The notes under the pieces: generated by a model
The model's input: the letters and a program-made list of their open reading frames with translations, nothing else
Told to the model about the DNA's origin: nothing
Databases searched by the model: none
In this document: in pieces, positions 1 to 64,000 of the stretch
How positions within the stretch are numbered: the first letter of the stretch is position 1
How the letters are laid out: each line of letters begins with the position of its first letter
Made by a program: the position numbers and the translations under genes
From: Nanobdellota archaeon
GTDB taxonomy: Archaea > Nanobdellota > Nanobdellia > Pacearchaeales > GW2011-AR1
Length of the DNA: 64,000 nt
NCBI GenBank assembly: GCA_038045705.1
Contig: JBBSXO010000003.1
Location: 9,237 to 73,236 of the forward strand
Direction: 5' to 3'

Positions 1-591
1 CTAGTAGCAAGAAGTTTTGATATAAATAAACCAGGAACAAAACCAAATGATCTGCATGGAGCGGTAATGGGTGGAACTCTAAAATCTGGAAAACTAAAGG
101 TTGGAGATACAATAGAGATAAAACCTGGAATAATGATGAAAGAAGCAAATCAAATAAAATATAAAACAATCAAAACAAAAATAGTTTCTTTATACAAAGG
201 TTCAAGCAAGACAAATGAGATAACTCCTGGGGGAAATACTGCAATAGAAACAGAACTAGATATGTCAATAGGAAAAACAGACACATTATCTGGTTGCGTA
301 GTCTCAACAGAAAACAACTTACCTGAAATAAATAATAAAATTGTAATAAAACACCACTTATTTAAAGAATATGTTGGGGGAATCCAAATACCACCATTAA
401 AGCCAGGAGAAACATTAATGCTTTCAATAAATACTTCTGTAACGGTAGGCATAATTTCAAAACTAGGAAAAGAAGAAGCTGAAATTTCATTAAAAATTCC
501 AATAGTGCCTTTCAAAAACGACAAAGTAGGAATAGCAAGAAATATTAACAATCACTGGAGGCTAATAGGTCACGGAGAAATAGTAAGATAA
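1..591 (+). CDS. Translation initiation factor aIF2 gamma subunit, C-terminal fragment (5' end lies outside the window)
   Basis: The reading frame is open from base 1 (LVARSFDINKPGTKPNDLHGAVMGG...). Domain II/III-like sequence ends ...NHWRLIGHGEIVR, typical of aIF2-gamma/EF-Tu-family C-termini. Confidence 0.7.
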   Translation, partial: LVARSFDINKPGTKPNDLHGAVMGGTLKSGKLKVGDTIEIKPGIMMKEANQIKYKTIKTKIVSLYKGSSKTNEITPGGNTAIETELDMSIGKTDTLSGCVVSTENNLPEINNKIVIKHHLFKEYVGGIQIPPLKPGETLMLSINTSVTVGIISKLGKEEAEISLKIPIVPFKNDKVGIARNINNHWRLIGHGEIVR

Positions 592-595
592 CTCT

Positions 596-3406
596 ATGAG
601 TAGTTATATACAGAGAACAAATGGTCCTTGCGCAATTATTGCAGGAGCAGGGACTGGAAAAACAAGAAGCATAATAGAAAAGCTGAAATATATTATAGAA
701 AATAAAATCTATCCAATAGAAAAAGTAGTTTGTTTAACTTTCTCAAATGAGGCAGTTAATAACTTAATAGAAAGAATAATTCCCTATATTAAAAGCAAAG
801 AGCCAATAATAAGAACATTCCACTCTTTTTGTGCAGATCTATTAAGAGAACATGGTGAAAAAATAGGAATCAAAAAAAATTTTAGAATAATAACCCCAGA
901 TGAAGGTAAAATACTTTTACATAAATATTTCAAAGTAGTCCCAATATTATGTAATAAATATATAGATAAAATAGGAATGTTAAAAGACTTAGGAAAAAGT
1001 ATAACTAATTTTGAAAAAAATTCAAGAAATTCAGAAGATATTGCTAAACTATCAAAGGAACTTGAAGAAATCAATTTTAAAATAAATACGAGTCACATAA
1101 ACAAAATATCAAAATTTGATCTAGAAAAAATAAAAGAAGAAAGTGATACAATTGAAAAAGAAATAAAAGACGCAAAATTTATACAGACTTGGAAGTCTTA
1201 TGAAAAGATAAAACTAGCAAATAATGGTCTAGATTATTCAGATCTACACAATAAAGCTTTAGAACTTTTAACAGAAAATCATGAAATTGCAGATGATTTT
1301 GAATATGTAATAGTTGATGAGTTTCAAGATACAAACAAAATACAATGTTCTCTTCTTGATAAGATAGCTAAAAAAAGAAATATTACAGTAGTAGGTGATT
1401 TGAATCAATCAATATATCGTTTCAGAGGAGCATATGAAGATAATTTTAAATATTTTAGAGAGATAATGAATCTAAAGAAAGAAGACATATTCAGGTTAGA
1501 CAAATCATATAGATCGACTAACAATATCCTAGATATGGCTCATGAATTAATTCAAAATAATTATAAAAATAAAGAAGATTGTTTTAATGTAAAAAATGCT
1601 CACAATATCGAAGGCGAGAAAACAAAGATATATGAATTAAAAAATAGCAAGGAAGAGGTAAGAAAAATAATAGAAATAATAAAGGAAGAAATATCAAAAA
1701 ACACTCCTTTAAAACAAATATGTGTAATATTCAGAACACATCAACAATCATCAATGTTAAAAAAACAATTAGAATATGAAAACATCCCTTACACAAGCAT
1801 AAATAAGGATTCTTTATTAAAAGATCAAAAAATAAGACTTGTAAGATCATATCTAACGATAGTAGAAAAAATATCAAGTAAATCTAAAGGTGGAGAGTCT
1901 TCAATATGGGAAATAGTAAATCAATCAATAAAAGATACTAAAGACAATTTTAATATCACTCAAGAAATAAAAAAATGGAAGGATAAAAAAGAATTAATTT
2001 GTGAGGAATTCATAAATCATGAATTTGATTTATCAGAAAATGGAAAAATCCAGATAAACTTAATAAAATATATAATAAATTCAATTATAGAAAACTCAAA
2101 GCTAAAATCAGAAGAATTGATAAAAAAATCTTATGAGCTACTAGGAATAGGAGAAAAAGATTCAGTCCCATCACTTGAAAAATTCCACAAATTCGTAAAA
2201 GAATTACCAGAAAACGAAGCAGGAGATTTATCTGGATTAATATATCATTTAAACACAATAGATTCACTTGGCATAAACATTGAAGCACCTGAATTAGTAA
2301 AAGATGGTATAAAAATAATGACTAACCATTCAACAAAGGGTCTTGAGTATGATGTAGTCATAATGTCTTCAATAGTTCAAAAAAAGTTCCCAATTGAAAG
2401 AATAGATAAAAAAGACTCATTCAATGAAGAGACTGATAGTCTTGAGTCTCAAATATCAGAAGAAAGAAGATTATGTTATGTTGGTTTTACAAGAGCAAAA
2501 AAAAGACTTTATCTCACATTCGCAAAAGAATATGGACAAAGAAAATACGAACCAAGTCAATTCCTAAATGAAATAAGTTACATAGATAATAAATCAATAC
2601 AATTTATAAAAGATGATTCTGAATCTTATCAAACTCCTGATATAAATATCACACCAATAATTGAAATTAATGATGGGTATGTTTCTTTCTCACCTTCTTC
2701 CTTACAAATATTTGATGAATGCGAAAAGAGATACGAAATGAAATATATATACAACATGCCAGACCCAACACCTCAATCATGGGAAGCAATAACTCTAGGA
2801 ACATTTATACACAAAGTGCTAGATAAAGCTGTAAAGAATAAATGCAAATCATTAAAGGAAATTGAAGATATCGCAAAAATAATACAAATATCTGAATACA
2901 AAGAGCTCAATATTAATGAATCAATGCTAATGATAAAAGTATTCTTCGAAAGAAACAAAAAAATGTATGATGAAAACTCAATGACTGAAAAAAGTCTAAG
3001 AATAAAAATAGAGGGTTTAACATTTACAGGTTTTGCAGATAGAATAGACATTTCAGAAAACGGAGAAGTTACTATAGTAGATTACAAAACTGGAAAATAT
3101 GATATAAAACCTAGGTATAGAAATTGGCAATTAGGCATTTATGCAATGGCTTCTAAAGAAGAACTAGGAAAACCAAAGAGACTTATTTTAGATATGTTAC
3201 AAAAAGAAACACCTCTTGAGTTTGAATTAGATGACCAAGGAATAGCAAAAGAGATTCATAGTGCAAGAACATATTTTAATCTAAATGAAGTAAAAAAAGA
3301 GATAGTAGAAACAGCTAAAAAAATAATGATTGCCAGAAAAACAGGTTTCAGATTTTGCCAGGTGGAAAAGAACTGCCAATTCTGTGAAGATCTAATGAAA
3401 AAATAA
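596..3406 (+). CDS. UvrD/PcrA-family SF1 helicase fused to a C-terminal PD-(D/E)XK (RecB/Cas4-like) nuclease with a 4-Cys cluster
   Basis: Helicase motifs I AGAGTGKT, II VDEFQDT, III GDLNQSIYRFRGA, IV YRST, V TNHSTKGLEYDVV and VI VGFTRAKKRLYL are present. The C-terminus has GFADRIDISENGEVTIVDYKTGK and a QLGIYAMA-type motif, and cysteines at FDECEKRY plus CQVEKNCQFCEDL. Confidence 0.8.
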   Translation: MSSYIQRTNGPCAIIAGAGTGKTRSIIEKLKYIIENKIYPIEKVVCLTFSNEAVNNLIERIIPYIKSKEPIIRTFHSFCADLLREHGEKIGIKKNFRIITPDEGKILLHKYFKVVPILCNKYIDKIGMLKDLGKSITNFEKNSRNSEDIAKLSKELEEINFKINTSHINKISKFDLEKIKEESDTIEKEIKDAKFIQTWKSYEKIKLANNGLDYSDLHNKALELLTENHEIADDFEYVIVDEFQDTNKIQCSLLDKIAKKRNITVVGDLNQSIYRFRGAYEDNFKYFREIMNLKKEDIFRLDKSYRSTNNILDMAHELIQNNYKNKEDCFNVKNAHNIEGEKTKIYELKNSKEEVRKIIEIIKEEISKNTPLKQICVIFRTHQQSSMLKKQLEYENIPYTSINKDSLLKDQKIRLVRSYLTIVEKISSKSKGGESSIWEIVNQSIKDTKDNFNITQEIKKWKDKKELICEEFINHEFDLSENGKIQINLIKYIINSIIENSKLKSEELIKKSYELLGIGEKDSVPSLEKFHKFVKELPENEAGDLSGLIYHLNTIDSLGINIEAPELVKDGIKIMTNHSTKGLEYDVVIMSSIVQKKFPIERIDKKDSFNEETDSLESQISEERRLCYVGFTRAKKRLYLTFAKEYGQRKYEPSQFLNEISYIDNKSIQFIKDDSESYQTPDINITPIIEINDGYVSFSPSSLQIFDECEKRYEMKYIYNMPDPTPQSWEAITLGTFIHKVLDKAVKNKCKSLKEIEDIAKIIQISEYKELNINESMLMIKVFFERNKKMYDENSMTEKSLRIKIEGLTFTGFADRIDISENGEVTIVDYKTGKYDIKPRYRNWQLGIYAMASKEELGKPKRLILDMLQKETPLEFELDDQGIAKEIHSARTYFNLNEVKKEIVETAKKIMIARKTGFRFCQVEKNCQFCEDLMKK

Positions 3407-3409
3407 ATA

Positions 3410-3739
3410 CTATCTTACATCAAGATTATTCATTTTTTGGTAAGTTTTCTTACATTTTTCAACAGCAGCATAACCCATAGCAAAGGCTAAACTTGCGGAT
3501 AAGTTATCTTCCCACACAGGTTGTACTCCAAATATAGAATATACTGAATTTGATATGTCTGCAACATAGGCTATACCCATTCCAAGTAAAAGTTTATCTA
3601 AAAAGTTGCGAGGTGCATGAGTAGGCATGTAATTTCTATCAGGATTAGCTAAAATAGATCCAGCTATTAAACCCACTCCAAATTGTAATCCTATATTGAG
3701 TGGTACCAAGTTAACTTCTAAAAGTTCAATTAAATTCAT
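3410..3739 (-). CDS. Hypothetical small membrane protein
   Basis: A 109-aa ORF with two hydrophobic segments. No recognisable motif. Confidence 0.35.
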   Translation of the reverse strand: MNLIELLEVNLVPLNIGLQFGVGLIAGSILANPDRNYMPTHAPRNFLDKLLLGMGIAYVADISNSVYSIFGVQPVWEDNLSASLAFAMGYAAVEKCKKTYQKMNNLDVR

Positions 3740-3770
3740 ATAAAAAGCTCAAAATTTTGAGTTTATAAAA

Positions 3771-4187
3771 CTACCTTAAATCTTCTGGCACTCTATAATC
3801 TACCCATTCTACATTCTTATTTTCAATTGCTTCTTTAACAGACTTCTCAGTTCCAGAAAGTTTAGATTTCCCACTCTTGACTTCAACAAAACTAACTCCT
3901 GTTACATTTTTTTCATCAAGCCCATGAAACACTATAAAATCAACTGGCTTTCCTATAAATTTGCATTCAGTAGGCTTGAAAGGAAAATTAGGCAAATAAG
4001 GAGCAAGTTGTTCTGAAAAATTCCCAGCAAGAACAGCCCTAGATCTAGAAATAGCATCTTGTCTGTGAAAATCAATTTGACTTTCCCAATATCTATTACG
4101 TTTCCAAGAAGCAAGAGCATGTCCAATTAAGTAACCAATAATTACTGCAACAAGAACAATAATTATTGTTATTATATCTAAGACCAT
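3771..4187 (-). CDS. Membrane-anchored Hjc-like PD-(D/E)XK endonuclease (COG4741-like)
   Basis: An N-terminal TM helix is followed by a C-terminal FIGKPVDFIVFHG...VSFVEVKSGKSKLS D-x-EVK-type nuclease signature. Confidence 0.5.
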   Translation of the reverse strand: MVLDIITIIIVLVAVIIGYLIGHALASWKRNRYWESQIDFHRQDAISRSRAVLAGNFSEQLAPYLPNFPFKPTECKFIGKPVDFIVFHGLDEKNVTGVSFVEVKSGKSKLSGTEKSVKEAIENKNVEWVDYRVPEDLR

Positions 4188-4301
4188 AAGATAAGCAGAT
4201 AATAAAGGTTAATAAAATCAGTTATTTTAAATTATAGATTAAATATTTTATAGTAATGGTTGCGTTCAATACCTTTCAGGCAGGTTACTGTGAAATGTAT
4301 G

Positions 4302-4637
4302 CTAAACCAAAACAATTTTGCTAATTGCTTCTTTTATTTCCTTTATCTCTTTTGTTGCTGTAACCCAAACTCTGCTTAAGCTGGCTTCAAAATAAGAATG
4401 TATAATAAAATTTCTATAGTTTGACACTTTAGACCAAGGAACATGTTTATTTTTTTCCTTTAAAGATCTAGGAATATTGTTGCTTGCCTCGCCAATTATT
4501 TCAAGTCTTCTTATGATAGCATCTTGAAGCATTACATTTTTACTAAATGACTCTTCAGAAATTCCTTGAACATATTTTTCTATCTGAATTATACAATCTT
4601 TTATGTCTTGAATGTATAGCTTATAATCTCTTTTCAT
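4302..4637 (-). CDS. hepT: HepT-like (DUF86) toxin, nucleotidyltransferase-substrate-binding family
   Basis: Carries the R-x4-H-x-Y motif (YRNFIIHSYF). It overlaps the upstream MNT gene by 4 nt. Confidence 0.7.
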   Translation of the reverse strand: MKRDYKLYIQDIKDCIIQIEKYVQGISEESFSKNVMLQDAIIRRLEIIGEASNNIPRSLKEKNKHVPWSKVSNYRNFIIHSYFEASLSRVWVTATKEIKEIKEAISKIVLV

Positions 4638-4921
4638 AACACTCTTACTTCATCCTTTAAAATGGATTTCTTTAATTCTTTTCTTATAGTGGAATATTCT
4701 ACCAAGTCCACCTTTCTTTTAAGACGTTTCTCTAGCAAAATTTTAAGGCTTATTAGTGAAGAAAAACCTTTTCCATCATTCATCTCTATTAGTATATCTA
4801 CATCACTTCCCTTTTTTTCATCACCTCTAGCATAACTTCCAAATATGCCTGCCTTTGTAACATTGTACTCTTGAAGTAATGGAACTATCTTTTCTTTTAG
4901 CTCTTGTAAGGATTTTTTCAT
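4634..4921 (-). CDS. mntA: MNT-type minimal nucleotidyltransferase antitoxin
   Basis: Carries GSYARGDEKKGSDVDIL (GS-x9-DxD nucleotidyltransferase motif). Paired with HepT. Confidence 0.75.
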   Translation of the reverse strand: MKKSLQELKEKIVPLLQEYNVTKAGIFGSYARGDEKKGSDVDILIEMNDGKGFSSLISLKILLEKRLKRKVDLVEYSTIRKELKKSILKDEVRVL

Positions 4922-4998
4922 ATTTTTATAGAAGATTAGAAGTTTTTAACACTTTTGAATACTAGAAAAAAGTTAAGCTAATATACGCAGTTCAAGAA

Positions 4999-7539
4999 TC
5001 AAACTTTAACTTCTTCATCAGCAACTAAAACAACATCTGCAATCTTATCACTTTCTTTAAGCTTAACAACTCTAACTCCCTGAGTAGCCCTTCCCATTTC
5101 CCTCATTTCATCCATTGAAATTCTAACAACCATTCCCTGTTTTGTCGTTGCGATAATTGAAGAGTCTTCAGTAACAGGTAAAGATCTCACAACACTACCA
5201 TTTTTATCTTCAGTTCTTATATTAATAACACCCTTACCACCTCTTCCAGTCAAGCGGTAATCTTCTAGAGCACTTCTTTTACCATATCCTTTATCAGTAA
5301 CGCTCAAGATAGAAGTCTTTTGTGCATCCTTCATTGGAACAGGAACTAAAGAAACAACTTCGTCTTTTGAATTCAGTTCTATCCCCTTAACTCCATAACT
5401 AGCACGACCCATTTGTCTAACTTCATCCGCATTGAAACGTATAGCTTTCCCATCACTTGTAGTTAGTAAAACTTCCTGTTTATCACTAACACGCATAACA
5501 CTAATTAAAATATCGCTCCCATCAACAGGCATGTTCATTACACGCACACCAGTACTCCTAGGCTTAGCAACATCACTCACAGCTATCTTCTTTACTATCC
5601 CTAGTTTAGTTACAAACATCAAGTATCCTTTGTCAAAATCTGAAACAGAAAGTACATTAGCGATAGTTTCATCACGTAAATCCAAAACATTCACAAGTGC
5701 CTTTCCCTTGCTCTGGCGTTCGCTCGCAGGAACATCATTTGCCTTAAGCCAATATAACCTTCCCCTAGAAGTAAAGAATAGCAAATGATCATGAGTAGAA
5801 CATGTAATCAAGCGAGTTACAAAGTCTTCTTCCTTTAAGTCAGCACCAGTAACGCCAACTCCACCCCTTTTTTGTTCCTTGTAAACTTTAACATCTACTC
5901 GTTTAATATAACCTGAATTAGTGATCATAACAACAACATCTTTCTTCTCAACAAGATCATGTTCTGTAATTTCATCAACATTACGTATTAATTTAGTTCT
6001 TCTATCATCTCCAAATTTAGATTTTATTTCATTAATTTCTTTCTTAATTACTTTTAATATTTCTTTTTCATCTCCTAAAATACTCTTAAGTTCAGTAATC
6101 AATTCTTTCAGTTTCTTTTCTTCATCTCTAAGTTTATCAGCTTCAAGATGAGTTAATTGCTGTAATCTTATCTCAAGTACTGCTTTAGCTTGTCTATCTG
6201 TCATGCTAAATTTCTTCATGAGTCCTTCATGAGCAGCTTTTGTATCTTCAGATTTTCTTATTAATGCAACGACGGCATCAATATCTTTGAGAGCTAGTAA
6301 AAGTCCCAAAACAAGTTCAAGGCGTTCTTGTGCCTTGTTTAAATCAAATTCACTTCTTCTTCGAACAACAAGTTGACGATATTTGATATATTCTGTTATA
6401 ATATCTAGTAAATTCAAAACTCTAGGTTGCTTGCCAACTAGAGCAAGCAAGTTAGCATCGAAACTAGTTTGGATATTAGTCATTTTATACAATTGATTCA
6501 TTGTAAATTTAGGCTCGACACCTTTTTTCAATTCAATGACAATTCTTACTTTGCCTCTTGCAGACTCATCTCTTAAATCTGAGATATCTGGAAGTTTTTT
6601 TTCAGTCGCAAGCTGAGCAATATTCTTTACGAGTTCAGCTTTATTTACCATATAAGGTATCTCTGTAATGATAATTGAAGTTTTTCCTTTTTTATCCTCT
6701 TCAATTTCGCTTCTAGCACGAATAATTATTTTACCTTTACCATTTCTATACATTTCTTTAATTCCTGGGCCGGTAATTAAACCGCCAGTAGGAAAATCAG
6801 GTCCCTTAACAATCCCAATCAAATCTTCAACAGTTGCATTTGGATTTTCTATAATATGAATAACTGCATCAGAAATTTCAGTTAAATTATGAGGTGGAAT
6901 ATTTGTTGCCATACCAACAGCAATACCAGTTGCACCATTAAGCAAAAGGTTAGGCAATTTAGCAGGAAGTGTTTCAGGTTCCTTCAAATCATTAGAAAAG
7001 TTAGGTCTCATCTTTACAGTATCTTTTTCAATATCTGCAAGTAACTCTTCTGATATTTTACTTAGTTTTGCCTCGGTGTAACGATCTGCTGCCGGAGAAT
7101 CTCCATCCATGTTTCCAAAATTACCTTGCCCATGCACCAAAGGATAACGCAGAGAAAAGTCCTGAGCCATACGCACCAAAGAATCATAAATTGCCAGATT
7201 ACCATGAGGGTGATAATTACCCATTGTCTCTCCTACAATTTTAGCACATTTACGAGTAGGTTTACTATAATCTAAACCCATAACATTCATAGCATATAAT
7301 ATTCTTCTATGTACGGGCTTAAGTCCATCTTCAACAGAAGGCAATGCTCTATCAACTATAACGGACATTGCATAATCAATGAATGCCTGTTCCATCTCTT
7401 CAACAATTTCGACTCCAAAAACTCCTTTCTCTTCTCCTATTTGTTCTTTCTCACGACGTTTCTGTTCAGCCTTCAGTACTTCTTCTTCAATAGCATCTTC
7501 TTTCTTATTATCTTCTTCAGCCATTTCCAACCCCCTCAA
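4999..7539 (-). CDS. gyrA: DNA gyrase subunit A
   Basis: Contains YAMSVIVDRALP...DGLKPVHRRILY with the active-site region, and 846 aa is the expected length. A charged ~40-aa N-terminal extension is present. Confidence 0.95.
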   Translation of the reverse strand: MRGLEMAEEDNKKEDAIEEEVLKAEQKRREKEQIGEEKGVFGVEIVEEMEQAFIDYAMSVIVDRALPSVEDGLKPVHRRILYAMNVMGLDYSKPTRKCAKIVGETMGNYHPHGNLAIYDSLVRMAQDFSLRYPLVHGQGNFGNMDGDSPAADRYTEAKLSKISEELLADIEKDTVKMRPNFSNDLKEPETLPAKLPNLLLNGATGIAVGMATNIPPHNLTEISDAVIHIIENPNATVEDLIGIVKGPDFPTGGLITGPGIKEMYRNGKGKIIIRARSEIEEDKKGKTSIIITEIPYMVNKAELVKNIAQLATEKKLPDISDLRDESARGKVRIVIELKKGVEPKFTMNQLYKMTNIQTSFDANLLALVGKQPRVLNLLDIITEYIKYRQLVVRRRSEFDLNKAQERLELVLGLLLALKDIDAVVALIRKSEDTKAAHEGLMKKFSMTDRQAKAVLEIRLQQLTHLEADKLRDEEKKLKELITELKSILGDEKEILKVIKKEINEIKSKFGDDRRTKLIRNVDEITEHDLVEKKDVVVMITNSGYIKRVDVKVYKEQKRGGVGVTGADLKEEDFVTRLITCSTHDHLLFFTSRGRLYWLKANDVPASERQSKGKALVNVLDLRDETIANVLSVSDFDKGYLMFVTKLGIVKKIAVSDVAKPRSTGVRVMNMPVDGSDILISVMRVSDKQEVLLTTSDGKAIRFNADEVRQMGRASYGVKGIELNSKDEVVSLVPVPMKDAQKTSILSVTDKGYGKRSALEDYRLTGRGGKGVINIRTEDKNGSVVRSLPVTEDSSIIATTKQGMVVRISMDEMREMGRATQGVRVVKLKESDKIADVVLVADEEVKV

Positions 7540-7747
7540 TTTGTTTATTAGACTCAGGTAAGTTTTCTACTTCAACATTATTTTCTTCATGTGAATAAGT
7601 AACAGCTAAATCTAAGTCTGATGCAAGTGGAAACTGAATATTTGTTTTATGTTCTTTCAATTCCATTAAGTGAGCAATCATTTCATCTATTTCATCTTCG
7701 CTCAAAGTCACATCAATTACTTCTATCTCTTCATGTTCTTCTACCAT
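7517..7747 (-). CDS. Hypothetical small acidic protein between gyrB and gyrA
   Basis: The ATG lies 2 nt after the gyrB stop and the ORF fills the gyrB-gyrA gap (MVEEHEEIEVIDVTLSEDEIDEM...). No known motif. Confidence 0.35.
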   Translation of the reverse strand: MVEEHEEIEVIDVTLSEDEIDEMIAHLMELKEHKTNIQFPLASDLDLAVTYSHEENNVEVENLPESNKQIEGVGNG

Positions 7748-7748
7748 T

Positions 7749-9650
7749 TTAAATATCAATTTGCGCCTCCGACGCTCTTTCTGCAATAAACTGCTTTCGG
7801 TGCTCAACCTCATCACCCATCAGTTTAGAGAATACTTCATCAGCTTTTACTCCATCCTCAATTTTTACTCTCTTTAACATTCGAGTTTTAGGATTCATAG
7901 TAGTGTCCCATAACTGATCAGCATTCATTTCTCCAAGACCCTTAAATCTTTGAACATCCACATTACCACCAAGTTTAGAAATCAGTTCTTTTAATTCTTT
8001 ATCTGAATAGACATAATGATCTCCACGCTTACGTACTCTGTATAAAGGAGATACTGCAATGTAAATATGCCCATTCTCAATTAGTTTTGGAGTGAATCTA
8101 AAAAAGAAAGTAAGCAAAAGTGTTCTAATGTGTGCTCCATCCACATCAGCGTCAGTCATAATAATTATTTTAGAATATCTTAATTTAGAAATATCAAACT
8201 GCTCATTTATTCCTGCTCCTGTAGCCGTAATCATATTTGTAATTTCTTCATTTGATAAAACCTTAACTGGCTGAGCTTTCTCAACATTCAAAATCTTACC
8301 CTTTAAAGGTAATATTGCTTGAAATTCTTTATTACGTGCTTGTTTGCTACTGCCAGCCGCAGAATCTCCTTCCACAAGGTAAAGTTCAGTTTCTTCAGTC
8401 TTATTAGAAGAACAATCTGCAAGTTTGCCAGGAAGACCTCCAACTGAAAACGCATTCTTTCTACGAATCAATTCTTTAGCTTTCTTAGCAGCATTACGCG
8501 CCCTTTGTCCTTCAATTGCTTTATCGACAATTTTACGAGCAACTTGAGGGTTCTCTTCAAAAAACTCAGTCATTGCAAGCATAGAAACGCTATCAACTAT
8601 TCCCTTAACATCGCTATTGCCTAACTTTGTCTTCGTCTGTCCTTCAAATTGTGGTTCTGGAACTTTAACGGAAATTATAGCAGTCAAACCTTCACGAACA
8701 TCATCGCCTGTAACATTTCCATCCTTAAGCAGTTTACTCTTATTCCCATAATCATTTATTGCGCGAGTTAGTGCCGTCTTAAATCCTACAACATGAGTCC
8801 CGCCCTCAATAGTATTAATTGTATTAACGAAACTCAAAACGTTTTCCTGATAACCATCATTATATTGAACTGCACACTCCACAAACATTTTATCTTGTTC
8901 TTTCATGAAATAAACAGGTTTAAGATGAATTGGTTGTCTTGTCCTATTAACCCATTTCACAAAATCAATGAGACCACCCTCATAACTAAAAATCTCTTTC
9001 TTATTAGTTATCTTATCAGTTAAACTGATTTTTACACCTTTGTTCAAGAATGCAATTTCTCTAAATCTAGTTTCTAAAACAGAAAAATCAAACTTAGTTG
9101 TTGAAAATATAGTTTCATCAGGAGTAAAAGTAACTGAAGTCCCTGTCTGTTTTTTATCACAATCTCCAACGGTCTTCAATTTATAGATTGGTTTACCAAT
9201 TTCATATTCTTGCTGATATATTTTACCATCTCTCTTAATTACAACCTTGAAACTCTTAGATAAAGCTGCAACGACGCTTATACCAACTCCGTGAAGTCCT
9301 CCTGAAATCTTATAACTCCCCTTATCGAACTTTCCTCCAGCGTGCAATTTAGTGATTACAACTTCGACAGTAGGAATTTTATAAACTGGATGAGGGTCAA
9401 CAGGAATCCCACGACCATTATCTTCAACAGTTACGCTACCATCAGCATTAAGGGTAATGTCAATGTCGGTACAATAACCAGCCATAGCCTCATCAACAGA
9501 GTTATCTACTATTTCATCAACAAGTTTATGTAGGCCATATTTGCTCGTGCTACCAATATACATACTTGGTCTATGTCTTACTCCTTCCAAACCTTCCAGT
9601 ACCTTAATATTTTCTCCAGAGTAATTTTTTGCTTCTTTTTCAGATGCCAT
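7749..9650 (-). CDS. gyrB: DNA gyrase subunit B
   Basis: N-terminal YSGENIKVLEGLEGVRHRPSMYIGST, GHKL ATPase and Toprim motifs, 633 aa. Confidence 0.95.
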   Translation of the reverse strand: MASEKEAKNYSGENIKVLEGLEGVRHRPSMYIGSTSKYGLHKLVDEIVDNSVDEAMAGYCTDIDITLNADGSVTVEDNGRGIPVDPHPVYKIPTVEVVITKLHAGGKFDKGSYKISGGLHGVGISVVAALSKSFKVVIKRDGKIYQQEYEIGKPIYKLKTVGDCDKKQTGTSVTFTPDETIFSTTKFDFSVLETRFREIAFLNKGVKISLTDKITNKKEIFSYEGGLIDFVKWVNRTRQPIHLKPVYFMKEQDKMFVECAVQYNDGYQENVLSFVNTINTIEGGTHVVGFKTALTRAINDYGNKSKLLKDGNVTGDDVREGLTAIISVKVPEPQFEGQTKTKLGNSDVKGIVDSVSMLAMTEFFEENPQVARKIVDKAIEGQRARNAAKKAKELIRRKNAFSVGGLPGKLADCSSNKTEETELYLVEGDSAAGSSKQARNKEFQAILPLKGKILNVEKAQPVKVLSNEEITNMITATGAGINEQFDISKLRYSKIIIMTDADVDGAHIRTLLLTFFFRFTPKLIENGHIYIAVSPLYRVRKRGDHYVYSDKELKELISKLGGNVDVQRFKGLGEMNADQLWDTTMNPKTRMLKRVKIEDGVKADEVFSKLMGDEVEHRKQFIAERASEAQIDI

Positions 9651-10602
9651 TTTCTTCTCCTATTTTATATTTCATGCTACTCAAAAGGTAAGGCTTAATT
9701 ATTTTAACTAATTTTTTAGTATCATCTTGTTTAAACCTTAAATAATAATATTTACCATCTCTAAAACCAATTGTTGGATCTAGTCCAAATTTGTTATTAA
9801 AAAACTTTTTCATTAAATTATGCTCTTCTAAAGAATAAGCATTGGTGCATAAAATAATATAACCTTGAGTTCTGCTATAACTCCCATCATCACATACCCA
9901 TACTGCCAAGGAAGATGGATTTAACTGGTCTAAAATTTCTTGAGTTATAATCTTTCTTCCATTTTTGTAAAATAAATTTCTATAATAATTAAAAGCAGGA
10001 TGAGTATTTGTTGCAAAGTCCATAGCTTCGATAATGTGATCCTTAACTTTTCTTTTTACTTCTCTAAATTCACTTATCTTAAAATTCTTTAAAATATCAT
10101 GTTTCCATTGCGCATATAGTCTTTGCTTTGTCGAATGAGTAAATCTAAAGCAACTATTTTTTTCTCTCTGCCTTACACTAGCATCTCCCAATAAACTCCC
10201 CAATACTAAGTCATGCTCCTCCTGAGTTAACAAAATTCTAGGATTATTAGCTAAATCAAAATTCCATTTTTTAACAGATTCATATAATTTTCTTGCACTT
10301 AAAAAGTTAATATCATTTAGTTCAGCAAATTTCATTAATTCTCTATCAGTTCTTATTCTAGATAGAGCATTTGCTTTGCTTTTATGGATATTAGGAAAGA
10401 AAGATAAAATGCGGGCTTCTTCAACTGCATGTTGTAAGACATAAGGTTTGACATGAATTTCTTGAGATAAAATAAATATATCTCCATGTTTCTTAACTTT
10501 CCTCCTAAGTTCAATTATATCAAACTTTTTACGTATCTCTCCTAAATTATCTAAAACCTTGATATTTTCACCCGTATAACCTTTTTCACTCATACAAGTC
10601 AA
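9640..10602 (-). CDS. LAGLIDADG homing endonuclease (two-motif, single-chain) carrying a GyrB-like N-terminal ~20 aa
   Basis: Motif 1 is LVLGSLLGDASV and motif 2 is LAVWVCDDGSYS. The N-terminus MSEKGYTGENIKVLDNLGEIRKK parallels GyrB MASEKEAKNYSGENIKVLEGLEGVRHR. Its 3' end overlaps the gyrB start by 11 nt. Confidence 0.75.
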   Translation of the reverse strand: MTCMSEKGYTGENIKVLDNLGEIRKKFDIIELRRKVKKHGDIFILSQEIHVKPYVLQHAVEEARILSFFPNIHKSKANALSRIRTDRELMKFAELNDINFLSARKLYESVKKWNFDLANNPRILLTQEEHDLVLGSLLGDASVRQREKNSCFRFTHSTKQRLYAQWKHDILKNFKISEFREVKRKVKDHIIEAMDFATNTHPAFNYYRNLFYKNGRKIITQEILDQLNPSSLAVWVCDDGSYSRTQGYIILCTNAYSLEEHNLMKKFFNNKFGLDPTIGFRDGKYYYLRFKQDDTKKLVKIIKPYLLSSMKYKIGEENGI

Positions 10603-10644
10603 AATAGAAAAACACCTTTATAAACCTTTATGCATAAAATTAAT

Positions 10645-10662
10645 CATTTATCGACGATAAAA
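10645..10662. promoter_or_regulatory. Palindrome TTTATCG-A-CGATAAA in the L24e/homing-endonuclease intergenic region; candidate operator
   Basis: A perfect 7+1+7 palindrome is seen. Related half-sites recur at 18022-18036 and 18058-18070. Confidence 0.25.
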
Positions 10663-10688
10663 TAGTCAAATAAAATTTAGAAAAAACA

Positions 10689-10886
10689 TCACTTTTTTAC
10701 AGCTTTATGCACATTTCTATAAGCTTCTGTCCAACTAACTCTCTTTCTATCTCTCTTAAGTTTCAGATGACTTTTGTGACACTTTGAGCTACAATAATAA
10801 TTAGTGCTTCCATCATTCTTTAATAAATAAGTTCCCATGAAATCCTCTTGTTCCCTTCCACAGAAAGTACATTTTGCCAAACTCAT
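10689..10886 (-). CDS. rpl24e: Ribosomal protein L24e
   Basis: CTFCG...YCSSKC zinc-ribbon with ...WTEAYR. 65 aa. Confidence 0.9.
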   Translation of the reverse strand: MSLAKCTFCGREQEDFMGTYLLKNDGSTNYYCSSKCHKSHLKLKRDRKRVSWTEAYRNVHKAVKK

Positions 10887-10888
10887 GT

Positions 10889-11188
10889 TTAAGAATGGGC
10901 TCCTTTTGTAGCACCTTTAACACGACGTGCCTCAATTTCAGTTTCTCTTAATGTAATTAAATCTCCAATTCTTACAGGTCCTTTAACATTTCGCCTCATT
11001 TCTTTACCGTTATTCCTACCTTCTAAAATTTTACATTCAACTTGAGTTATCTCTCCCCTAGCACCAGTTCTTAAAATCAATTTTTGAATAACTGCTTTCG
11101 CAGGAGTCTCATTAGAAAGTTTACCTGGAGAACTAGACGGAGACTGATTTGTATTTTCCTTAACTGGTCTAAGTTTGTTTCCACCCAT
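10889..11188 (-). CDS. rps28e: Ribosomal protein S28e (with N-terminal extension)
   Basis: PAKAVIQKLILRTGARGEITQVECKILEG...NVKGPVRIGDLITLRETEIEARR. Confidence 0.9.
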   Translation of the reverse strand: MGGNKLRPVKENTNQSPSSSPGKLSNETPAKAVIQKLILRTGARGEITQVECKILEGRNNGKEMRRNVKGPVRIGDLITLRETEIEARRVKGATKGAHS

Positions 11189-11190
11189 TT

Positions 11191-11505
11191 TTACTTGCCT
11201 CTTGAGTTATGTAATATCTGTATTTCTTTATCTGCTTCACCAGCATCAATTATTGCAACAGCACTTGTAGAAACAGGAATTCCAACAGCAACACCTAGTT
11301 TTTGCTTAGAGTCCACTTCAAAGCAAGGAATATTTTTCTCTTTAGAAAGAACTGCAAGATGAGCAACAATTTCCTTAGGACTTACATCAGCAGCATAAAA
11401 TACAGCTTTAGCAACTCCTCTTTCAATTGCTTTAGTAACTTCGTTAGTTCCCTTATCGACCTTTCCAGTCTTTCTTGCCTTTTCTATTATATTGTAGTAG
11501 TCCAT
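11191..11505 (-). CDS. rpl7ae: Ribosomal protein L7Ae
   Basis: KTGKVDKGTNEVTKAIERGVAKAVFYAADVSPKEIV...IPCFEVDSKQKLG. Sits in the conserved L7Ae-S28e-L24e gene order. Confidence 0.92.
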   Translation of the reverse strand: MDYYNIIEKARKTGKVDKGTNEVTKAIERGVAKAVFYAADVSPKEIVAHLAVLSKEKNIPCFEVDSKQKLGVAVGIPVSTSAVAIIDAGEADKEIQILHNSRGK

Positions 11506-11642
11506 TTTCTAAAACCAACAGTAAAGAGTAAGCCTCATTAGTCATTGGCTAAAAAAGCTCGAATTGAGTCTTTATAAATCTTACTCTATAAGATAAAATT
11601 ATGCTTGCAGATATCAGTCAACTTTGCATAACCTTTGTCATT

Positions 11643-13109
11643 CTATAAATTACTGTTACAGTCAACCTCCTCTAAAATTACCTTTTCAGGCGCCATTATT
11701 TGATAGTCAGGTCCAGTAATTTCAACCATAAAGTTCATAGTAATATGTGTAAGATTAATTTCATTGTCCATGTTATAATCCTTGCATAAATAATTCAAGT
11801 AATAAGACCTATAAATCTCATAATTTCTATCCCACATATTCATTAAATACTTTCTCCATCTTTCATGGGTGTATAAATTAGCAACATGATGAGGTTTCTC
11901 GAATGTAACAACTTGATCAGTCAACAAATCAATATGATCACCATTAGCAAGTTCACCATCAATAACATACCATCCATCTTCTTTGAGTGGAAATGGTGAA
12001 AACATATTCCAATATTGATCTATTCTCAGCTTTTGAGCAATAACCTCCCATTTATCGGGTACAGCATTACTTTTGCCAAGTGTCTGAATATTCCATAATA
12101 GTATGTAAATTATAAAGAAAAATGCAATCAAATTAAAAACTACTTTCTTCCAATTTATTTTAATATTATCTAATTCGTAATAATAAAGCTTTTTATCTCT
12201 TAGAAAATTAAGTTTATTTGATATTTTATCCCAAAATGCCGAAGGTAAAAATAAGATAAAAGCAACAATCCCTACAAATGGAAAATGTCCTAAATTAAGA
12301 AATAGAGCCATTCCAATCAAAGTTGCAAGGAAAGCGAACGTAGTTGCTATTCTAATTTGTTTAAAGAAAAATGGCACAAATAAAAGAATTGGACCAATAA
12401 GTTCAAGAAAATAAACAAAATGAGTCATACCAAACATTAAATCAGGATAATTAAGCAGAAACTTTCCTAAATGTGTAGCAAATTGATCAAGTTGTAGAGC
12501 ATAATAAATTGCAGTACCATTAGGAAACCATTCATTGCCAGTTTTAAGCAAAGCAGAAAAGAAATAAACAAAGGCTACTTGTAAAAGAATTCCTGCAGTT
12601 CCAAAAGACACAACATTTTTGTTATTACCATCTTTAACTTTTCCTCGTATTGCATCAAGAGAATATCTTAAATTAAGAGGTAAGAACATAGCCCAAAATA
12701 ATAATACTCTTAACATTATATCTCCACCTTGTAATATTGTAGGATTACGTGAATGAAGAGATATCAATAAAAACCACGAAACAATTGTAGCTAATCTAGT
12801 CTTATAACCTAATAATAATAAAATTGCGAATAAGCCTGCAATCATAAACAAAATAGACTGGAACAAAAAACCACCACTTATAATATGTATTGATACCCAC
12901 CCAGTATCTGCAAATATCGAATTATAAAAATCAAGAGGTAAAACTCCATAATCTGTATAGTGGGCAACTAATGCAAAACTTCTAACAATTAAATCAAAAA
13001 TCAAAATTAACGCCAAACAAATTCTAAAGATAGAAAGAGCACGAGCATCTATACCAAAAACATTTTTAACACCATCTTCAATTCTTTTAATCATCGTCGG
13101 AAATAGCAA
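11643..13109 (-). CDS. HTTM-domain (vitamin-K-dependent gamma-carboxylase-like) polytopic membrane protein with a C-terminal soluble domain
   Basis: N-terminal LSIFRICLALILIFDLIVR and a later SLHSRNPTILQGGDIMLRVLLFWAMFLPLNLRYSLD block match my recollection of the HTTM family. Multiple TM helices. The gene starts 24 nt downstream of the acidic giant protein gene. Confidence 0.55.
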   Translation of the reverse strand: MLFPTMIKRIEDGVKNVFGIDARALSIFRICLALILIFDLIVRSFALVAHYTDYGVLPLDFYNSIFADTGWVSIHIISGGFLFQSILFMIAGLFAILLLLGYKTRLATIVSWFLLISLHSRNPTILQGGDIMLRVLLFWAMFLPLNLRYSLDAIRGKVKDGNNKNVVSFGTAGILLQVAFVYFFSALLKTGNEWFPNGTAIYYALQLDQFATHLGKFLLNYPDLMFGMTHFVYFLELIGPILLFVPFFFKQIRIATTFAFLATLIGMALFLNLGHFPFVGIVAFILFLPSAFWDKISNKLNFLRDKKLYYYELDNIKINWKKVVFNLIAFFFIIYILLWNIQTLGKSNAVPDKWEVIAQKLRIDQYWNMFSPFPLKEDGWYVIDGELANGDHIDLLTDQVVTFEKPHHVANLYTHERWRKYLMNMWDRNYEIYRSYYLNYLCKDYNMDNEINLTHITMNFMVEITGPDYQIMAPEKVILEEVDCNSNL

Positions 13110-13132
13110 GAAAAAGTAGTAATTAAACTTAT

Positions 13133-16100
13133 TTAATTTCTACCAAAAAGTCTCTTAAAAAACCTTATCAAAGCATTATCTATCTTAGCATCCTCTCCAG
13201 CAATAACAGCCCCCCCACCAGTACTTCCACCACTGTCTCCACCACTTGTCGACCCCCCACTATCTCCACCAGAAGTTGAGCCACTCGTAGAACCGCCAGA
13301 ATCTCCTGATGTTGAGCCCCCTGTATACGACCCCCCACTAGTATAGGAACCACTATCTCCTCCCGTATATGAACCACCAGTATAACTTCCTCCAGTATAA
13401 GAACCGCCTGTGTAGCTACCCCCAGTATAACCAGAACCAGTTGTTGTTCCACTATATGATCCTCCACTAGTATAACCGGAACCAGTGTATGAACCACCTG
13501 TGTAAGATCCACCAGTATATGATCCCCCAGAAGAAGGATAAGCAGCAGCATAAGCAGCTGCATCAGCTGCAGCACTATAACCTTCAGGACCATAATTCCC
13601 TCCACTATAGGTATTTGTTGCAGGATCATAAGTTCCATAACCTCCCGGATATGAGTTATAAGGTGTTCCCCCTACAGGGCCAGTATAAGATCCACTATAA
13701 GGAGCAACCCCTCCAGGATAAGCTCCACCGGGCCACCCTGCTGCAGCTGCAGCAGGATTATAACCACCATAACCTGAAGCTCCAGGACCCATGGAACCAC
13801 CCATTGAAGCACCATATTCTTCAGCAGTAACAGTACTTCCGTCAGGTCTAACACCATTATACATCCCATCAGGTCTCACATGCCAAATAATTCCATTACC
13901 AGTACCATCGACGATTGTAGAGGGTCTTGCAACATAAGCTCCTTGTTGACCAGCGTAAGAACCAAATGTAGCTGCACCACCATAGTAACCATTGTAATTT
14001 CCACCAGCAACATAACTTCCATATCCAGCATATCCAGATCTACCACTAGATGAAGGAGTAGCAGGACTTAAACTTGGAGAGCCATCCACGGGAGCAGTTG
14101 GAGAAGGAGCAACACTTCCATCTATTTTCCAAGAACCATCAGCATTTTTTACCCAAGTGTTTCCATTCATGTCTTCTTGCTTTTCTTTACCCTCTTCAAC
14201 TCGATATTTCGGATCAAATTTTTGATAATTATCATATTGAGTATAAGTTCCGCTGGGATTGTAAACATAATAAGAATTAGAGTAAGTATTTTGTCTTACT
14301 TCAGTAGGAGCTGTACTTCCTTCACTGGTAGTGTAATATCCCCCATATTTATAGTCGCCACAGCCAACACATTCACCTGTTTTCATATTCCATGATTTGC
14401 TTCCATCACTAGCAGCCCACATGCCTGTTGCAGCATCAAATCCCCAAGGTTTTCCAGTGGCATCAACTACGCCCTCGACATAAGGTTTAACTTGTCCCCT
14501 ATAATCCGTATATGTTCCATCTGGAGCTACATAACCATAAGCACTTGGTGGAGGTGCAAAAACATTCCCACTAGAAGATTGCCAAGTTCCATCAGAAGAG
14601 TCCCAAGACCAAATTATGCCTTTAGCATCAGTATAACTGCCAGCATTTTCATGACCAACAGGACCATCTACAAAAGAACGCTGTACTACAACGCCATTAG
14701 TAGATTCTTTCCAAACACCATCTCCTTCATAATGCCATTTAGAGCCATCAGCAACAGAATAAACATATTCGTCGTTTGTCGCATCATAATTGTAAACATC
14801 ATCATGATAAAGAGTTCCTTCAGAAGGGGTAAATACTTGTCCGCTCTCTCCATTTACTAAAGAGGTCTCCCAAGTTGGATCATAGTCCCATTGAGTGACA
14901 AGTCCTGTATTATCTGTATAAGTAACTGAAATAGGACCTACTAATCCAACTCCATCTCCTTCAAAAATATAAGTTCCTTCAGCATAAGGCAAAGCAACTT
15001 CTTCATGGTTTGCAATAACTGTTTCTACTGTCTCTGCCTCTGTTTCAGAAGCAGTTTCTTCGGTGGCTGAATCACTAGATTCTACATTTGCCTCATAACC
15101 TGTTGTCGAGAAAATATACTCTACAATTGTTCCATCAGCAGCTTCTGACCTATAATTATAAACTTCATTTCCTCTTTCAAAATCAGCTGTTGTAGCAAAA
15201 CCAACAGGGTATTCCTGAGTATAACTTACACCAGATCTTGTAGTTACAACATAATTATTCTCCCCGTAAGTATAAATATAACCAGTAGCAGGATCAGAGT
15301 AAGGAACACTATGAGCATATGCTCCTGCCCAAACATAATTCTCATTCCATTCTCCATCTCTATATCCTCTAATAACTCCGTCTTCTCCAACTTCAATTCT
15401 TCCAAGAGGAACAGCATCTGTATTCTCTCCTTCAGTTTGTTCAGTTTCTGTAGTAATCATTCCAGGACCAAAAAAGTCCTCTGCTTGTCCATAAACAGCA
15501 TTCCATTCTTGTGCCCATCTTTCACCAACTGCCCTTTCTAAATCATTACCAGTTAACCCATCAGCAGTTAATTCAGCTCTCCATTGTTCCATCACTCCAT
15601 TTCCATATAATTGTTGTCCGAGAAGTCTTGCATTTTCTGCTCTTACATTTTCAGCACGTAAAGCAACTAATCTTTCAGGATCATCAGCATACTCTTGCAC
15701 AAGAGAATCATAATCTTCAATCAATTCCTCTGCAATTAATTGCTCTCTTTCTGTTTCAGCGACCAATTCTTCTGGAGTGAATGGCTCTGTATAAGCTAAA
15801 ACATCTTCATCAACATTACTAACCTCAGCGCCATCTGCAATTAATTCAGCGTTCTCTAAAAGAGATTCACTTTCTTGCAAGTGACCAAATCCTTCTAGAC
15901 TAAGCTCGGCTTCTTCAGCATGTAAACATTCAGTAGCATGCCTGTGAGCGGTATTCAATAATTCTCTTATTGCTTCTGCTCTTTCTGTATCTCCTTCTGC
16001 CTCTAGTTGATTAGCTTCTTCTTGCAATTGTATGATCTGATCTCTAACTTCTGCAATGGTTTGAGTATTAGCTATAGCCTGCATTCTTGCTTGTAAAGTT

Positions 16101-16759
16101 GGGTCATTGCTAAATGCGTAATCTTGAAAAGTATTTCCAACTTCAAATGTTGAAGCATCACTGTTTTCAGCCACACCTTCAATAACTTCAATTCTTCTGC
16201 CCTCTACACCTGCATTTACATCTGCGACAGACAGTTGGATATCATTAAGTAAATCTAAAGTTTCAGCCTCATCTATTACACCATTAGCAATCTGTTCATC
16301 TAATGCAATTTCAAGAATATCAACATATTCGCTATAAGTCAAAGCCGTTTCAAATTCACCTGCTAATTCAATAGCAACAGAGTCAAAATTGTCAAGAGTA
16401 ACTCCTTCAACACTAACTTCTTCAACTTCTAAATCTGCTTCAATACCTGCTAATTCTTCAGCCATTCCATTCAATGCATCTTGTGCAGCTTCTATATCTC
16501 CATCTTCAATACAAATACCTGCTTCGTGATAATATTCTTCAGGAGTATGAGTGAAATCTAGAAAATCATACCAATCTTGGGGAGTTATTCCTGCAACATC
16601 CTCGCTAAAAACTATTTCACTAGTAGAATCAACTCCAGACAAATCTTCAGTTTCAGGAGCATCTTGTGCATAAACACTAACACCAAAAAAACTAAAGAAG
16701 ATTAATGATATTAAAAAAATAGAACTTACCCTCGAGAAAATCAATTTATTTCCCATCAC
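13133..16759 (-). CDS. Large (1208 aa) secreted, highly acidic (Glu/Asp/Ala-rich) protein with a beta-rich W/Y/G middle region and a C-terminal GGSYT tandem array
   Basis: Signal peptide MMGNKLIFSRVSSIFLISLIFFSFFGVSVYAQD. The N-terminal half is about 25% D/E. W..DG.W repeats occur in the middle. Nucleotide composition is visibly GC-richer than the surrounding sequence. Confidence 0.8.
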   Translation of the reverse strand: MMGNKLIFSRVSSIFLISLIFFSFFGVSVYAQDAPETEDLSGVDSTSEIVFSEDVAGITPQDWYDFLDFTHTPEEYYHEAGICIEDGDIEAAQDALNGMAEELAGIEADLEVEEVSVEGVTLDNFDSVAIELAGEFETALTYSEYVDILEIALDEQIANGVIDEAETLDLLNDIQLSVADVNAGVEGRRIEVIEGVAENSDASTFEVGNTFQDYAFSNDPTLQARMQAIANTQTIAEVRDQIIQLQEEANQLEAEGDTERAEAIRELLNTAHRHATECLHAEEAELSLEGFGHLQESESLLENAELIADGAEVSNVDEDVLAYTEPFTPEELVAETEREQLIAEELIEDYDSLVQEYADDPERLVALRAENVRAENARLLGQQLYGNGVMEQWRAELTADGLTGNDLERAVGERWAQEWNAVYGQAEDFFGPGMITTETEQTEGENTDAVPLGRIEVGEDGVIRGYRDGEWNENYVWAGAYAHSVPYSDPATGYIYTYGENNYVVTTRSGVSYTQEYPVGFATTADFERGNEVYNYRSEAADGTIVEYIFSTTGYEANVESSDSATEETASETEAETVETVIANHEEVALPYAEGTYIFEGDGVGLVGPISVTYTDNTGLVTQWDYDPTWETSLVNGESGQVFTPSEGTLYHDDVYNYDATNDEYVYSVADGSKWHYEGDGVWKESTNGVVVQRSFVDGPVGHENAGSYTDAKGIIWSWDSSDGTWQSSSGNVFAPPPSAYGYVAPDGTYTDYRGQVKPYVEGVVDATGKPWGFDAATGMWAASDGSKSWNMKTGECVGCGDYKYGGYYTTSEGSTAPTEVRQNTYSNSYYVYNPSGTYTQYDNYQKFDPKYRVEEGKEKQEDMNGNTWVKNADGSWKIDGSVAPSPTAPVDGSPSLSPATPSSSGRSGYAGYGSYVAGGNYNGYYGGAATFGSYAGQQGAYVARPSTIVDGTGNGIIWHVRPDGMYNGVRPDGSTVTAEEYGASMGGSMGPGASGYGGYNPAAAAAGWPGGAYPGGVAPYSGSYTGPVGGTPYNSYPGGYGTYDPATNTYSGGNYGPEGYSAAADAAAYAAAYPSSGGSYTGGSYTGGSYTGSGYTSGGSYSGTTTGSGYTGGSYTGGSYTGGSYTGGSYTGGDSGSYTSGGSYTGGSTSGDSGGSTSGSTSGGDSGGSTSGGDSGGSTGGGAVIAGEDAKIDNALIRFFKRLFGRN
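13211..13530 (-). repeat. 15-nt-period coding tandem repeat encoding (GGSYT)n / (GGDSGGSTS)n
   Basis: Protein C-terminus GGSYTGGSYTGGSYTGSGYT...GGDSGGSTSGGDSGGSTGGG. The DNA shows repeating ccaccagtata(a/t)ga-type units. Confidence 0.85.
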
Positions 16760-16795
16760 CTATCAATACAAGAATAATTTCCAACTATTTAAATC

Positions 16796-17764
16796 TTATT
16801 TCCATTTAACATTAACCATATCAGTTCTCTCGCGAGCATTAATCTCAACATCTTCTGGTTTCTTTTTAATCCCAGAATTAAATAAAATCTCACCAGTAAA
16901 AGCGATCATTCCCCCATTATCAACGAGAAATTCTTTAGCAGGACAAAATAATCTGGCTCCACGAGATTCACACATTAATCTACACATTTCTTGCAAACGC
17001 AGATTACAAGCAACTCCTCCACCTAAAACAAGTTCATTTTTACCAGTATGAGCAAGAGCTCTTTCAGCTGCTTCAACAAGCATTGCAAAAGCAGTTTCTT
17101 GCATTGAAAATGCTAAATCTTCAACACTATGACCTTTATCATAAAGTTGTTTCATTTTTGTTTGCATGCCAGAAAAAGAAACATCCATTCCCTTAATGGA
17201 ATAAGGTAGCTCAATATATTTACCATTCTTAGCCTTTCCTTCAAGAACAGGACCAGCAGGAAAAGGAACACCTACATACCTTCCAAATGTATCTATAAAA
17301 TTTCCAACTCCCAAATCAAGAGTCTCCCCAAAAACTCTATATTTTCCAGAAGAATAAGCTATAACTTGAGTATTAGCTCCAGAAGCATATAGTAAAACAG
17401 GGTCTTTAGCTCCAACACTCTGACCAATCTCGAGATGGGCAATACAATGATTTACGGGAACAAGTTGCACACCTAATCCAATAGCTTTTTCTTTAGCAAA
17501 ATTCAATCCAGCATATAAACAAGGAGCAAGTCCAGGAGCATTTGAAATAGCAATTGCCTCTATATCTGGATCAGAACATCCTGCTTTAGATAAAGCTTCT
17601 TCCCAAATTTGTTGGGCTACAAGTTTATGGTGTTCTGCACTTTTATTAGGAATTATGCCACCTTCAGAAGGCTTATACATATCTTTAACATTAGCAAGAA
17701 CATTTCCTTTAGAAACAACACCCACTCCAAAAGTATGAGCAGTAGTTTCAATACCAACTATCAT
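16796..17764 (-). CDS. kae1: tRNA N6-adenosine threonylcarbamoyltransferase Kae1 (KEOPS catalytic subunit)
   Basis: MIVGIETTAHTFGVGVV, an H-x-x-x-H metal site (HCIAHLEIG), and an ASKH-fold GG motif. 322 aa, with no Bud32 fusion. Confidence 0.9.
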   Translation of the reverse strand: MIVGIETTAHTFGVGVVSKGNVLANVKDMYKPSEGGIIPNKSAEHHKLVAQQIWEEALSKAGCSDPDIEAIAISNAPGLAPCLYAGLNFAKEKAIGLGVQLVPVNHCIAHLEIGQSVGAKDPVLLYASGANTQVIAYSSGKYRVFGETLDLGVGNFIDTFGRYVGVPFPAGPVLEGKAKNGKYIELPYSIKGMDVSFSGMQTKMKQLYDKGHSVEDLAFSMQETAFAMLVEAAERALAHTGKNELVLGGGVACNLRLQEMCRLMCESRGARLFCPAKEFLVDNGGMIAFTGEILFNSGIKKKPEDVEINARERTDMVNVKWK

Positions 17765-17846
17765 AAAATTACCAGTAAAAAATTCTATTTAAATATAATT
17801 ACTTAAATAAAAAAATAAACAAAACAAAAATAACCAAACTAAAACG

Positions 17847-17976
17847 TCAAACTATCGACGTTTCTTCTTTCTCCCACCACGAGACATTTTAGCTTCACAA
17901 ACATTGCCCTGTGCATCAACATAGTATAAGTAACCGTGTTGGCGCTTAACAATATTCTTCGCAATAATTTTTCCCA
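17847..17976 (-). CDS. Small basic protein (41 aa) absent from the ORF track: MGKIIAKNIVKRQHGYLYYVDAQGNVCEAKMSRGGRKKKRR
   Basis: A GGAGGTG Shine-Dalgarno-like motif lies 4 nt upstream of the ATG. The ORF sits in the Kae1/DUF192 intergenic gap. Basic C-tail. Confidence 0.45.
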
Positions 17977-18058
17977 TAAACACCTCCGACAATCCAAAAA
18001 TCAACCTAATATTTAAATGTTTGTATTTATCGACGGTAAAACGAACTCCAAAAATAAA

Positions 18059-18436
18059 CTAGCGACGATAATATTTTGCCAAAGTTTTAGTACTAACAAA
18101 TTTCTTTACAAGAGGAAAATTAGAATTATTAAGTGGAATTTCTACAATTCTATAAAATTTTCTCTTTTGAGAAATAGAAAAAGTAAATGGTCTGACAATT
18201 TTAAAGCCAATAACTTTATTTTTTTCATCAAGCCATAAAGTCAAAAATGGGAAAAATACAAATAATGATGTTAAATTACCTTGCCAAGTCACTGCTCTTG
18301 AAAAATCAAAGAGCAAAATGCTAGTATCTTTAGTTCTAAAAGTCAAACCTAAACCTCTGCTAAAAAAACCAGTTTGCCTAACGCTGAATTCAATTTTCCG
18401 CCCATTAAAGGAAACGACAAGTCTCATAAATATCAA
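18059..18436 (-). CDS. DUF192 (COG1430)-like protein
   Basis: FFSRGLGLTFRTKD...LLFDF resembles the DUF192 R-x-x-GLM-x-R core. Confidence 0.45.
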   Translation of the reverse strand: MIFMRLVVSFNGRKIEFSVRQTGFFSRGLGLTFRTKDTSILLFDFSRAVTWQGNLTSLFVFFPFLTLWLDEKNKVIGFKIVRPFTFSISQKRKFYRIVEIPLNNSNFPLVKKFVSTKTLAKYYRR

Positions 18437-18735
18437 ATATCTTTCATCTCTGATTTTATCTTAGACATTTTACTAAGCTTATCTGAAACCTTATCAGACC
18501 TACCCTGCAACTCTTTTTTATGCTCCTGGAGTTTTGCCTCTTTTTCAGAGAGACTTGCAAGAAGTTTCTGCATTGCAAGTTCTTTCTGTCTACTTTCAGA
18601 AATACTCGAAGAAGTTTTCTCTATAGATTTCTTTAAAGAGTCTCTTTCCTTACTAAGAGAACTTATCTCACTCTCAAGATCTTTAATTGCACCAGAAAGA
18701 GCAGAACCTTTTTTAACCACCATTTTATCAATCAA
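18433..18735 (-). CDS. Coiled-coil protein, hypothetical
   Basis: Heptad-rich K/E/S/L sequence. Overlaps the downstream gene by 4 nt. Confidence 0.4.
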   Translation of the reverse strand: MIDKMVVKKGSALSGAIKDLESEISSLSKERDSLKKSIEKTSSSISESRQKELAMQKLLASLSEKEAKLQEHKKELQGRSDKVSDKLSKMSKIKSEMKDI

Positions 18736-18751
18736 CCAACGATAAATCTAT

Positions 18752-19759
18752 TTATAAACGTTTCTTTAATTGGTTCGAAAGTTTATCTATTTCACTAATA
18801 GCCGAATCAAAAGAGTTTTTTGAGATATATCTTGAAGAATAAGCTCTATGTAAAACATCTTTTTGAGCTTCTAATTTACGTAATCCTTTAGCAGCATCGC
18901 TAAACTGAGTTTTTTTAATATATTCGATTTCTGATCTCCAGTTCTTAGTTTGCCTAACTGATCTGTTGTACCATAAATAACTAATAAGCATTATAAAAGA
19001 AAGCAAAAATATGAATATGCTCATGTAAATTCTAAAAGAATATTTATTAGTTTCAGGTGGACTCAAAAGCAGATTATTAGAAAGTGAAATCTGATATAAA
19101 TCTAGTCCAAAAGAATTTCCACTTTTAGCAGAAGCAACCATCAAGACTTCATCATGACCATTTGTTCCAAGATTAAAGAAATGTTCAAATGAAGCTTGTC
19201 TTGAAACAGAAACAACTTCTTCAGAGTAACTTAAAAGATCTCCCTCTAAAGAATAAATCGAAAATGCTAAAGCAATACCATTAGATCCAGGATTATTGTA
19301 ATTAAGCTTGTAAACATCGATAATTGGAGAAAGAATAGTCTCTCCAGAAATAACTGAAATATCAGAATTAGCATCAAAATCAATCGAAACATCATATACC
19401 ATTTCAGAACTTCTAGACTCCAGTCCAATAACTACTGGAATGTTTTGAACAATTTCGCTTTCTTTTGAAATAATTAATGTATCAAAATAAACACCCTTCT
19501 CTAACGCACCATTATCCACAATTAAGTTAAAAGAACCAAATTCCTCCTGAGCAACCTCTACAAAGGCAGTTTCAAGTTTAACAGCAGGAGAATTATCTCT
19601 CAAATTAGCAGTGTAACTTCCAGATTCACCAGAATTAAAAAAACTTACTGGAAAAACAGCACTTCCACGAGCGGTTATAATCTCAACAGTATGAGGTGTC
19701 TCTAAACTGCTGACAAAAGACAATGCAAAAAAGATAAAAAATAAAAATAGAGTTTTCAT
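18752..19759 (-). CDS. Type-I membrane surface protein (signal peptide + C-terminal TM + cytoplasmic coiled-coil tail)
   Basis: N-terminal MKTLFLFFIFFALSFVSS, C-terminal IYMSIFIFLLSFIMLISYLWY then a charged tail. Confidence 0.55.
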   Translation of the reverse strand: MKTLFLFFIFFALSFVSSLETPHTVEIITARGSAVFPVSFFNSGESGSYTANLRDNSPAVKLETAFVEVAQEEFGSFNLIVDNGALEKGVYFDTLIISKESEIVQNIPVVIGLESRSSEMVYDVSIDFDANSDISVISGETILSPIIDVYKLNYNNPGSNGIALAFSIYSLEGDLLSYSEEVVSVSRQASFEHFFNLGTNGHDEVLMVASAKSGNSFGLDLYQISLSNNLLLSPPETNKYSFRIYMSIFIFLLSFIMLISYLWYNRSVRQTKNWRSEIEYIKKTQFSDAAKGLRKLEAQKDVLHRAYSSRYISKNSFDSAISEIDKLSNQLKKRL

Positions 19760-20823
19760 TTAATATTTCCTACCAATTTAAATTGTTTTTTATTATTATG
19801 TTTAAAGAATAAAACTGCAAGAAAACAAACAATTAATGCTATGATCATAGCTCCAACAGCTACCCACGTTTGAGGCGTTATCAAAGAATCTGATATCTTA
19901 AAATGAGCTGTTGATGTAGCAAATCCTCCTATATACACTAGTTCAACACCTAGTATATAATCTCCAGGCTCAAGTCCTAGCGTTGAAAATCTCTTACTGT
20001 AACTTTTAGCTCCTCGAACATAAAATGTCTCAGATTCTGTATAACGTACATTTCCGTCAAAATCTTTTATAATATAATTCATAGTAACATCAACACCAGT
20101 TTCACCACCGACTTCTAAAAGTTCTATTAATGCAGGAAGTCTCTGGCCTGCCCTAAGAATACGATATAAATCAGGAACGGTTATTGTCGCATCAAATAAA
20201 ACTCCTTCGCTAACAACATTTAGTAAAACCAGAACTTCTTTTGTAATTCCCTGATAAGTTAATATAATCTTTCCAGCATAAACGCCTGGTTCAGGAGCAT
20301 TTATTGTAAATCTAAGAGGAGCCTTTTGACCAGGTGTTAAAGAAATCAAATCTGTGTTAAAATAAATATAATTATCAATCCCAGTTACACTCACAGTAAT
20401 ATCAATAGCAGTAGAGCCAGTATTCTCTAAAATTAACTCATTAGTTTCACTTTCTCCAGAGATAATCTTAATATTAAAACTCTCTTCACTTACTTTAAAA
20501 TTAGGAGTTGATGAATAACCTCCACTTCCTCCGTCTGACCCTGACCCAGATCCACCTCCAGATCCAGTAGATGAACATGAACCACAATCACTAGAACAAG
20601 AAGAACAAGTTTCAGCGCCATTACACAGTGCATCGCCACACTCTGCCTCAGAACCTTCTACAGTAATGCCAACACTAGCTTCAGAAGATGAATGTGCTAC
20701 TAGTTTAGAATTATAATCATAAACATAAATTCCTATAGAGAAAAACAAACTAAAAAAAGCTAATATTCCAGAAATAACTAAAATAAAAAATAAAGATTTC
20801 TTGATCTCCACCATATATATCAA
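19756..20823 (-). CDS. Membrane-anchored surface protein with a Cys-rich segment and Gly/Ser linker
   Basis: N-terminal TM. CGDALCNGAETCSSCSSDCGSCSS followed by GSGGGSGSGSDGGSGG. C-terminal TM WVAVGAMIIALIVCFLAVLFF. Confidence 0.55.
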   Translation of the reverse strand: MIYMVEIKKSLFFILVISGILAFFSLFFSIGIYVYDYNSKLVAHSSSEASVGITVEGSEAECGDALCNGAETCSSCSSDCGSCSSTGSGGGSGSGSDGGSGGYSSTPNFKVSEESFNIKIISGESETNELILENTGSTAIDITVSVTGIDNYIYFNTDLISLTPGQKAPLRFTINAPEPGVYAGKIILTYQGITKEVLVLLNVVSEGVLFDATITVPDLYRILRAGQRLPALIELLEVGGETGVDVTMNYIIKDFDGNVRYTESETFYVRGAKSYSKRFSTLGLEPGDYILGVELVYIGGFATSTAHFKISDSLITPQTWVAVGAMIIALIVCFLAVLFFKHNNKKQFKLVGNIK

Positions 20824-20866
20824 AAGAAATATAGTATTAAATATGTTCGTAATATGTAATAAAACA

Positions 20867-21277
20867 TCAAGTTAAGCGCATTAATTTGATATTAACATCA
20901 CCAGTGTAATTTCCTAAAAGCTCAAGAGAATTTGCTGAAACAGTAAAGTAAAATTTAGAAGTGTGATAAGGTTCAACAATTAATGGTTCATAAGTAATTA
21001 TCTTTTTTATAGAACCATCAAATTTAGGTTCAACTCTAACAGAAAAAGGATAAGAATTATTTACCAAAATAGATCTAGTTGAACTACCCCCGAGAACAAT
21101 GCTCCCAAAAGTTAAAGCAGTAGAATTAACGTCAAACCCAGCTACGTCTTGCGTAACAAAAGCAGTAGTTTGAAAAGAAAACTCTGAAATAGGAGTTATA
21201 TAATAAAAATAGATAAAAAGAGTCATAACTAAAACAATCAAAGAAATAAAGAATGCAAGCACCAATAAATTTTTCAT
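20867..21277 (-). CDS. Small N-terminally anchored membrane protein (pilin-like?)
   Basis: Single N-terminal TM (LVLAFFISLIVLVMTLFIYFYYI). 136 aa. Confidence 0.4.
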   Translation of the reverse strand: MKNLLVLAFFISLIVLVMTLFIYFYYITPISEFSFQTTAFVTQDVAGFDVNSTALTFGSIVLGGSSTRSILVNNSYPFSVRVEPKFDGSIKKIITYEPLIVEPYHTSKFYFTVSANSLELLGNYTGDVNIKLMRLT

Positions 21278-22389
21278 CTTCTCTTATTCCTGAAAAAGAG
21301 TCTTTTTAAAATGAAGTATAGAACAATAAAGAAGATAATAGCAACAATTGCAGAAACAGAGTAAATAATTAGACTATAATCCTTACCTACAAAAAGACTT
21401 CCATAAATGAAAGTAGATTGACCATGATAGCTTGCATTAAGAAATAAATTATATTTTCCTTCTAAATTATCAGTATCAAGATAACTTTCAATCACTTTCT
21501 CTTCCCAAGGTTCCAAATCTATAGAAGGAGTTCTAAAAACCATACTATAAATATCATTTGTTAAATTAACATCCACATAAGCTCCTAAGACTTTAGAGTT
21601 CCACTTATTTTCCAATGTAACATAAAATTTCTGTATTCCACCTCCAAGAACATAGTTTGTAAAATTAGTTATATTTACAAATAAGGAACCAACTCTAAAA
21701 GATTTGTTAACCTCTCGAGTAATACCTTCATAAGAAACTCTAGCACGACCTATATAATTTCCAGGAACAATACCAGTAGTATCTAAATATTTTCTAAAGT
21801 ATCTCTCGCCAAAGATAGGAATATTTACTGGAGTAAACTCAATCTTTTTTACAGCATTTCCATCACCAGATACAAAATCAACAAAAACACTTTCTATATT
21901 AAGAGGATTATCCCCTCTATTAATAACATGAAGCTCAACAGGTATATTTTCATCTACATTTCCATCTGGAATACTTAAAGATAAATCTCCATAATATCCA
22001 GGATAAGGCACAAAAGTCTTTACAGTAGAACCAACCTCAACAACTGTATTAATAAATGAACTTTCAGAAGGTCTCTCTTTAACACTCACGCTAATTGTGC
22101 TAGTACCAGGTTTATCAAAATCTGTAGGAAATTTTATAGTTAAAATAAAAACTCCATTACCCTTAACAGAATCAACATTAAGAGAAGAATAATCTGCTAG
22201 GTCCCCACCTCTAATACCAACATCATATGTTGAGTATTCCACAGCATCTAAAACATAAAATGTAATATTGACTTCTTGTCCTGGAACAAAGTCTATATTT
22301 TTTATTGCAGGAGATATCCCTAATGCAGAAACATAAGAAATTGAGAAAATAAACAATAAAACTAAAGCAGATTTTCCAACCATCATCAT
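21274..22389 (-). CDS. Type-I membrane surface protein
   Basis: Signal peptide MMMVGKSALVLLFIFSISYVSA. C-terminal TM IIYSVSAIVAIIFFIVLYFIL with an RNKRR tail. Confidence 0.55.
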   Translation of the reverse strand: MMMVGKSALVLLFIFSISYVSALGISPAIKNIDFVPGQEVNITFYVLDAVEYSTYDVGIRGGDLADYSSLNVDSVKGNGVFILTIKFPTDFDKPGTSTISVSVKERPSESSFINTVVEVGSTVKTFVPYPGYYGDLSLSIPDGNVDENIPVELHVINRGDNPLNIESVFVDFVSGDGNAVKKIEFTPVNIPIFGERYFRKYLDTTGIVPGNYIGRARVSYEGITREVNKSFRVGSLFVNITNFTNYVLGGGIQKFYVTLENKWNSKVLGAYVDVNLTNDIYSMVFRTPSIDLEPWEEKVIESYLDTDNLEGKYNLFLNASYHGQSTFIYGSLFVGKDYSLIIYSVSAIVAIIFFIVLYFILKRLFFRNKRR

Positions 22390-22426
22390 TAAAAAACAAA
22401 CTCTATTTTAAATACTTTTTCAGAAT

Positions 22427-23101
22427 TTAAGCTGCAAAGGCAGTCGCGGTAATAGTATCCCCAAGAGCTCCAGTCAAAGAGTCTGAAGGAATCGTCAAAT
22501 TAAAGTCTATACGAACAACATCCCTATCATCGAGAAACTGAAAGTAATTGCAGAATAATGCAGTACTAGTATTAACAATATAGAAGAAATCAGTCTGTAA
22601 AGCGCCAGTACCCCCACTCGCATTTCTACAACTTCCAGATTCAAAACTAGTCACATTCCATCTATACCCTGGACCAGTACCTCCAATCATCTGTGCAGCC
22701 GTCTTTGTACCACTCAAATTAAGCGTAACATTTACATTACCTAAATTTTCAATCCTTAAACCACCAGCGTTCTGTAAAGTCCAATTACCATTAGTCACAT
22801 TACTTGTAGCAAATGTATTTAGACCAGCAGAACTTTGACCAGCATTAACTCTTCCACTTCCCCAGTTAATTTGAGAAGTTGTAAAGTTAATTGTAACAGT
22901 AGATTCAACAGTCAAATTAGCTTCTCCAATACTTGTAGCATGTCCTGATATTGTGCTAAACAATGTTCTAGCAGAAAGGTAAAATACAGCAACAGAGAAC
23001 AATGAAATCACAAAAACAAAAACAGCAAAGATAACAATTATCTTAGAGTTTCCTTCAACCACCATAATCCGCTCCATTTTCAAAACCATTCCCTTCAACA
23101 A
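22427..23101 (-). CDS. N-terminally anchored secreted protein, many N-x-S/T sequons
   Basis: TM KIIVIFAVFVFVISLFSVAVFYL. Numerous NxT/NxS sites. Confidence 0.45.
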   Translation of the reverse strand: MLKGMVLKMERIMVVEGNSKIIVIFAVFVFVISLFSVAVFYLSARTLFSTISGHATSIGEANLTVESTVTINFTTSQINWGSGRVNAGQSSAGLNTFATSNVTNGNWTLQNAGGLRIENLGNVNVTLNLSGTKTAAQMIGGTGPGYRWNVTSFESGSCRNASGGTGALQTDFFYIVNTSTALFCNYFQFLDDRDVVRIDFNLTIPSDSLTGALGDTITATAFAA

Positions 23102-23267
23102 CTAGACCAACATTTCCAGCATTTGAGGAATAAGAAATTTTATTAAGATAATTATCTGAATTTATATTATAAATCATCAAATTAAAAACAACTGAAGTAA
23201 CAGACAAAACTAAAGTAATCATAAGAAGAACAACCACCACTCTTTTCAAACTAGCCATAGCTAACAA
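23055..23267 (-). CDS. Small pilin-like membrane protein (uncertain)
   Basis: MLAMASLKRVVVVLLMITLVLSVTSVVFNLM N-terminal hydrophobic segment. 70 aa. Overlaps the previous ORF. Confidence 0.25.
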   Translation of the reverse strand: MLAMASLKRVVVVLLMITLVLSVTSVVFNLMIYNINSDNYLNKISYSSNAGNVGLVVEGNGFENGADYGG

Positions 23268-23293
23268 AATAAGCCATTATATTTAAACGTTTC

Positions 23294-24490
23294 TTATTTT
23301 TTCTTAATTTTTCTCCTTAAGAACAGAAACCACGTCAAATTGAGCAAAACAAGAACCGCAACTGCTATAATCAGTACTGTTACAAGAGAATCACTTTGCT
23401 TCGTATTCGCAGATTTTATAACATAACCTACCCCTATTACTGAAATATCATTTTCAGAAACATCTAAAGTAAGATCCTTTTGAATAGAACTTTGTCCAAA
23501 ATTAATAAATGCTTTTGCATCATAATTACCAACACGAACACCTTCAGTATCCCAGAAAGAAACAAGTAACTTACTCGAAAATGAATCTATTTTATAGGTT
23601 GCAGATTTAAAATCAGCCATTATTTCTCCATCTTGATTAAACACTTGCATAGATATATAAGCATCTTCGATAGGAGAGTTAAGACTATTCTCAACTAAGA
23701 ATTCAAATTTAGCTATTTCCCCAAGGCTAAAATCATTTACTTCAACACTTTTAAGTTCTAAACTATCTTTGCCAACAGAAAATTCCTTCTCTAAAGTCAG
23801 AGTAGATTCATCATACAAAACAGTAGCAAATGCCCTATATCTTCCAAAGGGTATCGATGTAGTATCCCATTCAACAGCAAGTTCTTTTCTCTCACCACTT
23901 AAAACTTCAATTTCCTGCGTCGAAAGAGAGATAACTTTTTCATTTAAAGGCGTATAAATATCTATCACTGCTCTTGCTCTGACAATATCAAGTTTACCTT
24001 TACTAACTAAGGGCATAACAAATGCTATCTTACCACTATTAGTTGTGCTTACACTCAAAGCAGATTCAGCATATTTACCTGGATAAGGCACGTCAACTAA
24101 TATCTTAGTCGCGATTCCAACAATAGAACCAATATAGGTTGGAGAAGATGAAGAAGATGTATCCGGAACTTCAGTTACAACAATATCAGCATAATGAGCC
24201 CCAGGAGAAAGTCCAGAGGGAATTTTTACAGAATATTTTATAGTTACACTAGGAGTTTCAGGAGTAAGAGTAACATAATACTGCGAAAGAGCAACACTTT
24301 GGCTCAATTCTCCCTCTGGAAGTATAACTAAATTAACCCTTTTATTTTCAGAATTAATTATATCAAACGAAAAAGTTTGTTCAGTTCCAGGTTCGTAACC
24401 AAGAATCTTCTGAGCAGGAGTTATTCCAAAAGCAGAAGAAATAGGAAAGACAATAAAAAATAAAATAAAAAATAAAATAAATTTATTCAT
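23294..24490 (-). CDS. Type-I membrane surface protein
   Basis: Signal peptide MNKFILFFILFFIVFPISSA. C-terminal TM LVTVLIIAVAVLVLLNLTWFLFL with an RRKIKKK tail. Confidence 0.55.
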   Translation of the reverse strand: MNKFILFFILFFIVFPISSAFGITPAQKILGYEPGTEQTFSFDIINSENKRVNLVILPEGELSQSVALSQYYVTLTPETPSVTIKYSVKIPSGLSPGAHYADIVVTEVPDTSSSSSPTYIGSIVGIATKILVDVPYPGKYAESALSVSTTNSGKIAFVMPLVSKGKLDIVRARAVIDIYTPLNEKVISLSTQEIEVLSGERKELAVEWDTTSIPFGRYRAFATVLYDESTLTLEKEFSVGKDSLELKSVEVNDFSLGEIAKFEFLVENSLNSPIEDAYISMQVFNQDGEIMADFKSATYKIDSFSSKLLVSFWDTEGVRVGNYDAKAFINFGQSSIQKDLTLDVSENDISVIGVGYVIKSANTKQSDSLVTVLIIAVAVLVLLNLTWFLFLRRKIKKK

Positions 24491-24923
24491 TTTCTACCCC
24501 CGTATAAGCAATTGAAGAATTGATAAGTGAACCAGTTTCATAAACATCAACTTGTAATGTTGAGTCACCTAAATTAAAAACACCAATTGTTCCATCTTCA
24601 AGCGCCCTAAATTGCAAAACAACTGTTAATTCTAAATTAATCTCACGAATCTCACCTTTCAATCCATCAAAAAATTTTATAAAATATTTGCCTTCTTTCA
24701 GACTAATAGTTTCATTAATAAATATAGTTTCAGGGGAATTAAATCTGGAATTATCATCTATAAGAATATAATCTACAGAAGGTAAAACAAAAAGAAGTGT
24801 TTCATATTCCGAAGTCAAAGGAGAAATTACCAAAGGAGGAGTATATCCAACAAGAAAAAATATTGCAGATAAAAATCCAAATAAAAGTATAGCATCAACA
24901 ATTAACAGTTTTTTATAGTCCAT
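24483..24923 (-). CDS. Small N-terminally anchored membrane protein
   Basis: TM LLIVDAILLFGFLSAIFFLVGY. 146 aa. Confidence 0.4.
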   Translation of the reverse strand: MDYKKLLIVDAILLFGFLSAIFFLVGYTPPLVISPLTSEYETLLFVLPSVDYILIDDNSRFNSPETIFINETISLKEGKYFIKFFDGLKGEIREINLELTVVLQFRALEDGTIGVFNLGDSTLQVDVYETGSLINSSIAYTGVENE

Positions 24924-24924
24924 T

Positions 24925-27900
24925 TTAATAAGTATCTCCGCTACCTAATTCTATTGTAAAAGTTATAGTTGAGGATTTAACGCCGGGACCATCAGACGAA
25001 GGAACAGTTACATTAATATCAACTTCAACACTATCCGTTGTATCAGCATACTTCAAGTCTACAAGATCTGAAATGTCATCAGCAACTAACGGAATATTGC
25101 TATATCCTATAATTGTTTCAGTCCAATTAAATGATCCATTTTCAGAAATTCCATTAGTAGTAACATTATCAAATTTAAATTTATAATTATCTGTAGGATT
25201 AGTTACACTTTGCCAAAGACTAGTTCCTTCAACATCAATATCATTTAAAACATTACCTTCATTTATTAAAATAAATGGTTTAGGAAAATTATCCGAAGTA
25301 TCATTATTCTTCAAATATCCCAAATTTCCAAATTCTATCAAACTTATATTCATAACTATGTTAATATACGCCTGTACTTTCAAATTAAATGGATCAGAAT
25401 ATGAACCAAAAGAACCATCTGAAGCAGAAACACTCCATCTGTAAGAGTCTAAATTATCAAAAAGGCAATTAAGTGGATTTCCTAAATCTAAAAGAGTAAA
25501 GGATAAGGAATTTCCAAACTCATAACCAGTACCACCATTATAATTAGAGTCAACGCAAGTAGACTGCGCAATTAATGAGATATTAACTGTATAATTCTTA
25601 ATAGCATCTCCATCATCATCGCTAGCAACCCATGTAAAGTTTTGATTTGTACGATTAATTGTTGAAGACCCATTAGCTGGCGCAATTAAACTAACATTAG
25701 GTAAAGAATTCAAAATAGTTAAATTACTAGAATTTACATTAAAATTGTTAAGAGGATCATATATTGTCAACCCAACAGACCAATTATGTCCTTTAGTTGT
25801 ATTTCCATCATCAAGAGTGGCAATAAATGTAGTCCCATTAGAATAACTTAAATTATAAGCTTGAGTAAGATGAAGAATACTATTATTATACCATCTTACT
25901 GTAACATTCATAGTATCGTTATTTAAGTCGAGTAATGTTGTTCGGACATTCAAATCTTCCAAAGTTCTATTCAGTCCAAGAGTAGAATTCAGAATTAGAG
26001 CAGTTCCATTGTAAGGAATGTTATTAATTCTAAACGTTCTTGTCTGACTTGTTGCAATATTTTGAGTAGTATCGGCACAAGTTACATTCCATCCATGAGT
26101 CCCACTAGAAAAACCAACAACACTAAGATTAACCATACTACCAGAAGGAGAATTAATGTTTGATGAATTTACTAAATTATCTATTGTCAAATTACAAGAC
26201 ATTGTAGAAGAATGATCATCTGTAGCCGTCCAATTAAATGATAAGCTACTCCCAAAACTAAAATTGGAATCGTTCAAAGGTTGATTTAAAGCAATTGATG
26301 GTGGGCTATCTTGTTCAAAAGTTATTGTATAATAAGGTGCATATGTACCATTAGCACCACTGCCTAAAGCCCTAAGACTCCATAAATAGGATTCACTAAA
26401 ACATGAAACTGAAACAGATATTGAATGCTGGCTAACTGCACCTAAAGATTCTATGTTTTGTCCATTATATTGAGAATCTTCACAAAGACTGTTTATGGAA
26501 AGATTAAACTGCAAACCAGTAATTTCATCAAGATCATCGTCACTATGAGCAAAATAAAATGTCTGGTCACTTGTATTATAACTTAAAGAGTCATTAGCTG
26601 GAGATATTAAAGTAACATTAGGTAAAGAATTCAAGATAGTTAAATTACTAGAATTTACATTAAAATTATTAAGAGAGTCATATATTGTCAACCCAACAGA
26701 CCAATTATGTCCTTTAGTTGTATTTCCATCATCAAGAGTGGCAATAAATGTAGTCCCATTAGAATAACTTAAATTATAAGCTTGAGTAAGATGAAGAATA
26801 CTATTATTATACCATCTTACTGTAACATTCATTGTATTGTTGTCTAAATCAAGTAATGTTGTTCGAACATTCAAATCTTCCAAAGTTCTATTTAATCCAA
26901 GGGTAGAATTCAGAATTAAAGCAGTCCCATTATAAGGGGCAGAGTCTCCACTAATAACTGTAACATTATAATTTATCAAACTTTGTGAATAGTTTTGAGT
27001 CTGAGCGTAAGAAACAGTGATATTGTAAATTCCAATTCCACTAAATGAAGTTAAATTGCTTACTTCAGTAGGTCGTTGATTAATGAGTGTCCCATTGTTA
27101 TATAATTGAAGATTTCCTCCAGGATCTCCCAAAATTAAAGTTCCATTCAATAAAATACTCCCTCCACTAGAAATCGTAATATTTGATTGGGTTCCATTCA
27201 AAGTTAAATTTAATTGACTAGTATTTCTAGCAATAACATAATTTCTAGTTCCAGAAATATTATATGTAGAACCAGGTCCATAAGACCACCAGTAATAAGA
27301 GTATGTTCCTGCAGCAATATTAGCAATCGTAGAGTTAAACATGGTTGCAGATAAATTTGAGACACTCCTATTAGTTCCATTAAATTCAAAACCAGCGGTA
27401 CCATTTGAGTCAGTTATAGTTATATTAAAAGCATAAACCGCATTATTGACATAAGCAGAATTATTTAGAATGGTTTCATTAAATAAACCAAACACAGGTG
27501 TGAATGGACAATTACCATCCCATAAAGTACCGTTAAGCCAATAAGTCTTTGTTATAGACTTATCTGAAGAATTTGTATATGTTATTACCCATGTTTCATT
27601 ACATAAAGACATCCCAGTAGCAGGATTCTTACCAACAGCATAATATAAAGCAGGAGCAGTATTAGCAAAAGATTCAACAATAAAGTTTTGAGTTACCATA
27701 GTTCCAGAACCATTGTAAGCAACAGCAACAATATCTCCAGCAGACTGATTAAAATAAGCAACTACAAAATTATCTGAATTTGTGCTTTTATTAAACACTG
27801 TTGCAATAGACAGCCTAGAAGAAGATCCTACTGCAGTATCTACATCAGTAGCAGATAGAATAGAATTTCCTGCGAGATCATTTATCGCAATAGTAATATC

Positions 27901-30876
27901 CTGTTCACCCTGATCATACCAAGCTAACACATATTTATCATTATCAATTGTAGCACTAGCAACCTGCGCAGCAGTTCCAACAGCACTATCTATAGCAGTA
28001 TCAGTAACAACTTCCGTTCCTGCATGATCAACTAAGTGATATATCGCATCATCATCACCTCCAGCATCATAATCTACAGCAACAAGGCTAGTAGCATTTA
28101 CAACATCACAATCAGCTCTATCTTGTAATCCACCTTCTGGAACTACTGCAGCATTGACATCTGTTTCAGTTCCAATAAGAGTACCAGTTTGTGCATCAAA
28201 TCTTATCATATCTAAGTCTCCTTCAGTTGAGTCTACATAACAATAAGCAATTAAAGTTGTATTAAATGCAGTCAAAGCAATCTCATGTAATGCAGTACCT
28301 ATAGAACCATCGGTAGTTACAGGACTGAAATAATAAGTTCCATCAGTTTTAAAACCAGCTCTCCACTCAGCAGAAGTATTTGTCCAGCCAATTACAAAAA
28401 AAGTAGAGTTGATGCTAGCTACAGCAACTCTTGTTACGTTATTAGTCCTGTTATAACCATCACCACTTCCAGTAGCAATAGTTACTGGTTGTAAGATAGT
28501 TGTACCATCAGTATTCATTATTTGAAACTGAACAGTATTACCAGTTCTATTTAGATAAGTCATTACGTAACTTTCAGAAGTTAATGGAGCTAAACCAACA
28601 TCTCCAAGAAAACCATTCAATGCAGTAGACGGATCTATAATATGATCAAATTCAACCTCCCCGCCTGTAACAAGCAAATCAAAAGTATCTTGATTTCTAT
28701 CTCCAAGATTGTTCAAATATATTTTATTATATTCATTTTCAGTTAAATTATAAAATCGCGCAAGAGATTCATTTGAGTCTTTCTCAAAAACATTTATAAT
28801 AATATCAGATATATTTGTACCATTAGTTGCACGAGAATAAATAGTAATATCATTGATAGATGTTAAATTGGTTTCAAAAGTCACCCTTACATAATGTCCA
28901 TCAGGAATAGATTCACTCCAAATGTTATCTAATTCTCTGGTTTCATTATAAATATTTGAAATAAAACCATAAGTTTCATTAAGGTGTTGAGCATCAATTA
29001 TAACAATTATATTAAAAGTTTGATTACTTAAATGAGGAGCAATCCATTGAATATAATCATAATTTCCATCATTATTAGAGTCATTTATAGAAAAGACTTC
29101 CAAGATAGAATTATTTTCTACCCATTCTATGACAATGGAAGAAGAATCTTTTAATTCAAGATTATCAGAAAGATTTGTAAAAACAAGAACATTTTCATAA
29201 TGCACATCAGCAGGACTTGAAACATGTAATGTTTTTTGAGTAAAATCTAATATGTTTTCTTTAACAGCAGGAGCATCAGTATAATATTCCACTTCAACCC
29301 CCAAATCAGATTGTTGAAGCTCAATAGAAATTTCTTGAACATCAACTCCTAATTCTTCAACAACATTCCCCGTAATACTGAAAAATTTAAGTATTTTAGA
29401 GAAGAAAGAATCAAGATTTGCATCTTTCTCCGCGCTAATATCAGCAGTAACTTCCCCATTTATTCCAACAAATAAGTTTGAGATAGAAGTTTCAGCAATG
29501 CCAGAGATTTCATGAGACTCATTTAAATCAGAAGTTATTTTATTAATTGTGATATTCTCTGCACTAGCTGGTACCTCAATAGTCAAATTTAAACTATCGT
29601 TTAATTCCAAAGAAACTGTCTTAGTCCATCTAACTGGTTGTCCAATAACTGCTGTAAATTGTTTTGTTTTAACATCAACTGAAGTTTCATTAAAAAATGT
29701 TTTATTTATCTCAGTCATATTTTCAATAATTGTCTCATTTGTCAAAGTTTGATTAATAATAGATTCATTTAATATTGCGATATCCAAATCAGACTCGATA
29801 ACTTCAGCTTCAAATAATTCTTCATTTAAAATAGTTATATCTTCAGAAGCTTCGACAATGACATTTCCTTGATAAATCAAGGAGATAGTTAATTTATCTT
29901 CTTTATCCGCAATCAATTCAAGAGCACCCATATCAATAATTATTTCTTCACTTTCATCAGAAATATAATCTTCTCCAAATCCTTCTCTCTCTATATAATA
30001 ATCAGTAGATACAATTAATTCATCATTCTTTATTTTAAATTCAACATCCTCGTCATTTAAAGAGTTCCCATCATAAGAAACACTTCCTTCAATAAGAGAA
30101 GCAGTTTCGCTATCAGACAGAACATAAGAAAATGCATTTTCTTTAGAAGTCTGACCATTTATAATTTTCAGATCTGAAATAGCATCTCCAGTTATAATTG
30201 AATCAGAAGATTCTAAAGAGCTTTCTTCGGTAGACTCAGTACTTTCAGCCTCAGTCTCAGGTTCTTCAGGACTACTTTCACTAGTTGATCCATCACCAGT
30301 TTGTTGAATTTCCTCATTTGTTTGTTCTTCAGGAATAATCTCAGACTCGTCAGAATTAAATGATTCAGAGCCTACATTCTCTTCAATCTTAATTATAGAA
30401 AAATCAAAATCAACAAACGGATATTCAATTACCTTTCCTGGGACTCCATAACCTTCACCACTTCCAGATAAAGAAACACCTTCTGCATAGAATTCTCCGT
30501 AAACAAGTTCATCAGAAACTAATTCAGATAAATTAAATATTTTCGAAGTATTTCCGTAAGCAACTAAAACTAAAGAGTTAGATGGAATAAGTTCTCCATG
30601 AAATAAATCAAATCTAAGCACACCATTAATTGACTCACCAAAATTATAATTCTTATCTATATCCAGAGATACATTCCCAGTAAAACTAAATGAAAAAAAG
30701 TAAAATGCCAAAAAAATAATTGCAAATATCAAAAAGCCTTTTAGTAAAATTTTATCATTATTTCTCAAACCAGAACCTAAATAAGTAGTTACAACTTTGC
30801 CATTAATACGTCTAGTCTCATAATAATAAGGACCAAACCTCTTACCATTTTTATAAGTATATTTTTTGTGTACCAC
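24925..30876 (-). CDS. Giant (1983 aa) N-terminally anchored cell-surface protein, extremely rich in N-glycosylation sequons, with an internal duplicated ~112-aa module
   Basis: N-terminal TM LLKGFLIFAIIFLAFYFFSFSF. By eye, far more than 100 N-x-S/T sites. Two near-identical PYNGTALILNSTLGLNRTLEDLNVRTTLLDL...LPNV modules. Confidence 0.8.
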   Translation of the reverse strand: MVHKKYTYKNGKRFGPYYYETRRINGKVVTTYLGSGLRNNDKILLKGFLIFAIIFLAFYFFSFSFTGNVSLDIDKNYNFGESINGVLRFDLFHGELIPSNSLVLVAYGNTSKIFNLSELVSDELVYGEFYAEGVSLSGSGEGYGVPGKVIEYPFVDFDFSIIKIEENVGSESFNSDESEIIPEEQTNEEIQQTGDGSTSESSPEEPETEAESTESTEESSLESSDSIITGDAISDLKIINGQTSKENAFSYVLSDSETASLIEGSVSYDGNSLNDEDVEFKIKNDELIVSTDYYIEREGFGEDYISDESEEIIIDMGALELIADKEDKLTISLIYQGNVIVEASEDITILNEELFEAEVIESDLDIAILNESIINQTLTNETIIENMTEINKTFFNETSVDVKTKQFTAVIGQPVRWTKTVSLELNDSLNLTIEVPASAENITINKITSDLNESHEISGIAETSISNLFVGINGEVTADISAEKDANLDSFFSKILKFFSITGNVVEELGVDVQEISIELQQSDLGVEVEYYTDAPAVKENILDFTQKTLHVSSPADVHYENVLVFTNLSDNLELKDSSSIVIEWVENNSILEVFSINDSNNDGNYDYIQWIAPHLSNQTFNIIVIIDAQHLNETYGFISNIYNETRELDNIWSESIPDGHYVRVTFETNLTSINDITIYSRATNGTNISDIIINVFEKDSNESLARFYNLTENEYNKIYLNNLGDRNQDTFDLLVTGGEVEFDHIIDPSTALNGFLGDVGLAPLTSESYVMTYLNRTGNTVQFQIMNTDGTTILQPVTIATGSGDGYNRTNNVTRVAVASINSTFFVIGWTNTSAEWRAGFKTDGTYYFSPVTTDGSIGTALHEIALTAFNTTLIAYCYVDSTEGDLDMIRFDAQTGTLIGTETDVNAAVVPEGGLQDRADCDVVNATSLVAVDYDAGGDDDAIYHLVDHAGTEVVTDTAIDSAVGTAAQVASATIDNDKYVLAWYDQGEQDITIAINDLAGNSILSATDVDTAVGSSSRLSIATVFNKSTNSDNFVVAYFNQSAGDIVAVAYNGSGTMVTQNFIVESFANTAPALYYAVGKNPATGMSLCNETWVITYTNSSDKSITKTYWLNGTLWDGNCPFTPVFGLFNETILNNSAYVNNAVYAFNITITDSNGTAGFEFNGTNRSVSNLSATMFNSTIANIAAGTYSYYWWSYGPGSTYNISGTRNYVIARNTSQLNLTLNGTQSNITISSGGSILLNGTLILGDPGGNLQLYNNGTLINQRPTEVSNLTSFSGIGIYNITVSYAQTQNYSQSLINYNVTVISGDSAPYNGTALILNSTLGLNRTLEDLNVRTTLLDLDNNTMNVTVRWYNNSILHLTQAYNLSYSNGTTFIATLDDGNTTKGHNWSVGLTIYDSLNNFNVNSSNLTILNSLPNVTLISPANDSLSYNTSDQTFYFAHSDDDLDEITGLQFNLSINSLCEDSQYNGQNIESLGAVSQHSISVSVSCFSESYLWSLRALGSGANGTYAPYYTITFEQDSPPSIALNQPLNDSNFSFGSSLSFNWTATDDHSSTMSCNLTIDNLVNSSNINSPSGSMVNLSVVGFSSGTHGWNVTCADTTQNIATSQTRTFRINNIPYNGTALILNSTLGLNRTLEDLNVRTTLLDLNNDTMNVTVRWYNNSILHLTQAYNLSYSNGTTFIATLDDGNTTKGHNWSVGLTIYDPLNNFNVNSSNLTILNSLPNVSLIAPANGSSTINRTNQNFTWVASDDDGDAIKNYTVNISLIAQSTCVDSNYNGGTGYEFGNSLSFTLLDLGNPLNCLFDNLDSYRWSVSASDGSFGSYSDPFNLKVQAYINIVMNISLIEFGNLGYLKNNDTSDNFPKPFILINEGNVLNDIDVEGTSLWQSVTNPTDNYKFKFDNVTTNGISENGSFNWTETIIGYSNIPLVADDISDLVDLKYADTTDSVEVDINVTVPSSDGPGVKSSTITFTIELGSGDTY
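25692..26030. repeat. Intragenic duplication, copy 1 (~340 nt, near-identical to 26613-26951)
   Basis: Long identical strings are shared with copy 2 (taacattaggtaaagaattcaa...ccatcttactgtaacattcat). Confidence 0.8.
26613..26951. repeat. Intragenic duplication, copy 2 (offset 921 nt, in frame)
   Basis: Same as copy 1. Divergence is seen only at the edges. Confidence 0.8.
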
Positions 30877-30969
30877 TTTTTATAAAAAAGAGTTCTCTTA
30901 CACCTCTTTTTATATAATGATTTAGAAAATAATCTTTATAAGCATTTCCAAGTAAGAATAAAGGTTCTC

Positions 30970-31359
30970 TTACAAGATTTTTTGCTTAAATTCAAGATTC
31001 CTATGCAATTTATCTATATTTTCTTCACAAACAAAATCATGTTGCCTAAATCCACCACCAAAGGTTTTAGGAATATGGAGGAGTTCATGTATTATTACCT
31101 TATCCTGATTAATCTTATTCAATTTATCAAACTTTTCAAGAAACTCTATTGTATAAAAAGCATTAGTTTTCATCCCTTTCTGCATAACTTTACCTATAGT
31201 GTGGCAACGAGCAATAGTTCTTTTAGTACTACTTCCAAAACTTCTTAAACATTCAACTCTCTCAAGATTAATATGATCCATCTTAAGAGCGTTAACTATC
31301 TCAACAAGCCTCTCTTTCAAATCAGGAGCATAATCATATTTCATATCATCACTAACCAA
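30970..31359 (-). CDS. HExxH zinc-metallopeptidase-like protein (SprT/Wss1-like)
   Basis: HELLHIPKTFGGGFRQHDF motif. 129 aa. Confidence 0.4.
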   Translation of the reverse strand: MVSDDMKYDYAPDLKERLVEIVNALKMDHINLERVECLRSFGSSTKRTIARCHTIGKVMQKGMKTNAFYTIEFLEKFDKLNKINQDKVIIHELLHIPKTFGGGFRQHDFVCEENIDKLHRNLEFKQKIL

Positions 31360-31393
31360 GAAAGAGAATATGTCATTTTTAAAAGCTATTATC

Positions 31394-31612
31394 TTAAACT
31401 TTTATCTCAATAATCTTTTTTCTACTTTTAGGATTTTTAATGTGAATATCTACAAATAAAACATTAAATTTTTTGGCAAGCATCTTAATCACTATAATAT
31501 TAGCCCTACCATCTAAAGCTCTTTCTTTTGTATAAATCAAATAAGTTCCATCACTACACTCCTCGATGCCATTTTTTAATGATCCGGGTTTAACTTTAAC
31601 ATAGATTATCAT
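31394..31612 (-). CDS. DUF167 (YggU-like) protein
   Basis: YVKVKPGS...ALDGRANIIVIKMLAKKFNV...SRKKIIEI pattern. 72 aa. Overlaps the GTPase gene by 4 nt. Confidence 0.5.
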   Translation of the reverse strand: MIIYVKVKPGSLKNGIEECSDGTYLIYTKERALDGRANIIVIKMLAKKFNVLFVDIHIKNPKSRKKIIEIKV

Positions 31613-32784
31613 CTAGTCATTATCTCCAAACCATCAAGATTCTTAATAATATAATCCTTCCCAACAGCTTGTTTTGTTTTCAAATTTATTGCCTTGACAA
31701 ACTTATCCCCTATATCACTATGAAGGCGATAAGCGAAATCAAGAGCAGTTGAGTCTGGAGGCATTAAAAAACAATCGGGTAAGACATTTCCCTTGCTGTC
31801 TTCCATTTTAGCACCAGCTGGAAAAACAGCGATATATTTTAATAAATCAAAAACAATATAATTCAAAACATTCTGCACACCGGTAGAACCAAATTCAACC
31901 ATAACTTTTCTAATCATTTCAAGAGCAGATTTTTGAGGATCATTCAAATTCCCAAGAATAGTGAAGTCTTTTTCACCGGGAATATATTTAATTATTCCAA
32001 TCTTATCTGCTTGACGCAAACTCAATTCACCATCGGCAAAGCAAGGAACCAATGGATGGCTAAATTTATTTTTTATTTTATTAAAATTAGAGATACCATT
32101 AGGTCTATCAACTTTATTAGCAGCAATAATCATAGGTTTAGTATAAATCCTCAAAGCGCGAGCAAACTTGAATAAATCATCATCACTCCAGACAGATGGC
32201 TTTCTAATATCAAATTTTTCTTTAATTACTACATGATTAATATCATCTTCTGTAACCTTCAAACCAGAAAACTGTTTAGCAACAGTCTTAGCAAATTGTC
32301 CCTTTTGCATTTCCATACTTTTCATAAGTGTTACCCAGGCTCTTTTTAAAACTCCTAGATACCATAAATCTAACTCTCTTTCAATAATTTCTATATCTTT
32401 GGAAGGATCATAATTATCTGTCTGTTTTCCTTCAGCATCTGTTTCTCCAGACATATCAACTACATGAATAAAAGCATCAACTCCCGCTAAATCATCAAGA
32501 AACTGGTTTCCTAAACCTTTTCCAAGAGAAGCTCCTTCTACTAAACCAGCAACATCAAACAAATCAATTGGTACAAATCTCCAACCATCACGAACATATC
32601 CTTGTCTTGGATTCGAAACCTTCCCAAAATCAGCAGCTAAATCATGAATCTTAACATATGCCATTCCATGATTTGGTTTAATAGTTGCGAAAGGATAATT
32701 TGCAATAAGAACATCCTGCAACGTAGATGCCTTAAAGAAAGTTGACTTGCCTACGTTAGGCTTTCCAAGTAATCCTATAATCAT
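31609..32784 (-). CDS. Obg-family GTPase with C-terminal TGS domain (YchF/DRG-like)
   Basis: G1 GKPNVGKST, ANYPFATIKPN, G4 NKVD, and a C-terminal DFAYRLHSDIGDKFVKA TGS-like segment. Confidence 0.7.
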   Translation of the reverse strand: MIIGLLGKPNVGKSTFFKASTLQDVLIANYPFATIKPNHGMAYVKIHDLAADFGKVSNPRQGYVRDGWRFVPIDLFDVAGLVEGASLGKGLGNQFLDDLAGVDAFIHVVDMSGETDAEGKQTDNYDPSKDIEIIERELDLWYLGVLKRAWVTLMKSMEMQKGQFAKTVAKQFSGLKVTEDDINHVVIKEKFDIRKPSVWSDDDLFKFARALRIYTKPMIIAANKVDRPNGISNFNKIKNKFSHPLVPCFADGELSLRQADKIGIIKYIPGEKDFTILGNLNDPQKSALEMIRKVMVEFGSTGVQNVLNYIVFDLLKYIAVFPAGAKMEDSKGNVLPDCFLMPPDSTALDFAYRLHSDIGDKFVKAINLKTKQAVGKDYIIKNLDGLEIMTR

Positions 32785-32888
32785 AAAACAATCATAAAAT
32801 CTAGTATTTTAATTGTTTCCTATCAGACAACTTCAATTTTAATAGAACTCTTAAGTATATTTATAAGTAAGTTATTCTCATAGACATA

Positions 32889-33422
32889 ATGAAAAACAAG
32901 ATAATTATTTTACCAGCATTAGCAATTTTAATGCTATTTGTAATAATGGGAGTAGCATCAGCTTGTTCATGTATATATCTAGAGGATACACAAGCAAGAA
33001 TCGAGAATGCAGACTATGTATTCACAGGAAAGATATCTGAGATAAGATTATCAGGTTCAGAATATAATAAAGAACAGGAAGCTACAATTAGAATAACGCA
33101 ATATTGGAAACCATCAAGTTTCCCAGAATCAGTAAATCTCATATTTTATTCCACAAGAGATACAGGAGCTAACTGTGGATATAATTTTGAAGAAGGAAAA
33201 GAATACCTTATTTATGCAAGTTTAGACGCTGAAACAGGTAAAATCTCAACAAACTCTTGCATGGGAAATTTATTACTAGAAGAATCAAAAGATGAAATAA
33301 ACGAGCTTAATGACTTAATTGAACCAGTTTCAAGACCAGGAACGAATGATGGAAAAGTAGAGCCTATTCAAAAAAGTGTCTTTTCAAGATTAATTGATTG
33401 GATAAAGAGTCTATTTTCTTAA
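32889..33422 (+). CDS. Secreted TIMP-like (N-TIMP/NTR OB-fold) domain protein
   Basis: Signal peptide ends ...GVASA|CSC. The mature N-terminus is Cys-Ser-Cys, with Cys at mature positions 1, 3, 71 and 99. NADYVFTGKI and GKEYLIYAS are the blocks I align to my recollection of TIMP-2. Confidence 0.55.
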   Translation: MKNKIIILPALAILMLFVIMGVASACSCIYLEDTQARIENADYVFTGKISEIRLSGSEYNKEQEATIRITQYWKPSSFPESVNLIFYSTRDTGANCGYNFEEGKEYLIYASLDAETGKISTNSCMGNLLLEESKDEINELNDLIEPVSRPGTNDGKVEPIQKSVFSRLIDWIKSLFS

Positions 33423-33473
33423 TTCTAGTAAACCGAAACATTAAAAAGAACTATTTATGATTTGATACTATCG

Positions 33474-33602
33474 AGCCCATAGCTCAGCCCGGTTAGAGCA
33501 CTGCTCTTATATGATTGTGCTTCACAAGAAGCATAAGTTCAAGCTATAAAGCTAACAGCTAAGAACAGCAGGGGTCCCAGGTTCAAATCCTGGTGGGCTC
33601 AT
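33474..33602 (+). tRNA. Intron-containing tRNA, probably tRNA-Ile(UAU) (54-nt intron after position 37)
   Basis: Acceptor gagccca/tgggctc, D-stem gctc/gagc, anticodon stem ctgct/agcag, loop cttata|intron|c, T-arm ccagg-ttcaaat-cctgg. The anticodon depends on canonical intron placement. Confidence 0.6.
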
Positions 33603-33658
33603 TAAAAACAGTATTTGAACACAACAATCATTTTAAACGAAAAACATTAACTCAAAAC

Positions 33659-34072
33659 ATGGGAGATGGAAGACCTAGACCTTTAAAAGGAGGAATGTTT
33701 GCATTTGCATATTCTTTTCTTTCAAGTGTGAGATATTTAGTAAATGAGGATTATCAAATTCCTCATAGATCCAATCCAGATTTACATAAATCATTAGAAA
33801 GAGCTTTGGAAGAAGCACCACAAGATCTCAAAGAGATGTTTCATTTCAGAGGTAGCGTGTTTAGTATGTCTGAAGAGTTAGATGATTTAATAACCATAGG
33901 CCAAGATGCAATGCTTATAGAAACAGCAGATAGAGGCTATAAAATAACATTTTCTAGATGGAATGCAAAAGATATATTAAAAGAAAGTAGATATGATAAG
34001 GAACAAATAGGAGCAATCCAATCCCTTGCAAAAAGATTTGTAGAAAATTTAGCACAACCAAGAACTAATTAA
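33659..34072 (+). CDS. Hypothetical protein (start moved to an internal ATG; the ORF-track start overlaps the tRNA)
   Basis: MGDGRPRPLKGGMF... No motif recognised. Confidence 0.4.
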   Translation: MGDGRPRPLKGGMFAFAYSFLSSVRYLVNEDYQIPHRSNPDLHKSLERALEEAPQDLKEMFHFRGSVFSMSEELDDLITIGQDAMLIETADRGYKITFSRWNAKDILKESRYDKEQIGAIQSLAKRFVENLAQPRTN

Positions 34073-34475
34073 AAGGACTAAAACCTTTTTTCAACAAATT
34101 TTCAATTGGTAAAAATAGAGGTTTAGGTAATTGATTCCAACTAAACCATTTCCATTCTTCACATTTTTCAGGCTCCATAATTCTAACCTCGCCACTAACA
34201 TAATCACCAATCAAAAACAAAGTGATGTAATGTTTTCCTTCAGAAATATGCAAGTCATTAGTAAATGTTGCAAATTTTAAATTCTCAATATTAATTCCAG
34301 CTTCCTCTAGAATCTCACGTTTAGCACATTCCTCAACTTCTTCATTAAATTCTAAGTGTCCTCCAGGAAAAGACCAAGTTCCATTACCATGTAAGCTTTT
34401 GCGCTTACCTAGAAGAACCTTGCCGTCTTTAACGACTATTGCGGCAACTCCAACTTTAGGCCCATTATCAATCAT
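34065..34475 (-). CDS. NUDIX hydrolase
   Basis: Nudix box GGHLEFNEEVEECAKREILEEAGI. Confidence 0.85.
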   Translation of the reverse strand: MIDNGPKVGVAAIVVKDGKVLLGKRKSLHGNGTWSFPGGHLEFNEEVEECAKREILEEAGINIENLKFATFTNDLHISEGKHYITLFLIGDYVSGEVRIMEPEKCEEWKWFSWNQLPKPLFLPIENLLKKGFSPFN

Positions 34476-35455
34476 TTCTTACAAACTACCAAAGCATACT
34501 CATTACCTTGATCAACAATTATTTTAGGATTAGAAAAATACATTTTACAAAATTCTTCAAACTCCTTAGAATAATATTTGTAAAGAGCAGCAACCACAAA
34601 CTCATCACCTGCTTTAAAATCAACTTTCTTTCCATCAATATTTTTAGTAAACTCATTCTTTAATTTATAGACAAATTCTATACGAGAATTTCCAAACCTA
34701 ACATCAAACTCAAAATCTCCTTCACTAAAGCCAAGACCAAACATTAAATGCTTTAACCAATCATGAAAAGCAGGGTTTTTGTATTTATGAATATCCACAA
34801 GTCTATCTCCAACTCGAATACCATTTCCTATAATAAGAACATCTCCTTTAGACAGATCTCTTTCAAGTTCAAATAAATATTCATTAATATCGAAACAAGC
34901 TATTACACCACCAAGTAAGACAACAACATTTTTTAGATAATTATCAGATTTTAATTTTTTAGCAATTGGTCTCAATGCTCGCCCATCTCCAGAAGAAAGA
35001 AATGGTTTACATTCTTTCAAATTAGAAAATCCAGCCTTATTAACATTAGAAACAGCAAGGTCAAGCAAATATTGAGAAGAATTTAAAGGACAATACCTAA
35101 TATTCACATTACCAGAAGTAATAGAATTAAATTCTTTAATAAACTCAACAACTTTAAGTCCGTCACCACAATAAATATCTATTAAGTTAAAATTTTCATT
35201 CCCAACATCTTCCGCAATGAGTCTTGCCTGTTTCTTAATCATTTCAACTTCCATATCAAAAAACTGCTTGCTATAAATAGGATTTTTAGAAAATTTTAAA
35301 AAACCTTTTGCTAAATCATCAGTTAGACCAAGATATTGTAACTCTGTCAATTCCCAAGATTTATTCCCATTAGATCTAGAAAAACCATTTTTGAGAAAAC
35401 CCTGTAACAAAACATCGTGCAACCATAAGTTTGCTTCAGACTTTGTAACAGTCAT
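34472..35455 (-). CDS. SAM-dependent methyltransferase-like protein (EgtD/Methyltransf_33-like?)
   Basis: Motif-I-like LIDIYCGDGLKVVEF. ~327 aa. Overlaps the NUDIX gene by 4 nt. Confidence 0.4.
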   Translation of the reverse strand: MTVTKSEANLWLHDVLLQGFLKNGFSRSNGNKSWELTELQYLGLTDDLAKGFLKFSKNPIYSKQFFDMEVEMIKKQARLIAEDVGNENFNLIDIYCGDGLKVVEFIKEFNSITSGNVNIRYCPLNSSQYLLDLAVSNVNKAGFSNLKECKPFLSSGDGRALRPIAKKLKSDNYLKNVVVLLGGVIACFDINEYLFELERDLSKGDVLIIGNGIRVGDRLVDIHKYKNPAFHDWLKHLMFGLGFSEGDFEFDVRFGNSRIEFVYKLKNEFTKNIDGKKVDFKAGDEFVVAALYKYYSKEFEEFCKMYFSNPKIIVDQGNEYALVVCKK

Positions 35456-35617
35456 AAATCTTCTGAGAATACATCCTTTTTATGTTTTACTATGGATATT
35501 TCACTGTACATTGATGAACAGCAAAAACGTTTAAAAATTGCATTCGATAACAATTTTTAAGCCTATTAACGTCAGTTAATAATGTTTAAAAGGCATCTTT
35601 AACAATAAAAAAGATAA

Positions 35618-35690
35618 GCCCTTGTAGTCTAGTGGTCAAGGACGCGGCCCTTTCGCGGCCGAAACCCGGGTTCAAATCCCGGCAGGGGCA
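35618..35690 (+). tRNA. tRNA-Glu(UUC)
   Basis: Acceptor gcccttg/caggggc, D gtct/ggac, anticodon stem cggcc/ggccg, loop cTTTCgc, T-arm ccggg-ttcaaat-cccgg. Confidence 0.85.
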
Positions 35691-35693
35691 TAC

Positions 35694-35738
35694 CGACTTT
35701 AGCTCACATCCCTCCTAAAGTCGAAGGATATAATCCTT
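35694..35738 (+). terminator. Tandem hairpins immediately 3' of tRNA-Glu (9-bp stem cgactttag/ctaaagtcg, then aagga/tcctt)
   Basis: Perfect inverted repeats are seen in the sequence. Their position suggests a transcript 3'-end or processing structure. Confidence 0.3.
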
Positions 35739-35890
35739 CTCGACAAACTTTATTAGTGTTCGCCACAAACGGACATGAACATACACAACTTAAAGAGACG
35801 ATATGAAAGAATACAAAAGAGACTACGAGAATTACCTCTTCTAGAAAACAATAGACAAAATGTATAAATACTCCTAAACTTTTTATAAGT

Positions 35891-36406
35891 ATGAAGTGGT
35901 GGTTAGTTATTATTTTACTTATTGTTCTTTTCTTTGCTCTATTCTTTACTTTTAATCCGCTCTCAAAAAATGTTGGAACTGACGAATCTGTTAGTGGTCA
36001 ATTGAACAGCAATCAATCTGCCATTGAGAATAATAATGAATTTATTGCTGAAAATTCTACTAATACAAATGATACTTTAAATAACGAAGAAGCGGTTTCT
36101 AACGGTATTTGTCCTTTAGATAATTTGTTTTCACATAATGTTATATGTGAATGCCCTGATGAATATACAAAAATTGGTTGGAGTTTGGGTGGAAGATGGT
36201 CTAATGGAACTTATGGTTGGTATTATTGTGATATAAACAAAGATTGGCAGGAATTTGAAAGATGTAATTCCGAAACAGATTGCACACACCCTTATGTTTG
36301 TATAGCTCGTCATAGTTATAAAAATGATTTTAGGTGTTCACCTCCATTATATAGAGATACCTTAGGATCACGATGTGATCTTAATGGTGTTTGTGGCACG
36401 GCTTAA
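35891..36406 (+). CDS. Secreted Cys-rich small protein
   Basis: N-terminal TM or signal sequence, an N/S/T-rich linker, and 10 Cys in the last ~100 aa. Confidence 0.5.
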   Translation: MKWWLVIILLIVLFFALFFTFNPLSKNVGTDESVSGQLNSNQSAIENNNEFIAENSTNTNDTLNNEEAVSNGICPLDNLFSHNVICECPDEYTKIGWSLGGRWSNGTYGWYYCDINKDWQEFERCNSETDCTHPYVCIARHSYKNDFRCSPPLYRDTLGSRCDLNGVCGTA

Positions 36407-36512
36407 ATCAAATCAAAATGCCATTGGAGCCTCAAGTGCAACAATAAATACATTACTCTTATTCTACCTGCGTCTTACAAAGATTTATAAGTAAGGAATT
36501 TCTTACTTTACA

Positions 36513-36770
36513 ATGGAAGTTAAAATAATAAAAGTCACAGATAAGGGTCAGATCTCTTTGCCTATTAGTATGCGTCAATCTTTGGGAATTAATCAAGGAG
36601 ATGATTTAATAGTGACTAGAGCAGATGACTGTGTAATAATAAAGAAAGTGAAAAAAGAGGATTTTAGAGATTTGCTAAAACTTTCAGAGCTTTCTCTCAA
36701 AGAAATCTGGGATAACAAAGAAGACGATATTTGGAATGATTATTTAAAACCAGAGAAGTCTAAAAAATGA
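36513..36770 (+). CDS. mazE: AbrB/MazE-type antitoxin
   Basis: IIKVTDKGQISLPISMRQSLGINQGDDLIV swapped-hairpin signature. Overlaps mazF by 4 nt. Confidence 0.7.
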   Translation: MEVKIIKVTDKGQISLPISMRQSLGINQGDDLIVTRADDCVIIKKVKKEDFRDLLKLSELSLKEIWDNKEDDIWNDYLKPEKSKK

Positions 36771-37105
36771 ACGTTAAACAACAAGATTTAGTTTTAGTTC
36801 CTTATCCATTCACTAATCTCAAAGAGGAAAAAGTAAGGCCAGCAGTCATTCTTTCTAATGAGTCTTATAATAAACAATCAAAAGATTGCATTGCACTACC
36901 TTTAACATCAGTAATTAATGAAAATCCATTTTCTATTCTTATTTCACAAAATGATATGCAAGATGGAAACTTAATCAAACAGAGCAGTATCCGTACCGAT
37001 AAAATTTTTAGTGTTCAGAAAAACTTAATTCGAATGCGAATAGGTTCCCTAAAGAAATCAGTATTTGATAAAGTCAGAGATGAATTATTTAGAATAATCC
37101 AATAA
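36767..37105 (+). CDS. mazF: MazF/PemK-family endoribonuclease toxin
   Basis: DLVLVPYPFTNLKEEKVRPAVILSNESYN...CIALPLTS. Confidence 0.75.
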   Translation: MNVKQQDLVLVPYPFTNLKEEKVRPAVILSNESYNKQSKDCIALPLTSVINENPFSILISQNDMQDGNLIKQSSIRTDKIFSVQKNLIRMRIGSLKKSVFDKVRDELFRIIQ

Positions 37106-37159
37106 AAATAAATCCCACCATTATGCCAAGTGAGCACAGAGACCGGCAGGGGCATTTAC

Positions 37160-37657
37160 CTATTTCTTTCGAGTAACCACAATCATAGGACGTAAACGCA
37201 AATCATTCTTTGACTTAATATATTCACCTTTGAAATCGAACCATACCTTGCTAAAAGTACTCAAAGAAATCTTCTTATAATGTGCATCTTCAGGATCAAT
37301 AAAATATACATTTAATTTATCAATGCCAACAACAACGGAATAATGTCCCTCATTTTCATAAAACCAGTTAATTATAACTGGAATCTTTTTAATTACAACA
37401 AATTCACGCAATTGAGCTAAATTAGAATTTTCTATGTATTTTACATTAAACCCGTAATGTTTTGCTGCATTAACCATATCAAACGGGCTAGTTCCAACAT
37501 TAGTATCATTAACAATAGTACCTGCTACCTTAGCAATTTCTTTCTCATCAATTTCTTTTCCATAATAATCAAAGACCATCTTTAAACAAAAAGGTCCACA
37601 ATAAGAAGGAGTTTGACGCATAGGTTTGACATTTAACATAAAGTAAAAAACATTCAA
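37160..37657 (-). CDS. Peptidase C39-like cysteine peptidase domain protein (free-standing)
   Basis: QTPSYCGPFCLKMVFDYYG (catalytic Cys context) and HYSVVVG (His). Confidence 0.55.
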   Translation of the reverse strand: MNVFYFMLNVKPMRQTPSYCGPFCLKMVFDYYGKEIDEKEIAKVAGTIVNDTNVGTSPFDMVNAAKHYGFNVKYIENSNLAQLREFVVIKKIPVIINWFYENEGHYSVVVGIDKLNVYFIDPEDAHYKKISLSTFSKVWFDFKGEYIKSKNDLRLRPMIVVTRKK

Positions 37658-37668
37658 TAGTTTAAAAA

Positions 37669-38238
37669 TTATACTAGATCTTTAACTTTCCTATGGTAAA
37701 TAAATCCTAAAATTAAACCAAAAAACATACCAGATAAATGTGCAAGATTTGCAACATTACTTGGAACAAACAACCCTATCAAATCTCCTGCTGCCCATAT
37801 TATTCCAGCAATAAAAAGGGGCATGGGAAATCCAAATGCCCAAACAAACATCAAAGGGCGAATAGCAACTAAAGCACCGATAACTCCAAAAATAGCTCCA
37901 CTAGCCCCAAGAGAAGAATTATAAAAATTAACAGAAACAATATTAGCGAGCAACCCAGTAACGAAAAATACCATCAAGAATCTTTTACTTCCAAGAAATC
38001 TCTCAAGCATACTGCCAAAAAAAGCAAGAGCAAAAGTGTTGTAAAGCAAATGGGCAAATCCTCCATGTAAAAATATAGCTGTCAAAAACCTCCAGATCTC
38101 AATATAAGAATCAGAATTAAGTAAAAATAAATCAGTAAAACTATCAAACATAAGTTGCATCAAAAAAACCAAAAGCATCCATCCACAAAGTTTTAGAGCG
38201 TAAAAGCGAAATCTATCTTTTCTAGCCATTATAAACAA
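37669..38238 (-). CDS. Rhomboid-family intramembrane serine protease
   Basis: GASGAIFG (Gx-S-G) and AHLSG His. ~6 TM helices. Confidence 0.8.
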   Translation of the reverse strand: MFIMARKDRFRFYALKLCGWMLLVFLMQLMFDSFTDLFLLNSDSYIEIWRFLTAIFLHGGFAHLLYNTFALAFFGSMLERFLGSKRFLMVFFVTGLLANIVSVNFYNSSLGASGAIFGVIGALVAIRPLMFVWAFGFPMPLFIAGIIWAAGDLIGLFVPSNVANLAHLSGMFFGLILGFIYHRKVKDLV

Positions 38239-38402
38239 AAAACCTTAAACTTTATAAACCATTCAAAACTTGAATAAATATGAATACACAAACCACGAGG
38301 TTTATTCATTGTCGCTAATGTAAGCAAACCTAGTTCTAACATTTTCTCACAAAAACAATATTCACAGTCTTTATATATCAGATATAAAGAAGAATTAAAT
38401 AT

Positions 38403-38474
38403 GGCGGATGTTGTGTAATGGTAGCATACCGGCTTGTGGCGCCGTTGGAGTGGGTCCGATTCCCACCTTCCGCT
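38403..38474 (+). tRNA. tRNA-His(GUG) with encoded G-1
   Basis: Extra 5' G, anticodon loop ttGTGgc, T-arm gtggg-tccgatt-cccac. One mismatch in each of the acceptor and anticodon stems lowers confidence. Lies 10 nt upstream of hisS. Confidence 0.55.
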
Positions 38475-38484
38475 TTGAAATAAA

Positions 38485-39717
38485 ATGATATACCAACCAG
38501 AAACAGTAAAGGGATTTGAAGATTATCTTCCTCCAGAATCTCAAAAAAGAGAGAAAATAAAAGAGATAGCTAAGAAATATTTCAAGCTCTATGGGTTTTT
38601 ACCAGTTGAAACCCCATCAATAGAATTCGATGAATTGATGCGAACAGATGGAATAGGAGAAGAAGATGAAGCTGTTAGAGATAGATTCAGATTAAAAGAC
38701 AGAGCAAATAGAAATCTAGGTCTAAGATATGAGTTTACATTCCAGTTAGCAAGAATTTTCAAACAAAATCCAAATATTAAACTTCCATTCAAAAAATACC
38801 AAATTGGAGAGAACTTTAGAGACGAACCAATAAGAACAGGTAGAACTCGCCAGTTTACTCAATGTGACATCGACATAATAGGAGATTCTTCGATAAATGC
38901 CGATGCAGAATGTATAGCCGTAGTTTCAGATATATTAAAAGAATTAAGAATAGAAAATGTAGAAATCCAAATTAATAATAGGAAATTAGTAGACGAAATA
39001 ATAAAATCTGTTCAAATATCTGAAAAACAAGCAGTACTAAGGGAAATAGATAAAATAGATAAAATAGGAGAAGATCAAGTAAAGATGAATCTTAAAAAAT
39101 ATGCAGATTCAAATCAAATTCTAAGCCTTTTCAAATTGATGGATAAAGACACTTCATTCTTTAAAGACAATATGTTTGATGGAGCTCAAGAATTAATAGA
39201 TTTAACTCAAAAATGCAAAGAATATGGAATAACTGCAAAATTCAATCCAAAACTAATGAGAGGTTTCAATTATTACACTGGAAATGTCTTTGAATTATTA
39301 ATGGGAAAAACTGCTATTTTAGGAGGTGGAAGATATGATAAACTAGTAGGCAAATATGTAAACAAAGAAATCCCAGCTGTCGGAATTTCATTTAGCATAG
39401 AAGCAATAACAGGTCTATGTCCAAAAGAAATTAACCAACTAGAAATAGAAAACACCAAAGCAGTAATAATTTCTATAGATAAAGACAAAGAAGCAATTAA
39501 ACTAGCACAATCTCTAAGAAAAAACAATATAAGTTGTATAATAAATTCAAATGGTCCTGGAAAAGCACTAGAATATGCAAATTCATATCAAATTCAATAT
39601 GCTATATTTGTAGGCAAAGAAGAAATATCAAAGAAGAAATTTAAGTTAAGAGACATGAAATCAGGAGAAGAGTCTATATTAGCAGAAAAGTCAATTATCT
39701 CAAAATTGAAAGATTAA
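38485..39717 (+). CDS. hisS: Histidyl-tRNA synthetase
   Basis: Class II motifs including GGGRYD. The N-terminus has the KGFEDYLP (RDxLP-type) motif. 410 aa. Confidence 0.9.
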   Translation: MIYQPETVKGFEDYLPPESQKREKIKEIAKKYFKLYGFLPVETPSIEFDELMRTDGIGEEDEAVRDRFRLKDRANRNLGLRYEFTFQLARIFKQNPNIKLPFKKYQIGENFRDEPIRTGRTRQFTQCDIDIIGDSSINADAECIAVVSDILKELRIENVEIQINNRKLVDEIIKSVQISEKQAVLREIDKIDKIGEDQVKMNLKKYADSNQILSLFKLMDKDTSFFKDNMFDGAQELIDLTQKCKEYGITAKFNPKLMRGFNYYTGNVFELLMGKTAILGGGRYDKLVGKYVNKEIPAVGISFSIEAITGLCPKEINQLEIENTKAVIISIDKDKEAIKLAQSLRKNNISCIINSNGPGKALEYANSYQIQYAIFVGKEEISKKKFKLRDMKSGEESILAEKSIISKLKD

Positions 39718-40883
39718 TCTCTTCTCATCAATTCTTCATATTCTTTTGAAAATCTAAAATCTAAACAAGACATTAGTTGATTAGCAGATGTCCTCCCTAA
39801 TCCTTTTGCAGCTTGTACAAATAATCCTTTAATTAAATGATCTACTTCATCTGGTAAAAATCGAGCCGTAACTTTAGTTTCAATACCCTTTTGAGTAGGA
39901 TGTTGGACAAAAACAAGTTCTTTATCTACATTAGTATATATTCCATAAAGAGCTCCCCAATTAGTATTAAGAAAATGGTTAGGAATATTCTCTCCCTTAG
40001 TAATATCATCTTCATTAATGGACATTAAATCTGTTCTTGTGAAATATCTCTGTACTGGAAAATCAAAATCTCCATAATTTCTAGTAGCTGTTCCCATGTT
40101 TTGTCCCAAGCTTCTAGCTAATTCAACTACTTCTTTATAATTGTCTTTTAGAGATTGAGATGGTAATTTATGATGTTCAATCCATTTTAATAGTGCAACT
40201 AAAAGATGAGGTTCAGTTGAATGGTATGCAATAACCTTGTTTAAATCAGATTCAGGTATAGGTCTATAAGAAACTCTATTTCCTATAGGGTCTGTTGTTT
40301 CGTAAGGAGTTACATCGGTTTGAAATATCCTTAAATCACTATTGGTGTCTCCGGTAATTTGACTGATAACAAATTTTCCATCCCCTCTTTTAGTCTGCCA
40401 AGTGTATCCTTCTCTCAGAACTCCCTCGTTTACTGTCTCATCAATAAGAGCTGCAACAGAACCAGTTAAATCTGTTAAATTATCAAATCTAAACTTCTTA
40501 TAATCCCATAATTCATCTCCATTTAGAACTTGAGAAGCTGGATAACCTAAAATCCCAAGTATATCTTCAATTTCTACTTGTTCAATATATTCTTTGCCAG
40601 ATCTTTTTATTTTCCAAGGGTGTTTATCTCTATTTTTATAGACTTCATCTATTCCATCTTGAAAACATGATCTTTCTTTAGGAGGAAGAGTCTTAAATAA
40701 ACCTCTGTCGCCCATCTCTTTAACAACAGAACGAATTTCATCATCATCAATAAAAAAATGCCCAAAGTCCAATCTGCCACCAGAATTTTTAAGTCTAATT
40801 TTTTCAGCTATTCCACTTATTTCTAATTTAGATCTGGCTTCAGGATAAAGAGTATAACCAAAAGACCTCATAAAAGAACACAA
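39714..40883 (-). CDS. Hypothetical protein (possible nucleotidyltransferase/ligase-like; unassigned)
   Basis: 389 aa. WQTKRGDGKF is a weak K-x-DG-like motif. No firm family assignment. Confidence 0.3.
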   Translation of the reverse strand: MCSFMRSFGYTLYPEARSKLEISGIAEKIRLKNSGGRLDFGHFFIDDDEIRSVVKEMGDRGLFKTLPPKERSCFQDGIDEVYKNRDKHPWKIKRSGKEYIEQVEIEDILGILGYPASQVLNGDELWDYKKFRFDNLTDLTGSVAALIDETVNEGVLREGYTWQTKRGDGKFVISQITGDTNSDLRIFQTDVTPYETTDPIGNRVSYRPIPESDLNKVIAYHSTEPHLLVALLKWIEHHKLPSQSLKDNYKEVVELARSLGQNMGTATRNYGDFDFPVQRYFTRTDLMSINEDDITKGENIPNHFLNTNWGALYGIYTNVDKELVFVQHPTQKGIETKVTARFLPDEVDHLIKGLFVQAAKGLGRTSANQLMSCLDFRFSKEYEELMRRD

Positions 40884-40941
40884 TCAGTTCCATATTAAAA
40901 GATTGTTGCATTAAACTTTCTCTTCTATGACAGCCAATCTC

Positions 40942-41292
40942 TTAATTAAATTTCTCAAGAAACAACTTCTTAATTTTATCAAATCTTTTTGAATCTTTGA
41001 AAATTATAACATCACAATAGTTAGAAGTGAAAATAATGTAAATATCTTCATCATTCCCAAAAAATTTAAATTCTTTATCTTTAAAATAGTTGATACCACT
41101 TAAATGAGATTCACTAGATCCACACCAATCATCTAAGTCTTGACTCTCTAAACCACTAATATTTTGATTTATAGATTTTAAAACATTATGCAACGTCTTG
41201 ATAACATCATCTGTAAGCTTGATCTTCATCCAAAGCGATCTTTTAGAATCAAACAAACTAGTAATTTTTATACCCATATAAAAATAAAACAA
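40942..41292 (-). CDS. Hypothetical protein
   Basis: 116-aa ORF downstream of scpA. Not recognisably ScpB. Confidence 0.35.
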   Translation of the reverse strand: MFYFYMGIKITSLFDSKRSLWMKIKLTDDVIKTLHNVLKSINQNISGLESQDLDDWCGSSESHLSGINYFKDKEFKFFGNDEDIYIIFTSNYCDVIIFKDSKRFDKIKKLFLEKFN

Positions 41293-41306
41293 TTGAATTA
41301 TATAAA

Positions 41307-42143
41307 TTAAACTATATTTTTTTCTATTTTAGCCTCAACTTCATTTTCCTCTTCTAATAATTCCATCTCATTTTTTAAACGCTCTAGTAGATCCTTGTTT
41401 TTTTCTTCATAAATTTCCTTCAATAAAATCCATATCTCTTCAAAATGTCCTTCTTGTTCTAACCAGACTTTCTGCTGATTATCTAAATGTAAAAGAGATA
41501 CAAATGTAAGTAATCTTTCTTCAGGATCTAGAGAAGATAATTCAGAAAAAGCAACTCTTTCATCACTCTTAGAAAAAATATTTTTAAGTTTCGAATATAT
41601 TCCTTTTATCTTATCTTGCAAATTAAAGAGTTTTTTAGGAATAGGAAGATAAGCATCTATTTCATGTTGTTTCAAAATAAGAGCCTTCTTTTCACGTCTA
41701 CTTTCAGTATTCATAGCCTTACTCAAAGCTAAAATAAGCTCTTGCAATGAAACTTTCTTATGCCTAGGAAGAGGAGTTCTAGGAATTAATTCAGGTATAT
41801 CTTCATCAAGTTCTATTCTTTCTTGAGTATAAGTTTTTTCTTCTTTTTTCCCATATAAAATATCATCAAGAGATTGTAAATCTTTACTCAATAAAATCTC
41901 TGATTTGAGTCTTAAAAGAAGAGAAGCAGCAAGTAAAACCTTAGAAGAAACAAAGAAATTAGCTTCTTCCAACTCGCGAACCTTCAGAATATACTTATTA
42001 GCCAATATACTCAAGTTTATATCCCAAGGGTCAAGTTGTTCAGAGTTAATAAGATCATAAATAATAGTCTGCCAGCTTAATCTATTATCGAAAAGCAAAT
42101 CATGTATCTGATCCTGTCCGACTTTCTCCTTAACTTCAGCCAT
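41307..42143 (-). CDS. scpA: Segregation and condensation protein A (kleisin)
   Basis: LDPWDINLSILANKYIL...LLAASLLLRLKS N-terminal ScpA signature. Confidence 0.75.
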   Translation of the reverse strand: MAEVKEKVGQDQIHDLLFDNRLSWQTIIYDLINSEQLDPWDINLSILANKYILKVRELEEANFFVSSKVLLAASLLLRLKSEILLSKDLQSLDDILYGKKEEKTYTQERIELDEDIPELIPRTPLPRHKKVSLQELILALSKAMNTESRREKKALILKQHEIDAYLPIPKKLFNLQDKIKGIYSKLKNIFSKSDERVAFSELSSLDPEERLLTFVSLLHLDNQQKVWLEQEGHFEEIWILLKEIYEEKNKDLLERLKNEMELLEEENEVEAKIEKNIV

Positions 42144-42422
42144 AATAACAACACAACATAAGATTAAATAAACTTATAGTTCTAAATTGAAACCAGTTGA
42201 TTGTGTCGTAACTATATAATAAGAACATAATCGAAAGATTTAAATAGTAGTCTAAGTTCGCTTAATTATCATCACCTCTTTTTCCCAGGAGGAGACGTCA
42301 TGGCCATCTTCTTGAAGGTCTTGATCTCTCCTCTATGGGTTTATTTAATGTCGAATAAACCACAAATTCTAAAATAATGATTTCATAGTAACAACGAAAG
42401 AAAGACTTAAATATCAATAAAT

Positions 42423-42803
42423 TTGCTCATTTTTATGGAAGTATTAGAATATCAGGGAAGAAATGTCTATACAAGTTCATACTTAGATATTCAAGTGAAA
42501 GATCTGGATTCTTCAGAAGCTACAACAGGTAGAATAGAAGATGCTTATTTTTTTGAACTTGGGATGAATAGATCTGTACAAATAGAATTTAATAGAAAAA
42601 AAGTAGAAAATGGCAGTTCAGGGTTAATGATTAGAGTTAAAGGGACATTGGGAACAGCAACAGTCTCAATTGTAGGGTTGCAAAGAATAGTAGATTTTAT
42701 GTGTGATTTTGATTGTATTGGTAAGGACTTATCAACATTAAAAGGAAGAGAAGTTAGAAAATATGATAGCATGAGACTACTAGCGGGAATTTCTAAAGTT
42801 TAA
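42423..42803 (+). CDS. Hypothetical protein
   Basis: 126 aa. No motif recognised. Confidence 0.35.
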   Translation: MLIFMEVLEYQGRNVYTSSYLDIQVKDLDSSEATTGRIEDAYFFELGMNRSVQIEFNRKKVENGSSGLMIRVKGTLGTATVSIVGLQRIVDFMCDFDCIGKDLSTLKGREVRKYDSMRLLAGISKV

Positions 42804-42902
42804 TTCCATAACCAGCACTTCTATTTGACAAAATCATTCACACTATTATGAGCATACATTTAATCTAACCCAATAGATTTAACAAAAATAGAAGATAAAA
42901 AA

Positions 42903-43118
42903 TCACTTGCTATTAAACTCAGTATACTTACACTTTCCACAGTGAAGACGATTTAATCCTCCACCCATGAATACTCCAGGACCACATCTTGGACAAAACT
43001 TAGCCTCTCTCTTAACCGAGTCTCCAGTTACTTTATACATCTTATACTTAGTACTAGTTGGCTTATTCTTATGAGGCTTCTTTCCCTCGCCTGCTTTTCC
43101 AGCCATTTTACTTAGCAC
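42903..43118 (-). CDS. rps27ae: Ribosomal protein S27ae
   Basis: FCPRCGPGVFMGGGLNRLHCGKCKYTE zinc ribbon. Confidence 0.9.
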   Translation of the reverse strand: MLSKMAGKAGEGKKPHKNKPTSTKYKMYKVTGDSVKREAKFCPRCGPGVFMGGGLNRLHCGKCKYTEFNSK

Positions 43119-43377
43119 CCTCTTTCTTCACTTTAGGCTTAGGTTCAATAGATTGTAAGTTTTCAGCAGAATCATAAACGCTAGCTTTTATAACAAACTC
43201 AGAGCTTCCAAAACTACCCTTAACAGATTTTATAGCAACGCAATCCACAGTTTTATTAAAATGTTTAGCAACATCTTCTTTTACAGAGTTATATCCAGGG
43301 TTTGAAGAATAAGATTTTACCGCAATAATATCATGCCTGTGTAAAAGTGAATTATAAGTGTTTAATGTAAATTTCAT
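43108..43377 (-). CDS. rps24e: Ribosomal protein S24e
   Basis: LLHRHDIIAVKSYSSNPGYNSVKEDVAKHF...GSFGSSEFVIKASVYDS. Confidence 0.85.
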   Translation of the reverse strand: MKFTLNTYNSLLHRHDIIAVKSYSSNPGYNSVKEDVAKHFNKTVDCVAIKSVKGSFGSSEFVIKASVYDSAENLQSIEPKPKVKKEGAK

Positions 43378-43562
43378 CTTAATCTTAGAGCAAAAACTCC
43401 TTTTCCTTTTATACCTAAATTTTTTGCTATCTCAGAGTTTTCAGGATCTATAATTGTAATTTTCCCTTTAAAGCTATCAACACTTTCAGTATGTTGGCAA
43501 CTAGGACAACTAGAGCCTTCATAAATCATCTTACAATTCTTACAAGCTTTTTCTTTACCCAT
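43374..43562 (-). CDS. spt4: Transcription elongation factor Spt4
   Basis: KACKNCKMIYEGSSCPSC zinc ribbon + ITIIDPENSEIAKNLGIKGKGVFAL. Confidence 0.88.
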   Translation of the reverse strand: MGKEKACKNCKMIYEGSSCPSCQHTESVDSFKGKITIIDPENSEIAKNLGIKGKGVFALRLR

Positions 43563-44170
43563 TATTCCTTCTTCTCCTTCTTAGATTTCTTCCCACTTCT
43601 TTCAACATTTTCAGCTTTCTTAGCTAAAGCAACAGCTCTCTTTTTAGCCTCATCAAGCCATTCTACCTTACCAAGACCAGGTTGTCTCATAGTAAGGCCT
43701 ATCTTAGGCTCACCAGCCTTATAACTAATAGCAACAATCCTAGCTAAACAAGAATCTCCAACATTCAAAGAACGCTTAGTAACTTTTCCTTGTAAATTAC
43801 CAGTCTTACTTAAGGAAACAAAATCTTCCATCGTCTGTGAAATATGAATCATCCCTTGAGTCGGACCTATCTGCATAAATGCTCCAAAATTAGTAATTTC
43901 TTTTATTACACCAGGGATAAGCTCATGTAATTCAGGTCTCCAAACTAAAACAGTAAATAATGATTTATAATAAGCAGCACCATCGCCAGGAATAATTATA
44001 CCTTCTCCAACATTATTAACGCCTATTACAGAAATAACAAATCCAAGTTCCTTATGCATTGTTTTAACATAAGACTCTTCAAGTTGTTCTGCAACAGCAT
44101 CTTTAGTAGCTAAACCAAAATGTCTAGGTTCTACACGAACATGATCTTCAACTTCGACAACATAAAACAT
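43562..44170 (-). CDS. rpoE: RNA polymerase subunit E' (Rpo7) with S1 domain
   Basis: MFYVVEVEDHVRVEPRHFG N-terminus. C-terminal S1 fold. Sits in the conserved Rpo7-Spt4-S24e-S27ae order. Confidence 0.88.
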   Translation of the reverse strand: MFYVVEVEDHVRVEPRHFGLATKDAVAEQLEESYVKTMHKELGFVISVIGVNNVGEGIIIPGDGAAYYKSLFTVLVWRPELHELIPGVIKEITNFGAFMQIGPTQGMIHISQTMEDFVSLSKTGNLQGKVTKRSLNVGDSCLARIVAISYKAGEPKIGLTMRQPGLGKVEWLDEAKKRAVALAKKAENVERSGKKSKKEKKE

Positions 44171-44213
44171 AAGTGTGTGAGAAAAACATGCTTTTTAAAG
44201 GTTTTTCTTATAT

Positions 44214-44588
44214 TTAAGCACCAGCTTCAACACCAACTCTATTTTGTGCTTTAAATATAACTATTCTTTTAGGAACTTTCTTCTTTATTCCATTATCCAA
44301 AGTTGCAATAAAAATTCCCTCTTGACCTCTTTTTATTAAAAAATCATCAATTTTACCCTCGCCAAGAGTAGTTTTTTTTATCTTAGCTTTTTCAAATAAT
44401 TCAAAAGCAACATCAATTGCAAGCCTGTCATCTCGAGAAGATCTATTACTTATTCTCAAATCTTTCATCTCCTGTAAAACCTCTCTTGGGACAACTGGTG
44501 TAAAGCCTTGTTCATGAAGCTGACTAAGAAAATCTATTCTATCTCTAACACAAGAAATAATAAAACTACTATCCAACAATACCTGCAT
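44214..44588 (-). CDS. PIN-domain protein (Fcf1/COG1412-like)
   Basis: VLLDSSFII N-terminus and Asp-rich core. Conserved position next to rpoE'. Confidence 0.55.
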   Translation of the reverse strand: MQVLLDSSFIISCVRDRIDFLSQLHEQGFTPVVPREVLQEMKDLRISNRSSRDDRLAIDVAFELFEKAKIKKTTLGEGKIDDFLIKRGQEGIFIATLDNGIKKKVPKRIVIFKAQNRVGVEAGA

Positions 44589-44710
44589 ACATAAATCAAG
44601 TAAAAATACTATATAATGTTTGCTATACGCTATCCAATATAATTTGAATTAATTGCAAAAAATATTTACCAATTAACAAAAGTTATATACTTATTTCTAT
44701 TTGAAAGACA

Positions 44711-45271
44711 ATGGAAGAGGTGACTCATGTAATAGACGTTCTTACTAGAGCAAGATACGCACTGGAACAAGAAGATACAAAACAGCTAAGAGAACTTTCA
44801 GATAAAACTATTCATTCTGCTTCAGTATATCAACATACAGATTATATTCTAGTTGCAACTATAATTTACACATTAAGTAAAATAGTAGAAAGAAAAGACA
44901 AAATAGGTATAAAAAACTGGAATAATTTCATAAAGGGTGTAAGCAACTTAATAGTTTTAGCAATATCCTCTGCGCAAAGAAATAAGCACTCTCAGTTTAT
45001 TATATTTTTAACCAAAATAAAACATTATATGGAAAACATTTCAGAGGATATGAAACCATTAATAGAAGAGCTCCTAAGAAAAGCATCTATAAACAAAGCA
45101 TCAAAAGTATATGAACATGGAATTTCTCTAGCAAAGACAACAAAGCTTTTAGGAGTCAATCCGTGGGAGCTATCAGAATATATAGGAGAAAAAGAAAATC
45201 CTCAAATCAAACTAAATAAAACCATAGATGCAAAAGAGAGAATGCGAATGGCAATGGATTTCTTTAAATGA
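44711..45271 (+). CDS. Hypothetical protein
   Basis: 186 aa. Overlaps the next gene by 4 nt. Confidence 0.35.
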   Translation: MEEVTHVIDVLTRARYALEQEDTKQLRELSDKTIHSASVYQHTDYILVATIIYTLSKIVERKDKIGIKNWNNFIKGVSNLIVLAISSAQRNKHSQFIIFLTKIKHYMENISEDMKPLIEELLRKASINKASKVYEHGISLAKTTKLLGVNPWELSEYIGEKENPQIKLNKTIDAKERMRMAMDFFK

Positions 45272-45945
45272 TAAAAAAAGTTTTAATATTAGATGCAGGG
45301 CCAATAATAAATTTATCCATGAATGGATTATTAGAGATATTCGAAAAAGTATATCTAAGTGGAATAACAATAGTAATCACAAATTATGTCTATCAAGAAG
45401 TTGTAGATCACCCAAGCCATATTCCAAGATTTGAATTAGGAGCATTAAGAATAAAAGAATTAGTAGAAAAGGGAGTAATAAAATTTGCAACAGACATAGG
45501 ATTAGCCCAGATGGAAATAGAAAGCGAAACTCAGCGTTGGCTTAAAATAGCAAATTCTTCAATAAAGTCAGATAATCATTTTATTGAAATAGTAAGTATA
45601 GCCGAAATATCTTGTATAGCTGTTAGTTCTCTACTAAACAAAAAGAGGATTGAAAATATAATAGGCATAGATGAAAGAACAACAAGAGTCTTATTTGAGA
45701 AACCAGAAAATCTAAGAGACTTAATGGCAAGCAAATTGCATAGAAATATAACTCTCTATACAAAAGACTTAGAAAATACAAAACAATTTAGATTTATCAG
45801 ATCAAGTGAATTAGTATTTATGGCATACAAAAAAAAGATTATAGAAATAAACGACAAACACGCATTAGAAGCTCTTCTTTACGCAACAAAGTTCAAAGGA
45901 TGTGCAATCTCCTGGGAAGAAATCGAACAATTAAAGAAGATGTAA
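45268..45945 (+). CDS. Hypothetical protein (possible PIN-like fold)
   Basis: VLILDAGPIINL N-terminus reminiscent of PIN domains. Not confirmed. Confidence 0.3.
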   Translation: MIKKVLILDAGPIINLSMNGLLEIFEKVYLSGITIVITNYVYQEVVDHPSHIPRFELGALRIKELVEKGVIKFATDIGLAQMEIESETQRWLKIANSSIKSDNHFIEIVSIAEISCIAVSSLLNKKRIENIIGIDERTTRVLFEKPENLRDLMASKLHRNITLYTKDLENTKQFRFIRSSELVFMAYKKKIIEINDKHALEALLYATKFKGCAISWEEIEQLKKM

Positions 45946-45946
45946 A

Positions 45947-46035
45947 TGGGCCCGGAGGGAATCGAACCCCCATCCTTCGGGTACTCCGCAAAATCGCTGG
46001 AGCCGAAGATTCTAAAACCATTAAACTACGGACCC
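45947..46035 (-). tRNA. tRNA-Trp(CCA) with a ~15-nt intron
   Basis: Acceptor gggtccg/cgggccc, anticodon stem ttcgg/ccgaa, loop ctCCAg|intron cgattttgcggagta|c, T-arm ggggg-ttcgatt-ccctc. Confidence 0.7.
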
Positions 46036-46184
46036 TAATCTATAACTTCTGGAATCCTTCTCAATTCGTCAGAAGTTAATACATAAATTGTATTTTCACC
46101 AATTAAAAACTTATCTTTTGATGGTTTTTTCCTAGAATTAAGGAAATAATAAAACTTTATAAACAATAAACACGAATATAATAC

Positions 46185-46682
46185 ATGTCAAAAAAGAAGG
46201 TTGATCATACAGTGATCAAAACAGTAGTCAAACATCATCATACTCAAACTAGACCTCGTAATGCTCATATTAAACGCCATCATCCTCAAGTAAGTCATAA
46301 CCACATTTCTAAAGAAACTTTAGAAGAACAAACAATACACAGCTTAGTAGAACTACAAAAAGTCCATGTAAACTTATCTGAAAAATTTGAGAAGCTTACA
46401 ACACAAATAGAAAATCTTCTAGCTCTTTTTGAACTAGCTGCAAGAAATTTTGTAAAACAACCAAATATGCAAAACACAGAAAAAGATAAAGAATTCTTGG
46501 ATAAAATAGATAAACTTTTAGACCAAAATAAACTCCTAGCTAAAGGACTTTCACTAATGGAAGAAAAGATGAGAGAAAGAGTTTACGGTGTAAATCAAAC
46601 AAATCAAGGAATAAGACCACCATTCAGACCACAAAATCAACAAATGCAACCCAGTCAAACATCAGAATTAGAAGAGATATGA
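46185..46682 (+). CDS. His-rich N-terminus / coiled-coil hypothetical protein
   Basis: KHHHTQTRPRNAHIKRHHPQVSHNH, then heptad repeats. Confidence 0.4.
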   Translation: MSKKKVDHTVIKTVVKHHHTQTRPRNAHIKRHHPQVSHNHISKETLEEQTIHSLVELQKVHVNLSEKFEKLTTQIENLLALFELAARNFVKQPNMQNTEKDKEFLDKIDKLLDQNKLLAKGLSLMEEKMRERVYGVNQTNQGIRPPFRPQNQQMQPSQTSELEEI

Positions 46683-47242
46683 TGAACAGAGATATAGCAG
46701 AGTTATTCTTAATCAATTTTACCAAAAGCCTAATAGAAATTAAAGCACCTCTAATTACTCAATTAAAAAGTCAAGAGATAAATGATAGTTCTATGCAAAT
46801 GTCCATTCTAAAATCTGAAAATATCCCAAAAATAGAAAAAAACGAGATTAGCAAATTTAACATATTACCATTTAGTAAAGTCCAGCAAATTGATATTCCA
46901 AAAAATCAAAAACATAACATACAATATCAAAGCCAGAGTAAAATTTCAGCAACAGATAAACTAAATAGTTTGATAAAAGATCATTATGTTAATGAAATAG
47001 AATGTGTGGGTGTGAATAGCCCATTAATAGTAAAAAAATCAGGGCTGACTCAAAACACCCAAATAAATTTATCAATAGATGAGATATATGAGATAATAGC
47101 AGAATTCTCACAAAAAACAAGAATACCTGTCATAAATGGAAGAATAAAAGCAGCATTAAATGATTTAATAATAACTGCTGTCCTTTCAGAAACTTTAGGT
47201 CCAAGGTTTATAATACAAAAAATGAAAGGAATAATTATTTAA
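46679..47242 (+). CDS. Hypothetical protein
   Basis: 187 aa. 4-nt overlap with the upstream gene. Confidence 0.35.
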   Translation: MMNRDIAELFLINFTKSLIEIKAPLITQLKSQEINDSSMQMSILKSENIPKIEKNEISKFNILPFSKVQQIDIPKNQKHNIQYQSQSKISATDKLNSLIKDHYVNEIECVGVNSPLIVKKSGLTQNTQINLSIDEIYEIIAEFSQKTRIPVINGRIKAALNDLIITAVLSETLGPRFIIQKMKGIII

Positions 47243-47365
47243 AATACCATTCTTCTAACTGTAAAAAATTAAATCACAAAACTCTGATGAGTTTGCTAGT
47301 GTTTTGGGAGTACAGTTGATAATCTCCAACATAATAACTTAACTCCAATCTAAAGATTGGAGATT

Positions 47366-49948
47366 TCAACTAGTATTCAAATTTTTCAACTTGTAAACCA
47401 AACTCTCATAATGTGGTGCAAGACGTTCTTTATCTTTAAGAATAAGTCTTTTATATTCTTCAACAATAACAGGCATTCTTGATCTTGCCAATTTTGGAGA
47501 TTTTTTAACATCAATCAAAGCATGATGAATCATCTTTTCAACTCTTGAATAATTACTAAATATATTCATTGAGTGATTTGATTTAATCTTAGGAAGTGAG
47601 TCCTTATCATAAAATACTAAATTAATTTTATCATGTCCAATTTTCTCTTTTAATAATCTAAGATAGTTAAGAATATCTTGTTTAACATTTAAGTCATTAG
47701 GATAAATAGTAGCTAATTTATTATAATTTTCAATTGCACCAGCATAGTCTTTTTTATTTAATGCCTTCCTACCAAAGTAGATCAGTCTTTCATGATAAGG
47801 TGATAAAAAATCACCAAAGAGTAAAAATGAAACCAGCATCACAAAAAGAATTATCCATAAAACCCAAGGTATAGAATCAGTCCCATTAACAATTTCTTCA
47901 GCTTGCTGTGAAGACATCCCAGTAATATAAGATCCTCCAACCTCACCATAAAGCAAATTTTCTATAAAAAGAGATATTTTTTCTTCCAAATCATCATAAT
48001 CTGGAGAACTTAAGAAATTCAAGGTTAAATGTCCATTCAACTTATAAACTACAGTCGCAACATAATTTCTTCTAGAACTATCCAAACTATTCTGGAAATG
48101 AATTGAAATAGGGCCATTTACATTAGATCTTGTCGGCAATTCAGGATCAACATTAATTACGTTAGGCCTACCACCACTTAGACCGTTAGGTCTTACGTAA
48201 ACATCTGATTGACCTATATAACATAAATTCCCTGTTACGGCATTATAACCAAACCCTCCAAAGCTAGCAGGAGATAAACTCAAAGCAACAACATAACTGG
48301 GAGTTAAACAGGTATTAGAAAGTTGCAAACATAAAGGATCTCCCATACAACCAGTACCTCCAGACTGACCACCAGTCAAAATTCCTCCTGTACTGCCAAC
48401 ATTACTTCCAACACTCCCTCCACTTCCCCCACTTCCCCCACCACTTGTAGAAGAACCTTGAGTAATTGAGCCACCATTACCATCTCCATTGTTTAGACAA
48501 TTTTCAAGATATTCTTCACAATTAGAACTGACTGCACAATCATAAATATAACGTGGACAATAAAGTGGTTGATTGGAACAAGAGGATATATCATCTAAAC
48601 ACTGATTTAATAAATTAGAATTTGGAGTGACATATAGATCAATAAAGCTTTGAAGTCGATCAGGAGAAATATAATTAGGAGCACAAAGAGCCAAAAACTC
48701 ATCACAGTTTTGATTAATAGCACACTCATAGATTTGAGAATACTCCCCACAAGTATTTGGAATAGAAGATGAACAGGATGAAATTAAATTCCGACACTGA
48801 GAATTTAATAAATTAACAGGATATCTATTTAAAAAAGCTTGAAGTTGTGCTGAGGTTATCACCCCAGTCTGACCTTGACCAGCTCCACCATTAGAAATAA
48901 CTTCTACTACCAAAGCGAAACTGCCTGTACTTCCTTCATCACATATCACTCGGTAATTTATAATATAAATCCCAACTTCATTACCAGATGTAACTGTCAA
49001 AACATAAACTCCAGACTGTCCAGATGCTAAAGAGTTAGATCCCACAGGAGAACTAAAACCTTGCCAACTTAACCAAGAAGCATAACTGCCAGCAGAAGAT
49101 ATCATACAATTATTAACTTGACCTAAACCATTATTAGTAGCAACCACTTGAAAAGATCTAGGTGCTCCACGTATTACCTCAATCCTCCCATGAGTTTCTA
49201 AATTCAAATTAAATTGTTCTTGATAAATTCCAGATATTGAAGTTCGAGAAGAATCTCCTAAACCTAAAGGGATCAAATTGGAAGAATATGACTGTAATAA
49301 ATTTATAGAAGATTCTATTTCTTCTTCATGATCAATAATCCATAAAGCTTGTTCTGTTTGTTCTTCAAAACGTTCAGTTACAGTTTTAGTAAGAATATAA
49401 TTTATGTCTCTTAATTGTTTTTCTATATAAGAAATATCCTTAACAATTGATTCTTGAGATTCACTAAGTATTGAAGAAGAATACTTGTCAAAAAAGACCG
49501 AAGATTTTCCATAAATCTCAAGAGCATTATTTTTTGCTAATTCTAAGTTATTTTTATACCTCAATAAATCAGATTCTGTAACTGAATTACTATTAATTAT
49601 ATTGTTTACTGTTGATGCATATTCTGAAATCTGAGAAACTTGACTAACAGCGTTATTTATCTGGCTAACCACTTCTTCTGGAGGAGTAACCGTAGAACCA
49701 TATGAGTTTACTACACAATTCGAACATGGTATAACAGGATTGATAAACTCCCCTCCTCCATCACCACCTTCAGGTTCTTCACCACCATCACCACCACCAC
49801 CAGATTCCTCATCATGACTAAATCCAGTTATACTTGAATAATACCAATCACCATAAAAAACAGAGAATACTGTAAGAATTAAAGCAATTGTTAAAAAAGA
49901 AATTGCATGCATATTAAAAAAATTACCATCACCTTTTTTACCAAACAT
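47366..49948 (-). CDS. Large membrane protein: N-terminal TM, duplicated Cys-rich modules, Gly/Ser-rich linker, C-terminal TM and TPR-like tail
   Basis: Duplicated QCRNLISSCSS...CGEYSQIYECAINQNCDEFLALC and QCLDDISSCSN...CPRYIYDCAVSSNCEEYLENC modules. GGGGDGGEEPEGGDGGGE. TM WVLWIILFVMLVSFLLF. Confidence 0.6.
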   Translation of the reverse strand: MFGKKGDGNFFNMHAISFLTIALILTVFSVFYGDWYYSSITGFSHDEESGGGGDGGEEPEGGDGGGEFINPVIPCSNCVVNSYGSTVTPPEEVVSQINNAVSQVSQISEYASTVNNIINSNSVTESDLLRYKNNLELAKNNALEIYGKSSVFFDKYSSSILSESQESIVKDISYIEKQLRDINYILTKTVTERFEEQTEQALWIIDHEEEIESSINLLQSYSSNLIPLGLGDSSRTSISGIYQEQFNLNLETHGRIEVIRGAPRSFQVVATNNGLGQVNNCMISSAGSYASWLSWQGFSSPVGSNSLASGQSGVYVLTVTSGNEVGIYIINYRVICDEGSTGSFALVVEVISNGGAGQGQTGVITSAQLQAFLNRYPVNLLNSQCRNLISSCSSSIPNTCGEYSQIYECAINQNCDEFLALCAPNYISPDRLQSFIDLYVTPNSNLLNQCLDDISSCSNQPLYCPRYIYDCAVSSNCEEYLENCLNNGDGNGGSITQGSSTSGGGSGGSGGSVGSNVGSTGGILTGGQSGGTGCMGDPLCLQLSNTCLTPSYVVALSLSPASFGGFGYNAVTGNLCYIGQSDVYVRPNGLSGGRPNVINVDPELPTRSNVNGPISIHFQNSLDSSRRNYVATVVYKLNGHLTLNFLSSPDYDDLEEKISLFIENLLYGEVGGSYITGMSSQQAEEIVNGTDSIPWVLWIILFVMLVSFLLFGDFLSPYHERLIYFGRKALNKKDYAGAIENYNKLATIYPNDLNVKQDILNYLRLLKEKIGHDKINLVFYDKDSLPKIKSNHSMNIFSNYSRVEKMIHHALIDVKKSPKLARSRMPVIVEEYKRLILKDKERLAPHYESLVYKLKNLNTS

Positions 49949-50023
49949 AAAAAAACATATGAAAAATACTTATTAAATCTATTCCTGCCTAAGTTTAAAT
50001 AAAGATTTTGACAGTAAAAGGCA

Positions 50024-50710
50024 ATGAAGAAAACTATAGTTCTAAGCTTAGGTGGGAGCCTAATAGTACCAGAAAAAATAGACCCAATATGGTTAGATAA
50101 ATTTAGGTCACTGATCATAAAGTCAAGAGATAAATACAAATTTATAATTGTCTGCGGCGGCGGATTTGTAGCAAGAGAATATATCACAATTCTTGAGAAA
50201 GAGCATAAAAGCAAAAAGCAACAGTCTCTAGCAGGAATAGCCGTTACAAGAATGAATGCAAGAATAATGATGCAACTTTTTGGAGATTGTGCTAACAAAG
50301 AGCTACCATTAAAGATGAATCAAATAAAGAATCTTTTAGTAAAAAATGATATAATTTTTTGTGGAGCCTTAAGATACGCACCAAATCAAACATCTGATAG
50401 TACTGCTGCAAAACTAGCAAATTACTTAAAAACAGAGTTCATAAACATAACAAATGTTTCAGGACTATATGATAAAAACCCTATGAAATATAAAAATGCA
50501 AAATTCATAGCTAATATCTCTTGGAAAGATTTTGAGAAAAGAGCAATATCAATGAAATACAAACCAGGACAGCATTTTGTTCTTGACCAGAAAGCTGCAA
50601 AAGTAATAAAAAAGAATAAAATAACAACATACATAATAGGAAAAGACATTGAAAATCTTGAAAATCTTCTAAAAGATAAAAGATTTATGGGAACCACAAT
50701 AACAGGTTAA
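50024..50710 (+). CDS. pyrH: UMP kinase (archaeal type)
   Basis: LSLGGSLIVPEK, IIVCGGGFVAREYI. ~228 aa, collinear with archaeal UMPK. Confidence 0.8.
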   Translation: MKKTIVLSLGGSLIVPEKIDPIWLDKFRSLIIKSRDKYKFIIVCGGGFVAREYITILEKEHKSKKQQSLAGIAVTRMNARIMMQLFGDCANKELPLKMNQIKNLLVKNDIIFCGALRYAPNQTSDSTAAKLANYLKTEFINITNVSGLYDKNPMKYKNAKFIANISWKDFEKRAISMKYKPGQHFVLDQKAAKVIKKNKITTYIIGKDIENLENLLKDKRFMGTTITG

Positions 50711-50712
50711 AA

Positions 50713-51141
50713 ATGATAAATAATGAAAATATAGAAGAAGTAAAAAGACTATTAAAAAATAAAAAGGAAAATATAATAGTTGCGAAAGAAGATGAGTTTA
50801 ATAGAAAAATCTTAGAACATGGAAATTTTAAAATTATTTTATCAATAGAAAAGGGAAACAGAAAAAACAATATAAGACAAACAAATAGTGGACTAAATCA
50901 TATCTTAGCAAAAATAGCCAGCAAAAATAAAATAGCAATGGGTATAGATCTTAATGAAATAAAATATCTAGAACCAAAACAAAAAGCAGAAAGGTTGTCT
51001 AAAATAATTCAAAATATAAAAATATGCAGGAAATCCAATACAAAAATAGCGATTAAAACACAAAGTTTAGAAAAAGCAAGAGACTTAGTCATAGGCTTAG
51101 GAGCATCAACATCGCAGTCTAAAGAAGCAATAGTTTTTTAA
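50713..51141 (+). CDS. Hypothetical protein (weak resemblance to the C-terminal half of RNase P Rpp30)
   Basis: GLNHILAKIASKNKIAMGIDLNEI. 142 aa. Confidence 0.25.
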   Translation: MINNENIEEVKRLLKNKKENIIVAKEDEFNRKILEHGNFKIILSIEKGNRKNNIRQTNSGLNHILAKIASKNKIAMGIDLNEIKYLEPKQKAERLSKIIQNIKICRKSNTKIAIKTQSLEKARDLVIGLGASTSQSKEAIVF

Positions 51142-51163
51142 GACTATTATATAATAAAAACAT

Positions 51164-52663
51164 ATGAACAAATTAATAGATTCCTTATCTCAAATTGAAA
51201 GGACAATAATTCCTTATTTAAATAACCCTTTAGATGAAATAGTTAAAAAATCAGGTTTAGACAAAACAACTGTTTTAAGAGCATTAGGCTTTCTGGAAAG
51301 TAAAGGGTTCTTAAAGATAGAACGAAAGAGCAAGAAAATTGTAGACTTAGCAGTTAATGGAATCCATTATAAAAAGAACCATCTTCCTGAAAGAAAGTTG
51401 ATTATTCAAATAGAAGAAAATAACAATAAAGACTTAAATGAAATAAAAAGTCTATCAAAATTATCTGAAAATGAATTTAGAGCTGCTCTAGGAAATTTAA
51501 AGAAAAAAGCATTAATATCTCTCGAAAATGGAAAGTTAAAGATATCAGCATCTAAAGAAGAATGCTCAAGAAGATTTCAAGAAGAAATATTTTTAGAGAA
51601 ATTACCGATCAATTTAGAAAATATTTCAGAACAGGATAAATCTGCATTAGAATCCTTAAAAAATAGAAAAAACATAATAGAAATTATAGAAAAAAAAGAT
51701 ATATCTTTTAGTCTAACTGAATCTGGAAAAGAAATAGCAGGCAAAAAGATAAGTCTTGACTTAATAGAAGAAGTAACTCCAGAATTAATAAAAACAGGAG
51801 TTGGAAATAAAAAATTTAGACGTTATGATTTTAATATAAAGATGCCATCTATATATGGCGGTAAAAAACATTTTGTCAATCAATCTATAGAGCAAGGAAA
51901 AAAAATATGGTTAGAGTTAGGTTTCAAAGAAATGAATGGAGATTATACTATAAATGGTTTTTGGAATTTTGATGCTTTATTTACTCCACAAGACCATCCA
52001 GTAAGAGAGATGCAAGATACATTTTTTATTAAAGGAGTTGAAGGAAAACTTCCAAACGAGAAGCTAGTATCTTCAGTTAAAAAAGCTCATGAAGAAGGCA
52101 TAGATAACAGCAAGGGATGGAACTATAAATGGAATGAAAATGAAAGCAAAAAAGTTATGTTAAGGACACACACAACATGTTTATCTTCTAAAAAGTTATC
52201 AAATTTAAAAAAAGAGAATCTTCCAATAAAATTCTTCTCAGTAAATAAAGTTTTCAGAAACGAAACACTAGATTGGAAACATGGGTTTGAATTCAATCAG
52301 GCAGAAGGAATAGTTATTGATCAAAACGCTAATTTCAGAAATTTAATAGGTTATCTAAAAGAATTTGCAAAAAAGATGGGTTATGAAAAGATTAGAATTC
52401 AACCAAGTTATTTCCCCTATACAGAACCAAGTTTAGAAGGATCAATATGGAATAATGAAAGAAAAGAATGGGTAGAAGTTTTAGCTGCGGGAATATTCAG
52501 ACCAGAAGTAACTGTTCCTCTTTTAGGCACGGCAATACCAGTACTAGCATGGGGCCCGGGTTTTGACAGATTAATGACTGAAGCTCATAAAATAAAAGAT
52601 CTAAGGGAGTTATATAAAAACGATATAAATTATCTTAGAAACCATAACATCTTAATAAAATGA
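51164..52663 (+). CDS. pheS: Phenylalanyl-tRNA synthetase alpha subunit (archaeal)
   Basis: HPVREMQDTFFI, FRNETLDWKHGFEF class-II motifs. N-terminal wHTH repeats. Confidence 0.9.
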   Translation: MNKLIDSLSQIERTIIPYLNNPLDEIVKKSGLDKTTVLRALGFLESKGFLKIERKSKKIVDLAVNGIHYKKNHLPERKLIIQIEENNNKDLNEIKSLSKLSENEFRAALGNLKKKALISLENGKLKISASKEECSRRFQEEIFLEKLPINLENISEQDKSALESLKNRKNIIEIIEKKDISFSLTESGKEIAGKKISLDLIEEVTPELIKTGVGNKKFRRYDFNIKMPSIYGGKKHFVNQSIEQGKKIWLELGFKEMNGDYTINGFWNFDALFTPQDHPVREMQDTFFIKGVEGKLPNEKLVSSVKKAHEEGIDNSKGWNYKWNENESKKVMLRTHTTCLSSKKLSNLKKENLPIKFFSVNKVFRNETLDWKHGFEFNQAEGIVIDQNANFRNLIGYLKEFAKKMGYEKIRIQPSYFPYTEPSLEGSIWNNERKEWVEVLAAGIFRPEVTVPLLGTAIPVLAWGPGFDRLMTEAHKIKDLRELYKNDINYLRNHNILIK

Positions 52664-54288
52664 CAAATATAATATTTTCAAGAAAAGAGTTTGAAAAACA
52701 CATAAAGATTACTCCAGAAATACAAGAAAAAATAACTATGTTTGGAACACCACTTGAGAATATAAATGAAGAGGAGATAGAAATAGAAGTTTTGGCAAAC
52801 AGACCAGATTTAATATCTCTTGATGGTTTTATTAGGTCTTTTAAAAGATTTTTAGGTAAGGAGTTTGGAATAAAAGAATATCTTATAAAAAAACCAGAGA
52901 GTAATTTCAAAGTTTATGTAGATAAATCTACAAAGGAAATAAGACCTTACGTATCTTGTGCAATCATAAAGAAAATAAATTTCAACGAAGTTAAATTAAG
53001 AGATTTAATAAATTTGCAGGAAAAATTAGCTACAACATTAGGAAGAAATAGAAAAAAAGCAGGGATCGGTATATATCCATTAGATAAAATAAATTTTCCA
53101 TTAAAATATGAAGCTAGAGATCCAAAAGAAATAATTTTTAGACCTTTAGGGTATGATAAAGAAATTAATGCTAAAGATATTTTAATAATGCACCCAACAG
53201 GTAGAAAATATGAGCATCTCTTAAAAGAAAGTAAAAAATATCCTATATTTATAGATTCAAAAAAGAACATTATTTCAATGCCCCCTATAATAAACTCTGA
53301 AGATTCTGGCAAAATAGATGTAAAAACAAAAGATCTGTTTATAGAATGCACTGGATTTGATAAAAATATAGTTGAAAAAACATTAACAATAATAGCAACA
53401 TCTTTAGCTGAAGCAGGAGGAATTATCCATCAAGTAGAAATAATAGGTGAAGATAACGGCATCTTTCCAAAATTAGAAAAACAAAAAACAAAAATATCAA
53501 TAAATAATGTCAACAAACTATTAGGTATAAATTTAAACGAAAATCAGATGCAAAAACTAATTGAAAAAATGGGTCATAATTATAAAAAAGGCATAGTTGA
53601 AAGCCCTTCATGGAGAGTAGATATCTTACATGAAGTAGATATCATAGAAGATATAGCTATAGCTTATGGTTATGAAAATTTAGTTCCTGAAATGCCTAAT
53701 ATTTCAACGTCAGGAGAAGAATCTAAAGAAAGCATAGTAAAGAGAAAATTGTCTGAGATTTTATTAGGTCTAAACATGTTAGAAATATCAACATATCATC
53801 TAATAAAACCACAAGAAGTCGAAGATTATAACCTAAAAGAGTCACTTGAACTTTTAGATTCTAAGAATGAGTACAAATATCTTAGACCAAACCTTCTTGT
53901 TCCAATGTTGAGAATATTATCTGAAAATAAAGATTCAGAATATCCTCAAAAACTTTTTGAAATAGGCAGAATATTTAACAAAAACATCCAAAAAGAAAAT
54001 GGAATAGAAGAAAGGGATAATCTGATACTAAGCATAATTCCTGCCAATGCAACAGAAATAAAGAAACATATAGATTATCTATTTAAAATGTTAAATCTAG
54101 ATTACCAAATAAAAGAGTTAATAAAACCAGAGTTAATAGAAGGAAGAGCATGTTCTATCATATTAAACAATAATCACATAGGCTACTTTGGAGAGATCCA
54201 CCCAAACATACTAAGAAGTCAAGGAATCAACATGCCTTTAGCCGTAGCGGAGATATCTTTAGAAGAAATTTATGACTTAATTAATTAA
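52660..54288 (+). CDS. pheT: Phenylalanyl-tRNA synthetase beta subunit (archaeal)
   Basis: 542 aa. B3/B4 and B5 regions collinear with archaeal PheT. 4-nt overlap with pheS. Confidence 0.88.
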   Translation: MTNIIFSRKEFEKHIKITPEIQEKITMFGTPLENINEEEIEIEVLANRPDLISLDGFIRSFKRFLGKEFGIKEYLIKKPESNFKVYVDKSTKEIRPYVSCAIIKKINFNEVKLRDLINLQEKLATTLGRNRKKAGIGIYPLDKINFPLKYEARDPKEIIFRPLGYDKEINAKDILIMHPTGRKYEHLLKESKKYPIFIDSKKNIISMPPIINSEDSGKIDVKTKDLFIECTGFDKNIVEKTLTIIATSLAEAGGIIHQVEIIGEDNGIFPKLEKQKTKISINNVNKLLGINLNENQMQKLIEKMGHNYKKGIVESPSWRVDILHEVDIIEDIAIAYGYENLVPEMPNISTSGEESKESIVKRKLSEILLGLNMLEISTYHLIKPQEVEDYNLKESLELLDSKNEYKYLRPNLLVPMLRILSENKDSEYPQKLFEIGRIFNKNIQKENGIEERDNLILSIIPANATEIKKHIDYLFKMLNLDYQIKELIKPELIEGRACSIILNNNHIGYFGEIHPNILRSQGINMPLAVAEISLEEIYDLIN

Positions 54289-54823
54289 AATAATCCCTAC
54301 TTATTTTATTTGGACTAGGAGTTTTCCTCTTTAAATTTTTCTCAAGAATTTTTATAATAGAAAGAACCTCATCTTTCTTTTTATTCCAAACATCAAATAT
54401 CTTAGTTATTAATTTAGATTCATCATTTTCAGTAGAATGGACATCAAGCACATGAGATGCAATTTCTATTTCAACAAAAGAATTCAAAACAGAATCAATA
54501 ATCTTTCTATCATCAGAACTTATTTCTTTAAGCAACATAAGTAATATGGGCGAAGCCTGTGAAGGGTTAATCATTACTTCAACTAACTTTAAATAATAAA
54601 CAAATTTCTCAACCATGGTCCTTCTTATATCTCTAAGTAAATTACCCGAATCCCTTCTAATCCTGCCAATATCAAATGCGGAGTTCATTTCATCAAAAGC
54701 AGGAAGATCATACTTTTTCTGCAATAAAAGATATTTCTGTCTAAAGTCCTCAAGTTTCATAAAACCTATTAAAATAATCAATATAAAAATGCATCTACAC
54801 AAGAAAACTTTAAAACACAACAT
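54281..54823 (-). CDS. Hypothetical protein
   Basis: 180-aa ORF. The true start may be the internal MKLEDF. Confidence 0.35.
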   Translation of the reverse strand: MLCFKVFLCRCIFILIILIGFMKLEDFRQKYLLLQKKYDLPAFDEMNSAFDIGRIRRDSGNLLRDIRRTMVEKFVYYLKLVEVMINPSQASPILLMLLKEISSDDRKIIDSVLNSFVEIEIASHVLDVHSTENDESKLITKIFDVWNKKKDEVLSIIKILEKNLKRKTPSPNKISRDYFN

Positions 54824-54839
54824 TACAAAGTAAAATCAT

Positions 54840-54958
54840 GCCTCCGTAGCTCAGCCGGTAGAGTGCGTCCTTGGTATCTTGCTACTCCACAGCAAGAGAG
54901 TAGAAAGAAAAGATAAGACAAACAGGACGAGGTCCCGGGTTCAATCCCCGGCGGAGGC
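54840..54958 (+). tRNA. tRNA-Thr(GGU) with a 47-nt intron
   Basis: Acceptor gcctccg/cggaggc, D gctc/gagt, anticodon stem cgtcc/ggacg, loop ttGGTa|intron|a, T-arm ccggg-ttcaatc-cccgg. Confidence 0.75.
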
Positions 54959-54965
54959 TTATTTT

Positions 54966-54991
54966 AATCAATTCAACTAGTTGAATTGATT
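54966..54991. terminator. Perfect 26-nt palindrome AATCAATTCAACTAGTTGAATTGATT 8 nt after tRNA-Thr
   Basis: Its reverse complement is identical. Forms a 12-bp hairpin. Confidence 0.35.
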
Positions 54992-54992
54992 C

Positions 54993-55226
54993 TCACCGAG
55001 AAAATCCAGGAAAACGCATATGTCCTTCAGGTATAATTTTATAATGTTCTAATTTAACTATAATAGTTCTAATAAATAGCAATTCAAATAAAACTCCAAA
55101 TAATATCGCCGACCAGAATCCCATCTGAATTACAGTATCATTCTTTATTTGAACACCAGTAATCATCAATCCAATAGCTCCAAGCATCAGTCCCAACATG
55201 TTCATGGTGTCTAATATATCTCCCAT
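54993..55226 (-). CDS. Small membrane protein
   Basis: 77 aa, two TM helices. Confidence 0.35.
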   Translation of the reverse strand: MGDILDTMNMLGLMLGAIGLMITGVQIKNDTVIQMGFWSAILFGVLFELLFIRTIIVKLEHYKIIPEGHMRFPGFSR

Positions 55227-55377
55227 ATTTTTGAGACCTAAATGACATATAAAAATATACTTGTTGTAGAAAGGTAAATAAACTTCTAAATCCTACAAAT
55301 AATACATCACGAGACTAAACAGGTTCAAAGCCACTAGTGGGGTTCCTGAAAAGTTCAAAGCCAAATGGAGGCTTATT

Positions 55378-55641
55378 TTAATTAAATAGAGAATTAATTA
55401 CATAAGCAATTGCAACACCTGTTGAGGTAACAAACTGACCGAGCATAACCTTGTCCATATATCCGAAATGAAATCCTTGATAGTCTTGGTTTCTTGTCTG
55501 TTTTATAATCGGCCAAGCTCTTATCCCATAATTCCAGAGACCATATAATGGTATAAAGTCTTTAGGATCCTTTCCAACTTTATTCTCTAAAGTCTTCCAA
55601 TTTCTTGTTGTTTGGACCTGTAATCTTTCTTGATCTTCCAT
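55378..55641 (-). CDS. Hypothetical protein
   Basis: 87-aa ORF. Confidence 0.3.
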   Translation of the reverse strand: MEDQERLQVQTTRNWKTLENKVGKDPKDFIPLYGLWNYGIRAWPIIKQTRNQDYQGFHFGYMDKVMLGQFVTSTGVAIAYVINSLFN

Positions 55642-55774
55642 ACTTTTCTATCTAACTTGCTTTTTTAAATCTTTCTTAATAGTTCGATAAAATAACAAGG
55701 TAAATAAAATACCAACTCCTAAAGACATCAGGTCCATACTACATTTAAGAACTTAAATTTAGTCAATTATCCCT

Positions 55775-56242
55775 ATGGGAAATATCTTACATTTTGACAG
55801 ATTTCCAGAGTTAGAAGAATTAAAAATAAAAATAAAAATAGAAACAGAATTAGAAAAGAAATTTAATCCAATACAAGTTTATTCCACAAGATCTATCCCA
55901 GGAGACAAAAGCTGTACTTATTCATGGTGGTATCTTGATAAAGAAGTGGCAGATCTAACAGGTTTAGCCAATGTCAAAGAAAATCTTAGAATAACCTTAA
56001 ATCCATTATATAATACAAACCAATGGGACTTAGAACATACCTGTAGTCCTGATAGTACTAATCAGATAATGCAATATAGAAGAGATATAATTTTGAGAGA
56101 TAAAAGAACGGCACAAGATATGTATGTAACAATTGAAGAAAAATTAAGCAATTCATTAGGAAATCCAATAAAAAGAGCTGATGATGTCTTAATATGGTAT
56201 GTAAAAAGAATCAACCAGTTTCAGGAAGCCACTCATTCTTAA
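55775..56242 (+). CDS. Hypothetical protein
   Basis: 155-aa ORF. Confidence 0.35.
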   Translation: MGNILHFDRFPELEELKIKIKIETELEKKFNPIQVYSTRSIPGDKSCTYSWWYLDKEVADLTGLANVKENLRITLNPLYNTNQWDLEHTCSPDSTNQIMQYRRDIILRDKRTAQDMYVTIEEKLSNSLGNPIKRADDVLIWYVKRINQFQEATHS

Positions 56243-56416
56243 CAACATAACTCGCAATAGATAAAGTTTTCTCAAATAAGTTAGCTATCCAAGAAGAATA
56301 TTCAACAATAAAATGTTCTCTATTTTCAGATATACCTAGAGCAAGGTTCTGATTACTTACTATAAGCAAAGCACCTATTAAAAAAATCTTCATTAATATT
56401 AAAAATATTTTCATTT

Positions 56417-56719
56417 TTAAGATGAAATGTTAGTAACATTCCAATCAAGAGTCGCTTTTCCAGTAATAGAAGCAGTAGTTTTACCAAAATTCACAAGCCA
56501 AGAAGTATAAGCTTTAGCACCTGTAATGAATCCCTCAAAAGAATTAAGGTTTATCTGATTTGCATTAACAACTTTGAAGAAAGAGAACAGAACAAAAATA
56601 AGCAAAACCGCAATCAAATAAGTCCACCATCTTTCATATCTAAATGATGTAATCTTAAAAAATAGAAATACTGCAATAATTATCAACCCAATAAACACTA
56701 AATTCACCATTTTTATCAA
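56417..56719 (-). CDS. Small membrane protein
   Basis: 100 aa, two TM helices. Confidence 0.35.
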   Translation of the reverse strand: MIKMVNLVFIGLIIIAVFLFFKITSFRYERWWTYLIAVLLIFVLFSFFKVVNANQINLNSFEGFITGAKAYTSWLVNFGKTTASITGKATLDWNVTNISS

Positions 56720-56806
56720 AAAAGTAACATTTTGGTTGTATAAATATCTTACTAAATTAAAGGCAGGTAACAGAGGGGTTTTAGGGATCTCTCTGTTCCC
56801 CGCCTA

Positions 56807-56979
56807 TGCCCCTGCCGGGATTTGAACCCGGGTTTCGGCCGTTCTCCACTATCGCTTACGCGACAGCCTGAGGACCATGCTGCTCTTGACGAGCACAGAT
56901 ATAGTCTCAGCGACATCACCTCGCATGCTGGTAAACCAGTTCGAGAGGGCCGTGTCCTTGACCACTAGACTACAAGGGC
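56807..56979 (-). tRNA. tRNA-Glu(CUC) with a 100-nt intron
   Basis: The exons are near-identical to tRNA-Glu(UUC) at 35618, except for anticodon loop ctCTCg. The 3' exon is ggccgaaacccgggttcaaatcccggcaggggca. The intron lies between positions 37 and 38. Confidence 0.8.
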
Positions 56980-57019
56980 AACAATTAGGATTAAATGAGG
57001 CTCTTTAAAAAGTTAGCCA

Positions 57020-57589
57020 TTAAATAGAAAGAAGTATAAAAATTCCAATAGCATTTCCAATATAGCTCATTAACATGAATCCATAATGATGAATTTTAGT
57101 AAACCCAGCAAGCATTGCAACTGCAAGTTCATCAGGCAATGGAGAAGCAATAATCAAAATAACTAAAACATAAACAAAAAAACTTCTAAATTTCTTAGGA
57201 ACAATCATTCTAACACCAGTTGCAATATGTCTTATGAAAGAAGTATGTTTCAATTGTTTGAATTCATCATTAAAAGAGAGCCTCATAAAAGAAAATATCC
57301 CTAAATCAGCAATTAGAGCCCCAATAGCTCCAATTCCTGCAGCCAGATAAATATTGCTTGGATCCGATGCAAGAAGAAAACCAGTAGCAATTGGTGTAGT
57401 AAAACCAGCTGAAAAAAGTAAACCTGCTAAAAATATAGATAAGTAGAACAAATTATTCATACTTGCAATAAATCCAGATACAACAGACATCTGAAAAACA
57501 AAGTAAGCTAAAATTATAGCAATAACATATAGCGTAAGTTTAGGATATGTAAAAATAAAAAGCCTCTTCATAAAACCAAACAGTCTCAA
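57020..57589 (-). CDS. Polytopic membrane protein (DedA/TVP38-like?)
   Basis: 189 aa, ~5 TM helices. Confidence 0.35.
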   Translation of the reverse strand: MRLFGFMKRLFIFTYPKLTLYVIAIILAYFVFQMSVVSGFIASMNNLFYLSIFLAGLLFSAGFTTPIATGFLLASDPSNIYLAAGIGAIGALIADLGIFSFMRLSFNDEFKQLKHTSFIRHIATGVRMIVPKKFRSFFVYVLVILIIASPLPDELAVAMLAGFTKIHHYGFMLMSYIGNAIGIFILLSI

Positions 57590-57654
57590 TAAATTATAAA
57601 CTTAACTAAAATAGCCCCACCAACTACCAAACAAAAAGTTATTTATTAGGCTTT

Positions 57655-58449
57655 TTGATGGTTCTACTCTTAAAAAATGTTGTACTGCCTCCTACCACAC
57701 TCATTTATATGCTCCAATTAGTTAAATTTTTTATGGAAAATAAAGTTATTATAAGAATAGATGATATTGGAAGGAAAAACTATTCTATAGTAATTAAACA
57801 AATGTTAGAAGAACTAAGCAAAAGAAAAATGCCATTTACTCTTGGAGTGATTGCTTCTGAACTTGAAGATGATAATAACTATATAGTTTCTTTAAAAGAG
57901 ACTGTTGCGAAGAATAAATCTGAATTTGCTTTACATGGTTATTACCATAAAAAAGATGTAGATGGAAATCCTGAATTTAAAGAACTCTCCAAAGAAGATG
58001 CAAGTAAGTTGATTCATGCTGGTAAAACTATTATGCAAGAAAAGTTGGAGATAACGCCCATTACATTTATTCCACCGTGGAATGTTGCTTCTTACGGAAC
58101 AAAAGAAGCCCTTATAGAAGAAAAATTTACTACATTCTCTGGAGATAAAGATGAATTTGAAAAATCTAAATTGTTTTTTATTGGTTATAACGTGGCTACT
58201 GCTAATTTTCAACCACATATATTAGTTACACTTACACAAATTAAAGAAGACTGTGAGAAAAGTTTTGAAAAGAGAGGATATTGTGTAATCATGATTCATC
58301 CTCAAGATTACTTAATTGATGATGTGGGAGACAAACATAAGCAAGATATTGATTCTGAAAAATATCAACAATTTATTCATCTTTTAGACTATTTGGAAGA
58401 TAAAAAAAGACATTTCACAACATTTAGTGAAATGTCTAAGAAATTCTAA
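57655..58449 (+). CDS. Polysaccharide-deacetylase-like protein (uncertain)
   Basis: RIDDIGRKNYSIV...TLGVIASEL...HGYYH pattern. Confidence 0.35.
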   Translation: MMVLLLKNVVLPPTTLIYMLQLVKFFMENKVIIRIDDIGRKNYSIVIKQMLEELSKRKMPFTLGVIASELEDDNNYIVSLKETVAKNKSEFALHGYYHKKDVDGNPEFKELSKEDASKLIHAGKTIMQEKLEITPITFIPPWNVASYGTKEALIEEKFTTFSGDKDEFEKSKLFFIGYNVATANFQPHILVTLTQIKEDCEKSFEKRGYCVIMIHPQDYLIDDVGDKHKQDIDSEKYQQFIHLLDYLEDKKRHFTTFSEMSKKF

Positions 58450-58555
58450 ATAGCAGTATATGTTAAGGTTTACACTGAATAGCCAGTAGTTCGATTCTGA
58501 TATCGCCTATATTTTGAAAAGATAATTTTATAATAATCATTTTCTTTGAAATAGT

Positions 58556-59206
58556 ATGAATAAGAAAACACTTCATAAAAAGTGGTATTTTCGATTGCTT
58601 CAAATAATCTTTTTGGGCTTTTTCATATTCTTTATAATTGTAGGTTTTCGAGGTATTTTTTACGGAGATGGTGAGCCATTTGTTGGATTCATCTTTGCAG
58701 GCATTTTAGCTATCGTGTACTGGCTAATCATGAGAAATAAAGGTTCAATAGGTGGTTTCGTTTTTGGTGTAATACTTGGCCTTCTTTTATTATTTATAAT
58801 ATCTAAACTTAATCCGGGAGACGAAATAGCTGGAATAGTGATATTTACCCTATTAATAAGCGGATTATTTTTTGCTTTCATGGGATATTTAATTCAAAAT
58901 AAATTTACAAAGAAGAAAATGAAAATGAAAAAATATACATGGAGAAATTGCATAGAATATCTTAAAGATAATCCTAATGGATATTGGTTTAAGAGAAAAT
59001 TATATGGTTGGGGTTGGGTGCCTGTTAAGTGGCAAGGATGGCTTGTAGTATTTATATCTCTAGCCATTGGTATCACAGGCATTTATTTTTCAGAGCTTGA
59101 TGATGCTCCTGGAGGAGTTATTATAAGCATACTACTTATGATTGCAATTATATTTGCTTTTGGTTATTGGAAAGGCGAGAAACCTAAATGGAGTTGGGGA
59201 ATATAG
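58556..59206 (+). CDS. Polytopic membrane protein
   Basis: 216 aa, multiple TM helices. Confidence 0.4.
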   Translation: MNKKTLHKKWYFRLLQIIFLGFFIFFIIVGFRGIFYGDGEPFVGFIFAGILAIVYWLIMRNKGSIGGFVFGVILGLLLLFIISKLNPGDEIAGIVIFTLLISGLFFAFMGYLIQNKFTKKKMKMKKYTWRNCIEYLKDNPNGYWFKRKLYGWGWVPVKWQGWLVVFISLAIGITGIYFSELDDAPGGVIISILLMIAIIFAFGYWKGEKPKWSWGI

Positions 59207-59331
59207 GTAATCTTTAAGTTCTTAGAACATATAGGATGAATTATTTTACACCAAGTTAATTGCCAAGTAACTCTTAGTTTATTCGAAATAATGGTTTAAA
59301 CCATTTCTAGACTACCTAACTTTTAGTTGGA

Positions 59332-59404
59332 TAGCCCCACTCGGATTCGAACCGAGGTTTCAGCCGCCAGAGGGCTGCGAACTTGACCACTATTCGATGG
59401 GGCT
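59332..59404 (-). tRNA. tRNA-Gln(CUG)
   Basis: Acceptor agcccca/tggggct, D gaat/gttc, anticodon stem cagcc/ggctg, loop ctCTGgc, T-arm ctcgg-ttcgaat-ccgag. Confidence 0.85.
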
Positions 59405-59512
59405 ATAAAACAATCCAACAAAATAGGTTTAAAACTATTCCGATTAAAAAAATTCTAAGAAAATCAAAAAAATACAATTAAAGTTAAATATTAGTTAGCT
59501 CAAAAAAGAAAC

Positions 59513-60598
59513 ATGGAAGAAAAAAAAGAGTTTCAAACACAAATTTTAACTGAAGAACAAGAAAAAAATGGAAAATTAAAAGCAACTGAAGAAGAAATAG
59601 ATCAAATCTTAAGGATAGTAGCCCCAGGAACAAATTTCAGAAGTGCATTAGAAGGAGTAGTAAATGCAAAAAAGGGTGCATTGATAGTAGTAGAAATAGA
59701 AGGAATTTCTTCGGTTCTTGATGGTGGATTCAAAATAAATTCTAAGTTTAGCCCTCAAAAGATAGTAGAACTATCAAAAATGGACGGAGCAATTATTCTC
59801 TCAAAGGATATGAAAAGAATAACTCAAGCAAATGTAATGATCTATCCTGATAAGAAAATATCAACAAAAGAAACAGGAACAAGACACAAAACTGCAGAAA
59901 GAACTGCAAAAATGTTAGGCACCTTAGTAGCCACAGTTTCAGAAAGAAGAAGTGAAATGACTGCATATTACAAGAATTTTAGACATGTAATAAGAAACGT
60001 AAATGAAATATTAAGAAAAGTCAATGAACAAACTCAAATAATAGAAAAACAAAGAGAACTCTTTGATTTAAATGTCGAAAAACTGACTCAAATGGAACTA
60101 AGAAATTACCCTAATGTTCAACAAGCATCAGTAGTAGTTCAAAAAGGTAGATTAATAGAAAAAATGGCAAATGATGTAAAAGACTTCTTTTTAGAACTAG
60201 GTAATGAAGGGACAATAATAAAAACAAGATTAAAGGAACTAACATCTAATGTAGAAAAAGAAGTAAATCTTGTGATAAAAGATTATACTAAAGTAGACTT
60301 AAAGAAATCTAGAATTCTTATAAACAGCTTAACTTATGAGGAGATTCTAGATCCAGAAAATATAATTAAATCATTAGCATATGGTGAAAATATAAAAGTA
60401 GATAAAATAAGAGGCTGGAGAGTTTTATCAAAAACCTCCTTAGAAGAGTCGGATATTGCAATGTTAACTAAAGAATTAGCCAGTTTAGGAAAAACAATTT
60501 ACTCAAACCTAAATTCTTACAAAGCAATAATAGGTGAAGAAAAAGCAAACATCTTCAAACAAGAAGTAGATGAGATAAAAAGAGCTTATTTCACATAA
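59513..60598 (+). CDS. disA: DisA-like diadenylate cyclase (DAC domain + C-terminal helical/HhH-like region)
   Basis: DGAIIL and TGTRHKTAERTAK (DGA / RHR-type DAC motifs). 361 aa. Confidence 0.7.
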   Translation: MEEKKEFQTQILTEEQEKNGKLKATEEEIDQILRIVAPGTNFRSALEGVVNAKKGALIVVEIEGISSVLDGGFKINSKFSPQKIVELSKMDGAIILSKDMKRITQANVMIYPDKKISTKETGTRHKTAERTAKMLGTLVATVSERRSEMTAYYKNFRHVIRNVNEILRKVNEQTQIIEKQRELFDLNVEKLTQMELRNYPNVQQASVVVQKGRLIEKMANDVKDFFLELGNEGTIIKTRLKELTSNVEKEVNLVIKDYTKVDLKKSRILINSLTYEEILDPENIIKSLAYGENIKVDKIRGWRVLSKTSLEESDIAMLTKELASLGKTIYSNLNSYKAIIGEEKANIFKQEVDEIKRAYFT

Positions 60599-60687
60599 AT
60601 AAGCTTGAAAGTTTTATAGAACTTAGCCCATAAATTTTGAGTTTTAAGCAGGTAAACTTTTAAAAACCCAAAATAACAAAAGATAAC

Positions 60688-60798
60688 ATGAAAAGATCAT
60701 CAAGACGTTGGAAGAAAAAAGGTCAAATGCGTTGGAAATGGCAACGCAAGCGTCTTAAGAAGGAAAAACGCAAGAGAAAGATGCGTAAAAGCAAGTAA
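60688..60798 (+). CDS. rpl41e: Ribosomal protein L41e (36 aa; not in the ORF track)
   Basis: MKRSSRRWKKKGQMRWKWQRKRLKKEKRKRKMRKSK. The KWKKKG-MRWKW pattern matches archaeal L41e. Confidence 0.6.
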   Translation: MKRSSRRWKKKGQMRWKWQRKRLKKEKRKRKMRKSK

Positions 60799-60805
60799 TT
60801 AATTT

Positions 60806-61333
60806 TTAACTAGATTTATATCCAAGCATAAAAAATAAGCTACTTAAACGATTCACATATCTGTATACATCTGCTCTCAACTTATCTTCCCTTAACAATT
60901 TAACAATAAATGTCTCTAATTCACGACATCGTACACGACATTCATTAAACAAAATGCTTTTCTGATTAGTAAACCTGACAAATTTATTTGGTGGCTCACC
61001 AAGTGAATTAATATAATTTTCAAGATTTTTTAAATCAGATTCAGTAATTGGAGCATTTAAACACTCTTCAGAACAATTAGCAATTTCTCCAGAGGCCTGC
61101 CATAGTTTTTGTTGGACAATCCTTAAAAAATCAGAGTGTTCAACAGATAAAAACAAAGCCATATCAATCGCACTCTGCAAGCTGTCTATCTTACCATTAA
61201 CCAATATAATCAAATCATCTTTAGCAAGAGGATTACCAGCATAATCTTTAGTAAAGCCATTATCCCCATCAGAAGTATAAACTTTAACCACAAAAAAGAG
61301 AATAAATGTAAGTAATAAACATTTTGTCACCAC
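60806..61333 (-). CDS. PduO-type ATP:cob(I)alamin adenosyltransferase (true start probably the internal GTG at ~61291)
   Basis: VYTSDGDNGFT...PLAKDDLIILVNGKIDSL parallels the PduO N-terminus (YTKTGDKGETSL...). C-terminal VYRYVNRLSSLFFMLG resembles YLNRLSDLLFVLAR. Confidence 0.6.
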   Translation of the reverse strand: MVTKCLLLTFILFFVVKVYTSDGDNGFTKDYAGNPLAKDDLIILVNGKIDSLQSAIDMALFLSVEHSDFLRIVQQKLWQASGEIANCSEECLNAPITESDLKNLENYINSLGEPPNKFVRFTNQKSILFNECRVRCRELETFIVKLLREDKLRADVYRYVNRLSSLFFMLGYKSS

Positions 61334-61393
61334 AATGATTATATATGAAAATTATCAGGTGAGATGAGTTAAATTTAATACAAAAAAGAGAAA

Positions 61394-62362
61394 ATGAGTC
61401 AAAGTGAAATCTGGACAGAAAAATACAGACCATCTGTATTCGATATGATGGTAGGTCAACAAGAAATAGTAAAAAGAGCTAATGCCTTGGTTCAGGCAAT
61501 GAATATTCCCCACATAATGTTTGCAGGCCCATCAGGCACAGGAAAATCAACATTAGCTTTAATTATAGTAAAAGAACTATTCAAGGATAAATGGAAAGAA
61601 AACTATTTAGAATTAAACGCTTCTGATGAAAGGGGAATAGATGTAGTTAGACAAAAAGTAAAAGACTTTGCAAGAACAAAATCAATAGGGGTAGTACCAT
61701 TCAAAGTAATTTTTCTAGATGAAGCTGATGCTCTAACACAAGAAGCACAACAAGCACTAAGAAGAACAATGGAGAACTACACAAATACTTGTAGATTTAT
61801 CATGTCTTGCAATTACTCAAGTAAAATCATAGATCCAATTCAGTCTCGTTGTGTTGTTTTCAGATTTAAACTTCTAGAAAAAAAGGACATAATTGAGGTA
61901 ATAAAAAGAATATCTGAAAAAGAAAAAATAAAGATAACAGAAGAAGCTCTAGAAACTCTATATGAAATGTCAGAAGGAGATTGCAGAAGAGCAATAAATC
62001 TTCTACAAGCGACAGCATCAATAGCATTAGATATAAATGCAGAAATCGTAAAAATGATTGCTTCATCCACAAAGCCAACTAATGTAAAAATAGTTTTAGA
62101 CTATGCATTAGCAGGAGATTTTCTAAACGCAAGAGAAAAGCTCCTTGAAATAATGTTAAAAGACAGTGTAGGTGGAACAGATATAATAAAAGCAATTCAA
62201 AAAGAAATTTGGACATTACAAATAGAACCACAAACAAAGGTAAAATTAACTGAAAAAACAGGAGAAGCAGAGTTCAGAATAGTTGAAGGTAGTGATGAAT
62301 TTGTACAACTTCAGGCTCTTCTAGCTTCTTTTGTCTTAGCAGGATCTAAAGAAGAAATTTAA
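61394..62362 (+). CDS. rfcS: Replication factor C small subunit
   Basis: Walker A GPSGTGKST, DEAD Walker B, SRC motif (QSRCVVFRF). Confidence 0.92.
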   Translation: MSQSEIWTEKYRPSVFDMMVGQQEIVKRANALVQAMNIPHIMFAGPSGTGKSTLALIIVKELFKDKWKENYLELNASDERGIDVVRQKVKDFARTKSIGVVPFKVIFLDEADALTQEAQQALRRTMENYTNTCRFIMSCNYSSKIIDPIQSRCVVFRFKLLEKKDIIEVIKRISEKEKIKITEEALETLYEMSEGDCRRAINLLQATASIALDINAEIVKMIASSTKPTNVKIVLDYALAGDFLNAREKLLEIMLKDSVGGTDIIKAIQKEIWTLQIEPQTKVKLTEKTGEAEFRIVEGSDEFVQLQALLASFVLAGSKEEI

Positions 62363-62401
62363 TTGATAATGAAAAAATTATATCAATGAAAGAGAACCAA
62401 A

Positions 62402-63571
62402 ATGATTAAATCAAACTTCGCTGAAAAATATAGACCAAGTTTACTTCAAGAAATAGTTGGTCAAGAACAAGCAATACAAGATGCCCAAAAGTTTATTAAA
62501 GAATTTCCTAAAAAAAAGGGTCTAATTCTACACGGTCAATCAGGAACTGGAAAGACAACATTAGTTCATGCGATATCTAAAGAACTAAATCTAGATATCT
62601 TTGAGTTAAATTCTTCAGATCTAAGAAACAGATTAAAATTAGAAGAAATTCTAAAACCTGCTTCAGAACAGCATAGTTTATTCAAATCGGGTAAAATTCT
62701 TCTAATGGATGAAGTTGATGGAGTTACAGGCACAGATATCGGAGGAGTTCCAGAGTTAATCAGAATTCTAGAAAAAACCGCACATCCAATAATAATGACT
62801 GGAAATGATATATGGGATTCAAAATTTTCTGAATTAAGACCTAAATGTAAATTAGTGGAGATGAAACCACTTTCAGTAGATAACATAGTGAAAGTTCTTC
62901 AGAGTATATTAAAAAAAGAGAATATAAATGAAAATATTCACTATCTAAAACAAATAGCAATAAAGTCACAAGGAGATTTAAGAGCAGCAGTTAATGACTT
63001 ACAAACTTACGTTCTAAGTGATCAAACAAATGTAAATTTCTTAGAAGAAAGAAGCAAACAAGACACAATATTTAACATACTAAAGAAATTATTCCAAGAA
63101 CGTTCAGACCACCTAAACCTATTTGACACTACAAAGATGTCATTAGATGAAATACTCTTATGGATTGAAGAAAATATCCCAAGAGAATACAAAGGCAAAG
63201 CCTTAGCAAAAGCATATTTAGCATTAGCAAAAGCAGACATTTTCAGAGGAAGAATATACCGTCAACAATTCTGGCGTTTTTTAGTATATCAAAACATATT
63301 CCAGTCTGCAGGTATAAGCTATGCAAAAGATAAGCCCAAAGCAACATTCACTAAATACGAACGCCCACAGAGAATCCTAAAAATCTGGTTAAACAACAGA
63401 ATAACTGCGAAAAAGAAAACAATTTCACAAAAATATGCCCGTTACGTTCACTGTAGCACAAGCAGAGCAATGCAAGACTTTCAAATCATAAAAAAAATAA
63501 TAGCAAGCAAACCAGAAATAGCAAATAACCTCAATTTGTCAGATGAAGAAATGGATTTTATTAGAAAGTAA
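62402..63571 (+). CDS. rfcL: Replication factor C large subunit
   Basis: LILHGQSGTGKTT Walker A, LLMDEVD Walker B. 389 aa, located next to rfcS. Confidence 0.85.
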   Translation: MIKSNFAEKYRPSLLQEIVGQEQAIQDAQKFIKEFPKKKGLILHGQSGTGKTTLVHAISKELNLDIFELNSSDLRNRLKLEEILKPASEQHSLFKSGKILLMDEVDGVTGTDIGGVPELIRILEKTAHPIIMTGNDIWDSKFSELRPKCKLVEMKPLSVDNIVKVLQSILKKENINENIHYLKQIAIKSQGDLRAAVNDLQTYVLSDQTNVNFLEERSKQDTIFNILKKLFQERSDHLNLFDTTKMSLDEILLWIEENIPREYKGKALAKAYLALAKADIFRGRIYRQQFWRFLVYQNIFQSAGISYAKDKPKATFTKYERPQRILKIWLNNRITAKKKTISQKYARYVHCSTSRAMQDFQIIKKIIASKPEIANNLNLSDEEMDFIRK

Positions 63572-63573
63572 GA

Positions 63574-64000
63574 TCATTTTCTAGCAAATAAAATTGCTTC
63601 CATATGTCTTCTAAATATTCTTTTAATATCTTTAAAACCAATCCCATTCATTAAGTGGATAGCTTCGTTTTCTCTCATAACAACATCTGGTTGGTTATCC
63701 TCTAAATAATGACTAGTCCATTCTCTTTTTATGTCAGGCCTACCCATGTAGTCATAAACATCAAATTGTTTTAATTGCCATTCAAGACTTTTTCTATGCA
63801 TATTTGGATTGGAGAAAGCATACTTATCTCCATTTACAAATAAACCTTCTTTACCTAAAACCCTATAGATTTCGGCCAAAACTCGTGCCCTATAAGATGA
63901 ATCAAAATTATGCAAAGTGAATGCAGAATAGATTACATCAAAATGTCTAGGGGGACATCTGCTCAAAAAAGGTAATGCATCCGCAAGAACTAAATCAACT
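63574..64000 (-). CDS. Class-I SAM-dependent methyltransferase, 3' portion (5' end beyond the window)
   Basis: The frame is open to base 64000 (…VDLVLADALPFLSRCPPRHFDVIYSAF…). The ORF-track start is a TTG inside a longer frame. Confidence 0.6.
   Translation of the reverse strand, partial: VDLVLADALPFLSRCPPRHFDVIYSAFTLHNFDSSYRARVLAEIYRVLGKEGLFVNGDKYAFSNPNMHRKSLEWQLKQFDVYDYMGRPDIKREWTSHYLEDNQPDVVMRENEAIHLMNGIGFKDIKRIFRRHMEAILFARK

Follow-up and report, generated by a model that had tools for sequence, protein, structure and literature searches.

How can an endonuclease gene occupy the 5' end of an essential gene and leave the encoded protein complete? This question is raised by gyrB, and by the reading frame that directly precedes it, in the 64,000-nucleotide stretch of archaeal DNA analyzed here (the window). 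The best explanation, which we regard as likely when taken as a whole, is a gyrB-specific homing endonuclease that has captured the gyrB start and brings with it a replacement gyrB 5' end.

A family of I-SceI-type endonuclease genes linked to gyrB

All features of the endonuclease-gyrB locus lie on the minus strand. The endonuclease ORF extends over 9640-10602 (TTG start, 320 aa), the start supported by the family being the ATG at 10593, which gives an ORF of 317 aa (9640-10593), and its stop codon is at 9640-9642. Residues 123-317 (9643..10227) form an I-SceI-like LAGLIDADG core containing two motifs, LVLGSLLGDASV at 10174-10209 and LAVWVCDDGSYS at 9874-9909. The ORF matches Pfam LAGLIDADG_2 (PF03161) over profile positions 3-168 of 168 (E = 1.4e-41, 142.6 bits, above the curated cut-off of 25 bits), and a profile comparison with the PDB entry for I-SceI, an enzyme encoded in the yeast mitochondrial 21S rRNA group I intron, covered I-SceI residues 28-225 (E = 2.5e-19). 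In this alignment the GDAS of motif 1 (Asp137) and the CDDG of motif 2 (Asp235/236) correspond to the GDAY and MDDG of I-SceI (catalytic Asp44 and Asp145). Both catalytic Asp residues are invariant in an alignment of endonuclease homologues (A2), and W[IV]CDDGS is present in 79/81 endonuclease loci. The ORF therefore has the sequence of an I-SceI-type LAGLIDADG enzyme with two motifs in one chain, while cleavage is inferred in the absence of cleavage data.

Upstream of the core is a family-specific N-terminal domain (aa 24-122, 10228..10524) made up of a beta-hairpin and helices, which is conserved in alignment A2, has an AlphaFold pLDDT of 80, and is missing from I-SceI and from distant LAGLIDADG_2 relatives, which match the core only. 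Foldseek found no significant PDB match for this domain, only a partial resemblance to the ParB/Noc HTH (E~0.5). The domain is likely to be an extra DNA-binding module.

The sequence-only reading had described a free-standing ORF with two LAGLIDADG motifs, and both parts of this description held. The gene is free-standing since it has its own stop codon, it encodes no Hint or intein domain (PF03161 being its sole Pfam match), and no Rfam intron model matched at E<=1 on either strand of 9300-10900, although bulge-helix-bulge introns were not specifically modelled in that search. An alternative is that the ORF is the degenerate remnant of an intein or intron-encoded endonuclease that was once spliced from gyrB at the protein or RNA level. 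In its favor, the ORF continues the reading frame of the gyrB codons before it, as intron ORFs fused to an upstream exon commonly do, and the gyrB of relatives bears inteins at other sites. Against it, besides the missing Hint domain and intron match, the ORF ends in a stop codon and is followed by a complete gyrB that has a start of its own. In addition, it is the downstream copy of the gyrB 5' end that is conserved and translated and the upstream one that is decaying in some lineages, the opposite of what splicing would need. This alternative is all but excluded.

The free-standing element in the window is not a one-off but a member of a widespread family of gyrB-specific I-SceI-type LAGLIDADG genes. 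The endonuclease has 364 homologues, and the same endonuclease-gyrB layout is found on at least 80 other metagenome contigs; gyrB directly follows the endonuclease, with a complete 5' end of its own, in all 77 of the metagenome loci with enough downstream DNA. The hosts are DPANN archaea, which NCBI records list as Nanoarchaeota or Pacearchaeota. Viral contigs contained only distant relatives (24-32% identity, with the core alone matched), which provides no evidence for a viral vehicle, and the literature searched contained no description of a gyrB-linked endonuclease element or of a gyrB frameshift.

The two gyrB 5' ends and the native promoter

The element is situated in frame after the gyrB codons ...GVR-x-R, such that the endonuclease starts with the host promoter, ATG and about 23 codons. 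Its 3' end provides a GGAG ribosome-binding site, a new ATG overlapping the stop codon, and a second set of gyrB codons 1-27 joined in frame to the remainder of the gene. The captured gyrB codons 1-23 (MSEKGYTGENIKVLDNLGEIRKK, 10525..10593), designated relic A, are now the N-terminus of the endonuclease by in-frame fusion. The sequence-only reading had regarded the first ~20 codons as a diverged copy of the GyrB N-terminus, and had allowed that the similarity might prove insignificant. The copy was confirmed by BLASTP and nucleotide alignment and comprises 23 codons. Residues 1-30 of the endonuclease match GyrB with 11/20 identities (KGYTGENIKVLDNLGEIRKK vs KNYSGENIKVLEGLEGVRHR, E = 3e-05), and 32/54 nucleotides are identical between relic and gyrB 5' copy over a 54-nt core. 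A chance resemblance is excluded because 103 of the 120 best homologues retain an intact GyrB-like motif, Y....I.VL.GL..VR. When compared with the native gyrB of L162, a relative without the endonuclease gene, relic A is identical at 13/15 leader positions, 23/27 of the first 27 nt of the core and 11/27 of the last; its 5' part is an ortholog of native L162 and L163 gyrB, and its 3' part has diverged. The relic is dispensable, given that it is decayed in 12/120 homologues and partly decayed in a further 5/120, and AlphaFold confidence is low for residues 1-14.

The same earlier reading had the endonuclease using the original gyrB promoter and start, which is supported by comparison with insert-free relatives: the DNA that leads into the endonuclease ORF, and the first codons of the ORF, are homologous to their gyrB promoter and leader. 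Over the 95 nt preceding the ORF, 69-72/95 positions match the region upstream of gyrB in these relatives, compared with 54-58/95 for a non-homologous control. Features common to both are the palindrome TTTATCGTCGATAAA (10647..10661), just upstream of the promoter, which has no known function and is possibly a regulator site, and the box TTTATAAA (10617-10624). The latter is within the native gyrB BRE/TATA-like block GCATAAAGGTTTATAAAGG (10615..10633), which is homologous to the gyrB promoters of L002, L162 and L163. Likewise, the endonuclease leader MSEKGYTGEN matches the native GyrB leader MAEKGYTGEN of L162/L163. The BRE/TATA-like block is centered ~27 nt before the ATG at 10593, and hence the mRNA is likely leaderless and now begins at the endonuclease ORF, as inferred from known archaeal promoter geometry without transcript data.

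In the window gyrB (7749-9650) has its own ATG at 9650, and the remainder of the gene, codons 28-633 (7749..9569), is intact, lacks an intein and encodes the Pfam domains HATPase_c, DNA_gyraseB, Toprim and DNA_gyraseB_C. The 3' end of the endonuclease gene, including the stop codon, overlaps the gyrB start by 11 nt (9640..9650), as had been claimed, and a Shine-Dalgarno-like AGGAG (9657..9661), in the endonuclease codons K-I-G-E, is 6 nt before the gyrB ATG. Translational coupling of the two genes is inferred from the overlap, there being no protein data. Across the family, (A)GGAG or a related G-rich motif is found <=18 nt upstream of the gyrB ATG in 70/71 non-redundant loci (one GGTG, five GGGG), and the genes overlap by 8 nt (34 loci), 11 nt (19) or 1-7 nt (11), or are separated by 1-3 nt (5). 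An internal gyrB promoter, ATATAAAA, in the 3' end of the endonuclease gene was considered and is unlikely, as its center is only ~15 nt from the ATG, a shorter distance than an archaeal TATA box allows; this sequence arises from the conserved codons M-K-Y-K-I.

The replacement gyrB 5' end (A', codons 1-27, MASEKEAKNYSGENIKVLEGLEGVRHR, 9570..9650) restores gyrB in frame. The proposal that the host gene was restored by a 5' duplication held only in part. The second copy is present, but it is likely to be cargo brought by the element rather than a duplicate made in the same host, because its leader is of a type native to a different sub-lineage (L188, MATEKDSKSYGAEN). A' is also the more distant of the two copies from native alleles (same-codon fraction 0.345, vs 0.416 for relic A).

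Inferred target site, empty sites and evidence of mobility

A target within the gyrB 5' coding region, as first proposed, is consistent with the present data and can be refined to the R-P-A-M-Y codons of uninvaded alleles, although this is an inference without cleavage data. The rebuilt junction in the window, GGAGTAAGACATAGA followed by CCAAGTATGTATATTGGT (G23-G33, 9552..9584), was mapped from alignments with uninvaded alleles. It is intact gyrB sequence, and the mechanism by which it would be immune is inferred. In L102 the relic reaches ...VRLRPA, and an older decayed relic comes next; since the former extends through Pro-Ala, the break is placed inside the gyrB coding region. The residue after Pro is Ser (AGT) in the window. 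Among endonuclease-bearing loci it is Ser in 54, in-frame Ala in 7 and Ala with a frameshift in 10, as opposed to 10 Ser and 107 Ala in the nearest GyrB homologues (Fisher p = 2e-27; neither this nor the other cross-locus statistics are corrected for shared ancestry). Ser was rejected as a diagnostic marker of the endonuclease, although the enrichment remains. It is neither necessary nor sufficient, because all four Ser-type contigs examined (L002, L165, L166 and L187) are without the endonuclease gene and the seven loci above keep in-frame Ala.

Alternatively, an intergenic endonuclease gene might already have been there and become flanked through a local tandem duplication of the host gyrB 5' end, with no insertion into the coding region and a target elsewhere. 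Consistent with this, the two copies are more alike in amino acids within a locus than between loci (0.756 vs 0.706, P<1e-4), and because the flanks are repeats, alignment by itself does not define precisely where the insertion lies. However, nucleotide identity is no higher within a locus (0.612 vs 0.614) and fewer codons are shared (same-codon fraction 0.277 within vs 0.341 between loci, P = 0.0018), observations on which within-locus gene conversion between the copies was also rejected. Moreover, the two leaders in the window come from different native lineages (L162/L163 and L188), the L102 relic locates the break within coding sequence, and the endonuclease-associated variants cluster at one codon. 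Tandem duplication is thus very unlikely, and insertion of an element carrying its own replacement 5' end remains the preferred reading. Distance-matrix correlations among the halves of the 5' copies, the endonuclease, GyrB and the upstream DNA (all 0.03-0.40) were too noisy to tie the second copy to either the endonuclease or the host.

Comparison with relatives lacking the insert, which had been suggested as a check, was possible with nine such loci (L002, L162, L163, L165, L166 and L187-L190; GyrB 76-93% identical). L002 was the one useful relative from a GyrB scan of reference genomes and the others were found by protein search and contig look-ups. In four of them (L163, L165, L187 and L189) the same gene order, L7Ae-S28e-L24e-gyrB, is maintained. 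Endonuclease and GyrB distances are only weakly correlated (r = 0.43, without formal tree reconciliation). The pair L117/L149 has a GyrB distance of 0.057 and an endonuclease distance of 0.37, L129/L149 shows the reverse pattern (0.33 and 0.18, respectively), and in L149/L156 the endonuclease dS is below that of GyrB. Identity profiles along the endonuclease-gyrB loci are mosaic. Based on the precise empty sites, the incongruent divergence and the mosaic loci, the endonuclease gene is likely mobile, with homing itself being inferred in the absence of cleavage data. The 5' end of L166 is a chimera of the L102 relic (58/60) and the L102 second copy (22/27), from which sequence it is inferred to be a product of loss or conversion. 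L102 and L166 were rejected as a population-level presence/absence pair, as the loci are only 75-83% identical overall.

A further alternative is domestication, in which a former homing endonuclease, inherited mostly vertically, has become a stable, host-beneficial companion of gyrB that might, for instance, regulate gyrase expression or bind gyrase via the GyrB N-terminal arm. Several observations favor this, namely the strong purifying selection on the endonuclease (dN/dS 0.11-0.25 in nine pairs), its invariant linkage and translational coupling with gyrB, and the GyrB-like N-terminal peptide that most homologues keep intact. In addition, in the sub-clade of the window (the window locus and L082) endonuclease and gyrB dS are similar (1.30 vs 1.59) and endonuclease dN/dS is 0.13, a pattern that resembles long vertical co-inheritance under selection and is unexpected for a purely selfish fixed element. 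On the other hand, nine close relatives lack the gene and have an intact, conventionally arranged gyrB, the divergences are incongruent and the loci mosaic, the relic is internally deleted in about 10-14% of members and modelled at low confidence, and both catalytic Asp residues are kept, as expected of an active nuclease. Domestication is therefore considered unlikely.

In the preferred model of a mobile, gyrB-specific endonuclease, a single and probably leaderless transcript from the native promoter would encode both the endonuclease and GyrB, the latter made by coupled, SD-dependent initiation. The endonuclease would cut an uninvaded gyrB around the R-P-A-M-Y codons and the break would be repaired from an element-bearing donor, such that the recipient would retain its own promoter and leader as the relic and gain the endonuclease body together with the donor's replacement 5' end. 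The Ala to Ser change after Pro and synonymous recoding of the second copy may protect the rebuilt junction and make it less likely that the two repeats recombine and the element is lost. Ser-type alleles devoid of the endonuclease gene would arise from a recombination event of this kind, or when only the intact junction of the donor serves as the repair template.

A subgroup of related loci, which does not include the window, has a gyrB with a prfB-like +1 frameshift exactly at the junction (AGGAGGCGTCCCCGCAATG). AGGAGG-CGY-CCC_C-GCA is invariant in the 10 non-redundant frameshift loci, and the slippery codon, the poor 0-frame A-site codon and an SD-like element 3 nt upstream are all conserved. 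The CGC codon accounts for 0 of 314 Arg codons in genes of the frameshift loci, and purifying selection acts on both frames. The sequence criteria for a programmed +1 frameshift like that of prfB are thus met, and production of the full-length protein is inferred. Two GyrB proteins starting MYIGS (P0141, 604 aa; P0155, 770 aa) were rejected as frameshift alleles, being truncated at contig ends. A bolder reading, which we lean against, is that the endonuclease spares the cargo-rebuilt junction by virtue of changes to the Pro-Ala codons. These would be Ala to Ser in most lineages and, in one sub-clade, a 1-nt insertion that makes gyrB depend on the programmed frameshift (AGGAGG-CGY-CCC_C, then the unused CGC). 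A selfish element would in this way have forced the recoding of an essential archaeal gene, and the direct repeats would keep gain, precise loss and the emergence of resistant alleles going in a cycle. The frameshifted sub-clade may be a rare case of programmed +1 frameshifting in an essential gene in archaea.

Comparison with known systems and implications

The gyrB endonuclease resembles I-SceI in its single-chain two-motif core, both catalytic Asp residues and a C-terminal ...KPY(L/I).xxM.YK motif. It differs from I-SceI in that it is archaeal and chromosomal rather than intronic, its inferred target is protein-coding rather than rRNA, and it has at its N-terminus the extra conserved domain of ~100 aa and the 23-codon relic of the host gene. 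The element is the 5' mirror image of known mitochondrial insertions in which an endonuclease is fused to a host gene whose 3' end is a duplicate or of foreign origin, as in atp6 of Allomyces macrogynus, rps3 of Ophiostoma novo-ulmi and cox2 of Phlebia radiata (PMC4019555). In both cases the insertion is inside the coding region, endonuclease and host gene form an in-frame fusion, and the host protein is complete since a further copy of the displaced end is supplied. In the gyrB element, however, it is the 5' end rather than the 3' end that is duplicated, promoter and start codon are captured, the host gene becomes a coupled second cistron, and the element belongs to a large, target-specific family on archaeal chromosomes.

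Free-standing homing endonucleases of T-even phages and cyanophages, such as the Seg and Mob proteins and F-CphI, are known for "intronless homing." They too are encoded by genes beside or within conserved essential genes, spread through a double-strand break followed by co-conversion of the flanks, and have a sporadic distribution among close relatives with mosaic flanks. Unlike the gyrB endonuclease, they are GIY-YIG or HNH enzymes with intergenic genes and their own expression signals, and they are not known to capture a host start in frame or to supply a replacement gene end. In Aeromonas phage Aeh1, insertion of mobE splits nrdA ("genes in pieces"), which stays functional. This is likewise an endonuclease gene inside an essential, still functional gene, but the host gene there is split into two polypeptides, whereas GyrB is one full-length chain by means of the duplicated end. 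GyrB inteins share the host gene and are carried by relatives (PF14890 matches; the L002 GyrB has 830 aa). They are protein-spliced and located in the Toprim region, while the gyrB endonuclease element is unspliced and located at codon 27/28, and with a stop and a new start between ORF and gyrB it does not qualify as an intein.

The element would represent a new mode of occupying an essential gene, one that requires neither intron nor intein, where the start is captured, a replacement 5' end is carried and the host gene becomes the second cistron. Since gyrB is a common phylogenetic marker, its mosaic 5' region may mislead both gene callers and trees. The endonuclease is also a candidate tool, an I-SceI-type enzyme with an extra putative DNA-binding domain and a predictable target of ~30 bp, its activity being inferred. 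Public data already contain empty, invaded, decayed-relic, nested-double-invasion and candidate resistant alleles, and the cycle of homing endonuclease gain, loss and resistance is therefore open to study in uncultured DPANN archaea.

The endonuclease gene in the window

The contig, which derives from a DPANN archaeon in Hainich groundwater metagenomes ('Nanoarchaeota archaeon' in NCBI), carries every gene of the endonuclease/gyrB region on the minus strand, in the order L7Ae (11191-11505), S28e (10889-11188), L24e (10689-10886), the LAGLIDADG ORF (9640-10602 from a TTG or 9640-10593 from an ATG), gyrB (7749-9650) and gyrA (4999-7539). The ATG at 10593, which gives a protein of 317 aa, is backed by the family alignment and by the NCBI gene call. 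The sequence-only reading had claimed that the ORF contains two LAGLIDADG motifs, that its stop overlaps the gyrB start by 11 nt, and that its N-terminus resembles that of GyrB, and all three claims held (motifs at 10174-10209 and 9874-9909; overlap at 9640-9650; BLASTP, 11/20 identities, E=3e-05). At the nucleotide level the 5' ends of the ORF and of gyrB are identical at 32 of 54 positions over a 54-nt core.

By sequence the protein is an I-SceI-type LAGLIDADG enzyme; no cleavage has been shown. It matches Pfam LAGLIDADG_2 (E=1.4e-41), and a profile built from 30 family members hit structures of I-SceI across residues 28-225 of that enzyme (E=2.5e-19), with both catalytic aspartates aligned. 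Residues 1-23 are a relic of the captured gyrB 5' codons, residues 24-122 form a conserved domain confined to the family, and the I-SceI-like core follows; distant relatives, from viral contigs and a 50%-identity representative library, are similar to the core only. AlphaFold gave a pLDDT of 80.5 for residues 1-127 (<50 for residues 1-14), and the N-terminal domain had no significant fold match in the PDB, only a partial likeness to the ParB/Noc HTH. Because neither a Hint domain (Pfam) in the ORF nor an Rfam intron model around it was found, the gene is considered free-standing. The endonuclease segment is richer in AT than its flanks.

Two other ORFs are recorded here as side observations. 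Between gyrB and gyrA, a small, very acidic ORF (7517-7747, minus strand, ~76 aa, MVEEHEEIEVIDVTLSEDEIDEM...) adjoins the stop of gyrB and runs into the start of gyrA. The related loci L162, L163, L187 and L188 have an ORF of 65-77 aa at this position, and L165, L166 and L189 do not; none of these products has a recorded Pfam family. A 1208-aa ORF (13133-16759, minus strand), whose N-terminus resembles a signal sequence and whose C-terminal part is a long run of GGSYTG/SGGSTS repeats, likely encodes a surface protein unconnected with the endonuclease.

A family bound to gyrB

A protein search recovered 364 homologues of the endonuclease, the best 120 of which are full-length and 58-82% identical; among these the GyrB-like N-terminal motif is intact in 103, partly decayed in 5 and decayed through internal deletions in 12. 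A metagenome scan gave 80 loci, and in every one of the 77 that extend far enough downstream to judge, gyrB lies directly 3' of the endonuclease gene and has a complete N-terminus of its own (consensus M...Y.A..IKVLEGLEGVR.RP(S/A)MYIG). The overlap between the gyrB ATG and the 3' end of the endonuclease gene measures 8 nt in 34 loci, 11 nt in 19 and 1-7 nt in 11, and in 5 loci the ATG comes after a gap of 1-3 nt; (A)GGAG or a related G-rich motif lies at most 18 nt 5' of that ATG in 70/71 loci. At least one of L7Ae, S28e and L24e is upstream in 29 of the 60 invaded loci with >=700 nt of upstream sequence, and other contexts are found in the remainder; because the neighbourhood varies, the specificity of the endonuclease is for gyrB and not for the surrounding genes.

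Pairwise distances of the endonuclease and GyrB are weakly correlated (r=0.43): they are 0.37 and 0.057, respectively, for L117/L149, and 0.18 and 0.33 for L129/L149. Sliding identity profiles are blocky, with breakpoints at the endonuclease start, within the gene and ~50 nt before its stop. Endonuclease dN/dS is 0.11-0.25, and its dS for L149/L156 (0.40) is well under that of GyrB (0.91). For the window and L082 the dS values are similar (1.30 for the endonuclease versus 1.59 for gyrB), which, together with a low endonuclease dN/dS of 0.13, counts against simple selfishness.

Empty sites and the captured promoter

Comparison with related loci identified nine relatives without the endonuclease gene (L002, L162, L163/164, L165, L166, L187, L188, L189 and L190; GyrB identity 76-93%), four of which share the window's L7Ae-S28e-L24e-gyrB synteny. 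The region upstream of the window endonuclease shares with the upstream regions of these empty-site gyrB genes a palindrome, TTTATCG(T/A)CGATAAA, and a TTTATAAA box, and is identical to them at 69-72 of 95 nt (54-58 in a non-homologous control). The endonuclease N-terminus (MSEKGYTGEN...) corresponds to the native GyrB leader of the closest relatives, M(A/G)EKGYTGENIKVLEGLEGVRLRPAMYIG, and the relic matches native gyrB at 13/15 nt in the leader and 23/27 in the next 27 nt. The present gyrB leader of the window, MASEKEAKNYSGEN, is of the type native to another sub-lineage, that of L188 (MATEKDSKSYGAEN). Since the two leaders match different native lineages, the relic is inferred to derive from the invaded recipient and the second copy, the replacement gyrB codons 1-27, to have arrived with the element. 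The claims that an endonuclease gene invaded the gyrB 5' end, with gyrB restored through a 5' duplication, and that it uses the original gyrB promoter and start are thus supported, the latter by upstream and leader homology to the empty-site relatives.

The TATA box is centered ~27 nt before the ATG at 10593 and no SD precedes this ATG, and the native gyrB message was therefore probably leaderless, as inferred from archaeal promoter geometry. On the same grounds, gyrB translation after invasion would rely on an SD within the last endonuclease codons and on coupling.

The palindrome (10647-10661, minus strand, in the window) is immediately 5' of the gyrB TATA box, and also lies upstream of gyrB in L002, L162, L163, L165 and L187-L190. 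It is conserved in relatives that carry the endonuclease gene and in relatives that lack it, and may be an operator bound by a regulator that controls gyrase expression. Separately, two extra ORFs (208-225 aa, plus strand; 87-112 aa, minus strand) separate L24e from the gyrB promoter in L002 (1485-2497) and L166 (1884-2790), both Ser-type alleles (Ser after the Pro at the junction of the second copy with the rest of gyrB) without the endonuclease gene. They are not present in the window, L163, L165, L187 or L189, and no Pfam match is on record for the L166 pair.

The junction, its inferred target and gyrase as a host gene

In 10 non-redundant related loci, the window not among them, gyrB beyond codon 27 is read in the +1 frame relative to codons 1-27, and the change of frame coincides with the endonuclease junction. 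Loci with this arrangement are L113, L132-L134, L140-L142, L144, L145, L150 and L155 (e.g., L132 5005-5025). The site at which the frame changes, GTC AGG AGG CGY CCC C GCA ATG, is invariant and consists of an SD-like element, a 3-nt spacer and a CCC_C slippery codon, then CGC, a codon used for none of the 314 Arg residues in the frameshifted genes. Variation at wobble positions is seen upstream of the site and not inside it, and purifying selection acts on the downstream frame. The layout is that of a prfB-type programmed +1 frameshift, a candidate inferred from sequence with no full-length product shown; alternatively, ribosomes could reinitiate at the ATG that lies 10 nt beyond AGGAGG.

Homology of the relic to native gyrB stops after the Arg codon of ...GVR-x-R, and the next two codons are the likely target, because the L102 relic, the Ser/Ala variants and the frameshift site all converge there. 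That the target lies within the gyrB 5' coding region, as had been proposed, is therefore supported by inference only, cleavage not having been shown. The L102 relic (3610-3720) runs on through ...VRLRPA into an older, internally deleted relic (VESIRQNY...) that sits before the endonuclease body. It preserves an RPA allele that was invaded and implies that the locus was invaded twice in succession, the later element having joined without homology on its left side. Of the non-redundant invaded loci, 54 have Ser after Pro, 7 have Ala in frame and 10 have Ala behind the frameshift, versus Ala in 107 and Ser in 10 of the 117 nearest GyrB homologues (Fisher p=2e-27; p=1.8e-4 within the near clade; phylogeny not corrected for). 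Ser-type alleles lacking the endonuclease gene exist, such as L166, whose gyrB 5' end is a chimera of the L102 relic (58/60) and second copy (22/27); such an allele could come from recombination between the two repeats or, alternatively, from repair that copied only the intact junction of the donor.

Within 18-codon cores, the relic and second copy are more alike in amino acids within a locus than across loci (0.756 versus 0.706, P<1e-4), while nucleotide likeness is no higher (0.612 versus 0.614) and codon sharing at identical residues is lower than for randomly paired copies (0.277 versus 0.341, P=0.0018). Relics share codons at 0.526 among themselves and 0.416 with native alleles, second copies at 0.394 and 0.345. 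This statistical pattern of codon avoidance may reflect selection against homology between the repeats, a mechanism that has not been demonstrated.

Overall, the initial observation is confirmed and its interpretation supported, and no earlier description of the element was found in the literature searched. The nearest genetic arrangement is found in mitochondria, where endonuclease insertions are joined in frame to atp6, rps3 or cox2 and the 3' end is duplicated or foreign (PMC4019555), whereas the gyrB element is at the 5' end and has captured promoter and start. In population behavior the element resembles free-standing phage endonucleases.

The window has no inteins in gyrB or gyrA. Many relatives have gyrB inteins, after EGDSAGG at ~residue 434 and at ~residue 505 (L002, at 2714-5206, L082, L088, L097, L106, L109, L117, L119, L126, L129-L131, L141, L142, L148 and L157), and the gyrA of L188 holds a LAGLIDADG_3-bearing intein. 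Several independent selfish elements therefore share gyrase as a hot spot in these archaea.

What the first reader, a model, noticed from the sequence alone, without database searches (positions are those of the whole stretch)
11643..16759. HTTM (gamma-carboxylase-like) membrane protein immediately downstream of a giant Glu-rich secreted protein: candidate modification system
Two adjacent same-strand genes separated by 24 nt encode a 1208-aa signal-peptide protein whose N-terminal half is extraordinarily Glu/Asp-rich, followed by a 488-aa polytopic protein. The second protein's N-terminal region matches, from my recollection, the HTTM domain of vitamin-K-dependent gamma-glutamyl carboxylase. 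In animals that enzyme converts Glu to Gla in secreted substrates. Prokaryotic HTTM proteins are essentially uncharacterised, so a tight pairing with an acidic secreted giant protein suggests an enzyme-substrate or secretion/maturation module. The protein might be a divalent-cation-binding cell-surface or matrix protein. The locus also stands out compositionally in this genome.
Basis: partly seen in the sequence, partly recalled or inferred. Interest (0 to 1): 0.7.

Follow-up and report, generated by a model that had tools for sequence, protein, structure and literature searches.

The report
Archaeal carboxylase-like gene beside acidic giant
A tiny groundwater archaeon carries a membrane protein shaped like the human vitamin K-dependent carboxylase next to a huge acidic surface protein, but relatives often carry one gene without the other, so they are probably neighbours in a variable genome slot, not a dedicated enzyme-substrate pair.

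Summary
On the minus strand, a 1208-aa secreted protein (13133-16759) is very acidic and poor in lysine. 23 nt downstream lies a 488-aa nine-helix membrane protein (11643-13109).

The giant belongs to a DUF5667-type family of acidic surface proteins from Nanoarchaeota, with about 53 clusters.

Both genes sit in a variable slot between kae1 and rpl7ae. Relatives found through the HTTM gene split 6 to 6: giant upstream, or HTTM alone overlapping kae1. Of six giant homologues found through the giant itself, only one has an HTTM gene nearby. Giants are equally acidic and keep the same C-terminal tail with or without HTTM.

A dedicated Glu-to-Gla system is therefore not supported. A looser enzyme-client relation cannot be excluded. 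Interest is modest.

The parts
13133..16759 (-). Gene for the 1208-aa secreted acidic giant protein. It belongs to a DUF5667-type surface-protein family of Nanoarchaeota.
   Evidence: ORF and composition. An exhaustive HMMER search finds 53 representative clusters. N-termini of the homologues P0140, P0133 and P0127 hit Pfam DUF5667. NCBI names P0133 a 'DUF5667 domain-containing protein'. The window protein itself has no significant Pfam hit (best E 0.55, DUF7342) and no NCBIfam hit.
16667..16759 (-). Sec-type signal peptide of the giant (aa 1-31, cleavage after VYA). It is strongly conserved among the closest giants.
   Evidence: Hydrophobic segment at aa 11-29. Alignment A2 shows a conserved 'NKLIFSKVSS.FLISLIFFS.F.V.VYAQD'.
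15494..16621 (-). Acidic, nearly Lys-free, all-helical N-terminal half (aa about 47-422). Its start, aa about 45-120, corresponds to the DUF5667 region of homologues.
   Evidence: Composition per 100 aa. The AlphaFold model m3b5dc68b031d shows helices 53-422 with pLDDT mostly 80-90. DUF5667 hits in homologues at aa about 38-120.
14120..15457 (-). Beta-hairpin-rich middle region (aa about 435-880), rich in Gly, Tyr, Thr and Trp, with recurring 'DG[ST]W' motifs.
   Evidence: The model shows about 45 short strands with pLDDT mostly 80-93. There is no significant PDB match. The best Foldseek E is 1.6e-3 at TM 0.08, with weak resemblance to propellers, Rhs/teneurin YD sheets and the CPAP G-box.
13220..14062 (-). 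Low-complexity Gly/Ser/Thr/Tyr/Ala/Pro region (aa about 900-1180) with (GGSYT)n and (GGDSGGST)n repeats. It is probably a flexible, possibly glycosylated stalk (inference).
   Evidence: Translation, composition and tandem repeats at 13365-13574. GC2 is 0.71 in this segment.
13136..13219 (-). Conserved C-terminal tail of the giant family, 'GGGAVIAGEDAKIDNALIRFFKRLFGRN'. The pattern is Gly-Gly, a hydrophobic V-I, an acidic residue, then an amphipathic basic/aromatic end.
   Evidence: Tails compared. The tail is present in giants with and without a neighbouring HTTM gene. The hydrophobic moment of the last 18 aa is 0.56.
13110..13132 (-). Intergenic spacer between the giant and HTTM, 23 nt (38 nt to the annotated ATG at 13094). 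It holds an AT-rich TTTAATT element about 30 nt upstream of that ATG and a T5 run.
   Evidence: Sequence. Whether it is a promoter is not shown.
11643..13109 (-). Gene for the 488-aa HTTM/GGCX-fold membrane protein. This is the subtype without the DCC thiol-disulfide oxidoreductase domain, and its family is widespread in prokaryotes.
   Evidence: The family is found in at least 558 species genomes. NCBI already names P0001 'HTTM domain-containing protein [Nanoarchaeota archaeon]'.
12210..13055 (-). HTTM transmembrane domain (aa about 19-300), aligned to GGCX residues 60-310.
   Evidence: hmmsearch alignment and hhalign alignment.
12543..12545 (-). Codon of Lys189, invariant in 40 of 40 relatives. 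It aligns with the GGCX catalytic base Lys218. Trp194 follows at the same K-x4-W spacing as K218/W223.
   Evidence: Invariant columns and the alignments. Residue identities were checked. Residue roles are from PMC12647623.
12156..12212 (-). Linker (aa about 300-318) at the site where many homologues carry an inserted DCC1-like thiol-disulfide oxidoreductase domain. 'KLYYYELD' looks like a remnant of 'RVYYDGECGTCR'. No Cys motif is left.
   Evidence: Sequences of P0016, P0028 and P0058 against the window protein. PF04134 annotations. No DCC-like sequence elsewhere in the window.
11646..12152 (-). Last transmembrane helix (aa 320-343) plus a roughly 145-aa C-terminal domain. The domain is extracytoplasmic by homology with GGCX and carries the invariant motif D-Q-x-W-N-M-F-S-P-x-P.
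   Evidence: Model secondary structure and invariant columns Q365, W367, F370, P372, P374. Only the helix start aligns to GGCX 364-372 by hhalign. The equivalence 'YWNMF' = GGCX 'SWDMM' (W399) is inferred from spacing.
13040..13453 (-). Tract that is 95-100% identical in DNA to a different population (L124/L090) whose genome is otherwise about 74% identical. It spans the giant's 3' end, the spacer and the first 18 or so codons of HTTM, and marks a recombination tract.
   Evidence: Sliding identity and whole-locus BLAST. L124 and L090 are independent contigs from two wells with the same junction.

Best explanation
Two unrelated cell-envelope genes share a variable slot between kae1 (16796-17764) and rpl7ae (11191-11505) in a clade of Nanoarchaeota that includes genomes labelled Pacearchaeota and Woesearchaeota. 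Their adjacency is inherited, and is reshuffled by homologous recombination. It is not the signature of a dedicated enzyme-substrate module.

Gene 1, the giant, is a fast-evolving, Sec-exported surface protein of a DUF5667-type family.
- It has an acidic, Lys-poor helical head and a beta-hairpin-rich middle.
- It continues with a Gly/Ser/Thr/Tyr stalk and a conserved amphipathic basic C-terminal tail.
- The tail most likely holds the protein at the membrane or envelope (inferred).
- The likely role is surface or host contact (inferred).

- The most likely mechanism, inferred from conserved residues, starts at the outer face of the membrane. Lys189, stacked on Trp194 and next to Glu236, deprotonates a reduced quinone.
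- O2 addition then creates a strong base that activates a substrate held by the small C-terminal domain.
- The CO2-pocket Phe (F276) is kept, so carboxylation of some carbon acid is possible.
- The substrate is not recognised the way GGCX recognises Glu, because Asn159/His160 are replaced and clamp B of the propeptide cleft is missing.
- Many relatives carry a DCC thiol-disulfide oxidoreductase domain inserted in what should be a cytoplasmic loop. It may recycle the quinone (speculation). The window protein has lost it.

Shown: fold, conserved residues and the synteny pattern. Inferred: quinone use, topology, substrate class and the surface role of the giant.
For: HTTM/GGCX fold:
- 22 of 40 relatives hit PF05090.
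- A family profile matches GGCX 60-310, and hhalign gives E 3.7e-8.
- The model has pLDDT 91 and pTM 0.90.

Catalytic residues (roles from PMC12647623, and PMC13486548):
- K189=K218, W194=W223, E236=D263, F276=F299.

Independence of the two genes:
- HTTM alone, overlapping the kae1 stop, occurs in L005/6, L007/8, L009, L123 and L089. L121/122 also has HTTM without the giant.
- The giant without HTTM occurs in L004, L125, L126, L127 and L128. A tblastn search with HTTM finds nothing there at E<=1.
- Both genes together occur only in window/L001, L120, L010, L124/L090, L036 and L018.
- The three states are interspersed on the Kae1, L7Ae+S28e and HTTM trees.
- The giant of L124 is a mosaic of L010-like and window-like parts, with a crossover inside the 5' end of HTTM. 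Recombination between conserved flanks therefore explains why the giant always lands in the same place.
- Giants have the same acidity and the same tail with or without HTTM.
- Across 80 diverse genomes the HTTM family has no conserved partner gene.
Against: - In every lineage that has both genes, the order and strand are the same and the gap is short (about 20-110 nt).
- The pair stays together where the upstream neighbour differs. That neighbour is kae1 in the window, an OTCase/ATCase-family carbamoyltransferase in L010 and an aminotransferase-like gene in L036.
- The pair also spans both the DCC and DCC-less HTTM forms, down to 54% HTTM identity.
- Genomes lacking one partner at this locus may carry it elsewhere. 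L127 shows that giants can sit at other loci. Whole genomes could not be searched.
- The known relatives of the fold, GGCX, LMF1 and SdpB, all act on secreted proteins. That is from my own knowledge for LMF1 and SdpB.
- Quinone use is inferred only. I did not check whether these reduced genomes can make or obtain quinones.
Confidence: 0.55

Rival explanations
1. Facultative enzyme-client pair. The HTTM protein is a general maturation or modification enzyme for exported proteins at the outer membrane face. The DUF5667 giant, translated from the gene just upstream, is one of its clients where both are present. Neither strictly needs the other.
For: - Giant then HTTM, in the same orientation with a short gap, recurs in six lineages whose HTTM proteins are 54-100% identical to the window's, across both DCC and DCC-less forms.
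- The pair persists when the upstream neighbour changes.
- By homology with GGCX, the catalytic Lys and the C-terminal domain face outwards, where the giant's membrane-proximal end would be.
- The fold's characterised relatives act on secreted substrates (PMC12647623; my own knowledge for LMF1 and SdpB).
Against: - Only 1 of 6 giants sampled through the giant itself has an HTTM nearby.
- Half of the clade's HTTM genes lack the giant and abut kae1 instead.
- No giant feature, whether acidity, Lys depletion or the C-terminal tail, tracks HTTM presence.
- Adjacency is explained by shared ancestry plus recombination through the conserved flanks.
Confidence: 0.27
2. The HTTM protein is a true gamma-glutamyl carboxylase that converts Glu to Gla in the Glu-rich N-terminal half of the giant, producing a cation-binding surface or matrix protein.
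For: - GGCX fold with conserved equivalents of K218, W223, D263 and F299.
- The giant's first 600 residues contain 93 Glu.
- The two genes are adjacent on the same strand.
Against: - GGCX's Glu-carboxylate ligands Asn159/His160 are replaced. The family has an invariant G128-G129-D130 at or next to that position in both alignments.
- Tyr395 appears to be replaced by Ile363. This rests on spacing only and is tentative.
- The C-terminal domain is about 145 aa with about four strands, so it has no clamp B jelly roll to form the propeptide cleft (PMC12647623).
- No propeptide-like element lies next to the Glu-rich region.
- Giants in HTTM-less loci are just as Glu-rich, at E 7.5-10.9%.
- In papers I read, bacterial and viral relatives do chemistry other than Glu carboxylation. 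MloH carboxylates an aspartyl residue of a polyketide-peptide intermediate, and the viral VKED proteins are proposed epoxidases.
Confidence: 0.05
3. The HTTM protein acts on a lipid or on the quinone itself rather than on any protein. It could be a quinol epoxidase coupled to membrane-lipid remodelling, as proposed for giant-virus VKED proteins, or it could handle host-derived quinones. On this reading it is unrelated to the giant.
For: - The quinol-deprotonation residues are kept while the Glu-binding residues are lost. This is the same pattern reported for viral GGCX-like epoxidases, with K218 kept, D263 changed to E and N290 lost (PMC13486548).
- Redox partners recur in the family: the inserted DCC domain, and DsbA-like neighbours with a CPYC motif in five bacterial loci.
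Against: - Unlike the truncated viral proteins, this family keeps a conserved extracytoplasmic C-terminal domain with invariant residues (Q365, W367, F370, P372, P374, G379, W380, R417). That argues for a bound substrate.
- The CO2-pocket Phe is also kept.
- No desaturase or lipid-metabolism gene is a conserved neighbour.
Confidence: 0.13

Closest known systems
[quoted passage not shown]
   Same: - Nine-helix HTTM membrane fold. It is the only structural match.
- Catalytic Lys stacked on a Trp five residues later: K189/W194 = K218/W223.
- Neighbouring acid: E236 = D263.
- CO2-pocket Phe: F276 = F299.
- A final transmembrane helix followed by an extracytoplasmic domain that opens with a W-x-M-[FM] motif.
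   Different: - 12-15% sequence identity and 488 aa against 758 aa.
- The Glu-binding Asn159/His160 are not conserved, Asn290 is replaced by Met or Leu, and Tyr395 is probably Ile.
- The C-terminal domain is about 145 aa and has no clamp B jelly roll or C-terminal helices, so there is no canonical propeptide exosite.
- No Gla-type substrate is known in archaea.
Prokaryotic HTTM-DCC proteins, annotated as 'DCC family thiol-disulfide oxidoreductase YuxK' or 'HTTM domain-containing protein'
   Same: True homologues over the full length, 45-60% identical (P0016, P0028, P0058). They share the invariant residues and the C-terminal domain.
   Different: They carry a roughly 110-aa DCC1-like domain (PF04134, motif YDGxCxxC) inserted between the HTTM domain and the last transmembrane helix. 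The window protein has only a short Cys-free remnant there. Their function is unknown too. A preprint models an HTTM-DCC protein in complex with a DUF5819 partner (10.64898/2026.08.19.745780).
MloH of Streptomyces (malonomycin biosynthesis)
   Same: A bacterial GGCX-like enzyme reported to keep the residues for KH2 deprotonation and CO2 handling, and to carboxylate something other than protein Glu (PMC12647623). It shows what a non-Gla member of the fold can do.
   Different: It sits in a polyketide/non-ribosomal-peptide cluster and acts on a small-molecule intermediate. No such cluster is present here. I did not compare the sequences directly.
Giant-virus VKED (GGCX-like epoxidase fused to, or next to, a sterol desaturase)
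   Same: The same residue pattern: the K218 equivalent is kept, D263 is replaced by Glu and N290 is lost (PMC13486548).
   Different: The viral proteins lack the region after about residue 300. This family keeps a conserved C-terminal domain. No desaturase or VKOR gene was seen in the annotated stretch around the pair (L001, about 21 kb); the rest of the window was not scanned.
SdpB (TIGR04033) and LMF1 (PF06762)
   Same: Distant members of the same superfamily. SdpB is the only NCBIfam model that the window protein touches (E 1.8e-7). 6 of 40 relatives touch LMF1 weakly.
   Different: The SdpB score is 31 bits against a cut-off of 178, and no sdpA or sdpC genes are nearby. The window protein has no LMF1 hit.
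DUF5667 domain-containing secreted proteins of Nanoarchaeota (for the giant)
   Same: Full-length homologues at E down to 1e-95, some of which pass the Pfam DUF5667 threshold at their N-terminus. They share the signal peptide, acidic head, Gly/Ser-rich stalk and C-terminal tail.
   Different: The window protein itself does not reach any Pfam threshold. The family has no known function and no significant PDB match.

Membership tests
Pfam HTTM (PF05090) | The protein itself matches the profile at or above the gathering score | tested here: not met
   hmmscan gives no PF05090 hit even at E<=10.
Pfam HTTM (PF05090) | Homology to the HTTM region shown through close relatives or a family profile | tested here: met
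   22 of 40 relatives (38-70% identical in alignment A1) hit PF05090, best E 6.7e-13. A family profile matches GGCX 60-310 at E 0.002. hhalign gives 95% probability, E 3.7e-8 over 240 columns.
[quoted passage not shown] | Nine-helix membrane fold with an extracytoplasmic C-terminal domain | tested here: met
[quoted passage not shown] | Catalytic base Lys218 stacked on Trp223, with Asp263 adjacent | tested here: met
   K189 and W194 are invariant in 40 of 40 sequences and align to K218 and W223. E236 (at least 90% conserved) aligns to D263. D263E keeps partial activity according to PMC13486548.
[quoted passage not shown] | CO2-trapping Phe299 | tested here: met
   The invariant F276 aligns to F299 in the hhalign alignment: 'LGHFPF' against 'IGMFSY'.
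[quoted passage not shown] | Glu-carboxylate ligands Asn159, His160 and Tyr395 | tested here: not met
   In the HMMER alignment N159/H160 fall on G128/G129. In the hhalign alignment they fall on T124/D130. Y395 maps to I363, but only by spacing from the aligned transmembrane helix and the W motif, so that residue is tentative.
[quoted passage not shown] | Propeptide-binding cleft between clamp A and the clamp B jelly roll | tested here: not met
   The C-terminal domain is about 145 aa with four strands and three helices, so it has no eight-stranded jelly roll. In GGCX the lumenal domain spans about 370 residues with two clamps (PMC12647623).
[quoted passage not shown] | Dependence on reduced vitamin K, O2 and CO2, with Gla in the product | not testable with these tools
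   Needs biochemistry or mass spectrometry.
SdpB subfamily (NCBIfam TIGR04033) | Score above the curated cut-off | tested here: not met
   31.1 bits against a cut-off of 178.4.
DCC1-like thiol-disulfide oxidoreductase fusion (PF04134) | Inserted DCC domain with a D-x-x-C-x-x-C motif | tested here: not met
   Present in P0016, P0028 and P0058. The window protein has 'KLYYYELDNIKINWKK' with no Cys. A tblastn search with the DCC domain against the window finds nothing significant.
DUF5667 family (for the giant) | N-terminal DUF5667 profile match | tested here: inconclusive
   The window giant has no hit. Among its full-length homologues, P0140 (E 9.2e-12) and P0133 (29.1 bits against a cut-off of 27) pass and P0127 is just below. 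These homologues match the window giant at E 1e-32 to 1e-84.
Conserved two-gene module (enzyme plus dedicated substrate) | Co-localisation kept across relatives, with loss of one partner accompanied by loss of the other | tested here: not met
   Sampling through HTTM gives 6 lineages with the giant and 6 without. Sampling through the giant gives 1 with HTTM and 5 without. The states are interspersed on the trees. Whole-genome co-occurrence was not testable.
Conserved two-gene module (enzyme plus dedicated substrate) | Co-transcription of the two genes | not testable with these tools
   There is only the 23-38 nt spacer with an AT-rich element. No transcript data are available.

The most novel reading that the evidence does not exclude
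The HTTM protein is a quinol- and O2-driven modifying enzyme, a carboxylase or a related base-generating enzyme. Where both genes are present, it post-translationally modifies the DUF5667 giant at the archaeal cell surface. That would be the first protein substrate of a GGCX-fold enzyme outside animals, and it would sit in an episymbiotic archaeon that probably has to borrow its quinone.
Probability: 0.12. Interest if true: 0.8.

Novelty: new member of a known kind. Interest (0 to 1): 0.3.

Why it matters
If the pair were a real modification system, it would bring vitamin K-type protein chemistry to archaea and give an uncharacterised prokaryotic HTTM family a testable substrate. The evidence here points the other way. 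Both genes are ordinary members of known but uncharacterised families that happen to share a recombining, variable slot.

Three results are still useful:
- This prokaryotic HTTM subfamily, present in at least 558 species genomes including DPANN and Halobacteriales, keeps GGCX's quinol-deprotonation and CO2-pocket residues but not its Glu-binding residues. That narrows what chemistry to test.
- The DCC domain is an insertion at a defined loop, and this lineage has lost it.
- The DUF5667 giants form a coherent family of about 50 clusters of acidic surface proteins with a conserved, undescribed C-terminal tail, and there is evidence that they are exchanged between co-occurring groundwater populations.

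Tried and rejected
- **Direct family scans.** Pfam scans of both proteins, down to E<=10, gave nothing for HTTM. The giant gave only a chance-level DUF7342 hit.
- **Direct PDB sequence search.** phmmer of the HTTM protein found nothing. Only the family profile reached GGCX.
- **C-terminal domain against GGCX.** hhalign of the C-terminal sub-alignment against GGCX 364-630 aligned only nine residues of the preceding helix. The W367=W399 and I363=Y395 equivalences therefore stay tentative.
- **The 506-aa ORF of L004 and the 476-aa ORF of L127.** I tested both as hidden HTTM genes and rejected both.
- **The giant's C-terminal tail as a GGCX-propeptide-like recognition helix for HTTM.** Rejected, because the same tail is conserved in giants from loci without HTTM.
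- **Foreign origin of the giant, suggested by its raised GC.** Rejected, because GC3 equals that of the neighbouring genes.
- **L090 as an assembly chimera.** Rejected, because the independent 96-kb contig L124 from another well carries the same junction.
- **A conserved partner gene across bacteria.** Neighbour clusters were generic: TPR proteins, histidine kinases, an ABC ATPase, TolC and GGDEF/EAL proteins. A DsbA-like protein turned up in only five loci.
- **Word-index protein searches for the giant.** These found only 3 clusters. The exhaustive HMMER search found 53.
- **Structural search with the giant model.** No significant PDB hit.
- **The afdb50 fold library.** Not available.
- **Literature.** Nothing on DUF5667, and nothing linking HTTM or GGCX to DPANN archaea.

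Full report
**1. Observation**

Both ORFs are on the minus strand.
- The upstream gene, 13133-16759, encodes 1208 aa from a GTG start, or 1207 aa from the next ATG as in the public annotation P0121.
- The downstream gene, 11643-13109, encodes 488 aa from a TTG start. NCBI and ENA aa from the ATG at 13094 (P0001).
- The spacer is 23 nt, or 38 nt to the annotated ATG.

The source is a Nanoarchaeota MAG from Hainich groundwater, well H41, 0.1 um fraction.

The giant has these properties:
- It carries a Sec-type signal peptide.
- It has 112 Glu, 78 Asp, 17 Lys and 33 Arg, for a net charge of -140.
- Its first 600 residues hold 134 acidic residues and one Lys.
- GC is 0.39-0.44 across the gene against 0.318 for the window.
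- GC3 is 0.17, the same as in the neighbouring genes. The anomaly therefore comes from amino-acid content and not from foreign DNA.

**2. What the 488-aa protein is**

- There is no PF05090 hit even at E<=10.
- The only curated-model contact is NCBIfam SdpB, at 31 bits against a cut-off of 178.

Homology is nevertheless secure.
- 1394 relatives were found. Many carry a precomputed PF05090 annotation, and NCBI already names this protein 'HTTM domain-containing'.
- 22 of 40 aligned relatives hit PF05090.
- The family profile finds human GGCX residues 60-310.
- hhalign gives 95% probability, E 3.7e-8.

I mapped residues. Roles come from PMC12647623 and PMC13486548.

| GGCX residue | Role | Window protein | Status |
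|---|---|---|---|
| Lys218 | catalytic base | K189 | invariant |
| Trp223 | stacks on the base | W194 | invariant, same K-x4-W spacing |
| Asp263 | acid next to the base | E236 | at least 90% conserved, conservative change |
| Phe299 | CO2 pocket | F276 | invariant |
| Asn159/His160 | bind the Glu carboxylate | G128/G129 (HMMER) or T124/D130 (hhalign) | not conserved |
| Asn290 | hydrogen bond to vitamin K hydroquinone | Met or Leu | not conserved |
| Tyr395 | stacks on the substrate dipeptide | probably I363 | tentative, by spacing only |

The C-terminal domain is about 145 aa and has no jelly roll. The clamp B that GGCX uses to grip the propeptide is therefore missing.

I checked my recalled human GGCX sequence for residues 364-630 against the PDB, and it matched 100%.

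The family thus keeps the quinol-activation and CO2 sites but not GGCX's way of holding Glu or a propeptide. The papers report broadly the same picture for bacterial and viral relatives.

**3. The DCC insertion**

Many homologues of 585-650 aa have a DCC1-like thiol-disulfide oxidoreductase domain inserted between the HTTM domain and the last transmembrane helix. The window protein keeps only a Cys-free remnant at that site. By homology with GGCX this loop should be cytoplasmic, which is an inference. No DCC gene lies elsewhere in the window.

**4. What the giant is**

- Word-index searches found only three clusters.
- An exhaustive HMMER search found 53 representative clusters, 45 of them at E<=1e-10. 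Most are full-length matches of 750-1400 aa.
- The complete members share five features: a signal peptide, strong acidity (net charge -20 to -148, most below -100), a Gly/Ser-rich low-complexity stalk, and a conserved tail.
- The tail reads G-[AHYM]-V-I-x-[DE], then 8-15 residues, then [KR][KR]LFG[RK]N or [KR][YF]R[LR]F.
- Three of eight homologues hit Pfam DUF5667 right after the signal peptide. NCBI names one of them a DUF5667 domain-containing protein.
- A model of aa 1-900 (pLDDT 77) shows a helical acidic head (aa 53-422) and then about 45 short beta strands. It has no significant PDB match.

I read the giant as a surface protein anchored or retained by its C-terminal end. That reading is an inference.

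**5. Is the pair a module?**

The whole region is syntenic in relatives: kae1, the slot, rpl7ae, rps28e, rpl24e, gyrB, gyrA.

| State of the slot | Lineages |
|---|---|
| Giant then HTTM | window/L001; L120; L010; L124=L090; L036 and L018 (both with DCC-HTTM) |
| HTTM only, start overlapping or abutting the kae1 stop | L005/6, L007/8, L009, L123, L089 |
| HTTM only, other arrangement | L121/122 |
| Giant only | L004, L125, L126, L128; also L127 at another locus |

A tblastn search with HTTM against the giant-only loci finds nothing at E<=1.

- Sampling through HTTM therefore gives 6 lineages with the giant and 6 without.
- Sampling through the giant gives 1 with HTTM and 5 without.
- On the Kae1, L7Ae+S28e and HTTM trees the three states are interspersed. 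Giant-only lineages are among the deepest.
- Giants without HTTM are as acidic as the others and keep the same tail.
- Across 80 diverse bacterial and archaeal loci the HTTM family has no conserved neighbour.
- In HTTM-only genomes the gene is packed even more tightly against kae1. Short spacing therefore means little in these compact genomes.

**6. Recombination**

The L124/L090 population is about 74% identical to the window genome. It is 95-100% identical over window positions of about 13040-13453, which cover the giant's 3' end, the spacer and the first 18 or so HTTM codons. The rest of its giant resembles that of L010.

Its closest HTTM relative, L007, has no giant.

Exchange of giant cassettes by homologous recombination through conserved flanks explains why the giant always lands in the same position and orientation. 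No functional link is needed to explain that.

**7. Conclusion**

- The best-supported reading (0.55) is that two independent envelope genes share a variable slot.
- A facultative client relation (0.27) is not excluded. The order is constant, the pair survives changes of the upstream neighbour, and it spans both HTTM forms. Missing partners might also lie elsewhere in genomes I could not search.
- A lipid or quinone substrate unrelated to the giant is also possible (0.13).
- A true Glu-to-Gla system is unlikely (0.05).
- The finding is a new member of known, uncharacterised families. The protein is already annotated as HTTM in NCBI. Interest is modest.

Noticed in passing
window 13040-13453 (minus strand); L124 about 9900-10290; L090 1-290: This tract of roughly 400 nt is 95-100% identical between two populations whose genomes are otherwise about 74% identical. 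It covers the giant's 3' end, the spacer and the first 18 or so HTTM codons. The L124 giant is a mosaic, L010-like in the body and window-like at both ends. This points to recent recombination of surface-protein cassettes between co-occurring groundwater Nanoarchaeota.
   Followed up: partly
window 13136-13219; C-termini of P0122-P0175: The giant family shares an undescribed C-terminal tail. It follows a (GGDSGG)n stalk and reads G-[AHYM]-V-I-x-[DE], then 8-15 aa, then either [KR][KR]LFG[RK]N or [KR][YF]R[LR]F at the C-terminus. It is not a transmembrane helix, and no NCBIfam model hits the window giant. It may be a new anchoring or sorting signal.
   Followed up: partly
window 12156-12212; P0016 aa about 300-420: In this HTTM subfamily the DCC1-like thiol-disulfide oxidoreductase domain is an insertion into the loop before the last transmembrane helix, not an N- or C-terminal fusion. 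The window lineage keeps a short Cys-free remnant, 'KLYYYELD'.
   Followed up: partly
window 15000-16759 (giant aa 1-600): There is one Lys in 600 residues, with 22 Arg, in a genome whose ORFs average 7.6% Lys. The closest giants are similarly Lys-poor at 1.4-1.9%, but deeper family members are not, at up to 9.4%. The cause is unknown.
   Followed up: partly
window 24925-30876 (minus strand): A second huge ORF of 1983 aa. It has an N-terminal hydrophobic segment, very many N-x-S/T sequons, and an internal duplication in which the stretch starting 'PYNGTALILNSTLGLNRTLEDLNVRTTLLDL' occurs twice. It is probably another glycosylated surface protein.
   Followed up: no
window 9640-10602 (minus strand): A LAGLIDADG homing-endonuclease ORF lies between rpl24e and gyrB, and its end overlaps the gyrB start by 11 nt. 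L005, L007 and L009 lack it at that position and L036 has it. In L121 and L126 gyrB instead carries an intein.
   Followed up: partly
L032 6535-7785; L038 44-988 (bacterial loci): In five bacterial loci, labelled Enterobacterales, Deltaproteobacteria, Omnitrophota and Melainabacteria, a related protein is encoded near the HTTM gene. In L032 and L038 it lies just upstream, and the L032 member is DsbA-like with a CPYC motif. Together with the DCC insertions, this is a recurring link between this HTTM subfamily and thiol-disulfide redox proteins.
   Followed up: no
window 17800-23100 (minus strand); L001 1-5036; L005, L007, L123, L124: A conserved block of six or seven genes upstream of kae1 encodes small proteins, several with hydrophobic N-terminal segments and, in those read, a C-terminal transmembrane segment. 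One has a weak HYDIN/VesB-like Ig domain. The block is syntenic in all close relatives, and its function is unknown.
   Followed up: no

Follow-up and report, generated by a model that had tools for sequence, protein, structure and literature searches.

The N-terminal inhibitory domains of the vertebrate tissue inhibitors of metalloproteinases TIMP-1, TIMP-2 and TIMP-3 (Pfam PF00965, MEROPS I35) follow a signal peptide and begin with the tripeptide Cys-Ser/Thr-Cys. In TIMP-2, the disulfides C1–C72 and C3–C101 fasten this inhibitory N-terminal segment to the barrel of the domain. Many domains that have the related NTR fold, such as agrin NtA, complement C345C and the NTR domain of PCOLCE, are not known as TIMP-type inhibitors. 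A prokaryotic metzincin inhibitor, AprI/Inh of Pseudomonas and Serratia, is a functional analogue only: its fold is unrelated to TIMP, and it is encoded beside its own protease.

The way in which AprI/Inh binds its protease is reported to resemble that of TIMPs (PMC8235301). The same paper, published in 2021, notes that bacterial proteins with structural similarity to TIMPs had not been recorded, and describes Listeria monocytogenes Tim, an envelope-anchored lipoprotein with an LTAC lipobox and a predicted TIMP-like fold, which is of phage origin and whose gene invariably accompanies one for a metzincin (PMC8235301). Two reviews present TIMPs as ‘expressed in all Metazoa’ and as arising ‘early during metazoan evolution’, and prokaryotes are unmentioned in both (PMC9409782, PMC4860685). 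A previous reading of the DNA analysed here, made from the sequence alone (the sequence-only reading), had likewise remarked that TIMP and NTR domains are mainly known from animals; this is true of the literature, but not of the sequence databases, which hold thousands of prokaryotic members. A literature search found no description of a prokaryotic TIMP-like family. What is new here is TIMP homology visible at the sequence level in an archaeon, which leads, through profile searches, to thousands of unstudied prokaryotic relatives.

The archaeal protein is encoded in a 64-kb stretch of DNA, called the window below, by a complete plus-strand open reading frame of 177 amino acids plus stop (positions 32889–33422). 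Its product is 100% identical to the protein AABX23_02025, named ‘hypothetical protein’ at NCBI, from a metagenome-assembled genome of a Nanoarchaeota archaeon, which agrees with the small-genome archaeon first suggested as its source. A TATA-like box, TTTATAA (32860–32866, plus strand), lies 23 nucleotides before the ATG and is a putative archaeal promoter, from which a monocistronic transcript with a short leader or none would start. The gene and its neighbour for an Obg-like GTPase are transcribed away from each other, and a tRNA gene lies downstream. Relatives keep the order of a GTPase gene, the TIMP-like gene in the reverse orientation to it and a Methyltransf_33 gene, and this synteny persists as far as a homologue of 42–44% identity on a 663-kb contig. 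The GC content of the gene (31.3%, with 18.5% at third codon positions) is like that of the window. Conserved homologues, synteny and window-like composition together indicate that the gene is established and vertically inherited in its lineage, and a recent horizontal transfer into the genome is not supported.

A TIMP relationship had been proposed on the basis of sequence features, and it is borne out by profile searches. The protein matches the Pfam TIMP profile PF00965 with 23.5 bits against a curated gathering cut-off of 23.1 (E=5.4e-5), with residues 25–124 aligned to profile positions 2–107 of 183. For a single sequence, a pass of 0.4 bit over threshold is borderline, and we therefore tested the whole family. 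Two profiles of the same fold class as TIMP remain sub-threshold for the window protein, namely NTR (PF01759; 17.9 bits against a cut-off of 21.9) and agrin NtA (PF03146; 11.9 against 25.1). Among 116 relatives, PF00965 is matched by 69, whereas NTR is matched by only 8 at E≤0.01. A direct search of PDB sequences with the single protein gave no match, and the TIMPs are reached only by a family profile: when built from an alignment of the 116 sequences and searched against all PDB sequences, this profile returned fifteen matches, all of them to TIMP-1, TIMP-2 or TIMP-3. The best is to TIMP-2 (E=6.6e-11), in an alignment that begins at residue 1 of the mature inhibitor.

The same correspondence is found in pairwise comparison. 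BLASTP aligns the mature window protein with the TIMP-2 N-domain at 28% identity over 99 residues, with all four cysteines paired, and an hhalign profile alignment gives the same register. This identity is about as high as that between the window protein and most bacterial members of its own family (20–33%). Two blocks that the sequence-only reading had matched to TIMP-2 are recovered by BLASTP, with which the profile agrees, as NADYVFTGK on NADVVIRAK and G--KEYLIYAS on GGKKEYLIAGK. The window protein has in common with TIMP N-domains the blocks NAD-V/Y-V, ‘SA-x-CG’ and ‘KEYLI’, in addition to a predicted OB barrel with two helices. We consider it very probable that the protein is a true TIMP-family homologue with a TIMP-type fold.

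The cysteines carry much of this correspondence. The predicted mature protein starts with Cys1-Ser2-Cys3 (C26, S27 and C28; 32964–32972), which align with TIMP-2 residues 1–3. The two remaining cysteines are Cys96 (mature Cys71; 33174–33176), in the motif GANCGYNF, and Cys124 (mature Cys99; 33258–33260), in the motif TNSCMG; they are aligned to SSAVC72GVSL and HITLC101, respectively, and so are the equivalents of TIMP-2 Cys72 and Cys101. All four are confirmed at the codon level (tgt at 32964–66, tgt at 32970–72, tgt at 33174–76 and tgc at 33258–60), and all four are in register with TIMP-2 C1, C3, C72 and C101. The cysteine spacing in which the sequence-only reading had seen the TIMP N-domain pattern thus corresponds to homologous positions in the alignments, and the cysteines at these positions are invariant.

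Thirty homologues (158–187 amino acids, 42–61% identity) have S24, A25, C26, C28 and F45 invariant, and likewise C96, G97, Y106, Y109, C124, W171 and F176, and S27 is conserved at 90% or more. Because the cysteines are invariant in these homologues, and because CxC follows the signal peptide in nearly all inspected members of the family, the CSC start and the cysteine arrangement are not a chance occurrence. The family consensus ‘SAxCG’ ahead of the third cysteine also resembles ‘SSAVCG’ of TIMP-2. Judged from the alignments, the residues that are important for inhibition by TIMPs are exactly those that are conserved in the prokaryotic family.

There are also clear differences from the vertebrate proteins, besides the prokaryotic host. 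The prokaryotic family carries four conserved cysteines only, and the third disulfide of the TIMP N-domain (Cys13–Cys124/126; C13–C126 in TIMP-2) is missing, with TIMP-2 Cys13 aligned to a non-cysteine position. The C-terminal domain of TIMPs, with its three further disulfides, is absent as well; after residue 143 there are only a linker and a 13-residue helix. A bacterial relative (P0058) that seemed to hold a full two-domain TIMP was rejected on inspection, as its long Pfam match extends into unrelated Cys-rich repeats.

Modelling places the fold in the same class. Residues 26–143 (about 118 residues; 32964–33317) are predicted to form a five-stranded OB-type β-barrel with flanking helices, which is the N-domain fold that had been anticipated. 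The top eight Foldseek matches of the model are all TIMPs. In fold comparison the highest score, 13.2, is with N-TIMP-3 from its complex with TACE (2.4 Å over 111 residues), followed by the PCOLCE NTR domain (11.2), agrin NtA (10.7), TIMP-1 (9.8) and the meteorin NTR domain (9.6), with generic OB folds at 8.4 or less. Lone N-domains, N-TIMP-1 and N-TIMP-3, are present in solved inhibitor–protease complexes (2j0t and 3cki).

The domain is N-TIMP-like, as the sequence-only reading proposed, but it is not free-standing, because a linker comes after it and the protein then ends in an amphipathic helix that is conserved. The linker (residues 144–164; 33318–33380) is poorly conserved, of variable length and low complexity, and probably disordered, with pLDDT <50 at mature residues 125–138 of the AF2 model. 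The helix (residues 165–177, VFSRLIDWIKSLFS; 33381–33419) is predicted by AF2 at mature residues 140–151. It is 13–14 residues long and has the clade consensus NIFsKFFsWLKNLFS, with W171 and F176 being the invariant positions among the 30 homologues. Its hydrophobic moment of 0.65 is reached by only 0.2% of shuffled sequences, and no other open reading frame of the window has such a tail.

At the same position most bacterial relatives have a transmembrane helix and a basic tail; in the wider family, this kind of C terminus occurs in 85 of 168 representatives and in 83 of 105 genome loci. Longer family members carry SLH or PG_binding_1 domains, and a few have weak matches to LPXTG-anchor models. 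The FFxWxKxLFS helix ends the proteins of the Nanoarchaeota clade and of an unplaced set of metagenomic relatives. Given these transmembrane anchors, SLH, PG_binding_1 and LPXTG-type modules and amphipathic tails, cell-surface display is a trait of the family. The window protein itself would be tethered to the membrane or surface through its amphipathic helix.

The relatives that share an ‘ACSC’ start form one family with the window protein and share its four cysteines and its cleavage-site pattern. A profile search covering 1.84 billion cluster representatives (clustered at 50% identity), in which the best 150 matches were inspected, returned 9,377 clusters at E≤1e-3, a total that may hold some eukaryotic TIMPs and in which signal peptides raise the scores, and 1,794 clusters at E≤1e-10. 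Genome loci were found with the degenerate DNA pattern ACSC-N42-[AV]VF[ST]G[KE]V, where N42 stands for 14 residues. This pattern occurs in at least 120 species-representative genome loci, and the matches listed are mostly from Bacillota. Also among those listed are Chloroflexota, Acidobacteriota, Planctomycetota, Verrucomicrobiales, Myxococcales, Actinomycetota, Synechococcus, Bacteroidota, Elusimicrobia and Patescibacteria, together with two archaea, a Nitrosopumilus and a Woesearchaeota archaeon.

These proteins are named ‘hypothetical protein’ at NCBI, and NCBIfam has no model for the window protein or for any of the 116 relatives. At UniRef, some have been named automatically ‘Tissue inhibitor of metalloproteinase’, including Gracilibacillus kekensis A0A1M7QB34 and proteins of Lederbergia and Lysinibacillus species. 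Sequence databases have already flagged bacterial members through Pfam, which makes their existence less surprising. A search of viral folds in BFVD gave no match at E≤0.001, and tblastn with a bacterial member gave no phage match and three ‘plasmid’ matches, two of which lie in records of 5.5 and 11.9 Mb. With no phage matches and essentially none on plasmids, the family is not obviously mobile.

The surroundings of the family were searched for a partner protease. Across 105 loci from bacteria and archaea, with 434 neighbours up to three genes away on either side, no protease gene is a conserved neighbour, and neither these loci nor the window has a metzincin beside the gene. When the 434 neighbours were clustered, the largest recurring cluster comprised 7 of the 105 loci, and none of the seven HExxH-bearing neighbours resembles a secreted protease. 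Nor does a partner recur among seven neighbourhoods that were annotated for relatives from bacteria and CPR. The sole HExxH protein of the window is a 129-residue metallopeptidase (PF18894) encoded two genes upstream; it was rejected as a target because it lacks a signal peptide and because L001, the most distant of the relatives with conserved synteny, does not encode it. Among the large secreted proteins of the window, none has a protease domain. The gene is best viewed as an orphan, whose target may be foreign, belonging to a host, competitor or predator, or may be encoded elsewhere in the genome.

The lack of a conserved protease partner in the 105 loci is also what would be expected of a non-inhibitory binding module. 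The TIMP/NTR-type OB domain would then be exposed on the cell surface and attach to a protein or glycan, much as agrin NtA attaches to laminin, and if the cell is an ectosymbiont, as DPANN archaea may be, this ligand might sit on the surface of the host cell. The putative surface tether of the protein fits such a role, as does a window rich in large secreted proteins of unknown function. At the sequence level, however, the family profile matches TIMPs only, and not NTR or NtA chains. The NTR modules of netrins and complement C345C are internal or C-terminal and have no free Cys1, whereas the TIMP mechanism accounts for the near-absolute placement of CSC at the predicted cut and for the conserved Ser2, neither of which generic binding would need. 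We regard a binding module as unlikely, but as the most probable of the alternatives.

A second alternative is that, in a reducing habitat, the spatially clustered cysteines 1, 3, 71 and 99 are reduced and hold Cu, Zn or Fe, so that the protein serves in metal buffering or resistance at the surface. This idea derives from a single Paceibacterota locus (L008), in which the gene is in an operon with a CsoR-type repressor, a DUF411 protein, two P-type ATPases and a MacB-type efflux pump, and from another relative (L011) with a P-type ATPase 2 kb downstream. The operon link was down-weighted because the pattern does not recur among the 434 neighbours of the 105 loci, which include no P-type ATPase with a DKTGT motif and one MxCxxC protein only. 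The clade of the window gene, moreover, sits in a housekeeping neighbourhood. The cysteines occupy exactly the positions of the TIMP disulfides, and many members come from aerobic Bacillota, in which exported cysteine pairs would be expected to be oxidized. A metal-binding function is thus improbable.

The remaining alternatives concern the way in which the protein is processed. The Sec-type signal peptide comprises residues 1–25 (32889–32963) and has the n-region MKNK, a hydrophobic core of 18 residues and the c-region A-S-A, consistent with the secreted protein ending its signal peptide in VASA that was originally described. Cleavage is predicted between A25 and C26, which would leave a mature protein starting CSCIY. 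In 173 of 176 inspected family sequences, CxC directly follows the signal peptide, and the −3/−1 rule for type I signal peptidase holds for all but one of these (172/173). Of the 173, 164 have Ala at −1 and 163 have A, V, T or S at −3; CxC stands at +1 in every one, and the second mature residue is Ser in 158 and Thr in 4 (162/173). Exposure of Cys1, on which the proposal of a TIMP-like inhibitor depends, is thus the predicted outcome of cleavage across the family. On profile matches, predicted fold and Cys1 exposure, the three grounds on which the sequence-only reading could have failed, the results do not refute it.

If Cys26 were instead lipid-modified, with xSAC serving as a lipobox, there would be no free N terminus and no Cys1 disulfide, and a TIMP mechanism would therefore be impossible. 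A +1 cysteine after small residues does fit a loose lipobox, some members read V-S-A-C, 31 of the 173 sequences pass the strict pattern, and Listeria Tim, the one protein published as ‘TIMP-like’ from bacteria, is itself a lipoprotein (PMC8235301). Against this, the residue at position −2 varies among the 173 sequences and is bulky in many of them (S, Y, F, L, N, H or Q), and this position, with A, V, T or S at −3, gives a type I signal peptidase signature rather than L-[AS]-[GA]-C. The window protein has Ala at −3 and no strict lipobox. The family already has a separate C-terminal anchor, and lipidation would not explain why mature Cys71, the partner of Cys1, is invariant. By its residue pattern, the cleavage site in the family is of the type I signal peptidase type and not a lipobox, and we consider lipidation very improbable.

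Listeria Tim is also the precedent for a substrate or pro-factor, since its metzincin Mtz cleaves it and releases a TIMP-like fragment (PMC8235301). By analogy, a metalloprotease might cut the tethered window protein in its flexible linker, an accessible site between domain and anchor, and so free a fragment that acts on the envelope of its own or a neighbouring cell; this is highly doubtful given that neither the window locus nor the 105 others has an adjacent metzincin gene, that phage and viral searches found no relatives, and that Tim resembles TIMPs in structure only. As this resemblance does not extend to sequence, and as Tim has a lipobox, Listeria Tim belongs to a different family. Both are prokaryotic proteins with a predicted TIMP-like fold, anchored to the envelope in Tim and probably so in the window protein. 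Unlike Tim, the window protein has sequence-level TIMP homology and a type I signal peptidase-type site, its gene does not lie beside a protease gene, and the searches found no relatives in phages.

We lean modestly towards the view that the product of the window gene, a homologue of the animal TIMP N-terminal inhibitory domain, is exported, stays tethered to the cell surface and acts in a TIMP-like manner on a zinc metalloprotease. Under this model, the protein would be exported by the Sec pathway and cut by type I signal peptidase after Ala25, which would create a free α-amino group on Cys26 (mature Cys1), and the domain would fold as a TIMP/NTR-type OB barrel. Disulfides Cys1–Cys71 and Cys3–Cys99 would then pin the N-terminal segment beside the loop that precedes Cys71 (GAN-C-G), forming a wedge-shaped ridge like that of TIMPs. 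The flexible linker and the C-terminal amphipathic helix would keep the domain on the outside of the cell, at the membrane or S-layer.

From this position, the ridge could insert into the active-site cleft of a zinc metalloprotease, where the amino and carbonyl groups of Cys1 would chelate the zinc and Ser2 would enter the S1′ pocket, such that catalysis is blocked. TIMP-like zinc chelation by a free Cys1 is the most likely mechanism. For the narrower proposal that the protein inhibits a metalloprotease by the TIMP mechanism, the analysis suggests roughly an even chance.

Most bacterial ‘ACSC’ members end in a transmembrane helix and basic tail, or carry SLH or PG-binding domains, and the Nanoarchaeota clade ends in the FFxWxKxLFS helix; the vertebrate TIMPs have neither this linker and amphipathic helix after the domain nor the transmembrane anchor that replaces the helix in bacteria. 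A tentative possibility, which we think could well prove wrong, is that the TIMP N-domain is an ancient and very widespread prokaryotic surface-anchored module, with a free N-terminal CSC that blocks zinc proteases, that animals acquired it later and extended it with a C-domain, and that in host-dependent DPANN archaea such as the one studied here it shields the symbiont surface or the zone of host contact from metalloproteases.

If the family does inhibit metalloproteases, it would represent a major and so far unrecognized means by which microbial communities control extracellular proteases, and a source of compact inhibitor scaffolds with two disulfides, and it would be relevant to how the TIMP/MMP system of animals evolved. 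If the shielding role in symbiosis were also true, host-dependent DPANN archaea would have their first described protease-inhibitor system.

The TIMP-like gene is followed by an intron-containing tRNA gene on the forward strand (window 33473-33601), which is matched by the Rfam tRNA model with a score of 56.5 bits (E=7.5e-12). The match places a 55-nt insertion after position 37, and ARAGORN makes no call for this intron-containing gene. Because the anticodon loop reads CU-UAU-A, the gene probably encodes a tRNA-Ile(UAU), judging from its sequence. In most archaea, AUA codons are instead read by a tRNA whose CAU anticodon is modified.

Two genes (window 33593-34475) separate the tRNA gene from the Methyltransf_33 gene that lies downstream of the TIMP-like gene in the conserved gene order. 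These are an unknown ORF on the forward strand (33593/33659-34072), for which a Pfam search returned no match, and a NUDIX hydrolase gene on the reverse strand (34065-34475). Neither gene is found in the syntenic loci of the relatives (L001 and L003-L006), and this segment may represent a small insertion adjoining the tRNA gene.

Relatives of the TIMP-like gene also occur in other settings. A CPR example from Paceibacterota (GCA_040904155.1, locus L008, 8001-8579) resides inside an operon that encodes CsoR, DUF411, P-type ATPase and MacB-type efflux proteins, which is the sole metal-related context observed. The 462-aa protein P0037, from an ENA metagenome, carries three TIMP-like repeats in tandem, wherein only the first presents CSC at the signal-peptide cut and the internal repeats begin with CPRC and CPPC. 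A Nitrosopumilus relative (locus L018, 831-3302) is an 823-aa protein with a single, N-terminal TIMP-like domain.

The window also encodes proteases. A small gene on the reverse strand (30970-31359) matches PF18894, 'putative phage metallopeptidase', and its product carries the motif HELLH...H and lacks a signal peptide. This gene occupies the same position in close relatives and is missing from that position in L001, the most distant syntenic locus. Its product is probably a cytoplasmic housekeeping protein with no relation to the TIMP-like gene. Furthermore, at 37160-38229 on the reverse strand, a Peptidase_C39-like cysteine protease gene adjoins a rhomboid protease gene, and the two are kept as a pair in relatives L003 and L005.

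By sequence motifs alone, two small pairs of overlapping genes resemble toxin-antitoxin modules: a nucleotidyltransferase-like gene with a HEPN-like partner (4302-4921, reverse strand) and an AbrB/MazE-like gene with a MazF-like partner (36513-37105, forward strand).

Finally, a run of roughly nine genes on the reverse strand (13133-29931), most encoding N-terminal hydrophobic segments, encodes among others a 1207-aa and a 1668-aa product, both essentially devoid of Pfam matches. A single weak Ig-like match belongs to a smaller gene of this run. A protein of around 1700 aa is kept at the equivalent position in relatives L003 and L006. This run could constitute a surface or attachment apparatus of the symbiont.
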